The translations under genes were made by a program, and so were the position numbers. Positions 1-43,474 of a stretch of 43,474 bases of DNA are shown piece by piece (position 1 is the first letter of the stretch; the number at the start of each line of letters is the position of its first letter). The notes beneath the pieces are model-generated. The model was given only the letters and a program-made list of their open reading frames with translations. It was not told the origin of the DNA and made no database searches. Source of the DNA: Patescibacteria group bacterium. Its GTDB lineage: Bacteria > Patescibacteriota > Minisyncoccia > Phycocordibacterales > Zambryskibacteraceae. The stretch is taken from assembly GCA_040389345.1 (NCBI GenBank), contig JAZKAE010000003.1, positions 1-43,474 of the forward strand, written 5' to 3'.

Positions 1-92
1 GCTTCTATGGCCTCGATGATCTTCTCACGAGGAATACCGCGGACTTCTTCGAGTTCACCGAGGACGCTATTGATGACTTTAAGGTCGAACAT
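1..92 (-). CDS. nusA: Transcription factor NusA, first ~30 codons only (gene runs off the left edge)
   Basis: Own translation of the minus strand from ATG at 92 gives MFDLKVINSVLGELEEVRGIPREKIIEAIE. This resembles the conserved NusA N-terminus (compare B. subtilis ..LEKEKGISKEIIIEAIEAAL). The call rests on about 30 aa only. Confidence 0.55.
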   Translation of the reverse strand, partial: MFDLKVINSVLGELEEVRGIPREKIIEAIE

Positions 93-120
93 ATGTGTGT
101 TGTATTAAATCTTTTACGAA

Positions 121-146
121 AGAAGTCCGCCCGGAGGCGAACTTCT
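121..146 (-). terminator. Imperfect hairpin downstream of the recombinase gene (possible terminator)
   Basis: agaagtccgcc-cgga-ggcgaacttct forms an 11-bp stem with one mismatch. The following minus-strand tract is only partly T-rich. Confidence 0.3.
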
Positions 147-216
147 CATGCTCACTATTTACCTTATAACTATACCAAAGAGATTCTCAATTTGTCAACA
201 TAGCTTAAAAACGCTC

Positions 217-1173
217 TCATTTCCTCCTTGAATGGAACTTTTGGTGGGTATCTCTAAGGGCTTTGTCGGTCACGTGGGTGTAGATCTGGGTCGTCGAGAT
301 ATTTGCATGACCAAGCAGCATCTGGACCGATCGGAGGTCGGCGCCGTTTGAGAGGAGGTCTGTGGCAAACATGTGCCTGACCACGTGGGGAGTCACTCGC
401 TTCGAGATCCCGGCCTTGGTCGCATAGTGCTTGATGATCCTTTGAACCGAGCGGGGAGTAAGGCGAGGTTCTGTGGCTAGCTTCTTAGCTTTTTGGCTTT
501 CTAGCTGTTTAGGAGAGTCAACGCGGACAAACATCGCATCATCCATGTCCTTTCTCTTATTAAGGTACGCTTTCACTGAATCCTTGGCCTCTGGGGAGAG
601 GAACACCACGCGGATCTTCTCGCCCTTGCCTCGGATAGAGAATTCATCCGATGTAAGGTCGAGGTCTCGAGAGAGGGAACAAAGCTCAGCCACGCGCAGG
701 CCTGTGGAGAAAAGAAGTTCAAGCATAGCCTTATCTCTGAGACCCTGCAGTGTGGCCGTATCTGGGGCATCGAGGAGGCGCATGAGTTCTTCCTTAGTAA
801 TAAGGTCAATATGTCTCTCGCCAACCTTAGCAAGCTCGATCACCTCAGGAGAGACGGTCTTGATGCTCCTTTTGGCCAGATATTTAAGGAAGGCTCTAAG
901 GGCAATAAGGTAGTAGTTCTGGGTCTTTTTCTTTAAGGTCTCGTGGCCAAAATTTGATGCCCGCTCACGGGTAGTCTGTCTGTTGAGCCACAATCTGTAC
1001 TCTCTTATAAGGTCAGGGGTAATATCTCCGGGCTTACTGATCTGGGCAAACTCGATAAATCGGGTGAGGTAGTGGTTATAGTTCTCAACGGTCTTCAAGC
1101 TCCGGCCACGTTCGATCTCTGTATATTCAAGAAACTCGCGTTTGAGCCGTTCAAGCTCAGAAGAATTGGTCAT
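217..1173 (-). CDS. Tyrosine site-specific recombinase, XerC/XerD family
   Basis: ORF 217..1182. Catalytic C-terminal motifs are visible (VTPHVVRHMFATDLL, LLGHANISTTQIYTHV with the nucleophile Tyr). An N-terminal SAM-like core-binding domain is present (LKTVENYNHYLTRF). The start is set at ATG 1173 (MTNSSEL) because ATG 1182 lies 1 nt after a TGtTATAAT -10. 1182 remains an alternative start. Confidence 0.85.
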   Translation of the reverse strand: MTNSSELERLKREFLEYTEIERGRSLKTVENYNHYLTRFIEFAQISKPGDITPDLIREYRLWLNRQTTRERASNFGHETLKKKTQNYYLIALRAFLKYLAKRSIKTVSPEVIELAKVGERHIDLITKEELMRLLDAPDTATLQGLRDKAMLELLFSTGLRVAELCSLSRDLDLTSDEFSIRGKGEKIRVVFLSPEAKDSVKAYLNKRKDMDDAMFVRVDSPKQLESQKAKKLATEPRLTPRSVQRIIKHYATKAGISKRVTPHVVRHMFATDLLSNGADLRSVQMLLGHANISTTQIYTHVTDKALRDTHQKFHSRRK

Positions 1174-1183
1174 GTCGCACATT

Positions 1184-1192
1184 ATTATAACA
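1184..1192 (-). promoter_or_regulatory. Extended -10 promoter element TGtTATAAT for the recombinase gene
   Basis: The minus strand reads tcaaggggTGtTATAATaatgtgcgacATG, with 10 nt between the -10 and ATG 1173. Confidence 0.4.
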
Positions 1193-1216
1193 CCCCTTGA
1201 TTAAAAAACCCTTGTA

Positions 1217-1225
1217 TGCTATCGT
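1217..1225 (+). promoter_or_regulatory. Extended -10 element TGcTATCGT, 6 nt upstream of the rpsO ATG
   Basis: gtaTGcTATCGTatttccATG. There is no Shine-Dalgarno in the 6-nt spacer. Confidence 0.4.
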
Positions 1226-1231
1226 ATTTCC

Positions 1232-1504
1232 ATGATTTCAAAGACCAGAAAGCAGAACGCCATCAAGGCAGCCCAGATCCACGATAAGGATTCGGGTTCT
1301 GCACCTGTGCAAATTTCAATACTGACCAAGCGCATCGAGGAGCTCGCAGCTCACTTGAAGAAGAACGCGAAGGACAATCATTCACGACGAGGACTTTTGG
1401 CCATGGTCGCAGACCGACAGGCTCATATGAAATACCTTGAAAAGAAAGACCCCAAGCAATACAGCGCTATCATAAAGAAACTCGGTCTCAAGAAGTCTGC
1501 GTAA
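1232..1504 (+). CDS. rpsO: 30S ribosomal protein S15
   Basis: 90 aa. SGSAPVQISILTKRIEELAAHLKKNAKDNHSRRGLLAMV is the typical S15 pattern. Confidence 0.93.
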   Translation: MISKTRKQNAIKAAQIHDKDSGSAPVQISILTKRIEELAAHLKKNAKDNHSRRGLLAMVADRQAHMKYLEKKDPKQYSAIIKKLGLKKSA

Positions 1505-1542
1505 AGCGTTTAGCCTTACGTTCAGCTAACCCACTATTTTAA

Positions 1543-2106
1543 ATGACAGTTATTAAACACAAGGCCCAACGAGTAGGCGTATTCATCGATACCCAAAACA
1601 TCTATCACTCGGCCAAAAACCTTTACCACTCTAAAGCCAATTTCGGAAACATCCTCAAAGAATGCATTGATGGACGAATCCTCGTCCGAGCTATCGCCTA
1701 TGTGGCTTCGACCGAAGGAGGAGATGAGAAAGCATTCTTCGGCGCACTTGAGAAAGCGGGCATCGAGACCCGCACCAAGCCTCTCCAGATATTCGCGGGA
1801 GGAGCAAAGAAGGCCAACTGGGACATCGACATGGCCATGGACGCGGTCAAGCTCGCCCCAAAACTCGATACCATCATCCTCATCACCGGCGACGGAGACT
1901 TCGTCTCTCTTATCGAATACTTACAGAACACTCACGGCACACAAGTCGAGGTAGTCTCGTTCGGCAAATCTTCTTCATCCAAACTTATGGAAGCAGCAGA
2001 CGATTTCCTAGACCTCGATGCTAATCCAAAAAAATATCTTTTGAGCTTTGCTGACATGAAAACTCGAGAACGGACTCCTAGATACACAAAAGATACGTTA
2101 GAATAG
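1543..2106 (+). CDS. NYN/LabA-like (PIN-like) domain protein
   Basis: VGVFIDTQNIYHSAKNLY ... ILITGDGDFVSLIEYLQ..GTQVEVVSF fits the NYN-domain pattern. Confidence 0.7.
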   Translation: MTVIKHKAQRVGVFIDTQNIYHSAKNLYHSKANFGNILKECIDGRILVRAIAYVASTEGGDEKAFFGALEKAGIETRTKPLQIFAGGAKKANWDIDMAMDAVKLAPKLDTIILITGDGDFVSLIEYLQNTHGTQVEVVSFGKSSSSKLMEAADDFLDLDANPKKYLLSFADMKTRERTPRYTKDTLE

Positions 2107-2110
2107 GGGA

Positions 2111-3187
2111 ATGAATCCCGACCTCGATCCTTCACGAGCTCCCGAAGATCCAAACGCGCCTCGTCTCAAACAGATCCGCACCTTCCAAGGAGATGTGGCG
2201 GCCGCTTTGCATACCCAAGGCGAGTCAGTTATTTCCATTCAACAAAAAGAAGTGGAGCGAACACTTGATCGGGAGCGACAGAAAGAAGCTCAGGAAGCTG
2301 TAAAGAACGAGATCGAGAAGATGTCCATGGTAACTCCTGCATCAGGACTTGAGGTCCCAGCTGGATTTGTGCCACCCAAGGCCGAAACTCCTGCCAAAGA
2401 ATCCGCGAACATGCAGCCCCTCACTATTGTTCCTATCGAGAGGCCTGTCCCCGTGACCCAAGTGACTTCCGAAGAGATAGTTGCGCGCAAAAAGATCCTC
2501 TATCTTGCCCTTGGAACTCTGCTTCTTCTTGTGATAGGAGGCGGGGCCGGATGGTATGCATACAAGGGATACATAACCAAGACCGAGGTCCCTGTGGTCA
2601 TGGACGTTCCGAACAAATTCCTGGCCTATGAATCAATCGTGAATCTGAACGGTCTTGCCTTTAAAAAAGATTCTCTCGTTGAAGTTGTTACCGCAGAAAG
2701 AATGAGCAACGCAGCAGGTACCAAGCAGATCGAGCTGCGACGAGGAGATGCAATCGATTCTCCAGTCATGAACACTGAGACATTCCTCGCTCTCATGGAA
2801 TCTCATGCACCGAGCAGCCTTATACGCGCACTTGATCCACTCTTTATGCTCGGGCTTACTGGCTCAAACCCCAGGCATACATTTATTATCGTGAAGCTTG
2901 ATTCGTTTGAGAATGCATACCCGGGCATGCTCAATTGGGAGAAAGATCTTCCGGGGGATCTCTTGCCCCTCTTTGCCTCAAAAGAAGTCGTGAGTACTAT
3001 CCCTGAAGGACAGATCTGGAGCGACGTCACCATACAAAATAAAGACGCTCGTGTCTTGAAAGACCCAAGCGGGCAGATCGTCCTTATATATTCGTTCTTC
3101 GACAACAATCGGCTCGTCATCACCGACACTGAAAGTACTTTGCGAACGATCATTACCCGCCTGAATTCCGAAAAGCTCGCCAGATAA
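2111..3187 (+). CDS. Hypothetical single-pass membrane protein
   Basis: 358-aa ORF preceded by AGGGGA. It has one hydrophobic helix (ILYLALGTLLLLVIGGGAGWYAY) after a charged N-terminal region. No recognisable family. Confidence 0.6.
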   Translation: MNPDLDPSRAPEDPNAPRLKQIRTFQGDVAAALHTQGESVISIQQKEVERTLDRERQKEAQEAVKNEIEKMSMVTPASGLEVPAGFVPPKAETPAKESANMQPLTIVPIERPVPVTQVTSEEIVARKKILYLALGTLLLLVIGGGAGWYAYKGYITKTEVPVVMDVPNKFLAYESIVNLNGLAFKKDSLVEVVTAERMSNAAGTKQIELRRGDAIDSPVMNTETFLALMESHAPSSLIRALDPLFMLGLTGSNPRHTFIIVKLDSFENAYPGMLNWEKDLPGDLLPLFASKEVVSTIPEGQIWSDVTIQNKDARVLKDPSGQIVLIYSFFDNNRLVITDTESTLRTIITRLNSEKLAR

Positions 3188-3228
3188 GACCGGCTGGCTA
3201 AACCCTGGAATTTTGCTAAAATAGACCT

Positions 3229-3588
3229 ATGCCTATAGATACAGAATACTTCAAAAAGAAGCTCGAAGCAGAGAAAGAAGCCCTTGAAGGCGAGCTCCAG
3301 AAGGTTGGCAGGAAGAACCCTGACAATCCTTCTGATTGGGAAGCTCTTCCCCCAGAGCGCGACACTTCTCAAGCAGATGAGAATACCGTGGCTGACGGTA
3401 TCTCGGACTTTGAGGACAACAATGCGATCGTAAACACCCTTGAATCCCGCTACAAGGACGTAAAGAGCGGACTCGACAAGATATCCAAGGGCGTATTCGG
3501 TACCTGCCAAGTATGCAAGCAGGAGATCGATCATGAGAGGCTTGATGCCAACCCTGCCGCTCGCACCTGCCGCGAGCACATGAACTAA
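3229..3588 (+). CDS. TraR/DksA-family zinc-finger protein
   Basis: A coiled-coil-like N-terminus is followed by the C-terminal finger CQVCKQEIDHERLDANPAARTCREH. Confidence 0.7.
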   Translation: MPIDTEYFKKKLEAEKEALEGELQKVGRKNPDNPSDWEALPPERDTSQADENTVADGISDFEDNNAIVNTLESRYKDVKSGLDKISKGVFGTCQVCKQEIDHERLDANPAARTCREHMN

Positions 3589-3599
3589 ATGGATGCGCT

Positions 3600-5144
3600 A
3601 TGAGCTTCTCCAAAGTCTATAGCGCTCAAACGATAGCCCTCACCGTAAACACGATCTCTGTCGAGACTGACATCTCGAGGGGATTATATGCATTCTCGAT
3701 CGTCGGTCTGCCAGACAAAGCGGTCGAAGAGGCCAGAGACCGGGTCAGTGCAGCCATAAAGAACTCCGGCTTCACCTCCCCAAAATCCAAGAATCAAAAA
3801 ATAGTTATCTCACTAGCCCCCGCTTCTGAAAAGAAAGAGGGGGCTTCCTTTGATACGGCGATCGCCCTTTCATATCTTGTATCCTCAGAAGAAATACACT
3901 TTGATCCTGAGGGAAAAATATTCCTCGGCGAGCTCTCGCTTGATGGGACCCTGCGTCCAGTCCGTGGAGTACTGCCCATCTCGCGTTTTGCCAAAGAAAA
4001 AGGGTTCAAAGAATTATATGTACCGCTTGAGAACGCCGAGGAAGCAGCGATCATTTCAGGGATAGATATATACGGCGTGAAAACGCTTAAAGACCTCCTT
4101 TCGCATTTAGAAGGCACAAAGAAAATAGCGCTATCAAACCAAACCGTCTTGGAGCGGCCAGAGACATCTTCTCTCGTTGATTTTTCTGATGTTAGGGGAC
4201 AGGAACGAGCCAAGCGAGGACTCTTGATCGCGGCAGCGGGCGGGCACAATGTGGCCATGTACGGACCACCAGGCACAGGCAAGACCATGCTTGCCAAGGC
4301 GTTTGCAGGCATCCTCCCTCCACTCTCCTTTGAAGAATCTCTTGATGCGACCTCGATCCATTCTGTGGCTGGCGTGCTTTCAGGATTTGTCACAGAACCT
4401 CCGTTTCGCGCTCCGCATCACACCTCATCATATGTATCGCTTGTCGGAGGAGGAACTACACCCAAGCCCGGAGAGATCACCCTCGCTCATCGAGGAGTAT
4501 TGTTCATGGATGAATTCCCTGAGTTCGAAAGGCGAGTGATCGAAAGTTTGAGGCAGCCTCTTGAGGATAAAGTGATCTCCGTGGCGAGAGCCAAAGGTAC
4601 GGCACGTTTCCCCGCAGATGTGATGCTTGTCGCAGCCATGAACCCCTGCCCATGCGGAAATTATGGCTTTCGTGGCAAGCCTTGCATCTGTACGCCCACT
4701 TCGCTTCAGAGATACAGGAGAAAGATGAGCGGTCCGATCATCGACCGTATCGACATCTGGCTTGAGGTGGATCGCATTTTGCCAAGCGAACTTTCAGGAT
4801 CAGAGGAAGGAGCAAAAAGCGTCTATTTTAGAAATTTAGTGGCCGATGCGAGAAACATCCAACGCGCACGGTTTAATTCATCTATGCAGGGCGGGGGAGA
4901 GAAAAATACATTGTCGAGAAATGCTGAGATGAGTGCCCGAGACCTCGTAAACTTTATAGACCTCGGTCCAGAAGCCAAAGCCACTCTTAACCTTGCAGCA
5001 GAACGACTTGGATTCTCTCCGCGCGTGTATCATAGGATGCTGAAAGTCGCGCGCACGATCGCCGACCTCGATAATTCGCCCGAGATCTCTCGCGATCATA
5101 TTCTTGAAGCAGTAGAATACAGACCTAAAAAGTTTGATGTATAA
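3600..5144 (+). CDS. comM: Mg-chelatase-like AAA+ protein YifB/ComM
   Basis: 514 aa. Walker A MYGPPGTGKTMLAK and Walker B VLFMDEFPEF are present. The N-terminal Lon-like domain and C-terminal RVYHRMLKVARTIADL are typical of ComM/YifB. Confidence 0.88.
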   Translation: MSFSKVYSAQTIALTVNTISVETDISRGLYAFSIVGLPDKAVEEARDRVSAAIKNSGFTSPKSKNQKIVISLAPASEKKEGASFDTAIALSYLVSSEEIHFDPEGKIFLGELSLDGTLRPVRGVLPISRFAKEKGFKELYVPLENAEEAAIISGIDIYGVKTLKDLLSHLEGTKKIALSNQTVLERPETSSLVDFSDVRGQERAKRGLLIAAAGGHNVAMYGPPGTGKTMLAKAFAGILPPLSFEESLDATSIHSVAGVLSGFVTEPPFRAPHHTSSYVSLVGGGTTPKPGEITLAHRGVLFMDEFPEFERRVIESLRQPLEDKVISVARAKGTARFPADVMLVAAMNPCPCGNYGFRGKPCICTPTSLQRYRRKMSGPIIDRIDIWLEVDRILPSELSGSEEGAKSVYFRNLVADARNIQRARFNSSMQGGGEKNTLSRNAEMSARDLVNFIDLGPEAKATLNLAAERLGFSPRVYHRMLKVARTIADLDNSPEISRDHILEAVEYRPKKFDV

Positions 5145-5168
5145 AAAGATGCCGATCATTTCGGCATC
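5143..5168 (-). terminator. Intrinsic terminator overlapping the NUDIX stop codon
   Basis: The minus strand reads gatgccga-aatga-tcggcatc followed by ttttta. The hairpin contains the last codons M-P-K-stop. It lies between the convergent comM and NUDIX genes. Confidence 0.5.
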
Positions 5169-5593
5169 TGGATTCTCTCCCTGATCGCAATGAGGCCCTT
5201 GCGCGTCTGAGGAGTGAGGTCGTACGTAAGTGCTTCTTCGTAAGTCACCCACACGCAGGCATCATGATCCTCTTCCAGGAGGACAGGATCTCCTCTGGAT
5301 TCATCATGCGCTTGCGTAAAGAACGTGAGGAAGGTGGTTCCCGCACAGGGACCTTCTGACGGGACAGCACGATCCACCTCAATGAACTTATTCTCGACAA
5401 CTACGTGCTTGAGGCCTGTTTCTTGTAGTATCTCCATATCTACAGTGTCGTAGCAACTCTCTCCATCCAAGCACTTGCCTCCAGGACATTCCCATTGACC
5501 CTGACCAGTCGCATTGTGCATGGCCCTCCTCAGAAGAAGGAGCTTCTGGCTGTTATGCGACAAGAGGGCGCACCGTGCTACGCGTATTTCCAT
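5156..5593 (-). CDS. NUDIX hydrolase
   Basis: Nudix box GGKCLDGESCYDTVDMEILQETGL. A canonical GGAGGA lies 5 nt upstream of the ATG. Confidence 0.85.
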   Translation of the reverse strand: MEIRVARCALLSHNSQKLLLLRRAMHNATGQGQWECPGGKCLDGESCYDTVDMEILQETGLKHVVVENKFIEVDRAVPSEGPCAGTTFLTFFTQAHDESRGDPVLLEEDHDACVWVTYEEALTYDLTPQTRKGLIAIRERIQMPK

Positions 5594-5704
5594 GAGTCCT
5601 CCAAGGACGATTCTATGGAGAGGCTACGCTCCGGACAGACGTTTGTCAAAGCCAATAAAAAACCGCCTAGCATGCGCTGGACGGTTTTCTTTTACGAACT
5701 TTGA

Positions 5705-6652
5705 TTAGAATGGATTCTTTGCTCCACGAACCTCGAAGTGAAGGTGAGCACCGCTTGTCTTTCCGGTCATACCCACGGCACCGATGACCTGTCCTTGAGT
5801 GACCGTTTGTCCAACCACAACTTTATTCGTAGACATGTGAGCGTAGAGGGTCTGGGTGCCATTGGCATGGCTGATAACTACATATGTTCCGTATCCTCCA
5901 TTGTAGCCACCGCTTCGAGAGATGATGACCTTTCCTGTAGCCGAGGCCATGATCGGAGTCCCAACTGGCGCTCCAAGGTCAACGCCATTGTGCCCGTGGA
6001 TACCCTGAGTCTTGTGACCACCAGAGATAGGCCTCATAAAGTAGCCGGCGACAGAAGGATAGTTTGAACCAGTAGGCTTCACAGAGCCCGATGAAGCTGG
6101 AGCAGCGATCTCGCCGTCTGGGACGATGATCACATCTCCGGGCACGAGCTTATCAGACACTGCCACGTCGTTGAAAGCGAGGATATCATTGAGGTCTGCA
6201 TTGTATTTCTTGGCAATAGACTGGAGCGTATCGCCTGATTTGACCGTGTGCTTTACACCCGAGATAGGCAAGATGACGAGCTCTTGGCCTTCTTTGATCG
6301 TCGAGTTCTTTAGATCATTTGCCCACATGATGGTGTTTGTAGTCACACCGAACATCTTGGCTATGGCAGGAAGGGTATCGCCCTTTCGTACTATATATAC
6401 CGAGATCTGGCCTGTGCCTGATTTGCCTGCTTCAGTAAAGATCTCGCCCTGATCGCCTTGGGCTGAGAGAGCGCTGTTGTCTATGATCGCAAGCTTAGGA
6501 GAACTTGCAGGGACTGGAGTTGAATTTAAGTGTCCTTCAAGGAGAGCCATGGTCTGCGAATTCTTGGACTCCACAACAAGAGGAGCTCTGGAGAATTTCA
6601 CCCCCTGAGAACGTGCATGAGCAAGGATGGGGAGAGCCCCAAGAACGAACAC
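5705..6652 (-). CDS. LysM-domain M23 family metallopeptidase (peptidoglycan endopeptidase)
   Basis: Two LysM repeats (GDTLPAIAKMFGVTTNTIMWANDL and GDTLQSIAKKYNADLNDILAFNDV). M23 motifs HGHNGVDLGAPVGTPI and GAHLHFEVR are present. The start is GTG at 6652 and is uncertain (see findings). Confidence 0.88.
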   Translation of the reverse strand: MFVLGALPILAHARSQGVKFSRAPLVVESKNSQTMALLEGHLNSTPVPASSPKLAIIDNSALSAQGDQGEIFTEAGKSGTGQISVYIVRKGDTLPAIAKMFGVTTNTIMWANDLKNSTIKEGQELVILPISGVKHTVKSGDTLQSIAKKYNADLNDILAFNDVAVSDKLVPGDVIIVPDGEIAAPASSGSVKPTGSNYPSVAGYFMRPISGGHKTQGIHGHNGVDLGAPVGTPIMASATGKVIISRSGGYNGGYGTYVVISHANGTQTLYAHMSTNKVVVGQTVTQGQVIGAVGMTGKTSGAHLHFEVRGAKNPF

Positions 6653-6967
6653 GCCGACGACGATGGTCGAGCGGATAAAAGAGGCTATATAAGGGCTACG
6701 TTTTCCAAAAGAGCGGGAACTCGGAAGCCTCTTTCGGTTGGTTTTTTTAGAAATAACGTCGGGTTAAACTTTTAGATGTCAGTCGTTCGGTCGTAACTGT
6801 CGTGCTTCAGGAGTCCACCTATTATACCAATAATAGACCTAGCGCGGTACCCAAACCCATGGTCTTATTGGCGAGCGTTAGAGCCATTTTGACGTAGTTG
6901 AGCCATATTTTGGCGCTCATCTATCCTAAATCTAGAGCAGTGGCTTAACTGAGCCACAAAATAAGCA

Positions 6968-6976
6968 TGTTATAGT
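6968..6976 (+). promoter_or_regulatory. Extended -10 element TGtTATAGT upstream of pcrA
   Basis: gcaTGtTATAGTtactaacaccATG. The spacer is 10 nt with no Shine-Dalgarno. Confidence 0.35.
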
Positions 6977-6986
6977 TACTAACACC

Positions 6987-8951
6987 ATGAATACCGATCC
7001 TTTATCCACACTTAATGAGCGCCAGAGGGAGGCCGTCCTCACGACCGAAGGGCCTCTTTTGATCCTGGCGGGAGCGGGAGCAGGCAAAACCAAGACCATC
7101 GCCGAACGCATCAGGCACCTCGTCCGCCAAGGCACAGCTCCCTCGTCGATCCTGGCCATCACCTTCACGAACAAAGCGGCCAAAGAGATGCGAGAGAGGG
7201 TCTCCAAGATGCTTTCTGGTGACCGAGATCTGAACAAACCAGTGTCGATGAACGAACGTCCGTTCGTCTCCACCTTTCACGCACTCGGCGTCCACATAAT
7301 CAAGGAACAATCGTCAAAGCTCGGGCTCAAGCGCCACTTCACCATCTTTGACCGCGACGACTCAAAAAAAGCAGTGAAGGAAGCGCTCGAAAAACACGGC
7401 TATGATCCAAAGACCCATGATCCGAACAAGATCCTCGGCACTATCTCAAGAGAGAAAGGTAAGGGATATGAGGCAAAAGATTTTGACGGAAAAAAGGAGC
7501 GCGGACAATTCATGGATATCGTCGGGCTTGTCTGGAACGAATATGAGCGGATCCTTAAAAGAGACAACGCGCTCGACTTTGATGATCTTCTCTTGAAGAC
7601 GATGATCCTCTTGAAAACGGATGCGGCGGTGAGAAATTATTATCGAACTATCTGGGACTATGTTCACGTGGATGAATACCAAGACACGAACGGCGTACAG
7701 TATGAGATCACAAAATTATTGATAGGAGATAAGCAGAACATCTGTGTGGTGGGGGACATCGATCAAAATATCTATTCATGGCGAGGAGCAGATATCAAAA
7801 ACATCCTGGCCTTCGAGAAAGATTACCCGGAAGCCAAGGTTATACTCCTTGAAGAAAATTACCGCTCATCCAAAACAATTCTCGATGCAGCAAACGCCAT
7901 CATCGAAAAAAATAAAATCCGCCGCAAAAAAACGCTCTTCACCTCGCAGGCCCTTGGATCAAAGATCGGGATATTTCAGGGATTCGATGAAGTAGCCGAA
8001 GCTGAATTTATCGCCACAAAAACTGAAGACCTCATCAAGAAGGGCTCTGATCCTTCCGAGATCGCCGTACTCTACAGAGCGAACTTCCAATCTCGCGTAC
8101 TTGAAGAAGCCTTCATGCAACACAGGTTGCCGTATCAGCTCCTTGGGACAAAATTCTTTGAACGTAGAGAAATTAAAGATATCCTTTCATACCTTAAAGC
8201 CGCACTCAATCCAGACTGTCTCGCAGATGTGAAGCGGGTGATCAATGTCCCTGCAAGGGGGATAGGCAAGACCACCATAGCCAAGCTCTTCTCTGGATTC
8301 GATGAAGGGATCACAAGCGCCACCAGAAAAAAGATCGACGACTTTTATGAATTACTCAAAGCGATCAAACTCTCTGCAGAAACAAACCCTCCGTCGCAGA
8401 CCATTGCGACCATTATCCTTACGTCGGGCCTTGAGAGGGAATGGAAGGAGGGCAAAGCTGAAGACCAAGAACGCCTTGAGAATGCGTACGAACTCGCAGC
8501 CTTTGCAGGCAGGTACGACAGCCTTACGCCCCTTGAAGGCATCGAGTCGTTCCTCGGTGATGCGGCTCTACAGAGCGATCAGGATGAGATGAAAGAAGAG
8601 CAGAAAGCCGTCCGTCTCATGACCGTCCACGCATCCAAGGGACTTGAGTTTGATCATGTGTTCATCTCAGGCCTTGAAGACGGACTATTCCCACATCAAA
8701 AAGTGACCAGAGAAAACATCTCCCCCGAGGAAGCAGAAGAGGAAAGGCGTCTGTTCTATGTGGCTGTCACGCGAGCGCGGAAAAAAGTATTCCTCTCGTA
8801 TGCTCAAGTGCGTATGATCTTTGGCCAAAGAGAAGTAAATGTCCCTTCAGAATTCGTCTTCGATATCCCTGAGGAACTGACAGAGGAGGAAACGTATGAT
8901 GAAGAGAACAGCTGGCGCCGAAAGCCGCTTCTTGATATACCTTTTGACTAG
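6987..8951 (+). CDS. pcrA: ATP-dependent DNA helicase, UvrD/PcrA family
   Basis: 654 aa. SF1 motifs AGAGAGKTKT, HVDEYQDTN, VHASKGLEF and YVAVTRARK are present. Confidence 0.92.
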   Translation: MNTDPLSTLNERQREAVLTTEGPLLILAGAGAGKTKTIAERIRHLVRQGTAPSSILAITFTNKAAKEMRERVSKMLSGDRDLNKPVSMNERPFVSTFHALGVHIIKEQSSKLGLKRHFTIFDRDDSKKAVKEALEKHGYDPKTHDPNKILGTISREKGKGYEAKDFDGKKERGQFMDIVGLVWNEYERILKRDNALDFDDLLLKTMILLKTDAAVRNYYRTIWDYVHVDEYQDTNGVQYEITKLLIGDKQNICVVGDIDQNIYSWRGADIKNILAFEKDYPEAKVILLEENYRSSKTILDAANAIIEKNKIRRKKTLFTSQALGSKIGIFQGFDEVAEAEFIATKTEDLIKKGSDPSEIAVLYRANFQSRVLEEAFMQHRLPYQLLGTKFFERREIKDILSYLKAALNPDCLADVKRVINVPARGIGKTTIAKLFSGFDEGITSATRKKIDDFYELLKAIKLSAETNPPSQTIATIILTSGLEREWKEGKAEDQERLENAYELAAFAGRYDSLTPLEGIESFLGDAALQSDQDEMKEEQKAVRLMTVHASKGLEFDHVFISGLEDGLFPHQKVTRENISPEEAEEERRLFYVAVTRARKKVFLSYAQVRMIFGQREVNVPSEFVFDIPEELTEEETYDEENSWRRKPLLDIPFD

Positions 8952-8952
8952 C

Positions 8953-9726
8953 ATGTATCCAAAAAAGTCACTCGGCCAGCACTTCTTAACTTCAACCGGC
9001 GCGATCGAAGATATTTTGGATGCGGGGGATGTGACCGGAGATGATCAGATCCTTGAGGTAGGACCTGGGAAGGGAGTATTGACTGAGAAGCTCATTGAAT
9101 TCGCAGACAAGGTCATCGCCATAGAAAAGGACAGAGACCTTATCCCGCTTCTTGAAGAAAAATTTGCTAAAGAGATCAAGAAAGGAAAAATATCGATCCT
9201 TGAACAAGACATCCTCGAATTTGATCCGAGCACGATCCAAGGGGAGTACAAACTCATCGCTAACCTTCCGTACTACATCACAGGTCAATTTATCAGGAAG
9301 TTTTTAGAAACAGAATTTCAACCTGAACGCATGGTGCTCATGCTTCAAAAAGAAGTAGCCGAGCGCATCGCTCGCAGTGAGAAAGAGAGTATCCTCTCCA
9401 TTTCAGTTAAAGCTTACGGTACGCCGTTCTATATAAAGACAGTAAAGGCTGGATCATTCTTTCCTGCGCCGAACGTCGACTCAGCGATCCTCGCTATCAA
9501 CGATATTTCCAAAGAGTTTTTCAAAGGATTCACTGAAGAGCACTTTTTCACCCTCCTCCACGCAGGGTTTCAATCTAAACGAAAGAAGTTGTCGTCGAAT
9601 TTGTCAGCCGTAGCTCCCAAAGAGAAGGTGAAGGAAGTGTTTCTGAGCCTGGCTCTTGATGACAACACCCGAGCCGAAGATCTCAGCCTCGAAAACTGGA
9701 GAAAAATAGCTATTGCTCTGGTATAA
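8953..9726 (+). CDS. rsmA: 16S rRNA (adenine1518/1519-N6)-dimethyltransferase RsmA/KsgA
   Basis: SLGQHFL, EVGPGKGVLT (SAM site) and NLPYYIT are present. The start is set at ATG 8953, directly after the pcrA stop (8949-8951), not at the upstream in-frame 8896. Confidence 0.9.
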   Translation: MYPKKSLGQHFLTSTGAIEDILDAGDVTGDDQILEVGPGKGVLTEKLIEFADKVIAIEKDRDLIPLLEEKFAKEIKKGKISILEQDILEFDPSTIQGEYKLIANLPYYITGQFIRKFLETEFQPERMVLMLQKEVAERIARSEKESILSISVKAYGTPFYIKTVKAGSFFPAPNVDSAILAINDISKEFFKGFTEEHFFTLLHAGFQSKRKKLSSNLSAVAPKEKVKEVFLSLALDDNTRAEDLSLENWRKIAIALV

Positions 9727-9727
9727 T
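9719..9727 (+). promoter_or_regulatory. Perfect extended -10 (TGgTATAAT) heading the T4SS-like operon
   Basis: ctcTGgTATAATttgggttaATG. The element overlaps the rsmA stop codon (9724-9726) and lies 8 nt before ATG 9736. Confidence 0.45.
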
Positions 9728-9735
9728 TTGGGTTA

Positions 9736-10497
9736 ATGAATCGCCCGCGAGTCTATATCGCTCTTTCTATATCCTTGCTTCTTATTATTGGAGCTGGTTG
9801 GTTTAGATATTCTTCTCTTCACAAAGCTACGCAAGCGGGATTAATAGCCATAAACCAAGATTCAGTAGGATCGACTCAGGATTATAACCAGGTCATCACT
9901 GATTACATCACCTCCTCTAGTGCCTCCACCACCCCCGTCCTTTCTCAAAGTGACATGCTGGGTCGCGAGTTGATCCTGGATTATGTTGATCTTGCCACCA
10001 GTGGCAAGGCGAATGATGAAAGTGTTAAAGCTTTGGCGAATAAATATCTAGACAAAGTTCCTTCTCTTAACCAATCCGATACTATAAAGATAGGGGATAT
10101 CCAAACAACCTTCAACAACAAGGCTACGTTGCAAACATATACAAATAGTTTTGGTAAGATCGAAAGAGACTATGCAAACCGTATTAACATGGCTTCAAGC
10201 AAAAGTCCGAGCACGTCGATCGACTCCACCAAGTTTTCAAATATCAGTAGTGCGTACCATGACGCAGCGATCGCCCTTAAAGGACTGATCGTGCCCATAG
10301 CGGTCTTGCCCCAACATATCAAACTTATAAATTCATATCTCTCAAGTGCAGCAGCTACCAAAGCGTTATCCGAAGCAGACAAAGATTCATCTTCAGCCTT
10401 TGCTGGTATAATTGCGTTGAAGACGAACATTGATGTTGAAGCTTCTCTCGTGCAGGACATTGGTCAAATTTTGACACAAAATGGAATCAAGATTTAA
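9736..10497 (+). CDS. Hypothetical N-terminally anchored protein, first gene of the T4SS-like operon
   Basis: 253 aa with an N-terminal TM helix (VYIALSISLLLIIGAGWF). It overlaps the next gene by 17 nt. No recognisable family. Confidence 0.6.
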   Translation: MNRPRVYIALSISLLLIIGAGWFRYSSLHKATQAGLIAINQDSVGSTQDYNQVITDYITSSSASTTPVLSQSDMLGRELILDYVDLATSGKANDESVKALANKYLDKVPSLNQSDTIKIGDIQTTFNNKATLQTYTNSFGKIERDYANRINMASSKSPSTSIDSTKFSNISSAYHDAAIALKGLIVPIAVLPQHIKLINSYLSSAAATKALSEADKDSSSAFAGIIALKTNIDVEASLVQDIGQILTQNGIKI

Positions 10498-11866
10498 ACA
10501 CGCTCTAGCAAAAAAATCCGTCATTTTTCTCCTTTTGGTGTCGGTTGTTTCTTCGACCCTCTACGCTCCTCTCTTTGCTCCAAAGGCCAAGGCCTTATTC
10601 GGAATAGGGGACTTCGGGGTCACCATCGATGTGAAGGCCCTCCTCAGAGAGATCGCGGATGGAGCAGCCATGATCCTGGCCCAAAAGATGATCGACGATA
10701 TTGTGAAATCGACCATCACCTGGGCAAACAATGGATTCAACGGAAACCCTGCATACATCACGAATCCGGGGAGATTCTTTACAAACATTGCAGACAAAGC
10801 AGCAGGCAGCTTTATCCAAGGTTCTGATCTGGGGTTTATGTGTTCTCCATTCCAAGATACGGTGAGGCTTTCTTTGGCCCTCCAGTACTATCAACCTCCG
10901 GAAGATCTCTACCAATGCAGTATCACCGGCATAAAAGGTAACATTGAGAATTTCTACAATGATTTTTCTGCCGGCGGATGGGATGCCTGGTTCTCGATGA
11001 CCCAGACCCCTACAAATAACCCGTACGGAGCGTATCTAACCGCCAAAGTTGATCTGGATTCTCGAATCGCAAGTGCGATCGACCAAGCTCACAATGAAGC
11101 AAACCAGAACCAAGGCTTCTTGAACCTCAAGGAATGTGCGGTCAACAACCCTCCTCAAGATGTGATCGACGCGTACGAAACAGGGGACTTTACTAAATAT
11201 ACTGATCCAAAGATCCAGCAAGCTGCCCGAGACATCGGTAGTGGCAAAACTCCTTATGATCCAACCTTGCCAGCAGGAGCTTGTATCAAAGACGGTCCGA
11301 TCAAAACAGCAGGAAATACTATCAAGGCTCAATTGGACAACGTTCTTCCATCTGGCCTCAGTAAACTGGTTACCTTAAACCACGTCGAGCAGCTGGTCGG
11401 CGCCTTCGCCAGCGGACTCTTGAACAGGTATGTCTTCGGGAACAAGGGAACATTTTCGTCTGGATATGCAGACTACCTGAGCACTTCAAACGCTCCAGCT
11501 ATGACAAACCCGGAGACTGGGGGGACGCCCCCTCCATTAGGAGGCTCAACGACCACTAGCCCGTTCTTGTCCTGTACTGGGGGACCAGCCCAAGCTACGA
11601 TCAATGGAGGTACCTCTGATCCTGTCACTTGGACCTATGCAGGTAATTTTGGCCAAGCCATCGACAACTCTTCTGTTCACTGGACCTTTGACCCCGACGC
11701 CAGTGAAATTGGGACAAGCGGCAACAGCTCTACAGTGGTCTATTCAACTCCAGGATCAAAACAGGCTGTAGTCACTGTTGCGAGCTCTAACCTCGACTTC
11801 GTCTACGCGAACTGTCTCAATATAGTGACCGTCACCGCATCCTCGGCGACAACTACAGGACAATAA
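10481..11866 (+). CDS. Exported protein of unknown family with a C-terminal PKD/Ig-like segment
   Basis: 461 aa with a signal/anchor (KKSVIFLLLVSVVSSTLYAPLFAPKAKA). The C-terminal VHWTFDPDASEIGTSGNSSTVVYSTPGSKQAVVTVASSN looks PKD-like by eye. Confidence 0.6.
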   Translation: MESRFKHALAKKSVIFLLLVSVVSSTLYAPLFAPKAKALFGIGDFGVTIDVKALLREIADGAAMILAQKMIDDIVKSTITWANNGFNGNPAYITNPGRFFTNIADKAAGSFIQGSDLGFMCSPFQDTVRLSLALQYYQPPEDLYQCSITGIKGNIENFYNDFSAGGWDAWFSMTQTPTNNPYGAYLTAKVDLDSRIASAIDQAHNEANQNQGFLNLKECAVNNPPQDVIDAYETGDFTKYTDPKIQQAARDIGSGKTPYDPTLPAGACIKDGPIKTAGNTIKAQLDNVLPSGLSKLVTLNHVEQLVGAFASGLLNRYVFGNKGTFSSGYADYLSTSNAPAMTNPETGGTPPPLGGSTTTSPFLSCTGGPAQATINGGTSDPVTWTYAGNFGQAIDNSSVHWTFDPDASEIGTSGNSSTVVYSTPGSKQAVVTVASSNLDFVYANCLNIVTVTASSATTTGQ

Positions 11867-11867
11867 A

Positions 11868-13982
11868 ATGAAGAAATTTTTCTCACGCACGATCGCATCG
11901 CTCCTGGTAATCACTTTTATTTTTAGCATTGGAGTTGCGCCAATATTAGTACACGCACAGTCTAATCCTCCGTGTACGGACGGACAGAAACAAGCAAGTG
12001 ATGGAAAATGTTATGCCCCAGGAACAAAGGCGGCAGACGCTGCCGGAGTTACCAACAGCGACAACGTAAACAGCCTCAGCTGTGCACTGCCCCAAAACTG
12101 GATCTCTTGCGGACTTACGTATATCGCAAACGCTGTCCTTGGACTTTCAGCATTACTCACTGGTATTGGAGGTACCATTTTAAACTTTGTGGTGCTGAAG
12201 ACGGTCATACAGATGAAAATAAACTATCCAAAAACGGTTATCGACAGCGCTTGGACAACCATCAGAGATATCGCGAACATGGGATTTATTTTCGTGCTCC
12301 TCTATACAGCGATCCTTACCATCTTTGGACAAGGGAAGTACAGGCAAACGATAGTCAACATCATCATTGCGGGAATTTTGGTGAACTTCAGCCTGTTCTT
12401 TACCAAGTTTGTCATCGATGTAGCAAACCTGATCGCGATCACGTTCTACAACGCGATCGCTCCGGGAGCTGCAAACTCGACCATCGGCATTTCAGACGCA
12501 TTTATGCAGGCCATGCATGTGACCAGCCTCTATAAAGCAGCGGGCACCATCAACTCAGTGAACATCATCTCCATTGGAGTACTCGGATCGATCGTCCTCA
12601 TCATCGCAGCGTTTATTTTCTTTGCTATCTCGATCATGTTCGTCGTTCGCTACGTGGTACTTATCTTTGTACTCATATTTTCTCCGATCTACTTTGTATC
12701 CATGGTCCTGCCTGGTCTTGGAAGTTACAAAAAGCAGTGGGAGCAGGCACTCACCGGACAAGCATTCTTTGCCCCGGTCTATTTCATGATGACCTGGGTC
12801 ACCCTTAAGGTATTTAATGGCATCTCAGACAGTCTTTTCCCTCAGATAAAAAATATGGATGCCACTAAGGCGTTCGGGACAGTAAATGCAGCCGCAGGAG
12901 TCACTGGTTACTTTAGCGGTCTAATAGAAATGCTTGTCGGATTCGCTATCCTCATTGGATTCCTTATCCTTTCACTTATTGTTTCAAAAGGTGTTGCAGA
13001 CAGCTCCGGGAAGGGGGTCTCCAAACTCACAAGTTTTGCGACAGGAGCGGTTATGGGGGCAACCGCTGGAGCTGGACGCAGAACATTGGGCAGAGCAGGT
13101 CAAGCACTTAGCGAGAATGAGTACCTCAAATCTAAAGCTCCTGATAGTAGGTTGGCCCGACTTGCTCTGGGCGCCGCTAATAAATCTGCGGGAGCCACTT
13201 TTGATGTTCGCGGTACGACCCGTGGAGGCCTTGCTGGTGGTGGTAAGGCGGGAGGCAAGGGTGGATTTGCCAAGATGGCTAAGGACAGTGCCGATGCTGA
13301 AAAGGAGTATGCAGACAAAACCTTCAAGCCGTCTGATCTTGTGGTGGCAAGCGCAGAAGCAGAGCTAAAAGCAGCACAGAAAATTCCCCTTACTGATCCT
13401 GAAAGAGACAGCAAAATTGCTAAAGCTCAAGCAGATGTTGATAGGTTGAAAGGTGCAGATGAAGGAGAGATGAGAAAGAGAAAAGCACGAGAATTAAGAC
13501 TTGCTGATCCAACACTTACCGAAAAAGAGGCTCGAAAACAAGTTCAGAAACTTGAAGATCAGCACTTTAGCGAAGTTGCAACTCTCATGAAGAGTGGAAT
13601 GACAGAAGATGATGCAAAGAAAAAAGTTAAAGAAAGAAGGGAAGCAGGAGAGAATGTAGGTTGGAATCCTGAAGAGATAAAGAGCAATGCAAACGATAGA
13701 AAGGAGAGGTATGCGAAGGGGATCGCTGAACAGAAAACGTTTGGCATGAATGCAGATCTCACAGGACGTCATCTCATTTTTGGACCAGTTAAAAGAGAAA
13801 GGAAGCTTGAAGCACTTGCTATACGCAAAAGCATGAAGGAGAAGAGCAATAAGGATAAAATAGCAGAAGCGGCATCAGCAATGGCCAAGGAAGACAGCGA
13901 CAAAGATGACACAGCACCGGCAGCAGCTCCGGCCGGAGGCGCACCAGCTGGAGGAACACCCCCCTCAACACCAAAACCATAA
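11868..13982 (+). CDS. VirB6/TrbL-like polytopic membrane protein with a long charged C-terminal tail
   Basis: 704 aa. It has a signal peptide (..ILVHAQS) and about 7 hydrophobic helices between residues ~80 and 380. The last ~270 aa form a K/E/A-rich tail ending AAPAGGAPAGGTPPSTPKP. Its position upstream of the PrgI-like and VirB4 genes is as in Gram-positive T4SS modules. Confidence 0.6.
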   Translation: MKKFFSRTIASLLVITFIFSIGVAPILVHAQSNPPCTDGQKQASDGKCYAPGTKAADAAGVTNSDNVNSLSCALPQNWISCGLTYIANAVLGLSALLTGIGGTILNFVVLKTVIQMKINYPKTVIDSAWTTIRDIANMGFIFVLLYTAILTIFGQGKYRQTIVNIIIAGILVNFSLFFTKFVIDVANLIAITFYNAIAPGAANSTIGISDAFMQAMHVTSLYKAAGTINSVNIISIGVLGSIVLIIAAFIFFAISIMFVVRYVVLIFVLIFSPIYFVSMVLPGLGSYKKQWEQALTGQAFFAPVYFMMTWVTLKVFNGISDSLFPQIKNMDATKAFGTVNAAAGVTGYFSGLIEMLVGFAILIGFLILSLIVSKGVADSSGKGVSKLTSFATGAVMGATAGAGRRTLGRAGQALSENEYLKSKAPDSRLARLALGAANKSAGATFDVRGTTRGGLAGGGKAGGKGGFAKMAKDSADAEKEYADKTFKPSDLVVASAEAELKAAQKIPLTDPERDSKIAKAQADVDRLKGADEGEMRKRKARELRLADPTLTEKEARKQVQKLEDQHFSEVATLMKSGMTEDDAKKKVKERREAGENVGWNPEEIKSNANDRKERYAKGIAEQKTFGMNADLTGRHLIFGPVKRERKLEALAIRKSMKEKSNKDKIAEAASAMAKEDSDKDDTAPAAAPAGGAPAGGTPPSTPKP

Positions 13983-13984
13983 AC

Positions 13985-14509
13985 ATGGACACTAACAAAC
14001 TTATCGAGGAGCAACACAAAACACTAGACCCTGCCCTGCAAGAGGCTCTTACTAACATCCCTTGGAAAAACACTGTACGAGAAATTGCACGGGGTAATGA
14101 TCTCACTAAGGAACAAGCTGAAGCGCTGGAAAGAGAGGTGATGTTTGTTATGTATTGTTTTGAAGAACCTGAAGATTTTCAAAAGAATGTAGTTTCAGAA
14201 GTTGGCGTTGATGCGTTGAAAGCAAAGATCCTCGACAGCAAGATAAGCGATCTCGTATTCAATCCAGTGTTGACCAAGATGGAAGAATTTAAGAAGAACC
14301 ATCCGCAAGAAAAGGCGTCGGCACTCATCGACCTCTCTAAGCAGCTTGAGATAGAACCACCTAAGGTGGATGAGATGATCGAAATAGGTACGCACACTGC
14401 TCACACCACTCCTCAGGTCATCCAGATAAAAAAGCCAACATTCGAAAAGCCTGCGCCTCACACAGAATATAAGGGCGCGCCAGATCCATACAGAGAGCCT
14501 TTAAACTAG
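13985..14509 (+). CDS. Hypothetical acidic soluble protein (T4SS-like operon)
   Basis: 174-aa ORF starting 2 nt after the upstream stop. No TM helix and no recognisable motif. Confidence 0.5.
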   Translation: MDTNKLIEEQHKTLDPALQEALTNIPWKNTVREIARGNDLTKEQAEALEREVMFVMYCFEEPEDFQKNVVSEVGVDALKAKILDSKISDLVFNPVLTKMEEFKKNHPQEKASALIDLSKQLEIEPPKVDEMIEIGTHTAHTTPQVIQIKKPTFEKPAPHTEYKGAPDPYREPLN

Positions 14510-14526
14510 TGTAAACTAGAAAGAGT

Positions 14527-14946
14527 ATGAGATTTCAAGTTCCACAATTCATCGAGGTGGAGGATAAGATATTCGGACCTTTCACCTTCAAGCAGTTCAT
14601 CTACTTGGCCGGGGGAGCGGGGATATGCGCCGTCCTCTTCACTCTGCTTCCGCGGTTCATCGCCTTCTTCCTCTCAGTTCCTGTGGCGATCTTCGCTCTG
14701 TGTCTCGCATTTTATAAAGTGAACGAGAAGCCGTTCGCTGAAGTGGTCGAGGCCTTCCTCGCCTATACGTTCGGAGGCAAGCTCTACATTTGGAAAAAAG
14801 AAGACAAGGTTCCTGTGCCCAAAGAAGAAGCTTCCAAAGCCCCGCTTCAGCAGGTCTATGTGCCAAAACTTTCTCAATCCAAACTAAAAGACCTGAGCCT
14901 CGCGCTCGACATCAACCCCGCAGAGAACCCAAACGATCACCAGTAG
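14527..14946 (+). CDS. PrgI-family (VirB3-like) two-TM protein
   Basis: MRFQVPQFIEVEDKIFGPFTFKQFIYLAGGAG is followed by two TM helices. This matches the N-terminal signature of the PrgI family of Gram-positive conjugation systems, and the gene sits just upstream of virB4. Confidence 0.7.
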   Translation: MRFQVPQFIEVEDKIFGPFTFKQFIYLAGGAGICAVLFTLLPRFIAFFLSVPVAIFALCLAFYKVNEKPFAEVVEAFLAYTFGGKLYIWKKEDKVPVPKEEASKAPLQQVYVPKLSQSKLKDLSLALDINPAENPNDHQ

Positions 14947-14959
14947 AACAAAGATAGGC

Positions 14960-14965
14960 TATAAT
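14960..14965 (+). promoter_or_regulatory. Internal -10 hexamer TATAAT, 6 nt before ATG 14972
   Basis: aggcTATAATacacacATG. Confidence 0.35.
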
Positions 14966-14971
14966 ACACAC

Positions 14972-15613
14972 ATGGCAGAGAGTTCGAACTCCACTCAAAG
15001 TTTTGTACCCATAAAAGAAGTACGTGACGGCATCCTTATCTTGAAGGAGGGCGGCATGCGCGCCATCTTGATCGCTTCATCCCTCAACTTCTCTTTGAAG
15101 GCCGAGGATGAGAAGAACGCGATCCTTTTTCAGTTTCAGGATTTCCTGAACTCCCTCGATTTCTCAGTCGAGATCATCATCCAATCCAGGAAGCTTGATA
15201 TACGCCCATACATAGCCCTTTTGGAAGAACAGGAGAAGAAGCAGGTAAACGACCTTATGAGAATACAGACCGCCGAATATATCCAGTTCATCAAAAGCTT
15301 CACTGAGGGCACGAACATCATGACCAAGCAATTCTTTGTGGTCGTGCCGTATTCTCCGGCAACCATTAATCCAAGCAAGGTTTCTGGCCTCGGTTCACTA
15401 TTTGGCTCTAAAACTGCAAAGGAGAAGGTGTCTATATCTGATGCGGTGTTTGAGGAGAACCGCACCCAGCTCGAACAAAGAGTGTCCGTGGTAGAGCAGG
15501 GATTGATCCGAACAGGGATCCGTGTGAAGCGCTTGGACACAGAAGCAGTCATCGAGCTTTTCTATAAGGCATTCAATCCAGGGGAGACAGAAAAACCACT
15601 TAAAGCAAACTAA
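14972..15613 (+). CDS. Stand-alone protein resembling the N-terminal (non-ATPase) domain of VirB4
   Basis: 213 aa. SFVPIKEVRDGILILKEGGMRAILIASSLNFSLKAEDEKNAILFQFQDFLNSL..VEIIIQSRKLD follows the pattern I associate with Gram-positive VirB4/TrsE N-termini. There is no Walker motif. This is a by-eye call. Confidence 0.45.
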   Translation: MAESSNSTQSFVPIKEVRDGILILKEGGMRAILIASSLNFSLKAEDEKNAILFQFQDFLNSLDFSVEIIIQSRKLDIRPYIALLEEQEKKQVNDLMRIQTAEYIQFIKSFTEGTNIMTKQFFVVVPYSPATINPSKVSGLGSLFGSKTAKEKVSISDAVFEENRTQLEQRVSVVEQGLIRTGIRVKRLDTEAVIELFYKAFNPGETEKPLKAN

Positions 15614-15615
15614 AT

Positions 15616-17439
15616 ATGAGCATCTTCGATAAATTATTAGGAAAAGAAGAAAAGAAGCCAGATATCTCTTCGATATTGCCCCAAGAGATCTTCCAGGCAG
15701 GGATACTCGAGCTCAAAGACATCATCGCCCCAAGCGCCTTGAAGATCAGCCCAAAGGAGCTCAACCTCGGAGAAAAGATCGTCCGCAGCTTCTTTGTGAT
15801 CTCATACCCCAGGTTCCTCTCGGAATCCTGGTTCTCTCCGATCATCAACATGGACAAGGTGTTTGACGTCTCGATCCACGTGCATCCTGTTGAGACCTCA
15901 AAGGTCCTGCGCCAATTTCAGAAAAAGGTTGCCGAGGTGCAAAGCCAGATCCACACCAGAGAAGAGAAGGGGCTCGTCCGCGACCCTATGCTCGATGTGG
16001 CCTATCAGGACCTTGAGAATCTGCGTGACCAGCTCCAGCAAGCCCAGGAAAAGCTCTTTGATGTGGGACTCTACATCACGATCTATGCAGATTCTGATTC
16101 TGAGCTCGACAAGGTGGAGTCCGAGATCAAATCTATCCTCGAGGCCAAGCTCGTATATCTGAAACCTGCACTCTTTCAGCAAGAACAAGGGTATAAGAGC
16201 ACGCTTCCCATGGGAGAAGACCAGCTCAATGTCCACTCTAAGTTGAATTCTTCTCCGCTCTCATCACTCTTCCCATTCACCTCATTTGACCTGACCGACA
16301 ACAAAGGCATCCTCTATGGGATCAATAGGCACAACTCGTCCCTTGTGATCTTTGACCGATTCTCTTTGGAGAACTACAACTCGATCATGTTCGCAAAGTC
16401 TGGAGCCGGCAAATCGTATGCAACAAAGCTTGAGATCTTGCGTACCCTTATGTTCGATACAGATGTGATCGTGATCGACCCAGAGAGGGAATACGAGTAT
16501 ATGGCCGAAGCCACTGGAGGCAGATACTTCAAGATCTCACTGAACTCTGAGCACCACATCAATCCATTTGACCTTCCTCTGCCGGGACCGGACGAATCCG
16601 GTGCAAACGTGCTTCGCTCAAACATCATTAACCTCGTTGGGCTCTTTCGTTTGATGATGGGAGGTCTCACGCCTGAAGAAGATGCGATCATCGACCGAGC
16701 GATCACTGAAACCTATGCCTTGAAAGACATCACTGCAGATTCTGACTTCGCATCCATTGAACCTCCCCTTATGTCTGACTTTGAACTCGTGCTCTCGGGA
16801 CTTGAGGGAGGAGAATCGCTCGCCCAGCGCCTTACCAAATACACCAAAGGTACGTGGGCCGGATTCATCAACAAACCGACGAACGTGGACATCAACAGAA
16901 AGTTTGTTGTCTTTTCTCTCCGCGATATGGAAGATGAGCTGAAGCCAATAGCCATGTACATCGTCACTCACTATATCTGGAACGCTGTTCGCAAAGAGCT
17001 CAAGAAACGCCTCCTTGTCATCGATGAAGCATGGTGGATGATGAAATCTGAGGACACCGCCTCATTCCTCATGGGCCTCGTGAAAAGAGGGCGCAAGTAT
17101 TACCTCGGCGTGGCTACGATCACTCAGGACGTCGGTGACTTCTTGAAGAGCCCATATGGTCTTCCTATCATCACCAACTCTTCGATCCAGATACTTCTGA
17201 AGCAGTCACCGACCACGATCGACAACCTGCAGCAAACCTTTAACCTAACGGATGAAGAAAAGTATCTTCTGCTTGAATCAGATGTGGGGGAGGGAATCTT
17301 CTTTGCCGGCCTTAAGCATGTGGCCATAAAGAACATCGCCTCATACACAGAGGATCAGATCATCACCTCAGATCCATCTCAGGTCCTGGCACAAAAGCGA
17401 GCGCGGCAAGAATCGGCCCAAGGCAAAAATCCAGCTTAA
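15616..17439 (+). CDS. virB4: Type IV secretion ATPase, VirB4/TrsE/PrgJ family
   Basis: 607 aa. Walker A FAKSGAGKSYATK, VIVIDPEREY, INPFDL, Walker B LLVIDEAWWMM and GRKYYLGVATITQDVGDF are present. Confidence 0.9.
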   Translation: MSIFDKLLGKEEKKPDISSILPQEIFQAGILELKDIIAPSALKISPKELNLGEKIVRSFFVISYPRFLSESWFSPIINMDKVFDVSIHVHPVETSKVLRQFQKKVAEVQSQIHTREEKGLVRDPMLDVAYQDLENLRDQLQQAQEKLFDVGLYITIYADSDSELDKVESEIKSILEAKLVYLKPALFQQEQGYKSTLPMGEDQLNVHSKLNSSPLSSLFPFTSFDLTDNKGILYGINRHNSSLVIFDRFSLENYNSIMFAKSGAGKSYATKLEILRTLMFDTDVIVIDPEREYEYMAEATGGRYFKISLNSEHHINPFDLPLPGPDESGANVLRSNIINLVGLFRLMMGGLTPEEDAIIDRAITETYALKDITADSDFASIEPPLMSDFELVLSGLEGGESLAQRLTKYTKGTWAGFINKPTNVDINRKFVVFSLRDMEDELKPIAMYIVTHYIWNAVRKELKKRLLVIDEAWWMMKSEDTASFLMGLVKRGRKYYLGVATITQDVGDFLKSPYGLPIITNSSIQILLKQSPTTIDNLQQTFNLTDEEKYLLLESDVGEGIFFAGLKHVAIKNIASYTEDQIITSDPSQVLAQKRARQESAQGKNPA

Positions 17440-17444
17440 CCATC

Positions 17445-17783
17445 ATGGGAAGCAAAATTTCTAACGCAGAGTGGGGACTCTTGGTCGGAGCCCTTGCAAC
17501 AATAGACCTGGCACAAGTTGTGCTAGATGTATTTGCTATTGGCCTTGTGGCCAACCGCATCATTGATCTTACTGTGGTGATGGCCCTCCCTCTATATTTA
17601 ACCTTTCGAGGTTTTAAACTAGATACCGAGACTATGCTACTTATCGGTGGATCATTTTTGGCAGAAGAAATACCAGTTGTGGACGCTGCGCCTTTTTGGA
17701 GCCTTGTGGGATGGAGGCTTTGGCAAATAGACAAACGGAGAAAAGCGGAAGCAGACCAAACTCCTGATGAAAACAGGCTATAA
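17445..17783 (+). CDS. Small hydrophobic membrane protein (T4SS-like operon)
   Basis: 112 aa with 2-3 hydrophobic helices and a basic C-terminus. No named family. Confidence 0.55.
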   Translation: MGSKISNAEWGLLVGALATIDLAQVVLDVFAIGLVANRIIDLTVVMALPLYLTFRGFKLDTETMLLIGGSFLAEEIPVVDAAPFWSLVGWRLWQIDKRRKAEADQTPDENRL

Positions 17784-17790
17784 TAAAAAG

Positions 17791-18498
17791 ATGAAAACTA
17801 AGGGCTTTCTACTTTTGATCCTTTCTCTCTGTGTCGCATCCTTTGCACACGCACAAGCAATACCAGGAGATGTGGACCTTTTGTGGCAGGGAACGGGATA
17901 TACCCCAAGCTTCTATAAAGGAAGAGATCTGTGGGCAACACAAGGGCAAATAGTTTTTACTGCCATTCCGCATGTGAGTGGAGGTTCCGTTATCTATAGA
18001 TGGAGAAAGAACGGGGAAGTGCTTGGCAGCGTTTCTGGAACAGGCCGCAACTCTCTTACGCTCGCTGATTCAATATTTTCAAAACCCATAACCGTGGGAG
18101 TTGAGATCGTCGATGCAAACGATTCTGTTCTTGCTGAAAGGTCGGTCACGTTGGTTCCCCGAGCTCCTAAACTACTTATATATGAGGATAATCCTCTTTA
18201 CGGACTCATGACCCACCATGAAGTCGGGGCATCGTTTGTACTCCGAGAACGAGAGGTGTCCTTTGCTGCAATCCCGCTTTTCTTTAGCGTTCATTCAAGA
18301 GATTCTGAGTTTCTCAAGTATTCGTGGACTAATAATGGATCGGTCCTCGCACAGAACGGAAACCGCGTCACCTTTAGGACACCGGACGGCGAAGGAGAAG
18401 CGGCCATCGATGTACAAGTAAAAAATACTAACAAGATCGCTCAGGACACCTCGGACCTCTTTACGGTACAATTTGGCAGCCAAGAACCAAACATTTAA
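17791..18498 (+). CDS. Secreted protein with two tandem beta-rich repeats
   Basis: The start is set at ATG 17791, after the upstream stop at 17781-17783. Signal peptide MKTKGFLLLILSLCVASFAHAQA. There is an internal duplication (YRWRKNGEVLGSVSGTGRNSLTL versus YSWTNNGSVLAQNGNRVTF). Confidence 0.6.
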   Translation: MKTKGFLLLILSLCVASFAHAQAIPGDVDLLWQGTGYTPSFYKGRDLWATQGQIVFTAIPHVSGGSVIYRWRKNGEVLGSVSGTGRNSLTLADSIFSKPITVGVEIVDANDSVLAERSVTLVPRAPKLLIYEDNPLYGLMTHHEVGASFVLREREVSFAAIPLFFSVHSRDSEFLKYSWTNNGSVLAQNGNRVTFRTPDGEGEAAIDVQVKNTNKIAQDTSDLFTVQFGSQEPNI

Positions 18499-19503
18499 AT
18501 GAAAACATTTCTCTTATCACTCCTTATCGCGACGTCTTTCTTTGGATTTAGCCTTGCTCATGCAGCCGCTCAAACCACTCCTTCGGATACGAATGGCACT
18601 GATTATCATCTTCTCTCAGGCTCGATACCCAACATTAGCGACTCGACTGGTAAAACAAACCTTGCAACGTTTATCCCAGGACTTATTAAACTTATCATCG
18701 GCCTTGCTGGAGCACTTGCGGTGATCCAGATCGTCATCGGAGGCTTCCAATACATCATGACAGAAGCGGTAGGAGGGAAGTCGAGCGCTAAAGACACCAT
18801 TCAAAATGCGATCATAGGACTCCTTCTTGCCATCGCCTCGTATACTATCCTCTACACCATAAACCCGCGACTCGTAGAACTTAATCTGAAGCTCGAGTAT
18901 CAAGGGGCGACTCAGGCCACAGATCTTTCGGTTGGAGGAATAGGAAATATCCCAGGAGGAGACATCGATGATGTACCTGCAAGCCAAGGGATTCCTCCTG
19001 GAGCAAGCGCTAATAAGTCCTGGCCACCGGATAATAATGTTCGTAGTAACTTTGCAAAAAACACAAATGGGTTGATTACTTTTAATCATCCAGGTCAACC
19101 CGGTTGTGCCACGATTGGCCAACAGAACTGTACCTCAGTAGCGGGTATAAGCACAGCAGTACAAACCGGTCTTTCACAGCTAGCGATAGATTGTAAGTGC
19201 TCAATTGAAATAACAGGAGGTACTGAATATTGGCTTCACGGAAATAGATCAACCGAATTAACCGGTCCCACAGCCAATAAAACGGCTCATAAATCAGGAG
19301 GACGGGTGGTGGACATATCTTTGTATACACCGGTTAGCCAATACATACGAGCAGAAGGGGAGGTGATAAAATCTGGAGATAAATCTGGAGATAATTGTGT
19401 TAAGTTCGCCTCTGGTCCCGAACGATATCAAATAGGCAACGGACTCTACGTTAATGAAAAAATAGCTGGAAATGATCCACATTGGCATGTCTGCTTTAAT
19501 TAA
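18499..19503 (+). CDS. T4SS pilin-like (VirB2/TrbC-like) two-helix domain fused to a putative LAS/M15-type zinc peptidase
   Basis: Signal peptide ..FSLAHAAAQ. FIPGLIKLIIGLAGALAVIQIVIGGFQYIMTEAVGGKSSAKDTIQNAIIGLLLAIASYTILYTINP resembles the CPR pilin-like family. The C-terminal part carries AHKSGGRVVD and a terminal DPHWHV (H..D plus HxH zinc-ligand pattern). Confidence 0.6.
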   Translation: MKTFLLSLLIATSFFGFSLAHAAAQTTPSDTNGTDYHLLSGSIPNISDSTGKTNLATFIPGLIKLIIGLAGALAVIQIVIGGFQYIMTEAVGGKSSAKDTIQNAIIGLLLAIASYTILYTINPRLVELNLKLEYQGATQATDLSVGGIGNIPGGDIDDVPASQGIPPGASANKSWPPDNNVRSNFAKNTNGLITFNHPGQPGCATIGQQNCTSVAGISTAVQTGLSQLAIDCKCSIEITGGTEYWLHGNRSTELTGPTANKTAHKSGGRVVDISLYTPVSQYIRAEGEVIKSGDKSGDNCVKFASGPERYQIGNGLYVNEKIAGNDPHWHVCFN

Positions 19504-20709
19504 ATGAATAAAAAACCTCTCATCATCACCATATCGGTCGCTCTTCTCATCATCCTCGGAGCAGTAGGATGGTATTTCTATACACGATCAGCGACTCCGG
19601 ATGAATTGATCCCGGTTAACGGAGGGCTGCCTTTCGGGGCAGGATCAGGAAACCTCTCTCCCGGCACTCCAGGAGGGGAGACATCGTCAAACCCTACCTT
19701 GGGTGAGAATGGCAAGCCAACAGCCAAGCTTTTCCGCATCTCGGATGTCCCTGTCGGTGGTTTTGTGAGCTTCCTCAAGGGAGGTTTTACCTACGTTCGC
19801 TATATCGATCGAGCCACTGGACATATTTATGATGTGAACCCTGCTACCTTGGAAAAGATCCAGGTGACCAACAACACCATGCCAAAGATCTATGAAGCGT
19901 ACTTTAAAAGCGATGCTTCGGGCGCGGTAGTACGCTCGATCAAGGACGGAAGCGATACGATAGACAACATGATCCTCACTCTCACTCCACCAAAAGCAAC
20001 CTCGACCGCAGCTCTTTACACCGTCGGCTCAGCACTTCTACGGGGAGCAATAGGGGAGGTAACTGTCGCCACGGACAACACGCTTTTATACACCACAAAC
20101 GATACTGGTTCGATCATTCGTTCAACCTTTAGCGCCGATAAGCCAGTCTCCCTCTTTACCTCAGCCTTCACCGACTGGAGACTCTCACCAAGCGGCATTG
20201 TCACCACTAAAGCAAGTGCTGGAGTACTCGGATACTCATATGTATTAGGGGCCAAGGGTGGACTTACAAAGATACTCGGCCCGCTTGATGCTCTTGTGGT
20301 CCTCCCGAACAAAGACAATAAGCGCATCGCGTATTCATATAGAGACGCCGAAGGCGCTGTGCTTAGGGCTCTGAACACTACCACCAAATCCGCAGTAGAC
20401 ATCGTCCCAAGCACCCTTTCTGAAAAATGCTCTTGGAGCACGAAGCTGCCAGACACACTGTACTGCGGGGTACCGACCGGCGGGGTAGGGGCAAGCGAGC
20501 CTGACTCTTGGTATCAAGGTTCTACCCACTTCTCAGACCGCATCTGGAGATTCAACACAGCGACTGGATTTACAGACGTACTGGTTGACCCAAAGAAGGA
20601 TCTGAATGTCGAAATCGACATAGAAAACCCGACGCTCTCGCCGGATGAGGATTATCTCGTATTCATGAACAAGAACGACCTGACAGTGTGGACACTGAAG
20701 CTCAACTAA
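19504..20709 (+). CDS. N-terminally anchored protein, possibly TolB-like beta-propeller
   Basis: 401 aa with TM helix LIITISVALLIILGAVGWYFY and a Gly/Pro-rich linker. The C-terminal LSPDEDYLVFMNKNDLTVWTL resembles PD40/TolB-type repeats (weak). Its stop overlaps the convergent yidC stop. Confidence 0.55.
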   Translation: MNKKPLIITISVALLIILGAVGWYFYTRSATPDELIPVNGGLPFGAGSGNLSPGTPGGETSSNPTLGENGKPTAKLFRISDVPVGGFVSFLKGGFTYVRYIDRATGHIYDVNPATLEKIQVTNNTMPKIYEAYFKSDASGAVVRSIKDGSDTIDNMILTLTPPKATSTAALYTVGSALLRGAIGEVTVATDNTLLYTTNDTGSIIRSTFSADKPVSLFTSAFTDWRLSPSGIVTTKASAGVLGYSYVLGAKGGLTKILGPLDALVVLPNKDNKRIAYSYRDAEGAVLRALNTTTKSAVDIVPSTLSEKCSWSTKLPDTLYCGVPTGGVGASEPDSWYQGSTHFSDRIWRFNTATGFTDVLVDPKKDLNVEIDIENPTLSPDEDYLVFMNKNDLTVWTLKLN

Positions 20710-21428
20710 GCAGCTTTTAGCTTTTCTATTTTTCTTCGAACGACCATCTCTTGTCCTATGGTAAAGATATTTGATGTGAGCCAATACAGCGCGATCACGC
20801 CGGATATTTTATATGAGATAAAGAACACGAGGATGGGGAAGAAGTATTTCATCTGCTTCTGCATGGTTTGAGCCAGATCATCGCCGAAAGAACCTTGAGA
20901 GGTGGTTGGATTCTGCGCTGTCGCAAGCTTGAGCTGGATAAACGTCGTCGCAGCCGCAAGGAGTGCCAAGATAACGCTCTTTTGAGTGATGTCGATCCCT
21001 AGAAAGAGGGGGTTAATGACTGCCGGCGCGTGGACAAAAGAGTATAGAAGGGGAAAATCGATCTTTGGGAACCCTGATTGGAGAAATATGCGATACAAGG
21101 CCCAGATAATAGGAAGCTGGATGATAAGCACAAGTATTCCAGAGAAAGGATTGACCCCCGTCTCCTTATAGAGAGCGAGAGTGGCTTTGGCCTTTTCTTC
21201 GGCGTTGTCCTTGTACCTTTCGTTTATCTCTTTGATGCGAGGGTTGATCTCTTGCATGCGCACCTGAGTGATCACTGCCTTCTTTGAAAGGGGATAAAGG
21301 ATGAGTCTCACAAGGATCGTCAGGAGAATGACAGCGATACCCGCATCAGCCCACGGGAATATCGTGAACAAAAAGATGAGGATGTTGTAAAGCGGATTGA
21401 AAATAATGGCGTGGTAGAGCGAAGACAT
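20706..21428 (-). CDS. yidC: Membrane protein insertase YidC (short form)
   Basis: 240 aa, polytopic. PLSKKAVITQVRMQEINPRIKEINERYKDN is present, and the conserved rpmH-rnpA-yidC order holds. Confidence 0.9.
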   Translation of the reverse strand: MSSLYHAIIFNPLYNILIFLFTIFPWADAGIAVILLTILVRLILYPLSKKAVITQVRMQEINPRIKEINERYKDNAEEKAKATLALYKETGVNPFSGILVLIIQLPIIWALYRIFLQSGFPKIDFPLLYSFVHAPAVINPLFLGIDITQKSVILALLAAATTFIQLKLATAQNPTTSQGSFGDDLAQTMQKQMKYFFPILVFFISYKISGVIALYWLTSNIFTIGQEMVVRRKIEKLKAA

Positions 21429-21463
21429 TTAAGGATTGTATCTTTTTTGGCCTGATTAAACAA

Positions 21464-21790
21464 TTAATTCAAAACACTTGTAAGAAGCAGGGTGAGCTCG
21501 GACGACAGACTCTCTCCTTTAAGACGCTCTGATCCACTTTTTGCCACAAAGAGATACGCTCCGCTTGGCAGCTGGTCGATGTAGCCAGAAACCAAGGCAT
21601 ACACTCTTCGGCGAGTGCGATTTCGTATAACTGCCTTTTTTGAGACCTTTTTAGAGACAGAGACGCCTATCCGAGCACTTTCACCTCCTCTTTTGAACCG
21701 GAGGGTAAAAAGGGGTGAATTGCGATACTCCGAACGAACAAGGAGCTCAGAAAAGAGCTCTCTGGGGATTCTCCTGCGTTTCGCGAGCAT
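21464..21790 (-). CDS. rnpA: Ribonuclease P protein component
   Basis: 108 aa and basic. ..FTLRFKRGG..RIGVSVSKKVSKKAVIRNRTRRRV is present. The gene starts 3 nt after the rpmH stop. Confidence 0.88.
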   Translation of the reverse strand: MLAKRRRIPRELFSELLVRSEYRNSPLFTLRFKRGGESARIGVSVSKKVSKKAVIRNRTRRRVYALVSGYIDQLPSGAYLFVAKSGSERLKGESLSSELTLLLTSVLN

Positions 21791-21793
21791 GGA

Positions 21794-21928
21794 TTAGACG
21801 GTGAGCTTGGCTCGGCCCTTGCGGCGGCGAGCTTTGACGGTCCTTCGGCCTCCGGTAGTCTTGGCACGCTTCCTAAACCCGTGGGCTCGGGCGCGCTTTC
21901 TCTTTTTTGGCTGGTATGTAGTAGACAT
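21794..21928 (-). CDS. rpmH: 50S ribosomal protein L34
   Basis: Own translation (below the ORF-track cut-off) gives [44 protein letters not shown], the classical L34 sequence. GAGAGG lies upstream. Confidence 0.92.
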
Positions 21929-21944
21929 TGACCTCTCTAATGAC

Positions 21945-21953
21945 TTATTCACA
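21945..21953 (+). promoter_or_regulatory. DnaA box (TTATTCACA, fits TTATNCACA) in the rpmH-dnaA intergenic region
   Basis: Exact 9-mer read at 21945-21953. It is the only such box in this 97-bp spacer. Confidence 0.45.
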
Positions 21954-22025
21954 CATTATAAACAGTTTTACGCCCTTTAACAAGTTTCTCTTAAAACTCT
22001 CGACCGATATACTACGTTCACATAT

Positions 22026-23369
22026 ATGGACTACGCAAGACTTTGGCAAAGTGTCCTCACTGAGATCGAGCTTGCTGTTTCGAAAGCGAACTTTACCACT
22101 TGGTTCAAAGACACGCGAATTGTGAAGGAAGTTGATGGGGTCATCGTCCTTTCTGTGCCTAACGCCTTCGTAAAGGAGTGGTTGGTCCAAAAGTATCACC
22201 ATACCATCCTCAAATCACTGCGAGCGACCGACCCGAACATCCACGCCGTCGAATATGTCGTAAACAAAGAGGAATCAAGAAGAAGAGAGAACAAGGATAT
22301 GTCAGGACTCGGGATGAAAGAACTTCCTCTCCCTGAGGTGATCGTAAACAAGGATGACAACTTGAATCCGCGCTATACGTTCGAGACCTTTGTCATTGGC
22401 CCATTCAATGAACTGGCACACGCCGCAGCTCAGGCGGTCATCAAGTCTCCGGGTCTCATGTACAACCCTCTCTTTATCTACGGATCAACAGGTCACGGGA
22501 AAACCCACCTTATCCAGGCAGTGGGGAACTACACAAAGACCATGAATCCGGGCAAAAAGGTATTTTATATGACCTCAGAGAAGTTCGGCCAGGATTGTAT
22601 GAGTGCGCTTCAAAACCAAAAGATGAGTGTTTTCAAAGAAAAATATCGAAAATACGATGTCCTTATCATGGACGACATTCAATTCTTCTCAGATAAGCAG
22701 AAGTTCCAAGAAGAGCTCTTCCATCTATTCAACACCCTCTACGACAACAACAAACAGATCATCTTCTCCTCTGATATGCACCCCCATTTCATCCCAGGAC
22801 TCGAGGAAAGGCTCCGTTCTCGCTTCTCTGCAGGCATGATAGTCGACATCCCTCCTCCGGATGAGGAGTCCCGCACTGCCATCCTAAGCGCCAAGGCCAA
22901 GAACCAAGGCCTTGTCCTTCCTGAGGATGTTATAAATTATCTAGCCCACGCCCTAAACGGAAACATTAGAGACCTTGAGGGGGTCATCAACACTCTTGCG
23001 ATCCAAGCACAGCTTAAGGGCCGAGAGATCACCATCACCGACGCCAGAGGATTCGTAAAGAACAATGCTAAGCCAAAAAGATCCATAGCCATAAAAGATA
23101 TTGTGAAGATCGTTTCGGATTTCTATTCGATCGAAGAAGAGAGTATCTATGAGAAGACGAGAAGAAAGGAGGTGATCAAGCCCCGCCAGGTGATCATGTA
23201 TCTTCTCAGAGAGGACTTTAACATCTCATATCCGTCGATCGGCCAGAAACTTGGAGGAAGAGACCATACCACCGTCATCCACTCATGCGAGAAGATAAAG
23301 GTGGATCTGAAGGAAGATCCTACTCTCTCTCAGGAGATAAATCAGATCAGAAACCTCTTGGCTGTGTAA
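22026..23369 (+). CDS. dnaA: Chromosomal replication initiator protein DnaA
   Basis: 447 aa. Walker [22 protein letters not shown] and the C-terminal DNA-binding helix [16 protein letters not shown] are present. Confidence 0.95.
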
Positions 23370-23374
23370 AACTC

Positions 23375-23607
23375 TGGGGATAAGTGGATGAGTTATATAG
23401 GTTTTGCCGGGGGATAAAACAGGGGACAAGAGCGGACAAATGAAGGAGAAAAGGGGATAATTAAGGAAGGAGTAAAAACCTACACCCCGATCTTAGCCTC
23501 TATCCCCATTTCAAGTTCTATATAAAAGGAGATCGAGGGCCTTGTTGAGTCATAAAAATATTTATCCCCATATCCACATCCCTAATAGTATTAATAAGTA
23601 TTTATAT
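23375..23607. other. Probable oriC: DnaA-box cluster plus AT-rich unwinding tract
   Basis: Reverse-orientation boxes are tggggataa (23375-83), gggggataa (23409-17) and aggggataa (23452-60). Forward boxes are CTATCCCCA (23500-08), TTATCCCCA (23562-70) and ATATCCACA (23570-78). The tract cctaatagtattaataagtatttatat (23581-23607) has 4 G/C in 27 nt. Confidence 0.6.
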
Positions 23608-24711
23608 ATGAAAATAGAATGCATTAAGGAGAAGTTATCAGATTCAGTCAGCAAGGCTGAAAAGATAGCAGGAAAAAATCCAACCCTTCCGGTCCTTGCA
23701 GGACTCTATCTAAAGACCGAGGGGAATTCCCTTTCTATTCGTGCTACAAATCTTGACCTTGGTCTCGCCACCTCTGTCTCCGCAAAAATTTTGGAAGAAG
23801 GGGAAGCTGTTGTTCCAGCCCAGATCCTCTCCCAGCTACTAAACTCTCTACCCAAAGAGAAAACTATCACTCTTTCTTTGGAAGGGCAGGTGCTCAAAGT
23901 AAAGACCGGAAGCACTGAAGCCCTCATAAAAACTCTTCCCACAGAGGATTTTCCTATCATTCCACAGATCAAGGACGACGAAGGATTCTCTATGCCAGCA
24001 AAGGATCTTGTATTAGGCCTCAGGTCAGTGGTCTACGCTGCTGCACAAGGTAGTATGAAGCCCGAACTTTCTTCTGTATGTGTGGCATATGAGGGGAATG
24101 AATTGGTATTTGCGGCCACTGACTCATTTCGCTTGGCTGAAAAGAGGATCAAAGTGAAGAATATTCCTCACTTTAAATACATCCTCATCCCTCAGAAGAA
24201 CGCAAGCGAGATCGTGAGGATATTTGATGCTATCGACGATGATCTTTCTGTCTCCATTAAAGACAACATGGCAGCTTTTGAAGGAGGTGGAGTATATCTC
24301 ACCTCTCGGATCATCGACGGAGTGTTTCCTGATTATAAACAGATCATCCCTAAAGAGACGACCTCCAAAGCCGTCGTGCTCAAACAAGACCTTGCGACCT
24401 CACTAAAGACGGCTCTGATCTTCTCTGACACTTTTAATCAACTCCATCTCTCTCTTTCTCCTAAACAAAAAACCTTCGAGATCGAATCCAAGAACTCAAG
24501 TGTAGGGGAGAATAAATATGCCCTGCCAGCGGCGATCGAAGGAGAAGATCTTGAGATCAATGTGAATCATAAATATTTTACCGACTGCTTTCAGTCGATC
24601 CCTTCTGACACGATCAACATCAAGTTCAACGGACAAGCCCGTCCTATCCTTTTGGAAGGAGTAGGGGATAAGAGCTTTATGTACATCGTCATGCCGATGA
24701 ACAGATCCTAA
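23608..24711 (+). CDS. dnaN: DNA polymerase III beta sliding clamp
   Basis: 367 aa from ATG 23608 (MKIECIKEKLSD). The upstream in-frame extension to 23542 would run through the DnaA boxes. The gene follows dnaA, and the C-terminus ..PILLEGVGDKSFMYIVMPM is typical. Confidence 0.9.
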   Translation: MKIECIKEKLSDSVSKAEKIAGKNPTLPVLAGLYLKTEGNSLSIRATNLDLGLATSVSAKILEEGEAVVPAQILSQLLNSLPKEKTITLSLEGQVLKVKTGSTEALIKTLPTEDFPIIPQIKDDEGFSMPAKDLVLGLRSVVYAAAQGSMKPELSSVCVAYEGNELVFAATDSFRLAEKRIKVKNIPHFKYILIPQKNASEIVRIFDAIDDDLSVSIKDNMAAFEGGGVYLTSRIIDGVFPDYKQIIPKETTSKAVVLKQDLATSLKTALIFSDTFNQLHLSLSPKQKTFEIESKNSSVGENKYALPAAIEGEDLEINVNHKYFTDCFQSIPSDTINIKFNGQARPILLEGVGDKSFMYIVMPMNRS

Positions 24712-24971
24712 TGAAAGACCTTTCCTCGTTCCTTGGAAGGTTCCTCAAGTCTCTTGGCGTTGATACTGGTTCTCGAGAAGCCGTGAGAGATAGTATAAAA
24801 AATCTTACAGGCATAGAGTTATCCCTTGAGGAAATTTCGATAAAAGAAGGAACCCTTATTGTCGCCTCGACCCCTGGCAAACATACTGCTCTGCGGCTTA
24901 AAGAAGAGAGAATACTCGAGGCCCTAAAGGCTCAAAAAGGCCTTCCTGTGAACAAAATATTGTATAGATGA
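24711..24971 (+). CDS. DUF721-like small protein (DciA/RemB-like)
   Basis: 86 aa. Its ATG overlaps the dnaN stop (TAATG). ..IKEGTLIVASTPGKHTALRLKEERILEAL resembles the DUF721 core. This is a by-eye call. Confidence 0.4.
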   Translation: MKDLSSFLGRFLKSLGVDTGSREAVRDSIKNLTGIELSLEEISIKEGTLIVASTPGKHTALRLKEERILEALKAQKGLPVNKILYR

Positions 24972-27230
24972 CTACTGAGTAGGGGTAGTACCCTGGGCCG
25001 CCCCTTGAAGCGTTTGTCCTTCCGGTGGAATGATGATCTGAGTGCCTCCTGGATTAAGAGGGTTTGTGAGGACAGGTTGATTGATCTGAGGTTGAGGTGC
25101 CGAGTATCCACTGGTCGACATCCAGCGCTGCACGCCGTATTCCCAGTTCTTGAATTCTGGATCTGTACCCGGGTTTGATGGAGCGGGTCCCAAAGGATCA
25201 TTCTTGTCGACATAATAGAGGATATCGTGGGCCTCTCCAGACGGAACCGCAGAGATCGAACCAGTCAGGGGATCATAGACTTGGGTTGTTCCACCCTGCC
25301 ATACTCCACGGAGCACAGGTTTCAGTGTTTGGTCGGTCGGAGTGGGAGAAGGGAAGTTTTCAACAGGGAAAGATGGGAGAGTGGCATCCATCAACTCTCT
25401 CCACATAGGAGCAACGATGAATCCTGCGATCTTCTTTACCATCGGCGTGTTGTCGTTGTTGCCGACCCAGGCTCCGATAACCAGATTTGGTGTATATCCC
25501 ATGATCCAGGCATCGCGCGAATTGTTCGTCGTACCTGTCTTTACTGCTACTTGTCTGCCTGTGATGTTGAGAGGGCTTGAAAGTCCGTATTCAGCACTTC
25601 TGGCGTTGTTGTCAGACAAGATGTCTGAGATCTTTCGGGCGGTATCTGCTGGTAGCACCTCGCTTGGGGAAGGAGTGAACTCCTCAATGACCTTGCCGCT
25701 TCCGTCCTGGATCTTGAGCACCGGATTATAAGGGTTGCGCACTCCATCGTTTGCAAATACAGAATAAGCGCTTGTCAGGTCAAGCGGAGTAACTTCTCCA
25801 CCTCCGAGGACGAGTGTGAGTCCGTATTGTTTTGGATCACCAAGGTCTTCGATGCCCATGGATTTCGCAAGATCCAAAGAATTCTGAATACCGTTCAAAT
25901 AAAGGCCTTTAACTGCGGGAACGTTGATAGAGAGAGCGAGCGCTTCACGAATTCTCATTGGTCCTCTGAACTTGCCATCAAAGTTCCCTGGAGAATAGCA
26001 GCCGTTGTCCGAAGTAAAATTATCCTGCGCACAGTTTACTGAGAATTGGGTAGGGACATCAAAGAGAATCGTGTCCGGCGTATATCCTTTGTTAAACATT
26101 CCCGCATAGACGAACGGCTTGAACGTCGATCCTGGCTGTCGGTGAGCCGTAGCCACGTTGAAGTTTCCATTTATCGAATCATCAAAATAATCACGTGAGC
26201 CGGTCATTGCAAGTATCCCTCCAGTCTTTGGGTCGATCACCACGAACGCATTGTTGTCCGCATTAAAGTTATTTTGGTTCGTTTCGCCGTATTTTTTGGC
26301 GATAGCCTCGGCTTTGGCTTGGATATCATAATCGAGACTCGTGATGATCTTCATGCCGCCTTGCGAGAACGTCTCCTCTCCATACTTCTTCGCCAGATAA
26401 TCCATCACGAAGAACACAAAATGGGGAGCTCTAAGTCCTCCATTGTTTGCCTTTGGACTGAACGTCACTTGCTCCTTTATCGCACCATCATATTCAGCCT
26501 GTGTGATGAAATTGTTCTGAAGCATCTCGCTCAAGACCAAGTTCTTTCTCTCCTCTAGCTTGTCCTTATGAAGCCCGTACGGAGAGTAATAGGTGGGGGC
26601 TTTGGTCATGGCCGCCAGATAGGCCGCCTCAGAAAGCGTGACGTTCTTGGATTCCTTGCCAAAGTAGGATAGGGAGGCCTCCTCCACTCCGTAGATGGCT
26701 CCTCCGTATGGACTCTCGTTCAAGTACAAGTTCAAGATCTGATCTTTCGGCAGGGCCTTGTCGAGCTTTTCTGCGAGGATCCATTCCTTTATCTTTCGAG
26801 TAGGGGTCTTGTCGCCGTTTAAAATAGTGTTCTTCACCACCTGTTGGGTGATGGTTGAACCTCCTTGGGTGTAGGAAAGGGTGGTGAGGTTTACGAGGAC
26901 AGCTCGAAGAAAGGATGAGACCTTGACCCCGCCGTGGTTATAAAAGTCTTTGTCCTCGATGGCGAGCGTGGCCTTCTTGATATTTGGAGAAATAGAATCA
27001 AAAGGAACGACCGTGCGCCTCACATCTGAGGACATGTCATAGAGGAGGACCTGGCCGGTACGGTCGTAGATCTTGGTCGACTGGATCACCTTGCGTTCAC
27101 CCAAGTCGGAGAGGTCGGGGATACGCAAGGAGGCTACCCACAGGAACATTAGTCCCAAAAGGAACAAAAGGCCCGAAAAGGCCAGCAATACCCGATTTCT
27201 CTTCCTATTGTCCTTGCGGCGCTCTTTCAT
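24972..27230 (-). CDS. Class A penicillin-binding protein (glycosyltransferase + transpeptidase)
   Basis: 752 aa with an N-terminal anchor. GT51 motifs EDKDFYNHGG, GGSTITQQ and RKIKE are present. Transpeptidase motifs STFKP, SIN and KTGTT are present. The C-terminal tail is low-complexity and P/Q/T-rich. Confidence 0.92.
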   Translation of the reverse strand: MKERRKDNRKRNRVLLAFSGLLFLLGLMFLWVASLRIPDLSDLGERKVIQSTKIYDRTGQVLLYDMSSDVRRTVVPFDSISPNIKKATLAIEDKDFYNHGGVKVSSFLRAVLVNLTTLSYTQGGSTITQQVVKNTILNGDKTPTRKIKEWILAEKLDKALPKDQILNLYLNESPYGGAIYGVEEASLSYFGKESKNVTLSEAAYLAAMTKAPTYYSPYGLHKDKLEERKNLVLSEMLQNNFITQAEYDGAIKEQVTFSPKANNGGLRAPHFVFFVMDYLAKKYGEETFSQGGMKIITSLDYDIQAKAEAIAKKYGETNQNNFNADNNAFVVIDPKTGGILAMTGSRDYFDDSINGNFNVATAHRQPGSTFKPFVYAGMFNKGYTPDTILFDVPTQFSVNCAQDNFTSDNGCYSPGNFDGKFRGPMRIREALALSINVPAVKGLYLNGIQNSLDLAKSMGIEDLGDPKQYGLTLVLGGGEVTPLDLTSAYSVFANDGVRNPYNPVLKIQDGSGKVIEEFTPSPSEVLPADTARKISDILSDNNARSAEYGLSSPLNITGRQVAVKTGTTNNSRDAWIMGYTPNLVIGAWVGNNDNTPMVKKIAGFIVAPMWRELMDATLPSFPVENFPSPTPTDQTLKPVLRGVWQGGTTQVYDPLTGSISAVPSGEAHDILYYVDKNDPLGPAPSNPGTDPEFKNWEYGVQRWMSTSGYSAPQPQINQPVLTNPLNPGGTQIIIPPEGQTLQGAAQGTTPTQ

Positions 27231-27236
27231 AATGGC

Positions 27237-27245
27237 ATTCTAGCA
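27237..27245 (-). promoter_or_regulatory. Extended -10 TGcTAGAAT, 6 nt before the PBP ATG (27230)
   Basis: The minus strand reads gtagcaTGcTAGAATgccattATG. Confidence 0.45.
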
Positions 27246-27254
27246 TGCTACATT
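27246..27254 (+). promoter_or_regulatory. Extended -10 TGcTACATT, 6 nt before the tyrS ATG (27261)
   Basis: The plus strand reads tctagcaTGcTACATTgtctctATG. Together with the minus-strand element it forms the palindrome tagcatgcta (27241-27250). Confidence 0.45.
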
Positions 27255-27260
27255 GTCTCT

Positions 27261-28442
27261 ATGAATGATATAGACGTAACAGATGTGCTTTCTCGTTCCG
27301 TGGCCGAGATCATAGGCAAAAAAGATATCGAGGATAAACTTGCAGCCGGAGGAGAACTTCGTATTAAACTTGGGATCGATCCGACCTCGCCCGACCTCCA
27401 TATCGGCCGAGCCGTAACTCTGTTGAAGCTCAGGGATTTTCAGAAGCTCGGACACAAAGTTGTGCTTATTGTCGGGGACTTTACTGGACTCATCGGCGAC
27501 ACCTCAGACAAGGACTCTGAGCGACCGATGCTCTCAGAAGAAGTGATCGAGGAGAACAAGAAGACCTATTTTGAGCAGATAGGGAAGATCATCGACCTTT
27601 CTAAGGCTGAACTTCATTACAACAGCTCGTGGCTTTCGGGCCTCACCTATAAAGACATCGGCAAGCAAGCGGATCTTTTCTCTGTCGCTGATTTCATCGC
27701 TCGAGACAACATTAAGAAGCGAATGGATGCAGGCAAGCGCGTATCACTGCGCGAGGTGCTCTATCCCTTGATGCAGGGGTACGATAGTGTGGCGGTGAAA
27801 GCCGACATCGAGCTTGGAGGCACAGATCAACGCTTCAATCTCCTCGCAGGTCGCACGATGCAGGCGGAATACGGCCAAGTGCCTCAGAACATCATCATGA
27901 CCCCGCTTATCGAAGGGCTCGATGGCCGCAAGATGAGCTCAAGCTGGGGCAATACTATCAATTTGAACGCCGAGCCTTCTGATATGTACGGCAAAGTCAT
28001 GAGCTTAGTTGATTCAGAGATCGTCCGATACTTTGAGATCTGTACACGCATCCCAATGAAAGAGGTTAGAGAGGTCTCGGCTGGCCTTGAAGACCAGAGC
28101 CTTCATCCCAAGGATGTAAAGATGAAGCTTGCTCGAGAAATTGTACGCATGTATCACACAGAAGAGGCGGCAGAGGAAGCCGAGAAAAATTTCATTGAAA
28201 CATTCTCGAACAAGGGAGTACCAAGCGATGTGCCCAGCGTGAAGGCAAAAGTCGAGACAAAACTTCTCGACACTCTGCTTGAAGCGGGAGCTATTGAATC
28301 CAAATCTGAAGGACGCAGGCTCATAGAGGAAGGAGCGATCACAAACACAGACAGCGGAAACGGCGTGTCTTCTCCTGATGCTCTTTCAGAACCAGGAACG
28401 TACAAGATAGGGAAGCGAAGGTTCCTCAAGATCGAAGAATAA
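27261..28442 (+). CDS. tyrS: Tyrosine--tRNA ligase
   Basis: 393 aa. HIGH-type DLHIGR, KMSKS-type KMSSS and GTDQRFN are present, with a C-terminal S4-like domain (SKSEGRRLIEEGAI). Confidence 0.92.
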   Translation: MNDIDVTDVLSRSVAEIIGKKDIEDKLAAGGELRIKLGIDPTSPDLHIGRAVTLLKLRDFQKLGHKVVLIVGDFTGLIGDTSDKDSERPMLSEEVIEENKKTYFEQIGKIIDLSKAELHYNSSWLSGLTYKDIGKQADLFSVADFIARDNIKKRMDAGKRVSLREVLYPLMQGYDSVAVKADIELGGTDQRFNLLAGRTMQAEYGQVPQNIIMTPLIEGLDGRKMSSSWGNTINLNAEPSDMYGKVMSLVDSEIVRYFEICTRIPMKEVREVSAGLEDQSLHPKDVKMKLAREIVRMYHTEEAAEEAEKNFIETFSNKGVPSDVPSVKAKVETKLLDTLLEAGAIESKSEGRRLIEEGAITNTDSGNGVSSPDALSEPGTYKIGKRRFLKIEE

Positions 28443-28444
28443 AC

Positions 28445-28473
28445 AAAACCCCGGGATCCCGGGGTTTTGTTTT
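28445..28473. terminator. Bidirectional intrinsic terminator between tyrS and the acidic ORF
   Basis: aaaaccccggg-at-cccggggtttt. A GC-rich palindrome is flanked by an A-tract and a T-tract. Confidence 0.7.
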
Positions 28474-28687
28474 AGCTTTCTAATTCTTCGAGCTCTTCGT
28501 CTATGTCGAGGCCTTCTTCCTCGTCATCTACATCGATGACGTCATCATCATCGTCATCCTCTCCGAGAGCCTTCTTTTTCCCTAGAGGAGCAAGTTCTTC
28601 GTCGATAAGTTTGTCTGCACTGAGGAGGCCGTCATCGAGGTCTCCGTCCATCATGAGATCATCCTTCTTTATTTCGTCGTCTAACAT
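28472..28687 (-). CDS. Hyper-acidic small protein (71 aa)
   Basis: The start is set at ATG 28687 (MLDDEIKKDD), downstream of the ruvC stop at 28728-28730. 33 of 71 residues are D/E and 6 are K. No recognisable family. Confidence 0.45.
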   Translation of the reverse strand: MLDDEIKKDDLMMDGDLDDGLLSADKLIDEELAPLGKKKALGEDDDDDDVIDVDDEEEGLDIDEELEELES

Positions 28688-28727
28688 CGTGAATATATTG
28701 TGATATGAGTAAACGTGTATAGTTGTA

Positions 28728-29246
28728 TCAGATACCTTTATGTGTGGCAAGGTGAGTTATACCCACAGCGATCGCATCTATCTCATCATCGTGCTGTGGG
28801 GTGTGGTCAAGGGTCACAAGTTTCCCCACCATTCGCTCCATATCGCCCTTGCTTGCCTTGCCGTAGCCGGTCACCGCAGCCTTTATTTCTTGGGGAGTAT
28901 ATTCAAATACGGAAAGACCGGCTCGTCCCGCTTCGTACAAAATAACCCCGCGCGCTTCAGCCACTCGTATGCCCGTGGTGACATTTTGACTGAAGAAAAG
29001 CTTCTCGAGTGCAAGATGAGAAGGTTTGTATGCTTTGATCGCCTTGGCCACTTCTTCGCCGATCTGGAGAAGCCGTATCTCCTGGGTGTGCTTTCTGTTA
29101 GTAACAATACAATCCGAATACAATACTTTTTCTTTGGAGTTTTCTTTTATGAGGACGGCGATGCCGGCACGGTCAAAACCCGGATCGATCGCAAGAACAC
29201 TATTCTGCGTTGGTAAAGACGCTTTGGACTTCATCATTTTCCTCAA
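28728..29246 (-). CDS. ruvC: Crossover junction endodeoxyribonuclease RuvC
   Basis: VLAIDPGFDRAGIAV ... EIDAIAVGITH carries the catalytic acidic residues in RuvC positions. It overlaps the yebC 3' end, so the exact start (29246, 29237 or 29234) is uncertain. Confidence 0.85.
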   Translation of the reverse strand: MRKMMKSKASLPTQNSVLAIDPGFDRAGIAVLIKENSKEKVLYSDCIVTNRKHTQEIRLLQIGEEVAKAIKAYKPSHLALEKLFFSQNVTTGIRVAEARGVILYEAGRAGLSVFEYTPQEIKAAVTGYGKASKGDMERMVGKLVTLDHTPQHDDEIDAIAVGITHLATHKGI

Positions 29247-29730
29247 GATCGTTTATAAGTTTTTCAAGCGCTGCCTCATCCTCCGAGGAAAGGGGAACGG
29301 TCATGGTCGGTGCCCACTCCCCATTCTCTTTTGTGAACGCCCACGCAGCTGATCCTTGGGCGGCCAGTGAGCATCCGTTCTCTGAGAGGATGAACTTTAC
29401 CTCCTGAGCTGCTTTGTTTCTGTTCGTGGTGAGTGCTTCAATGATGAGGGCCGATCCGCCGGGGCCATAGGCTTCGTAGGTGATGGCTTCAAAGCTTTCT
29501 GCATCACCGCCTACGCCTTTCTTCACGGCGCGATCGATGTTGTCGCTTGGCATGTTGAACTCACGAGCCTTTTCAATAGCTGCCCTGAGAGTTGGGGATG
29601 AGGTGTCTCCTTTAGCTTCCTTGGACGCAGTGGCGATCAACTTGGCGAACTTGCCGAACATCTTTGACTTCGCGGCATCAGTTGCGCCCTTCTGCCTTTT
29701 TATCTTTGACCATTTATTGTGACCTGACAT
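29200..29730 (-). CDS. yebC: YebC/PmpR-family protein, short form (176 aa)
   Basis: MSGHNKWSKIKRQKGATDAAKSKMFGKF.. is the YebC signature. The start at 29730 is 1 nt after the ruvB stop. It is about 65 aa shorter than the ~246-aa E. coli YebC, with the middle domain missing. Confidence 0.85.
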   Translation of the reverse strand: MSGHNKWSKIKRQKGATDAAKSKMFGKFAKLIATASKEAKGDTSSPTLRAAIEKAREFNMPSDNIDRAVKKGVGGDAESFEAITYEAYGPGGSALIIEALTTNRNKAAQEVKFILSENGCSLAAQGSAAWAFTKENGEWAPTMTVPLSSEDEAALEKLINDLEENDEVQSVFTNAE

Positions 29731-29731
29731 C

Positions 29732-30763
29732 TTAGAGCAATTTATCTTGTAAATTCTTTGGCACAGGGAGGCCAAGGTGCTCATAGGCTTTTGGGGTCAG
29801 ACATCGTCCGCGGGGAGTGCGCTCGATGAATCCCATTTGGATGAGATATGGTTCATTGAATTCTTCGACCGTTCCTTCTTCTTCTGAGAGAGCTGCGGCG
29901 ATCGTACCAAGCCCGACCGGGCCACCTCCAAATTTTGTGGCGATGGTTTCAAGAAGAGTGCGGTCTGAAGGTGTGAGCCCTACTTCATCAATGCCTAAAA
30001 GTTTCAAGGCTTGTTCGACAGTTTCTTTATCCAAATCTTTCTTGTGCACTTGCGCATAGTCGCGGGCACGTTTCAAAAAGTAGTTGGCGGTACGAGGAGT
30101 GAAGCGCGAGCGCTTTGATATTTCTTTCTCTGCTGATCCGTCTGAAGTGACGCCGAGGATCTTTGCGGATCGTTTGATGATCCGTTCTATCTCTTCGTGC
30201 GTATAGAACTCAAGCCTGAAGAGTCCGCCCGAGAAGCGCGAGCGAAGAGGGGAAGACACCATGGAGAGGCGGGTAGTGGCAGCCAGGAGTGTGAAGGGTG
30301 GCAATTCGAGTTGGATAGTGCGCGCGCTCGGACCCTTGCCGATAATGATATCGAGGACCCCGGACTCCATGGCAGGGTAAAGTACTTCCTCGATGGATTT
30401 ATTCAAACGATGGATCTCATCGACAAAAAGGATGTCGCCAGGAGCGAGATTAGTGAGAATGGAGGCGAGGTCGCCAACTTTCTCGATTGCAGGACCAGAG
30501 GTGATCTTCATGGATCTCGCGGTCTCCTTTGCGATCAAATGCGCGAGGGTGGTCTTGCCAAGTCCCGGAGGTCCATAAAAGAGGATGTGTTCAGGCGGAG
30601 TGCCGCGCTCTGAAGCCGCTCTAAGGAGAATGCGGAGGTTCTCCTTGATCGTTTCTTGGCCCACATAATCTTCCCAGCGAGAAGGACGGAGTTCCTCACC
30701 GAGAACAGTAGTCTCAAAAGGCTCACTCTCTATATCTGATATATCTGCTGAGTTACTTGACAT
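29732..30763 (-). CDS. ruvB: Holliday junction branch migration ATPase RuvB
   Basis: 343 aa. Walker A GPPGLGKTTLA, Walker B ILFVDEIHRL and the C-terminal winged helix are present. Confidence 0.95.
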   Translation of the reverse strand: MSSNSADISDIESEPFETTVLGEELRPSRWEDYVGQETIKENLRILLRAASERGTPPEHILFYGPPGLGKTTLAHLIAKETARSMKITSGPAIEKVGDLASILTNLAPGDILFVDEIHRLNKSIEEVLYPAMESGVLDIIIGKGPSARTIQLELPPFTLLAATTRLSMVSSPLRSRFSGGLFRLEFYTHEEIERIIKRSAKILGVTSDGSAEKEISKRSRFTPRTANYFLKRARDYAQVHKKDLDKETVEQALKLLGIDEVGLTPSDRTLLETIATKFGGGPVGLGTIAAALSEEEGTVEEFNEPYLIQMGFIERTPRGRCLTPKAYEHLGLPVPKNLQDKLL

Positions 30764-30770
30764 AAAAAGT

Positions 30771-30776
30771 ATTATA
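30771..30776 (-). promoter_or_regulatory. -10 hexamer TATAAT, 7 nt before the ruvB ATG
   Basis: The minus strand reads ctagcaTATAATactttttATG. Confidence 0.4.
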
Positions 30777-31046
30777 TGCTAGGATACTGGCAGTGATAGG
30801 AACCGCCCGGAAACGGGCAATTTTTATCCAAAACGTTCTCCAAATCATAAATCTCTAAGCAACAACTGCCTTTACTGGCACTTCGAGCGATTCTTTGAGG
30901 ACGTTTTGGTTCGCGCTTGCGCTTGCTGACTCCATCCTAGAAAGTTTCGTTTACCTTTTAGCTTCCGGGTTAAAAGTGTTGCTTGGAGATTTATGCCTTG
31001 GAGCTCGGCCCCAGAGATGGGGTGAATCTCTCCCTCATTATCCATG

Positions 31047-31076
31047 AAAAAAGAGCCCTCACAAGGGTTCTTTTTT
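31047..31076. terminator. Intrinsic terminator downstream of pilB (bidirectional shape)
   Basis: aaaaaagagccct-caca-agggttcttttttc. The 8-bp stem includes one G-T pair and has A- and T-tracts on either side. Confidence 0.6.
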
Positions 31077-31113
31077 CTAAGACAGCCTTTTGCGCGTCTT
31101 TCAAACCTGTGTT

Positions 31114-32796
31114 TTATTCCAGACTCGAAAGGTCGAGTACGCGGCCGAGCTCAGTGAGCGATGTTTCGCCTTTGAGAACCTTGAGAACACCATCTTGGGC
31201 CAAGGTAAGGAGATTTTGAGGCTTGGCCGCGGTCTCAATGTCTCGTTCAGATGGATTGTTGATGACCGCCTTTTCTATATTTGCGTCGATGAGTATCGCT
31301 TCATAGACTCCTACTCGACCTTTGAATCCAAGATTGTGGCACTCAGTACATCCGACAGGTTCATACGCTTTGTCTCTCTGAATTCCTTCAAGATATGTAG
31401 GATCGGTGATGCCGGCGAGAGCCTCTTCGACAATTCCTTTTTGCTTGTCTGTCAGAGCGACTTCTTTCTTACACTTGTCACAGAGCTTTCGAACCAATCT
31501 CTGGGCGATCGATACATTGAGTGCACTTGAGATGATCTTTGGGTTTACGCCGAGGTCGATCAAGCGGGGGAATGAACCCGCTGCTGTGTTCGTGTGGAGC
31601 GTAGAGAGCACGAGGTGTCCAGTAAGAGCTGCATTCACCGCGACTTCGGCGGTTTCGTTGTCTCTGATCTCTCCGACCATGATCACATCAGGGTCTTGGC
31701 GAAGGGCAGAACGGAGTCCTTCGGCGAACGTATAGTCTCCGTCCGGATCCGTTTGGGTTTGCACGATGCCACCCAAGTGATATTCGATCGGGTTCTCGAT
31801 CGTGATCACTTTGATGTCCGGCGAATAGATCTTTCTGAGGAATGCGTAGAGGGTGGTGGTCTTGCCTGATCCGGTGGGTCCTGTGGTGAGGATCATGCCG
31901 TTTGGCTTTGAAATCTCCTTCATGAGCACTTCAAGCAGTCGAGGGTGGATGCCCAAGCTCTCAAGAGGGGCTGAGATCGCTTCAGGGGTGAGTACGCGGA
32001 GCACTACTGATTCATCGTTTGGACCGGGCAAGAGCGAAGTTCTCACTTCGATGTCCTCATCGCCGAGGCGGATCGAGAATCGTCCGTCCTGAGCTTTGCC
32101 TTTGGTGTTGAGCTTCAAGTTTGAAACGAGCTTGATGCGAGAAAGGAGGAGCTCGAAAGTATCCTTGTCGAAATGGAGAATGTCTGTAAGCACGCCGTCG
32201 AGTCTGAATCGTAGGCGAACACTCGTTTCTTCGGGCTCAAGGTGGATATCCGAGGCTTTGAGCGCCACGCCTCCAGCGAGGATGATCTCCAGGATCTTTG
32301 AAATGCGATACGCCTTCTTCATGGAGAGCACATCAGTGATGAGCTTCTCGATGTCTGCGAGCGTCGTAACTTTTTTTATGATATCGAGGATCTCTTGGTT
32401 TGAGATATCGAGCGCCCCAGAGTTGGTTTCAAACGAATAAGAGAGGTCCTTATATCTGTCCCAGACTTTTTGAAGAGAGGCATGAGAGACCATGTAGATA
32501 GTAGGGACGTAGCCGCGGGATTCGAGGTCTGCCACCACAGCGTGAGTCTTGTCGCTCACTGGAGAGAGAACCGCCACATCAAGTTTCTTGTCTGTGACGT
32601 TGAACACCGCCACTTCATTTGAGCGAGCGTCTTCTTCTTTGATAATGCGCAGAGCATCGATGTTTATCGGATGAGCTGAGAGGTCGAGGTAGGGAACACC
32701 ATGCTTTGTAGAAAGGATGGAAGCGAGGTTCTCCTCTTCTTGCCGTTTGAGCATATCTGTCCGTTCGTTTGACTTCTCTTCATCGAATTCGATCAT
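31114..32796 (-). CDS. pilB: Type IV pilus / type II secretion assembly ATPase, PilB/GspE family
   Basis: The N-terminal GSPII_E_N-like region is LASILSTKHGVPYLDLS. Walker A GPTGSGKTTT is present, along with the tetracysteine motif CDKC...CTEC. The start is set at ATG 32796 (MIEFDEEK), 6 nt after a TACAAT -10. The in-frame alternative is 32826. Confidence 0.9.
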   Translation of the reverse strand: MIEFDEEKSNERTDMLKRQEEENLASILSTKHGVPYLDLSAHPINIDALRIIKEEDARSNEVAVFNVTDKKLDVAVLSPVSDKTHAVVADLESRGYVPTIYMVSHASLQKVWDRYKDLSYSFETNSGALDISNQEILDIIKKVTTLADIEKLITDVLSMKKAYRISKILEIILAGGVALKASDIHLEPEETSVRLRFRLDGVLTDILHFDKDTFELLLSRIKLVSNLKLNTKGKAQDGRFSIRLGDEDIEVRTSLLPGPNDESVVLRVLTPEAISAPLESLGIHPRLLEVLMKEISKPNGMILTTGPTGSGKTTTLYAFLRKIYSPDIKVITIENPIEYHLGGIVQTQTDPDGDYTFAEGLRSALRQDPDVIMVGEIRDNETAEVAVNAALTGHLVLSTLHTNTAAGSFPRLIDLGVNPKIISSALNVSIAQRLVRKLCDKCKKEVALTDKQKGIVEEALAGITDPTYLEGIQRDKAYEPVGCTECHNLGFKGRVGVYEAILIDANIEKAVINNPSERDIETAAKPQNLLTLAQDGVLKVLKGETSLTELGRVLDLSSLE

Positions 32797-32802
32797 GCGT
32801 AT

Positions 32803-32808
32803 ATTGTA
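32803..32808 (-). promoter_or_regulatory. -10 hexamer TACAAT, 6 nt before the pilB ATG
   Basis: The minus strand reads aataggaTACAATatacgcATG. Confidence 0.4.
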
Positions 32809-32928
32809 TCCTATTCTCATCCACAAGGCCTAGTTGAGGGCTATTTCTTCTCTATAGGTTCTATTGACATATGGTTAATTTGGGTGTATAATACCTACTA
32901 GAACAATCAACCCACCAGGAGGTGGAAC

Positions 32929-33435
32929 GTGCGGTACCTTCTCATGCTGTGCTTTGTCCTTACGACCGCGTGCGCGTCTTCGAGGGTGATCCCCACGGTC
33001 ACCACCTTCAATTCATGCCCGAACACCCGCGTCGACGTGTATCACGCGAACGGGGAGCGGCTGGTGAGCCTCACGTACGGCGAGGGCCCCAAGACGATCC
33101 AGCTCGACAAGAATCCGCAGAACCAGCGCTTGAACGCCTACGCGTTCTCCCTCGGTTCCCACCAACCGGTCGGCTCGTGGTGGGAGACGTTTCGCGTCGA
33201 TGTGTACCAGCCGAATTATTCGGGGACGTACAGCATCACCGCGCCGCAGCCCAGCTCGACCCCGAACGGCTACACCTGGACGTTCTCATCCGAGAGCCAG
33301 TCATGCCGTTCGCTATCGGATGGTGGTACGGGCGGTAACAACGCCTGGGGCGCGGGTGGTCCGGCGTGGAATGTCATCCCGCAAGCACGCGGGGTGGTAA
33401 ACCCAGCTTGGGGTCGTCCTGGTCCCGCCTGGTAA
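32929..33435 (+). CDS. GC-rich putative lipoprotein of unknown family
   Basis: GTG start 8 nt after AGGAGG. The N-terminus MRYLLMLCFVLTTAC|ASS is lipobox-like. The C-terminal W/G/P motif is repeated (NAWGAGGPAW..NPAWGRPGPAW). G+C is clearly higher than in the neighbours. Confidence 0.6.
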   Translation: MRYLLMLCFVLTTACASSRVIPTVTTFNSCPNTRVDVYHANGERLVSLTYGEGPKTIQLDKNPQNQRLNAYAFSLGSHQPVGSWWETFRVDVYQPNYSGTYSITAPQPSSTPNGYTWTFSSESQSCRSLSDGGTGGNNAWGAGGPAWNVIPQARGVVNPAWGRPGPAW

Positions 33436-33460
33436 GTACATTCGGCCCTTTCTTGGGCAA

Positions 33461-33484
33461 CTCCGACCTCGGTCGGAGTTTTTT
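33461..33484 (+). terminator. Intrinsic terminator of the GC-rich lipoprotein gene
   Basis: ctccgacc-tc-ggtcggag followed by tttttt. The apical pairs must open to form a loop. Confidence 0.65.
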
Positions 33485-33513
33485 CATACTTTTATACGTC
33501 TACAAACCTGTAG

Positions 33514-33522
33514 TGATATAAT
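33514..33522 (+). promoter_or_regulatory. Extended -10 TGaTATAAT upstream of tsaE
   Basis: gtagTGaTATAATgcacatatatATG. It lies 10 nt before ATG 33533 and overlaps the upstream in-frame ATG 33521, which is therefore unlikely to be used. Confidence 0.4.
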
Positions 33523-33532
33523 GCACATATAT

Positions 33533-33970
33533 ATGAAGTACGTATCCAAAAGCGTTGAAGACACAAAGAGTTTTGCGAAGACCTTTGTCGAATCGCTCTC
33601 TCAAGAAGAGGATGCGATCGTGGTGGCTCTCGAAGGCGACCTTGGATCAGGCAAGACCACATTTTCTCAGCTCGTCGGCGAAGCGCTCGGGGTAAGAGAG
33701 GGGATCCAGAGCCCGACCTTCCTCATCGAGAAGATCTATGAGCTCTACGACAAGCCGTGGAAACACCTCGTCCACATTGATGCCTACCGGCTCGATAAGC
33801 CTGAAGAGCTTCTTCACCTCGGCTGGAACGAGATCATCTCTCGGCCGGACAACCTCATCCTCGTTGAATGGGCAGACAAGGTCCGTGATATCATGCCGGA
33901 TGACGCCCTCAGGATCTCCTTTACCTTCATCGATGAGACGACGAGGGAGATAGATATACATGAAAGTTAA
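33533..33970 (+). CDS. tsaE: tRNA t6A37 biosynthesis ATPase TsaE (YjeE)
   Basis: LEGDLGSGKTTFSQ, SPTFLI and HIDAYRL are present. Confidence 0.88.
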   Translation: MKYVSKSVEDTKSFAKTFVESLSQEEDAIVVALEGDLGSGKTTFSQLVGEALGVREGIQSPTFLIEKIYELYDKPWKHLVHIDAYRLDKPEELLHLGWNEIISRPDNLILVEWADKVRDIMPDDALRISFTFIDETTREIDIHES

Positions 33971-36341
33971 TACAGATAAAAAGCGCCTCGTCCTCCTCGA
34001 CGCTCATGCGATCATCCATCGTGCGTATCACGCGCTTCCGGACTTTGCCACCTCTCAAGGGGAGCCGACCGGGGCGTTGTTTGGCGTGGTGACCATGCTC
34101 ACAAAGATCATCGAAGAGCTCTCGCCCGACTACATCGTCGCCTGCTACGACCTTCCGGAGAAAACACACAGACACGAGGCGTACGAAGAATATAAGGGCA
34201 CACGCCGAGCGCTCGATCCAAACCTGATCCTCCAGCTCGAACGATCAAAAGACATATTTAAGGCGTGGGGCATCCCTATTTACTCGTGTCCGGGGTTTGA
34301 GGCCGATGACATCCTGGGGACGATCGTTGAAGACCTAAAAAAGGACAAAGGAACTGAGATCATCATCGCCTCTGGAGACATGGATACTTTGCAGCTCGTG
34401 GATAAAGAAAAGGTGCGCGTTTACACGCTCAAAAAAGGTATCAAGGATACGATCCTCTACGACGAGAAAGCTGTCTTAGAAAGGTTCGGGTTCGGACCCT
34501 TGCTCCTTCCGGACTTCAAGGGTCTTCGCGGCGACCCGTCAGACAACATCATCGGGGTAAAAGGGATCGGGGAGAAGACAGCGACCTCGCTCATCACCAC
34601 GTTTGGCACGATCGAGAAGATCTACAAAGCGCTCAAAAAGCAGGATGAATACAAAAAAGCAGGGATCACGGAGCGCATACGAGATCTGCTCATAGAGAAC
34701 GAAGAAGAAGCTCTCTTTTCAAAAACTTTAGCTACTATCAGAAGGGATGCGCCGATCAACTTCACCCTGCCTCTGCCGTGGAAAGAAACTTTGGTCATGG
34801 AGACCTTGCTTGAGTTGTTTAAGAACCTCGAGTTTCGAACGATGGGCGAGCGGATCAAACATATAGTTTCAAATACACCGAAAGAAAAAACCAAACCTCT
34901 CTCTGTGAAAAAGATCAAAGAGAAAAAGGCCGAGGCTTTTGAAGCGCTTGATCAAGGAGACAAAGAACTTATTCTCATGCTGTGGGTGGTCGATTCAAAC
35001 TTCACTCTGCCGACCCTTGATGATGTATTCACCTTTACGAAGACCGAAGATAAGATCGAAGCGAAGAAAGTTTTGGAAGCAGAGCTTGATAAACGACATG
35101 TCAGATCTGTGTATGAGGAGATCGAGAAGCCTCTTATGAAAGTGACCGAGCGCATGAATGCGCGGGGAGTGGTGGTGGACAAGGACGAACTCAAGAAGCT
35201 TTCCACTACCTATCACAAAGAACTCTCACGCCTCGAGGCAGAGATCTGGAAACATGCAGGCGAGGAATTCAACATCAACTCTCCGAAACAGCTCGGAGAC
35301 ATACTCTTTGGAAAACTTGAACTTGGGGAGAAAAGACAAAAGAAAACCGCGACTGGCGGGTTCTCGACCAAAGAGTCCGAGCTTGAGAAATTGAAGGATA
35401 AGCACCCGATCATTAATTGCATTCTCGATTATCGAGAACTTTCAAAACTCTTGGGCACATATATAGACACGATCCCTACACAGCTTGATCCGGAATCACG
35501 TCTTCACTCGACCTTCACCCAAGAGGGGACGACGACAGGTCGCATGGCTTCAAATGATCCGAACTTGCAGAATATCCCGATCAAAACTCCGCTTGGCCGG
35601 GCGATCAGACATGCCTTCATTGCACCTGACGGTTTTGTGCTCCTCTCTCTTGATTATTCACAGATCGAGCTGCGCATTGCGGCCATCCTTTCACAAGATA
35701 AAAAACTTATTGATATCTTTAAAAAAGGAGAGGACGTCCACACAGGCGTCGCCATGCGAGTCTTTAATGTTCAGGCCGATGAAGTGGACAAGGCCATGAG
35801 GACTAAAGCGAAGACCATCAACTTCGGTGTGCTCTTTGGGATGGGGGTCAATGCTCTCAAGGCCAACCTCAAAACTGATAGGCAAGAAGCCCAAGAATTT
35901 TATAACAACTACTTTGCCACATTCATCGAGCTCGCCGCGTATCTCGATCAGGTGAAGGCTGATGCAGAAAGAAAAGGGTATACAGAAACGATGTTCGGGC
36001 GGAGACGTTATTTTGCCGGTCTTAAATCTCCACTGCCATTTATTCGGGCCGCCGCCGAACGCATGGCCATCAACGCGCCGATCCAAGGCACAGAGGCAGA
36101 TATAGTGAAGATCGCCATGAAGAGGATCGACGATCTGATCTATACAAAAGGATGGGAGCTAGAAGCTTTCCCCGTGCTCAATGTGCACGATGAGATCGTG
36201 TATGAAGTGAAGAAAGAGATCGCGGATGATGCGCTTGTGGAATTTAAAAAAATAATGGAGGAGGTGATCCCAGAAGACAAGGCGCTTGGTGTGCCGATCA
36301 TTGCTGAAGGCAGTATTGCCTCTAATTGGGGAGATATATAA
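33960..36341 (+). CDS. polA: DNA polymerase I (5'-nuclease + polymerase; 3'-5' exonuclease region strongly reduced)
   Basis: 793 aa with an N-terminal 5'-nuclease (LLDAHAIIHRAYHAL). Polymerase motifs LLSLDYSQIELR, RTKAKTINFGVLFGM and NVHDEIV are present. Only ~100 aa separate the nuclease and polymerase domains. Confidence 0.93.
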   Translation: MKVNTDKKRLVLLDAHAIIHRAYHALPDFATSQGEPTGALFGVVTMLTKIIEELSPDYIVACYDLPEKTHRHEAYEEYKGTRRALDPNLILQLERSKDIFKAWGIPIYSCPGFEADDILGTIVEDLKKDKGTEIIIASGDMDTLQLVDKEKVRVYTLKKGIKDTILYDEKAVLERFGFGPLLLPDFKGLRGDPSDNIIGVKGIGEKTATSLITTFGTIEKIYKALKKQDEYKKAGITERIRDLLIENEEEALFSKTLATIRRDAPINFTLPLPWKETLVMETLLELFKNLEFRTMGERIKHIVSNTPKEKTKPLSVKKIKEKKAEAFEALDQGDKELILMLWVVDSNFTLPTLDDVFTFTKTEDKIEAKKVLEAELDKRHVRSVYEEIEKPLMKVTERMNARGVVVDKDELKKLSTTYHKELSRLEAEIWKHAGEEFNINSPKQLGDILFGKLELGEKRQKKTATGGFSTKESELEKLKDKHPIINCILDYRELSKLLGTYIDTIPTQLDPESRLHSTFTQEGTTTGRMASNDPNLQNIPIKTPLGRAIRHAFIAPDGFVLLSLDYSQIELRIAAILSQDKKLIDIFKKGEDVHTGVAMRVFNVQADEVDKAMRTKAKTINFGVLFGMGVNALKANLKTDRQEAQEFYNNYFATFIELAAYLDQVKADAERKGYTETMFGRRRYFAGLKSPLPFIRAAAERMAINAPIQGTEADIVKIAMKRIDDLIYTKGWELEAFPVLNVHDEIVYEVKKEIADDALVEFKKIMEEVIPEDKALGVPIIAEGSIASNWGDI

Positions 36342-36345
36342 CTAT

Positions 36346-36789
36346 ATGGACGAAGAGTTTTATCACAAAAATCTATTCGCCGAAGTGGTCGACAAAAGCT
36401 TTGCCGAAGCCGAGGAGGAAAAGGCTCCGGTGGGAAAGAAGGGAAAATTCTTTCCCGACTTTGCCTTTACTGATGCGATCACTGCTCGCAATAAAAAGGA
36501 GGCTTGGATCCAATTTCATCGAGAGCTTGCCTCGGGCCTCGTCTCAGAACAGCTGTTCTGGGCCACTGCACGCCATTTTAAAAATCTTATGCTTGCCAAG
36601 CGTACGAATAGTGCGGCAGAGGCGGACCTCAATCCCTTTGTCTACAAAAAACTGCAGGCAGGCCTTAGGAACTTTAAAGAAGGAGAGCTTGAATCAATTT
36701 CGGAATCTTTGGTGGTCGGATATCACAAAGCCCGCCGAGGGGAAGTAGAGATCGAAGCCTTGCTCGAGAGAACATTGCTCTCTCTGTAG
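36346..36789 (+). CDS. Hypothetical protein; weak resemblance to the C-terminal domain of DNA pol III delta (HolA)
   Basis: 147 aa from ATG 36346, 4 nt after the polA stop. It looks helical. ..AITARNKKEAWIQFHRELASGLVSEQLFWATARHFKNLMLAK.. resembles HolA domain III by eye only. Confidence 0.4.
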   Translation: MDEEFYHKNLFAEVVDKSFAEAEEEKAPVGKKGKFFPDFAFTDAITARNKKEAWIQFHRELASGLVSEQLFWATARHFKNLMLAKRTNSAAEADLNPFVYKKLQAGLRNFKEGELESISESLVVGYHKARRGEVEIEALLERTLLSL

Positions 36790-36792
36790 TCT

Positions 36793-36821
36793 TCGACAAA
36801 CTGGCATTCCTAAGGTATATT
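36793..36821 (+). promoter_or_regulatory. Sigma70-like promoter of tRNA-Lys (-35 TCGACA, 17-nt spacer, -10 TATATT)
   Basis: tTCGACAaactggcattcctaaggTATATT. The tRNA 5' end (36836) lies 14 nt after the -10. Confidence 0.45.
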
Positions 36822-36835
36822 TTGCTAGTTATTTT

Positions 36836-36908
36836 GCGCCCGTAGCTCAGTCGGTAGAGCAGCTCCCTTTTAAGGAGATGGTCATAGGTTCGATTCCTAT
36901 CGGGCGCA
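36836..36908 (+). tRNA. tRNA-Lys (anticodon UUU)
   Basis: Hand-folded cloverleaf: acceptor GCGCCCG/CGGGCGC, D arm GCTC-AGTCGGTA-GAGC, anticodon arm GCTCC-CTTTTAA-GGAGA, T arm ATAGG-TTCGATT-CCTAT, discriminator A. CCA is not encoded. Confidence 0.9.
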
Positions 36909-36909
36909 C

Positions 36910-37308
36910 ATGCATAACTTCGAAGAACCAATATTGCCTCCAGAAGGAGATGGCCACGGTCATCGCTATGAATCCGCGGATTTAGACGTTGATGAATTAT
37001 ACGCGTATTTAAAAGATACTAGTTTTGAAAGCGAAGAAGACCTGGCTGATTTGATGAAGGAACGGGGAGTCTTTGAAAGAAAAAGTGTTTCTGCTATTGA
37101 AATGGGGATGACGAGAATTATAAGCAGAGAAGACCTGCAACACGGCACCATGGGCAAACCTTTGTCCGGCAAAGACCCTCAAGCCGTCATGAGAACAAAT
37201 ATAAAAACTTTAGATGGCAAAGACCTGGACCTCAGGATCTTTAAAGTATTCAATCGCAATGATAAATACAGACTTGAATATATCCTTGGCCCAAATTCAC
37301 ACGAGTAG
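36910..37308 (+). CDS. Hypothetical protein starting 1 nt after tRNA-Lys
   Basis: 132-aa ORF (MHNFEEPILPPEGDGHGHRYE..). It is AT-richer than its neighbours. No motif recognised, and there is no room for its own promoter or Shine-Dalgarno. Confidence 0.45.
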   Translation: MHNFEEPILPPEGDGHGHRYESADLDVDELYAYLKDTSFESEEDLADLMKERGVFERKSVSAIEMGMTRIISREDLQHGTMGKPLSGKDPQAVMRTNIKTLDGKDLDLRIFKVFNRNDKYRLEYILGPNSHE

Positions 37309-37309
37309 T

Positions 37310-37714
37310 TTATAGAGGAATGTCGAAAGCGAAGGCGCCTGCGCCAGTGAGAAGGAGAGAGAGGGCGATCGAACACAGGAGGACATAGAACACGATGTTT
37401 CGCTTAAGAAGTGCTGCTTCTTTATATTCGATATAGATCTCAAGGCCCGTGAGAATGATGAATCCGAGTGCTGCGACTTGGGTATAGATACCGATGATGA
37501 GCATGATGCCGCCGATGATCTCAAGAGCTCCAAGAAGTGAGACAAAGATCTCCGGAGAACCGATACCCAAAGCCTGGAGAGAGGCGATCCAGCGAGATTT
37601 TTCTGCTTTGAATTTGAGAAGCCCGAGGTCGAGGAAAATGAGCCCGATCACAACGCGGAGGATGAAAGGCGCCATTTGTGAATAAGTGAGAAGCTCGGGG
37701 AATGTGTTAAGCAT
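37310..37714 (-). CDS. DoxX-family membrane protein
   Basis: 134 aa from ATG 37714 (MLNTFPELLTYSQMAPFILRVVIGLIFLDLGLLKF) with four hydrophobic helices, a DoxX-like pattern. The longer in-frame start at 37786 would overlap trmH. Confidence 0.65.
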   Translation of the reverse strand: MLNTFPELLTYSQMAPFILRVVIGLIFLDLGLLKFKAEKSRWIASLQALGIGSPEIFVSLLGALEIIGGIMLIIGIYTQVAALGFIILTGLEIYIEYKEAALLKRNIVFYVLLCSIALSLLLTGAGAFAFDIPL

Positions 37715-37720
37715 GCGCCT

Positions 37721-37729
37721 ATGATAGCA
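37721..37729 (-). promoter_or_regulatory. Extended -10 TGcTATCAT, 6 nt before the DoxX ATG
   Basis: The minus strand reads ggccaTGcTATCATaggcgcATG. On the plus strand the same 22-bp spacer holds TATGAT (37720-25), 11 nt before the methyltransferase ATG. Confidence 0.4.
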
Positions 37730-37736
37730 TGGCCGT

Positions 37737-38204
37737 ATGAAAACGGGAGTGCTCATTTTGGATAATATACGATCGGTCGAGAACACCGCTTCGATCTTTC
37801 GAACCGCCGAATGTCTCGGTGTCTCAAAGATCTATTTGATTGGGACGACTCCGGCTCCTCTGGATCGATTTCAGAACAAACGAGCGGACTTCGCGAAGGT
37901 GGCCCTCGGCGCCGAAGAACTCGTCGAGTGGGAATATCAAAAGGAGATACTGCCGGTTATCAAGGAACTAAAGGATCAAAATTTTAAGATCCTCGCCCTC
38001 GAACAGCATGAAGATTCAAAAGATCTTTCTTCCTATCGATCTGCGGATATGTTTGCACTTATTGTGGGTAATGAGGTTGAAGGAGTATCTTCTGATGCGC
38101 TCAAAAAGTGCGACCAGATCCTTGAGATCCAGATGCAAGGAAAGAAAGAATCAATGAACGTCTCTGTATCTACCGGTATCGCCCTTTTTGAATTACTTAA
38201 ATAG
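37737..38204 (+). CDS. SpoU/TrmH-family RNA 2'-O-methyltransferase
   Basis: NIRSVENTASIFRTAECLGV, ALIVGNEVEGVS and ESMNVSVSTGIALFEL are the SPOUT motifs. Confidence 0.85.
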   Translation: MKTGVLILDNIRSVENTASIFRTAECLGVSKIYLIGTTPAPLDRFQNKRADFAKVALGAEELVEWEYQKEILPVIKELKDQNFKILALEQHEDSKDLSSYRSADMFALIVGNEVEGVSSDALKKCDQILEIQMQGKKESMNVSVSTGIALFELLK

Positions 38205-39053
38205 TTTCTGGTGGACCGGGCAAAAGTGGGCCGATCTGCCTCCTACGACGATGCGCTCCAGCGTGCCTGGGCATCCGCGCTTCTTGCATTTCTTTTTGTT
38301 CATTTGATACGCATTGTGAGTAGCTTGGAACTTTCCTCGCTCGCCGTAGATATTTCTGTAGTCTGAGGTCGAGTCGCCGCCAAAGTCGATGCCCTTCAGG
38401 AGAGTGTCTTTCATAGCTTCAAACATCAGTTTCATATTTTTTTCAGGGATCTTCTCTATCAGAGACAAGGGGTGTACTCCCGCGAGCCACAGGATCTCAT
38501 CTGAATAGATGTTTCCAATCCCTGCGATGATCATTTGATCCAGGAGCACTTGCTTTGCCTTGCCTCGCGGGCGCCTGAGCAGCCGTTCTTTGAACGGTAG
38601 GTAGGTGAACTTTGGATCAAGAGGTTCGGGACCGAGGTGAGAGAGGTGAGGGGAGGTTTTGAGATCTCGGGTATCAAAAATGGTGACCTTGGCGAATTTG
38701 CGCATATCGGAGAAAGCCAGCTTCTTGCCATTATCAAGATCAAACGAAAGGTGGACAAAAGGGTATCCAGGTTTTGGATCGTAGACGAAATGCCCAGTCA
38801 TCTTCATGTGTACGAGGATCGTGTGTCCTCCAGAAAGAGAGATGAGAATATTTTTGGCCCGGCGCTCGGCTTTGAGGATCTTTTGGCCGATCACTTTTTT
38901 CTTGAATTCTTTAAAAAATGCCGGTTCCTTGATGCTCCCGCGGTGCATGGTGTGGGTACTTTTATACCCGGTCCACACACCTACAATTGTCCGGCCTTTG
39001 ACCGTCCTATTGAGTCCATCCACCGTGGTTTGTACTTCTGGCAGTTCTGGCAT
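38193..39053 (-). CDS. mutM: Formamidopyrimidine-DNA glycosylase (Fpg/MutM)
   Basis: MPELPEVQTT N-terminus, an H2TH region (LLDQMIIAGIGNIYSDEILW) and a C-terminal zinc finger (C..C..C..C) are present. Confidence 0.92.
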   Translation of the reverse strand: MPELPEVQTTVDGLNRTVKGRTIVGVWTGYKSTHTMHRGSIKEPAFFKEFKKKVIGQKILKAERRAKNILISLSGGHTILVHMKMTGHFVYDPKPGYPFVHLSFDLDNGKKLAFSDMRKFAKVTIFDTRDLKTSPHLSHLGPEPLDPKFTYLPFKERLLRRPRGKAKQVLLDQMIIAGIGNIYSDEILWLAGVHPLSLIEKIPEKNMKLMFEAMKDTLLKGIDFGGDSTSDYRNIYGERGKFQATHNAYQMNKKKCKKRGCPGTLERIVVGGRSAHFCPVHQKLFK

Positions 39054-39060
39054 AGGTCTT

Positions 39061-39066
39061 ATAGTA
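39061..39066 (-). promoter_or_regulatory. -10 hexamer TACTAT, 7 nt before the mutM ATG
   Basis: The minus strand reads ctctgagTACTATaagacctATG. Confidence 0.35.
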
Positions 39067-39108
39067 CTCAGAGCGTACCTATTGACAACTTGTATATGTG
39101 AGGTAATA

Positions 39109-39525
39109 ATGGCGAAAGACTACTTTTCACCCTTCAACCGAGGTACGCAATTGATGGCGCAGGCTGAGCAGTCCTCACTGGCTAGCATTCCGGCTACCCA
39201 GACCTCACTCACCATCTCCTTTTCCCACGTCCTATTGGAGCCGCTACTGTGTGTGGTCCCGCTAGGAAGGATGAGCCGTCAGGAGTTCGAACGTCGATGC
39301 AGTACGGCCCTCGGAACCATGAACTGCGAGTACGGACTGAAGTCGCGCGCCAGGTCGTCCGAGGAAGGATCGATCGAAGTCGCGTACGATGAAGTGATGG
39401 TGATCCCTCCCAAGTCCTTACGTGTGAGAGACCTCAGAGAGGTGAGGGAGCGGCTCAAGGTGTGGGCAGCTGGGCTTCCCACACCGAGTGAGGACGTCGG
39501 AAAGACATGCGACCCCGAAAGGTGA
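39109..39525 (+). CDS. Hypothetical protein, moderately GC-rich orphan
   Basis: 138 aa from ATG 39109 (MAKDYFSPFNRG), with GAGGT 5 nt upstream. The upstream part of track ORF 38806..39525 is antisense to mutM and was discarded. A strong terminator follows. Confidence 0.5.
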   Translation: MAKDYFSPFNRGTQLMAQAEQSSLASIPATQTSLTISFSHVLLEPLLCVVPLGRMSRQEFERRCSTALGTMNCEYGLKSRARSSEEGSIEVAYDEVMVIPPKSLRVRDLREVRERLKVWAAGLPTPSEDVGKTCDPER

Positions 39526-39532
39526 ACGCACA

Positions 39533-39560
39533 GCGACTCTGAGTTTCAGAGTCGCTTTTT
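39533..39560 (+). terminator. Intrinsic terminator after ORF 39109-39525
   Basis: gcgactctga-gtt-tcagagtcgc (10-bp stem) followed by tttttcttt. Confidence 0.7.
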
Positions 39561-39562
39561 CT

Positions 39563-40855
39563 TTATCTAGTATTTAAAACTTTCTCAAGCTCTTCGCGAG
39601 CTACATCATAATCAGACCATTCGAGCCTTTTGCCTCCTGCAAGCATAATGCAGGGGTCTGTACCTTTGCCTGTGATGAGTACTACGTCTCCAGGCTTTGC
39701 CCTTCGGATAGCTTCGTTGATAGCTGCGCGCCTATCCATGATCACATGCGGGGTGTGGGTAGAAAATCCAGGGAGCATATCGCTGATGATGTGATCCGGG
39801 TCTTCATCATAGGGATCTTCGTTGGTCAGTATAATCTCTTCGCCAAAATAATCCGCGACCTTGGCCATCTCGGGCCTCTTCCATTTATCTCTGCCGCCGC
39901 CGGTGTTTCCGAGGACGCAGATCTTTCGCTGGGTCTCAAAGGCTTTATACAATTCGCCGAGCGACTCTGCGGTGTGGGCATAGTCGACCACCACATCAAA
40001 ATTTTGCGTATCTTTCAGAGGATGATCCTCCGGGAGCTTCACAAACTCGACCCTTCCTTTTATAAGGGATAACTTTTCAATGCCTTCTTTGATCGCAAGG
40101 GGGGAGATGCCGAACGCTTCTGCGCAGACCGACGCGCCGAGCAGGTTATAGAGGTTGAATACTCCGCGCAGGGGCGACTTGATCTCTGTTTCTTTATATG
40201 TAAAACAGATGCCACTGCCATCTACTGTATACGGCTCTGCGTCTTTCAAAGAATAGGGATAGCTTTCGGTCGCACCGCATTTCAAGAACAGGTCGGCGTT
40301 CGGGTCATCGGCGTTTGCGACGACGACGCTTTTATCTTTTAGCTTCCTTCCCAGAGATTCAGTGATGCGGAGCTTTGCTGCGCGATACTTCTCAAACGAC
40401 CCGTGCGATTCGATGTGTTCGGGGGATAGATTAGTGAAAACGAGAGAGTCGAGGTAGATGAATTTGTGCCTGTATTGCTTGGCTGCCTCAGAGGATATCT
40501 CGACGACGGCTACATCGCATTCCTTGGTGACCGCTTCTCGGAGAAACTTCTGTACAAAAAATCGTCCAGGCATGGTCATCTTCTCTTTGTTCGGCCGAGA
40601 TTCATCGCCGATCTTGAAGCGAATGGTGCCAAGGAGTGCGGTCTTGTATCCTGCTGCTTCAAATATAGAAGACAACATCTCTGCGGTCGAAGATTTGCCC
40701 TTGGTGCCGGTTACAGCGAGGACGGTCAGCTGTTTGGAGGGGAACCAATAGATAAGGGCGCTCGTGAGCGCGAGGAGATAATGATAGACGGGAGCGAGCG
40801 CATCAAAGAGCGAGCGAGGGATGAACTTTTTTATAAAGCGAAGAACTGCATTCAT
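39563..40855 (-). CDS. murE: Mur ligase, MurE-like (UDP-MurNAc-L-Ala-D-Glu:diamino-acid ligase), short N-terminus
   Basis: 430 aa. P-loop VTGTKGKSST, DYAHTAESL and TNEDPYDEDP (compare MurE DNPRSEDP) are present. Confidence 0.8.
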   Translation of the reverse strand: MNAVLRFIKKFIPRSLFDALAPVYHYLLALTSALIYWFPSKQLTVLAVTGTKGKSSTAEMLSSIFEAAGYKTALLGTIRFKIGDESRPNKEKMTMPGRFFVQKFLREAVTKECDVAVVEISSEAAKQYRHKFIYLDSLVFTNLSPEHIESHGSFEKYRAAKLRITESLGRKLKDKSVVVANADDPNADLFLKCGATESYPYSLKDAEPYTVDGSGICFTYKETEIKSPLRGVFNLYNLLGASVCAEAFGISPLAIKEGIEKLSLIKGRVEFVKLPEDHPLKDTQNFDVVVDYAHTAESLGELYKAFETQRKICVLGNTGGGRDKWKRPEMAKVADYFGEEIILTNEDPYDEDPDHIISDMLPGFSTHTPHVIMDRRAAINEAIRRAKPGDVVLITGKGTDPCIMLAGGKRLEWSDYDVAREELEKVLNTR

Positions 40856-41430
40856 TATTGTTTTTGAGAAAGGAGCTTCAAGGCCTGCTTAACTCGCTCA
40901 GAGGTATTGGTGATCTCTTTGGACACCTTTTTCAGAGCATCTCTGGCGTCGCGCTCTGGATAACCGAGGGACACCAAGGCTTCAAGCGCATCTCCTTCGG
41001 CCTTGAGGTTCAGTCCAGAGTCGGCGGCGGTGGTGATGAGCTTGTCCCTGAGTTCGAGGACGATCTTCTCGGCGTTCTTCTTGCCGATCCCTGATACTCG
41101 GGTGAGGTAGGAAGTGTCGTCTTCGGCCACAGCTTGGCGAAGCATCGCTGGGGTGGCCACGTTCAATATCCCAAGCGCGGTCTTTGGTCCAATGCCTGAG
41201 ATGCAGATAAGGAGCTCGAAGAGATCGAGGTTCTCCTTGTCGGCGAAGCCGTACAGGTCGAGTGCATTCTCTCGTACTGCTAGGTAGGTCCAGAGAAAGA
41301 CCGGTTCGCCGGGTAGGGCATCAAGCGAGGTGTCAGTGGTGACCGAGACCTTGTATCCGACGCCGCCCACATCGACGATAAGAGCGTGGAGATCTTTGTT
41401 CTGGATGGTGCCTCTGAGAGTGCCTATCAT
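40855..41430 (-). CDS. ruvA: Holliday junction DNA helicase subunit RuvA
   Basis: MIGTLRGTI..VDVGGVGYKVSV, HhH motifs GIGPKTALGIL and VSGIGKKNAEKI, and a C-terminal domain III are present. Confidence 0.92.
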   Translation of the reverse strand: MIGTLRGTIQNKDLHALIVDVGGVGYKVSVTTDTSLDALPGEPVFLWTYLAVRENALDLYGFADKENLDLFELLICISGIGPKTALGILNVATPAMLRQAVAEDDTSYLTRVSGIGKKNAEKIVLELRDKLITTAADSGLNLKAEGDALEALVSLGYPERDARDALKKVSKEITNTSERVKQALKLLSQKQ

Positions 41431-41436
41431 GGGCCC

Positions 41437-41445
41437 ATAGTAGCA
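41437..41445 (-). promoter_or_regulatory. Extended -10 TGcTACTAT, 6 nt before the ruvA ATG
   Basis: The minus strand reads gaatcTGcTACTATgggcccATG. Confidence 0.45.
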
Positions 41446-41478
41446 GATTCGGCAGTTGATTTATATTGTGGCCTCATG

Positions 41479-41484
41479 TAGTAT
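41479..41484 (+). promoter_or_regulatory. -10 hexamer TAGTAT, 7 nt before the rpsT ATG
   Basis: cctcatgTAGTATctcgcatATG. Confidence 0.35.
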
Positions 41485-41491
41485 CTCGCAT

Positions 41492-41755
41492 ATGCCAATC
41501 ACACGCTCAGCAAAAAAGGCCCTCCGCACTTCTGTACGAAAGCGCGCCTTTAACCAGGTCAGAAAGGACAATGTCCAAAAGACCGTCAAGTCTGTAAAGA
41601 AGCTTGTAGGAGAAGGGAAGAAGAAGGATGCAGCACAAGCTCTCCGACTCGCTCAAAAGGCCCTCGACAAAGCAGTCAAAGAAAAGACTATGAACAAGAA
41701 CGCCGCTTCGAGAAAGAAGTCTCGACTCTCGAGAATGATCAAAAAGGTCGCCTAA
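41492..41755 (+). CDS. rpsT: 30S ribosomal protein S20
   Basis: 87 aa from ATG 41492. MPITRSAKKALRTSVRKRAFN.. is the typical S20 N-terminus. Confidence 0.9.
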   Translation: MPITRSAKKALRTSVRKRAFNQVRKDNVQKTVKSVKKLVGEGKKKDAAQALRLAQKALDKAVKEKTMNKNAASRKKSRLSRMIKKVA

Positions 41756-41760
41756 CAAAA

Positions 41761-41783
41761 AACCGCCAAGAGGCGGATTTTTG
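41761..41783 (+). terminator. Intrinsic terminator of rpsT
   Basis: aaccgcc-aaga-ggcgg followed by atttttg. Confidence 0.6.
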
Positions 41784-41817
41784 TTATAAGATATACAGAG
41801 AAACCCTGGAGGGATTC

Positions 41818-42117
41818 ATGCCGAATACTGAACTAGAGCTCAGATTCAATGATCTCGAAGTGATGTGGAAAAAAGATACAGAAGAGACGAGCTCTATCCG
41901 AGAGATCATTACACATCCAGCGTATGAGGAAATTATGCGTATGGGAGAAGAGGCCGTGCCATTTATCCTAAGGTCGTTTCAGAAGGAGATCGATCATTGG
42001 GCCCCAGCCCTAATGACCATAGTTCAGGTTAATCCTGTTCCGCGGGAATCTGCGGGCAAGATGGAAAAAATCCGTGATGCCTGGATTAAGTGGGGCAGAG
42101 AAAATCGATATATTTAG
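41818..42117 (+). CDS. Hypothetical protein (99 aa)
   Basis: GGAGGG lies 6 nt upstream and its own terminator lies downstream. No motif recognised. Confidence 0.55.
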   Translation: MPNTELELRFNDLEVMWKKDTEETSSIREIITHPAYEEIMRMGEEAVPFILRSFQKEIDHWAPALMTIVQVNPVPRESAGKMEKIRDAWIKWGRENRYI

Positions 42118-42120
42118 TTC

Positions 42121-42141
42121 AACCGCTCTGGCGGTTTTTTT
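42121..42141 (+). terminator. Intrinsic terminator after ORF 41818-42117
   Basis: aaccgc-tctg-gcggtt followed by ttttt. Confidence 0.65.
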
Positions 42142-42149
42142 GTAATTAG

Positions 42150-42221
42150 TGCTCTCGCCAGGAATCGAACCTGGATCTTAACTTCCGCAAAGTTATGTCC
42201 TATCCATTGAACGACGAAAGC
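42150..42221 (-). tRNA. tRNA-Arg (anticodon GCG)
   Basis: Hand-folded from the reverse complement GCTTTCGTCGTTCAATGGATAGGACATAACTTTGCGGAAGTTAAGATCCAGGTTCGATTCCTGGCGAGAGCA. The acceptor is 7 bp (one G-U), the D arm is GTTC/GGAC, the anticodon arm is TAACT-TTGCGGA-AGTTA and the T arm is CCAGG-TTCGATT-CCTGG. CCA is not encoded. Confidence 0.8.
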
Positions 42222-42232
42222 AAGTGAGAAAC

Positions 42233-42256
42233 GGTAAGGAAACTCGTTTCCTTACC
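42233..42256 (-). terminator. Hairpin between the membrane-protein gene and tRNA-Arg (terminator or processing signal)
   Basis: ggtaaggaaa-ctcg-tttccttacc (10-bp stem). On the minus strand it is followed by gtttctc, and it ends only 11 nt before the tRNA 5' end. Confidence 0.35.
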
Positions 42257-42333
42257 TGTTTCGAATGCAGCTTCCGCAAGCCATAGGCTTACAGAAAAGC
42301 AGTCTTTCACGCGCAAACATTATCACAGAGGCT

Positions 42334-42804
42334 TTAAAACCCCAAATACTCAAGCACTACTTCTGCAAAGGGGAGCTTGTGGTATTCGGCAGGGAGGAAG
42401 CGCAAGAGAGTTTTCTCTAGTCGCTCCCAATCAATATTCTCTCCAAGCGGGACAATGATCAAAGGCATGAACATCTTCTTTGAACGAAGGATGATCTTTT
42501 TGTGTGGATGATCAGTGTCTATCCAAAATGATCGGAGAGTGCTGTAGAGATACTTCACGTTTTCTTTGCTGACGCCTTCTTCATCGACCACAATATGCAC
42601 GTGGTCTGGGAGTCTATTTATAAAGAGAGCGAGAGAAAAGGCAGAGAGAAGGACAAGGACCGCAAAGATGTAGTTGCCGAGGACGATCGAAGCGACCGCC
42701 ACAGCGACCGTGATGATCCCAACCGCCCAGAACCAATCTTCCGAACGTTCTTTGTGTTCGTATTCATGAGCATCCCATTCGATGATAAAGGTCTGACGTG
42801 CCAT
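42334..42804 (-). CDS. Hypothetical two-TM membrane protein
   Basis: 156 aa from ATG 42804 (MARQTFIIEWDAHEYEHKERSEDWFWAVGIITVAVAVASIVLGNYIFAVLVLLSAF). The upstream in-frame part of track ORF 42334..42969 crosses a terminator and a promoter and was discarded. Confidence 0.6.
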   Translation of the reverse strand: MARQTFIIEWDAHEYEHKERSEDWFWAVGIITVAVAVASIVLGNYIFAVLVLLSAFSLALFINRLPDHVHIVVDEEGVSKENVKYLYSTLRSFWIDTDHPHKKIILRSKKMFMPLIIVPLGENIDWERLEKTLLRFLPAEYHKLPFAEVVLEYLGF

Positions 42805-42811
42805 TACAAAA

Positions 42812-42820
42812 ATTGTAGCA
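42812..42820 (-). promoter_or_regulatory. Extended -10 TGcTACAAT, 7 nt before ATG 42804
   Basis: The minus strand reads ttctcaTGcTACAATttttgtaATG. Confidence 0.45.
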
Positions 42821-42828
42821 TGAGAATA

Positions 42829-42867
42829 TAAAAAGAAATCGCCAAGCGCGCGGTGCGCGCTTGGCGA
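42829..42867 (-). terminator. Strong intrinsic terminator after ORF 42897-43427
   Basis: The minus strand reads tcgccaagcgcgc-acc-gcgcgcttggcga (13-bp GC-rich stem) followed by tttcttttt. Confidence 0.75.
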
Positions 42868-42896
42868 TGGTGAGACTGCTCCGACCCGACCTTGAG

Positions 42897-43427
42897 CTAG
42901 TAGCTCACAGCGAGACGGTTTGCAAACTCTTCGTGAACAACCTTGAGGACCAGATGATCGAGGCCCCACTTTGGGTTGCCGTTGAGGACGAGGAACAGGA
43001 TGTCCGCACCGTATGCGCCGTAGTGGATGTGGCCCGTGTAGTTGTCGTCGGCATGCTTGCCGGCGAAGTCGTACGAGAGCTGAAGGATAGGCGAGTGGTG
43101 GAGGGCGGAAGCCTTTCTGTACATCATGATTGAGAAGCTTCCTCCGTTGTCCTCGATCTTCGAGATTAGGAGGCCCAACTTCTCGTACTCAGCGAACTCC
43201 TGCTTGAGCCAGTTGAAGACTTGGCGACCGTGGTTCAGCTGGTGGTCACGTACCTTGCACCGCTCGTCCGCTTCGCGTGCCTCCTTCTGCTTGTTATACG
43301 CAGTAGCGTAACGGGCATCGCGCCAGGTCTTGATCCTCTCGAGGACCGGAAGGATGACGGCGAATGCCAGTCCTACGCCGACGGCCACAAGCCCGATCGT
43401 GATCCATGGGTTGGATTGGTAGGTCAT
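42897..43427 (-). CDS. GC-rich hypothetical protein with an N-terminal TM anchor
   Basis: 176 aa with GAGGA 5 nt upstream. The N-terminal helix is WITIGLVAVGVGLAFAVILPVL. No motif recognised. Confidence 0.55.
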   Translation of the reverse strand: MTYQSNPWITIGLVAVGVGLAFAVILPVLERIKTWRDARYATAYNKQKEAREADERCKVRDHQLNHGRQVFNWLKQEFAEYEKLGLLISKIEDNGGSFSIMMYRKASALHHSPILQLSYDFAGKHADDNYTGHIHYGAYGADILFLVLNGNPKWGLDHLVLKVVHEEFANRLAVSY

Positions 43428-43474
43428 ACTATCCTCTAGGTGTTAGGGAATTCCGATCCCCGGGCGGTTGAGGG

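Follow-up and report, generated by a model that had tools for sequence, protein, structure and literature searches.

The T4SS of Patescibacteria has been described as chromosomal, close to dnaA, relaxase-less and MPF-FATA-derived (Quinonero-Coronel et al., Microb Genom 2025; PMC12102498). This dnaA/ksgA/rnpA/rpmH-proximal and relaxase-poor organization spans Patescibacteria, including Paceibacteria, and TrsD and VirB2-like pilins have been reported for it (PMC12102498). In Saccharibacteria, the homologous system is essential and needed for epibiotic growth, and it is without a recognizable coupling protein (T4CP) or relaxase (Wang et al., Cell 2023; PMC10633639).

Here, we examined a 43,474-nt Patescibacteria sequence (the window) carrying a cluster of 11 genes that very probably belongs to this published kind of chromosomal, origin-adjacent, relaxase-less T4SS. 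Its core gene order is the same as that of the S. epibionticum cluster, and a Firmicutes megaplasmid also shows this order, with pilin-like, polytopic and small proteins, a homolog of g6, VirB4 and a peptidoglycan endopeptidase. The closest relatives of the cluster are found in Parcubacteria/Paceibacteria, not in Saccharibacteria, and the organism itself belongs to the Parcubacteria group. The original prediction had regarded such machines as uncharacterized, a view that is outdated, as the same conclusions appear in PMC10633639 (2023), PMC12102498 (2025) and a review (PMC12857230).

Organization of the locus

The predicted cluster of tightly packed, co-directional genes (g1 to g11, positions 9736 to 20709, + strand) is real: all 11 ORFs were recovered at their proposed coordinates, the junctions and overlaps between them were correct, and Walker A, Walker B, GRKYYLGVATITQD and the PrgI N-terminus were all found in the sequence. 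As proposed, the cluster is flanked by uvrD-rsmA upstream and by yidC-rnpA-rpmH-dnaA-dnaN downstream (rpmH at 21794 to 21928 on the - strand; dnaA starting at 22026). The uvrD-rsmA-g1 stretch is contiguous, with a 9-nt gap, and at the other end the g11 stop codon overlaps the stop codon of the convergent yidC by 4 nt. No direct repeats were found around the cluster, in line with the claim of absent flanking repeats, while the accompanying statement that no integrase lies nearby needs qualification: a tyrosine recombinase, the sole recombinase of the window, is encoded at 217 to 1182 (- strand), and it is XerC/XerD-like and 8.5 kb away. The lone pilB-like ATPase noted previously can be specified as a type IV pilus ATPase of the PilB/GspE type and is not a VirB11. 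The comM gene lies 4.6 kb upstream of the cluster.

The extended -10-like element proposed to head the operon, TGGTATAAT, is present at 9719 to 9727 (+ strand), where it shares bases with the stop codon of rsmA, leaving 8 nt to the ATG of g1; no -35 match was found for it. Five copies of TGNTATAAT occur in the window versus 0.78 expected, a count attained by none of 100 shuffles, and all of them lie just upstream of genes in the correct orientation. Given this excess and placement, the TGGTATAAT element plausibly represents a real promoter type. An internal promoter may be provided by a second TGGTATAAT element (10404 to 10412, + strand), which lies within g1, 69 nt ahead of where g2 starts. 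A promoter at 9719 to 9727 would render the g1 mRNA leaderless, and read-through from upstream is equally possible because uvrD, rsmA and g1 are contiguous.

The split VirB4 motor and the membrane core

The assignment of g7 (15616 to 17439, + strand) as a VirB4-type ATPase was confirmed by both NCBIfam and Pfam profiles, with conju_CD1110 matching at 392 bits (cutoff 325; profile positions 185 to 736) and additional matches to P-loop_TraG (2.5e-25) and AAA_10. Its identity is 78 to 93% to proteins of at least 590 Patescibacteria genomes and at best ~34% to VirB4 of Firmicutes/Actinobacteria plasmids. The VirB4 is split: g7 is without approximately the first 184 positions of the CD1110 profile, part of which (2 to 119) is supplied by g6 (14972 to 15613, + strand). 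By its profile matches, g6 is a TrsD-like, separately encoded VirB4 N-terminal domain, as indicated by VirB4_plasma (positions 99 to 233, E 6e-12), CD1110 (positions 2 to 119, E 7.8e-5) and TrsD (E 6.6e-6), all three below the whole-protein cutoffs. Median g6 identity is 62% across 77 loci (tblastn), and full-length homologs adjoin VirB4 on 341 plasmid records, mostly from Firmicutes. This ORF had been left without a name, and the TrsD-like assignment is added here.

The two-TM protein g5 (14527 to 14946, + strand), predicted to be PrgI/VirB3-like, is a member of Pfam PrgI (E 1.2e-10; 42 bits against a cutoff of 27) and was found in 76 of 80 loci with a median identity of 54%. For g3 (11868 to 13982, + strand), the VirB6/TrbL-like reading gained moderate support from profile comparison, near-cutoff TrbL matches in homologs and NCBI naming. 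Its topology comprises a signal peptide, ~6 TM segments and a charged cytoplasmic tail of ~300 aa, and hhalign matched it to a 779-aa protein that occupies the VirB6 position in a T4SS of Pontibacillus (probability 92%, E 5.5e-7). The matched motif also aligns weakly to the TrbL-family protein of pSK41. Two g3 homologs match Pfam TrbL slightly under the cutoff, and one carries the NCBI name "TrbL/VirB6."

Three smaller components accompany this core. The bitopic g1 product (9736 to 10497, + strand; 253 aa) consists of an N-terminal TM helix and a mostly helical extracytoplasmic domain, has orthologs in 14 loci at 23 to 36% identity (tblastn) and gave no credible match in Pfam, NCBIfam or PDB. 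It is VirB8-sized; no VirB8-like protein was identified. The small cytoplasmic g4 protein (13985 to 14509, + strand; 174 aa, without a TM segment) bears an invariant C-terminal D-P-Y-R-E motif in the alignment and had no family or PDB match. The small membrane protein g8 (17445 to 17783, + strand) has two to three TM segments; its sequence similarity is detectable in 10 loci only, and its conservation after virB4 is positional, with 51 of 71 loci containing a + strand ORF with at least two TM-like segments between virB4 and g9.

Exposed proteins and domain swapping

The exposed parts of the system are only ~30% identical across loci, in contrast to the highly conserved cytoplasmic and membrane core. 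The exported/anchored surface protein g2 (10481 to 11866, + strand) has a conserved Cys-rich helical N-domain (~aa 50 to 320) and a variable C-terminus for which its orthologs bear Ig-like, F5/8-type-C or PKD domains, with homolog lengths ranging from 306 to 806 aa and no plasmid homolog found. In the AF2 model (pLDDT 72), the C-terminal domain alone produced Foldseek matches, to Ig/PKD folds (E ~2e-3), and it is predicted to form an Ig/PKD-like beta-sandwich. The g9 product (17767 or 17791 to 18498, + strand), with a canonical signal peptide from the start at 17791, is secreted and built of Ig-like beta-sandwich domains in tandem. It occurs in 77 of 80 loci and matches the T4 Hoc Ig-like domains weakly (6.5e-4), and its orthologs show weak Ig_3, PKD and BiPBP_C matches.

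The g10 protein (18499 to 19503, + strand) had been read as a pilin/peptidase fusion. The pilin module is moderately supported, while the peptidase half was left unconfirmed by fold searches. The protein comprises a signal peptide, a VirB2-like pilin hairpin (~aa 55 to 121), a disordered linker and a Cys-rich C-domain (~165 to 334) that holds H264, D272 and H328-W-H330. The window protein falls just short of the Pfam T4SS_pilin (PF18895) cutoff, with 25.0 bits where 26.6 are required; the domain is present in most homologs, and the NCBI name of the protein is "pilin." The AF2 model reached a pLDDT of 81, exceeding 90 in the C-domain, for which two fold searches returned no match and orthologs gave only weak M15_4 matches; the wall-hydrolase assignment previously used in the gene-order comparison is therefore unproven. 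In this clade, the pilin module resides in one long protein, g10, and swapping of its C-terminal domain involves at least 28 types, a feature that was not found in the literature searched. C-terminal domain swapping thus occurs in both g2 and g10. Lastly, g11 (19504 to 20709, + strand) carries a TM anchor and is probably a membrane-anchored beta-propeller protein, judging from weak ortholog matches to DPPIV_N (5 of 29), PD40 and DUF5050; it was found in 62 loci and had no PDB or plasmid match.

Conservation and the DNA-processing module

The view of the cluster as a vertically inherited, T4SS-derived envelope machine is supported by synteny, co-divergence and composition. The order uvrD-rsmA-[cluster]-yidC-rnpA-dnaA-dnaN is shared by all 43 of the 43 related loci that are full-length, and the T4SS genes diverge in step with the core genes that flank them (Spearman rho 0.6 to 0.8). 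Base composition, which the original prediction had likened to that of the flanking core genes, is unremarkable in GC and GC3. Median identity was 81% for VirB4 versus 61% for DnaA, a ranking biased by the choice of loci by VirB4 similarity. Across at least 80 species-level genomes, VirB4, g6 and PrgI are under strong purifying selection.

The predicted lack of a conjugative DNA-processing module nearby also held. With a reference T4CP and two relaxases as tblastn queries (single pSK41 queries, insensitive for divergent T4CPs/relaxases), no T4CP or relaxase was found in the window or within ~10 kb of virB4 in 80 relatives, while VirB4, as the positive control, matched in 81 of 81. For the organism itself, this negative covers one 43-kb contig of a MAG, from which "non-conjugative" is beyond proof; the rest of the genome could hold a T4CP or relaxase, and in Patescibacteria a long distance between VirD4-like genes and virB4 is frequent (PMC12102498).

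Functional interpretation

Taken as a whole, the locus is probably best explained as the Parcubacteria/Paceibacteria version of the chromosomal Patescibacteria T4SS, and its function is somewhat more likely than otherwise to be transport of a non-conjugative kind where the cell meets a host or a surface. Its origin would be a mating-pair-formation module of the monoderm kind (MPF-FATA, CD1110-type) that lost its DNA-processing partners and became a core organelle, passed on by vertical descent and encoded next to the replication origin. We infer an assembly and complex topology in which the cytoplasmic motor, the split VirB4 ATPase (g6 N-domain plus g7), would dock on the membrane via PrgI/VirB3 (g5) and the VirB6-like polytopic channel protein (g3), with two small membrane proteins (g1, g8) and one cytoplasmic protein (g4) as accessories. 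The motor would assemble or energize an extracellular part made of the g10 pilin-module protein together with g2, g9 and g11, which may make contact with the wall or with a partner cell's surface.

An unlikely reading, although the least strained of the competing ones, is a housekeeping device for envelope biogenesis or adhesion that exports and displays surface proteins of the cell itself or an adhesin resembling a pilus, without intercellular transfer. The surface-type character of the exported g2, g9, g10 and g11 proteins (Ig/PKD, propeller and pilin modules) and the adjoining yidC are consistent with it, as is a motor more conserved than DnaA, subject to the selection bias noted above, as expected of a core cellular function. 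However, these four proteins share an N-terminal hydrophobic signal/anchor segment, so that their export is probably via Sec/YidC rather than the T4SS; the rapid divergence and domain swapping of exposed parts suggest a variable external partner; and the Saccharibacteria system has been interpreted as a host-interface machine (PMC10633639).

Improbable, and to equal degrees, are two readings centered on DNA. In the first, a machine like Helicobacter ComB or archaeal Ced would take up DNA from the environment or a host, as a source of nucleotides or for transformation, which would suit Patescibacteria lacking de novo nucleotide synthesis (PMC10633639) and the class ABY1 T4SS that adjoins comF, recG and radA (PMC12102498). 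The CedB (3.1e-9) and CedD (0.016) DNA-import ATPase models do match g7, but far under their cutoffs, with the CedB match confined to the generic P-loop region (residues 439 to 508); the upstream comM points the same way but is a common housekeeping neighbor, and no comEC or comF was found in the window. The published Southlakia genetics argue against the ComB-like import originally suggested: competence in S. epibionticum relies on type IV pili and ComEC, and comEC deletion ends transformation yet leaves the cells viable, in contrast to the essential T4SS (PMC10633639; PMC12857230).

In the second, the cluster would function in conjugation or chromosome mobilization, with a coupling protein and a relaxase that either map to another part of the genome or have diverged beyond recognition. 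Its CD1110-family ancestry is conjugative, one contig of a MAG was examined, 2,918 Patescibacteria genomes have VirD4-like proteins, for the most part encoded at a distance from virB4, and a few relaxases are known in Patescibacteria (PMC12102498). Yet relaxases occur in only 103 of several thousand genomes, and a distant t4cp homolog of S. epibionticum is non-essential while the T4SS is essential (PMC12102498). The 80 genomes in which no T4CP or relaxase was found within ~10 kb of virB4 also weigh against this reading, and strict origin-proximal synteny with core-gene co-divergence is unlike a mobile element. A decaying, non-functional remnant of an integrated conjugative element would explain the absent DNA-processing genes but is hardly credible and largely refuted by the conservation data, given 11 of 11 intact ORFs, the strong purifying selection, invariant synteny and an essential Saccharibacteria homolog (PMC10633639).

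Returning to interface transport, DNA bound to a relaxase is most probably not the substrate, which more likely consists of proteins or other molecules that cross the envelope where the cell meets another cell or a surface. We infer this substrate and the host-contact role, and essentiality and host contact would carry over to the Parcubacteria T4SS by extrapolation from one Saccharibacteria species. The Parcubacteria copy represents a further example of a known, functionally still unsolved machine.

Genomic setting and inheritance of the cluster

The contig is complete at 43,474 bp and belongs to an NCBI MAG, 'Patescibacteria group bacterium', in which the second and third genes of the cluster, g2 and g3, are annotated as V4465_00290 and V4465_00295. 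The eleven + strand ORFs of the cluster (g1 to g11, 9736-20709) were recovered with every overlap and 0-25-nt gap listed in the original prediction, and the Walker A, Walker B, GRKYYLGVATITQD and PrgI N-terminal strings that it quoted were found in the window. The cluster is flanked by housekeeping genes on both sides, with comM, an M23/LysM peptidase gene, uvrD and rsmA upstream and yidC, rnpA, rpmH (21794-21928, - strand), dnaA and dnaN downstream, while genes for a class A PBP, tyrS, yebC, ruvB, a PilB/GspE-type type IV pilus ATPase, tsaE and polA lie farther downstream. The cumulative GC skew reaches its minimum at ~24-25 kb of the window, and DnaA-box-like 9-mers are enriched (21 vs 7.5 expected), three of them in or near the dnaA-dnaN spacer, so that the term "origin-proximal" is reasonable. 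The block from uvrD to g11 (6987-20709) lies entirely on the + strand to the left of this apparent origin so that its transcription would run head-on into replication; the convergent genes g11 and yidC overlap by 4 nt at their stop codons (20706-20709).

Ahead of g1, a sequence match to TGGTATAAT was located at 9719-9727 (+). The related TGNTATAAT occurs in 5 copies in the window against 0.78 expected, and every copy stands shortly upstream of a gene. In a generic sigma-70 scan, promoter-like sites were not in excess in the window, and a -35 element was not detected at 9719-9727; uvrD, rsmA and g1 are contiguous, and the transcription unit may therefore begin farther upstream. It should be noted that three TGNTATAAT elements, at 1184-1192 (-), 9719-9727 (+) and 33514-33522 (+), overlap the first in-frame start codon or lie within 9 nt of it; they precede the Xer recombinase gene, g1 and tsaE, respectively, and their position suggests leaderless mRNAs or mis-set start codons. 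A separate TGGTATAAT element at 6821-6829 belongs to a divergent LysM-LysM-M23 peptidoglycan endopeptidase gene (5705-6652, -), ~3 kb upstream of the cluster; M23/LysM proteins are counted as VirB1-like candidates in a phylum survey (PMC12102498).

Relatives of the window VirB4 (g7) at 78-93% identity are present in at least 590 species-level Patescibacteria genomes, and the best of them are labelled Parcubacteria, Zambryskibacteria, Taylorbacteria or Paceibacterota. A Saccharibacteria origin was rejected because the informative labels are of the Parcubacteria group, the many TPA titles 'uncultured Candidatus Saccharibacteria' being assumed to be generic. All 43 loci whose 10-kb flanks are complete keep the order uvrD, rsmA, cluster, yidC, rnpA, dnaA, dnaN. 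Over the related loci, which were chosen by VirB4 similarity, median identity to the window proteins is 81% for VirB4, 62% for g6, 61% for DnaA, 55% for UvrD, 54% for PrgI (g5), 50% for RsmA, 47.5% for DnaN and about 30% for g1, g2, g3, g4, g9 and g11; within the same genomes of this VirB4-selected set, g6 and g7 are conserved at least as well as DnaA.

The T4SS genes and the flanking core genes co-vary in identity (rho 0.6-0.8, p down to 1e-10), GC and GC3 of the cluster are unremarkable, and no direct repeats of 18 nt or longer bracket it. The claim that neither integrase nor flanking repeats accompany the cluster thus holds for the repeats but not entirely for the integrase, since the window does contain a tyrosine recombinase gene (217-1182, -), 8.5 kb upstream, whose product is XerC/XerD-like and scores 238 bits for XerD, below the NCBIfam equivalog cutoff. 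The proposed vertical inheritance is supported by the invariant synteny, co-divergence, normal composition, lack of repeats and restriction to an Xer-type recombinase, and the hypothesis of an ICE was rejected on synteny, co-divergence, repeats and recombinase type.

Motor and membrane components

The central gene g7 (15616-17439) encodes a VirB4 ATPase of the CD1110 family, with 392 bits for NCBIfam conju_CD1110 against a curated cutoff of 325, in agreement with the original prediction. It also matches Pfam P-loop_TraG (2.5e-25), and Walker A and B motifs are visible in its sequence; an exact-sequence lookup of this VirB4 returned no record. The g7 product aligns to the CD1110 profile from position 185 onward (185-736), while the product of the preceding gene g6 (14972-15613), which had been left unnamed, matches VirB4 N-terminal models, specifically Mbov_0397 family positions 99-233 (E 6e-12) and CD1110 positions 2-119, as well as the TrsD/TraD model at 6.6e-6, all these matches being below whole-protein cutoffs. 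Since g6 supplies part of the VirB4 profile region that is missing from g7, the pair is, on profile coverage, a split VirB4 encoded as two genes, like trsD-trsE of pSK41. Comparison of g6 by hhalign with the window clade's own VirB4 N-terminus (alignment A4) and with pSK41 TrsD was not significant, the alignments being of low diversity (Neff 1.9), and a PDB sequence-profile search with g6 gave chance-level matches only. Searches by tblastn with pSK41 TrsD gave weak matches (E ~1) on the g6 gene in relatives, and full-length g6 homologs were found by tblastn on 341 plasmid records, mostly from Firmicutes (E down to 1e-18; 281 from Bacillus), of which 226 are typed non-mobilizable. In the one such locus examined, from Pontibacillus, the g6 homolog adjoins a CD1110 VirB4. 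Adjoining the VirB4 module in the window, g5 (14527-14946) encodes a protein with two TM helices that scores 42.2 bits for Pfam PrgI against a cutoff of 27, which secures its assignment as PrgI/VirB3-like.

The polytopic protein g3 (11868-13982) has a signal peptide, ~6 TM segments and a long charged tail, and it is a probable VirB6-like protein judged by its topology and distant profile similarity. By hhalign its profile matches the polytopic protein that occupies the VirB6 position in the Pontibacillus T4SS (probability 92%, E 5.5e-7), the same motif aligns weakly with the TrbL-family protein of pSK41, and two homologs score just below the TrbL cutoff, one of which NCBI names 'TrbL/VirB6'. 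The VirB6/TrbL-like call of the original prediction is accepted as probable; for the window protein itself Pfam and NCBIfam gave no direct match and the PDB sequence-profile search only chance-level ones. A precomputed PF19590 label on some g3 homologs was absent when two of them were rescanned with Pfam, and was left unused. No VirB8, PrgL or NTF2 signal was detected in any cluster protein by Pfam, NCBIfam or PDB profile search. The bitopic membrane protein g1 (9736-10497) has a size and topology compatible with VirB8; it has no family match in Pfam or NCBIfam, and its PDB profile search remained at chance level.

Exported proteins and the pilin module

The g10 gene (18499-19503), taken in the original prediction for a pilin/peptidase fusion, was supported in its pilin half. 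In the window protein the VirB2-like pilin family PF18895 reaches 25.0 bits, just short of its cutoff of 26.6; most homologs have the domain on record, and 'pilin' is the NCBI name of the protein. In the AF2 model, residues 55-121 form a helical hairpin, after which come a disordered linker and a Cys-rich domain modelled with confidence. This C-terminal domain is the sole candidate in the cluster for a VirB1-type hydrolase, with H-x7-D and H-x-H motifs; in 53 homologs H264, D272 and H330 never vary and H328 hardly does, a residue pattern of LAS/M15-like type. The His-Asp spacing is H-x7-D in the window and H-x6-D in the orthologs from the related loci L006 and L077, which match Peptidase_M15_4 weakly (20-22 bits against a cutoff of 25). 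The window protein itself has no M15 family match, a PDB sequence-profile search of the C-domain gave chance-level matches, and Foldseek with its AF2 model against PDB and BFVD returned nothing below E 1e-3, long helices dominating the lists. Two pilin-VanY homologs have genuine VanY domains, which an HMM of the g10 C-domain also failed to pick up. Because the PDB, Foldseek and VanY-domain comparisons were without a match, the peptidase half of the fusion is unproven, and an assignment as an LAS/M15 (VanY-like) peptidase, with its sub-cutoff matches, was not adopted.

The pilin module appears as a single-copy component whose C-terminal region varies. With an HMM of the module, 64 of 69 related loci yield exactly one gene; the proteins carrying it have a median length of 312 aa (60 of 74 reach at least 250 aa), and the regions that follow it, compared in 65 proteins, sort into 28 unrelated BLAST clusters. 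Among them are the window's H..D..HWH type (24 loci), a 'CHKFGSCVDV...EHYSV' type (12 loci), one protein with a CHAP/NlpC-like domain (6.6e-4), one with an HEIVH motif (HExxH) and many with long coiled coils. Such pilin fusions are not mentioned in the 2025 survey (PMC12102498), and no description of them was found in the literature searched. A single long pilin-module protein with swapped C-terminal domains may thus be a new feature of the Parcubacteria clade.

A comparable division was observed in the exported protein g2 (10481-11866), in which a conserved helical N-domain is joined to a C-terminal sandwich of Ig/PKD-like type; its orthologs keep the N-domain and swap C-terminal adhesin-type domains. 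In the structure search only the C-terminal Ig/PKD-like domain was matched; the N-domain (~270 aa) had no Pfam, PDB-sequence or Foldseek match. This N-domain recurs in more than 200 Patescibacteria proteins of widely differing lengths, with W81, G85, P90, C121, P123, C146, W167, W170 and C219 invariant. The secreted g9 protein (17767/17791-18498) has tandem Ig-like domains and one weak PDB-profile match, to T4 Hoc (6.5e-4), and g11 (19504-20709) is a membrane-anchored protein, probably a beta-propeller. For the small membrane protein g8 (17445-17783), 51 of 71 loci show a positional counterpart after virB4, namely an intervening ORF that has two or more TM-like segments. The small cytoplasmic protein g4 (13985-14509) has, over 18 orthologs, a C-terminal D-P-Y-R-E motif as its sole invariant feature, and this motif looks like a docking peptide. 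PDB sequence-profile searches with g2, g11 and g4 gave chance-level matches only, and tblastn with g2, g3 and g11 against plasmids gave no match.

Relation to known type IV secretion systems

The closest counterparts are the chromosomal T4SS of Patescibacteria. In Southlakia epibionticum, a T4SS cluster (SEML1_0006-0019) was found essential in Tn-seq; it resembles Gram-positive conjugative systems, has no recognisable coupling protein or relaxase, includes essential pilins and is tabulated in the order VirB6-like, PrgI, hypothetical protein, VirB4, hydrolase (Wang et al., Cell 2023, PMC10633639). The phylum survey (Quinonero-Coronel et al., Microb Genom 2025, PMC12102498) described a monophyletic VirB4 clade related (sister) to MPF-FATA, with TrsD, VirB3, VirB6 and VirB2 homologs adjoining virB4, almost no relaxases and a location close to dnaA, dnaN, rnpA, ksgA and rpmH, and it names Paceibacteria explicitly. 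A 2025 FEMS review (PMC12857230) treats these systems as newcomers to the superfamily and as the first T4SS reported to be essential to the carrier bacterium, with substrate and transport direction unsolved, and speculates that exchange with the host, or uptake from it, runs through a conduit made of the T4SS and pilus. The original interpretation is therefore supported overall but not in its novelty, as the kind of system that it called uncharacterised had already been published in these three papers.

Like S. epibionticum (SEML1_0005-0019) and the systems of the survey, the window cluster is chromosomal, lies beside dnaA, dnaN, rnpA, ksgA and rpmH, contains neither relaxase nor type IV coupling protein (T4CP), follows the order VirB6-like, PrgI, TrsD-like, VirB4 and then exported proteins, carries a VirB2-like pilin module and shares the monoderm MPF-FATA ancestry. 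Three hallmarks of a Patescibacteria T4SS were found in the window, namely the dnaA-proximal location, a TrsD homolog by virB4 and a VirB2-like pilin near virB4, and it is very probable that the cluster is a further member of this type. The differences lie in the accessory parts: the window has one pilin gene, with a 334-aa product ending in a globular domain, where S. epibionticum has six shorter ones (genes of 312-558 bp), and one VirB6-like gene instead of two. Unlike in S. epibionticum, an NTF2/VirB8-like protein and a lysozyme-type hydrolase were not recognised in the window, and g1, g2, g4 and g11 are without described counterparts in the S. epibionticum or survey systems. The lineages also differ, as the window's Parcubacteria are known here from sequence whereas the S. 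epibionticum genetics come from Saccharibacteria.

Similarities extend to MPF-FATA systems (pSK41/pGO1, C. difficile CTn2 CD1110-type and pCF10 prgH-prgI-prgJ-prgK), with which the window shares a CD1110-family VirB4, a polytopic VirB6-like protein upstream and the absence of a VirB7/9/10 outer-membrane core; the order g5-g6-g7 corresponds to pSK41 trsC-trsD-trsE (PrgI/TrsC, TrsD, VirB4). Unlike pSK41-type systems, the window is without T4CP, relaxase, oriT, topoisomerase and SSB, and unlike MPF-FATA elements its cluster is chromosomal, vertically inherited and origin-proximal and has no CHAP/SLT VirB1-type hydrolase; its VirB4 is about 24-34% identical to that of these Gram-positive systems and at most about 35% identical to plasmid VirB4. 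Outside Patescibacteria, VirB4 finds its most significant match (34% identity, E 2e-104) on the Pontibacillus sp. ALD_SL1 megaplasmid NZ_CP062975 (locus L082, 352-361 kb), where g6 is also matched (E 1e-18) and the gene order matches that of the window: a pilin-like protein (Mbov_0395 family), a large polytopic protein, a small PrgI-sized protein, the g6 homolog, the CD1110 VirB4 and a peptidoglycan metalloendopeptidase. The 18.6 kb shown of this locus has no annotated relaxase, and the module is set between chemotaxis and flagellar genes. Unlike the window cluster, it is plasmid-borne and has a short pilin, with the hydrolase encoded separately (1,050 aa); neither g2 nor g11 has a homolog in the Firmicutes megaplasmid loci.

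Proposed function and alternatives

We propose a model in which the split VirB4 (g6 and g7) would power an envelope translocon anchored by PrgI and the VirB6-like protein, with an extracellular part built from g10, g2, g9 and g11. Such a machine would act at the cell-surface or host interface and move cargo other than relaxase-bound DNA. We favour this functional part, non-conjugative transport at the host/surface interface, with confidence slightly better than even.

Among the alternatives, a role in adhesion or self-export only is improbable, if marginally less so than those that follow. DNA import can be viewed beside the H. pylori ComB and archaeal Ced systems, which, like the window cluster, contain VirB4 and are free of relaxase and, as proposed for it, are non-conjugative. 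ComB, however, is built on a diderm VirB7/9/10 core and Ced on components of its own, the similarity of the window VirB4 to CedB/CedD being that of sub-threshold P-loops, and published Saccharibacteria genetics separate competence (ComEC) from the essentiality of the T4SS (PMC12857230); import of DNA is unlikely. Conjugation would call on partners encoded at a distance. The lack of a local DNA-processing module was borne out in the window and 80 related loci: the larger ORFs of the window gave no Pfam or NCBIfam match to a relaxase or T4CP, and tblastn with the pSK41 T4CP and two relaxases was without a match in the window and the 80 loci, with the pSK41 VirB4 control positive in 81 of 81. We give conjugation the same low weight as DNA import. 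A decaying remnant, considered beside the conservation of the motor, is improbable in the extreme.

The window adds no new kind of system; it reveals a Parcubacteria version with a fixed place beside the origin, a motor above DnaA in conservation (in loci selected by VirB4) and exposed parts that diversify by domain swapping. This combination of fixed locus, conserved motor and swapped exposed domains is the pattern expected of a machine facing a variable partner. It points to the C-terminal domains of g10, together with g2, as the parts that would most likely carry host specificity; in the few Paceibacteria co-cultures that have been established, these could be taken up directly as targets by biochemistry and cryo-ET. 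A further and tentative possibility, which we consider doubtful, is that the single pilin-module protein has replaced an array of short VirB2 proteins and that its C-domain, of at least 28 types, serves as a "warhead", enzymatic or adhesive, that is polymorphic and host-specific and is carried by a pilus or stalk. The conserved N-terminal hairpin would anchor or polymerise g10, the C-domain would be exchanged between species (two H..D..HxH zinc-site-like types and CHAP/NlpC-like, HExxH and coiled-coil types), and the displayed domain would breach or grip the partner's envelope. If this were true, the machine would be an indispensable core organelle of the lineage, marked as such by a split VirB4 motor whose conservation exceeds that of DnaA.
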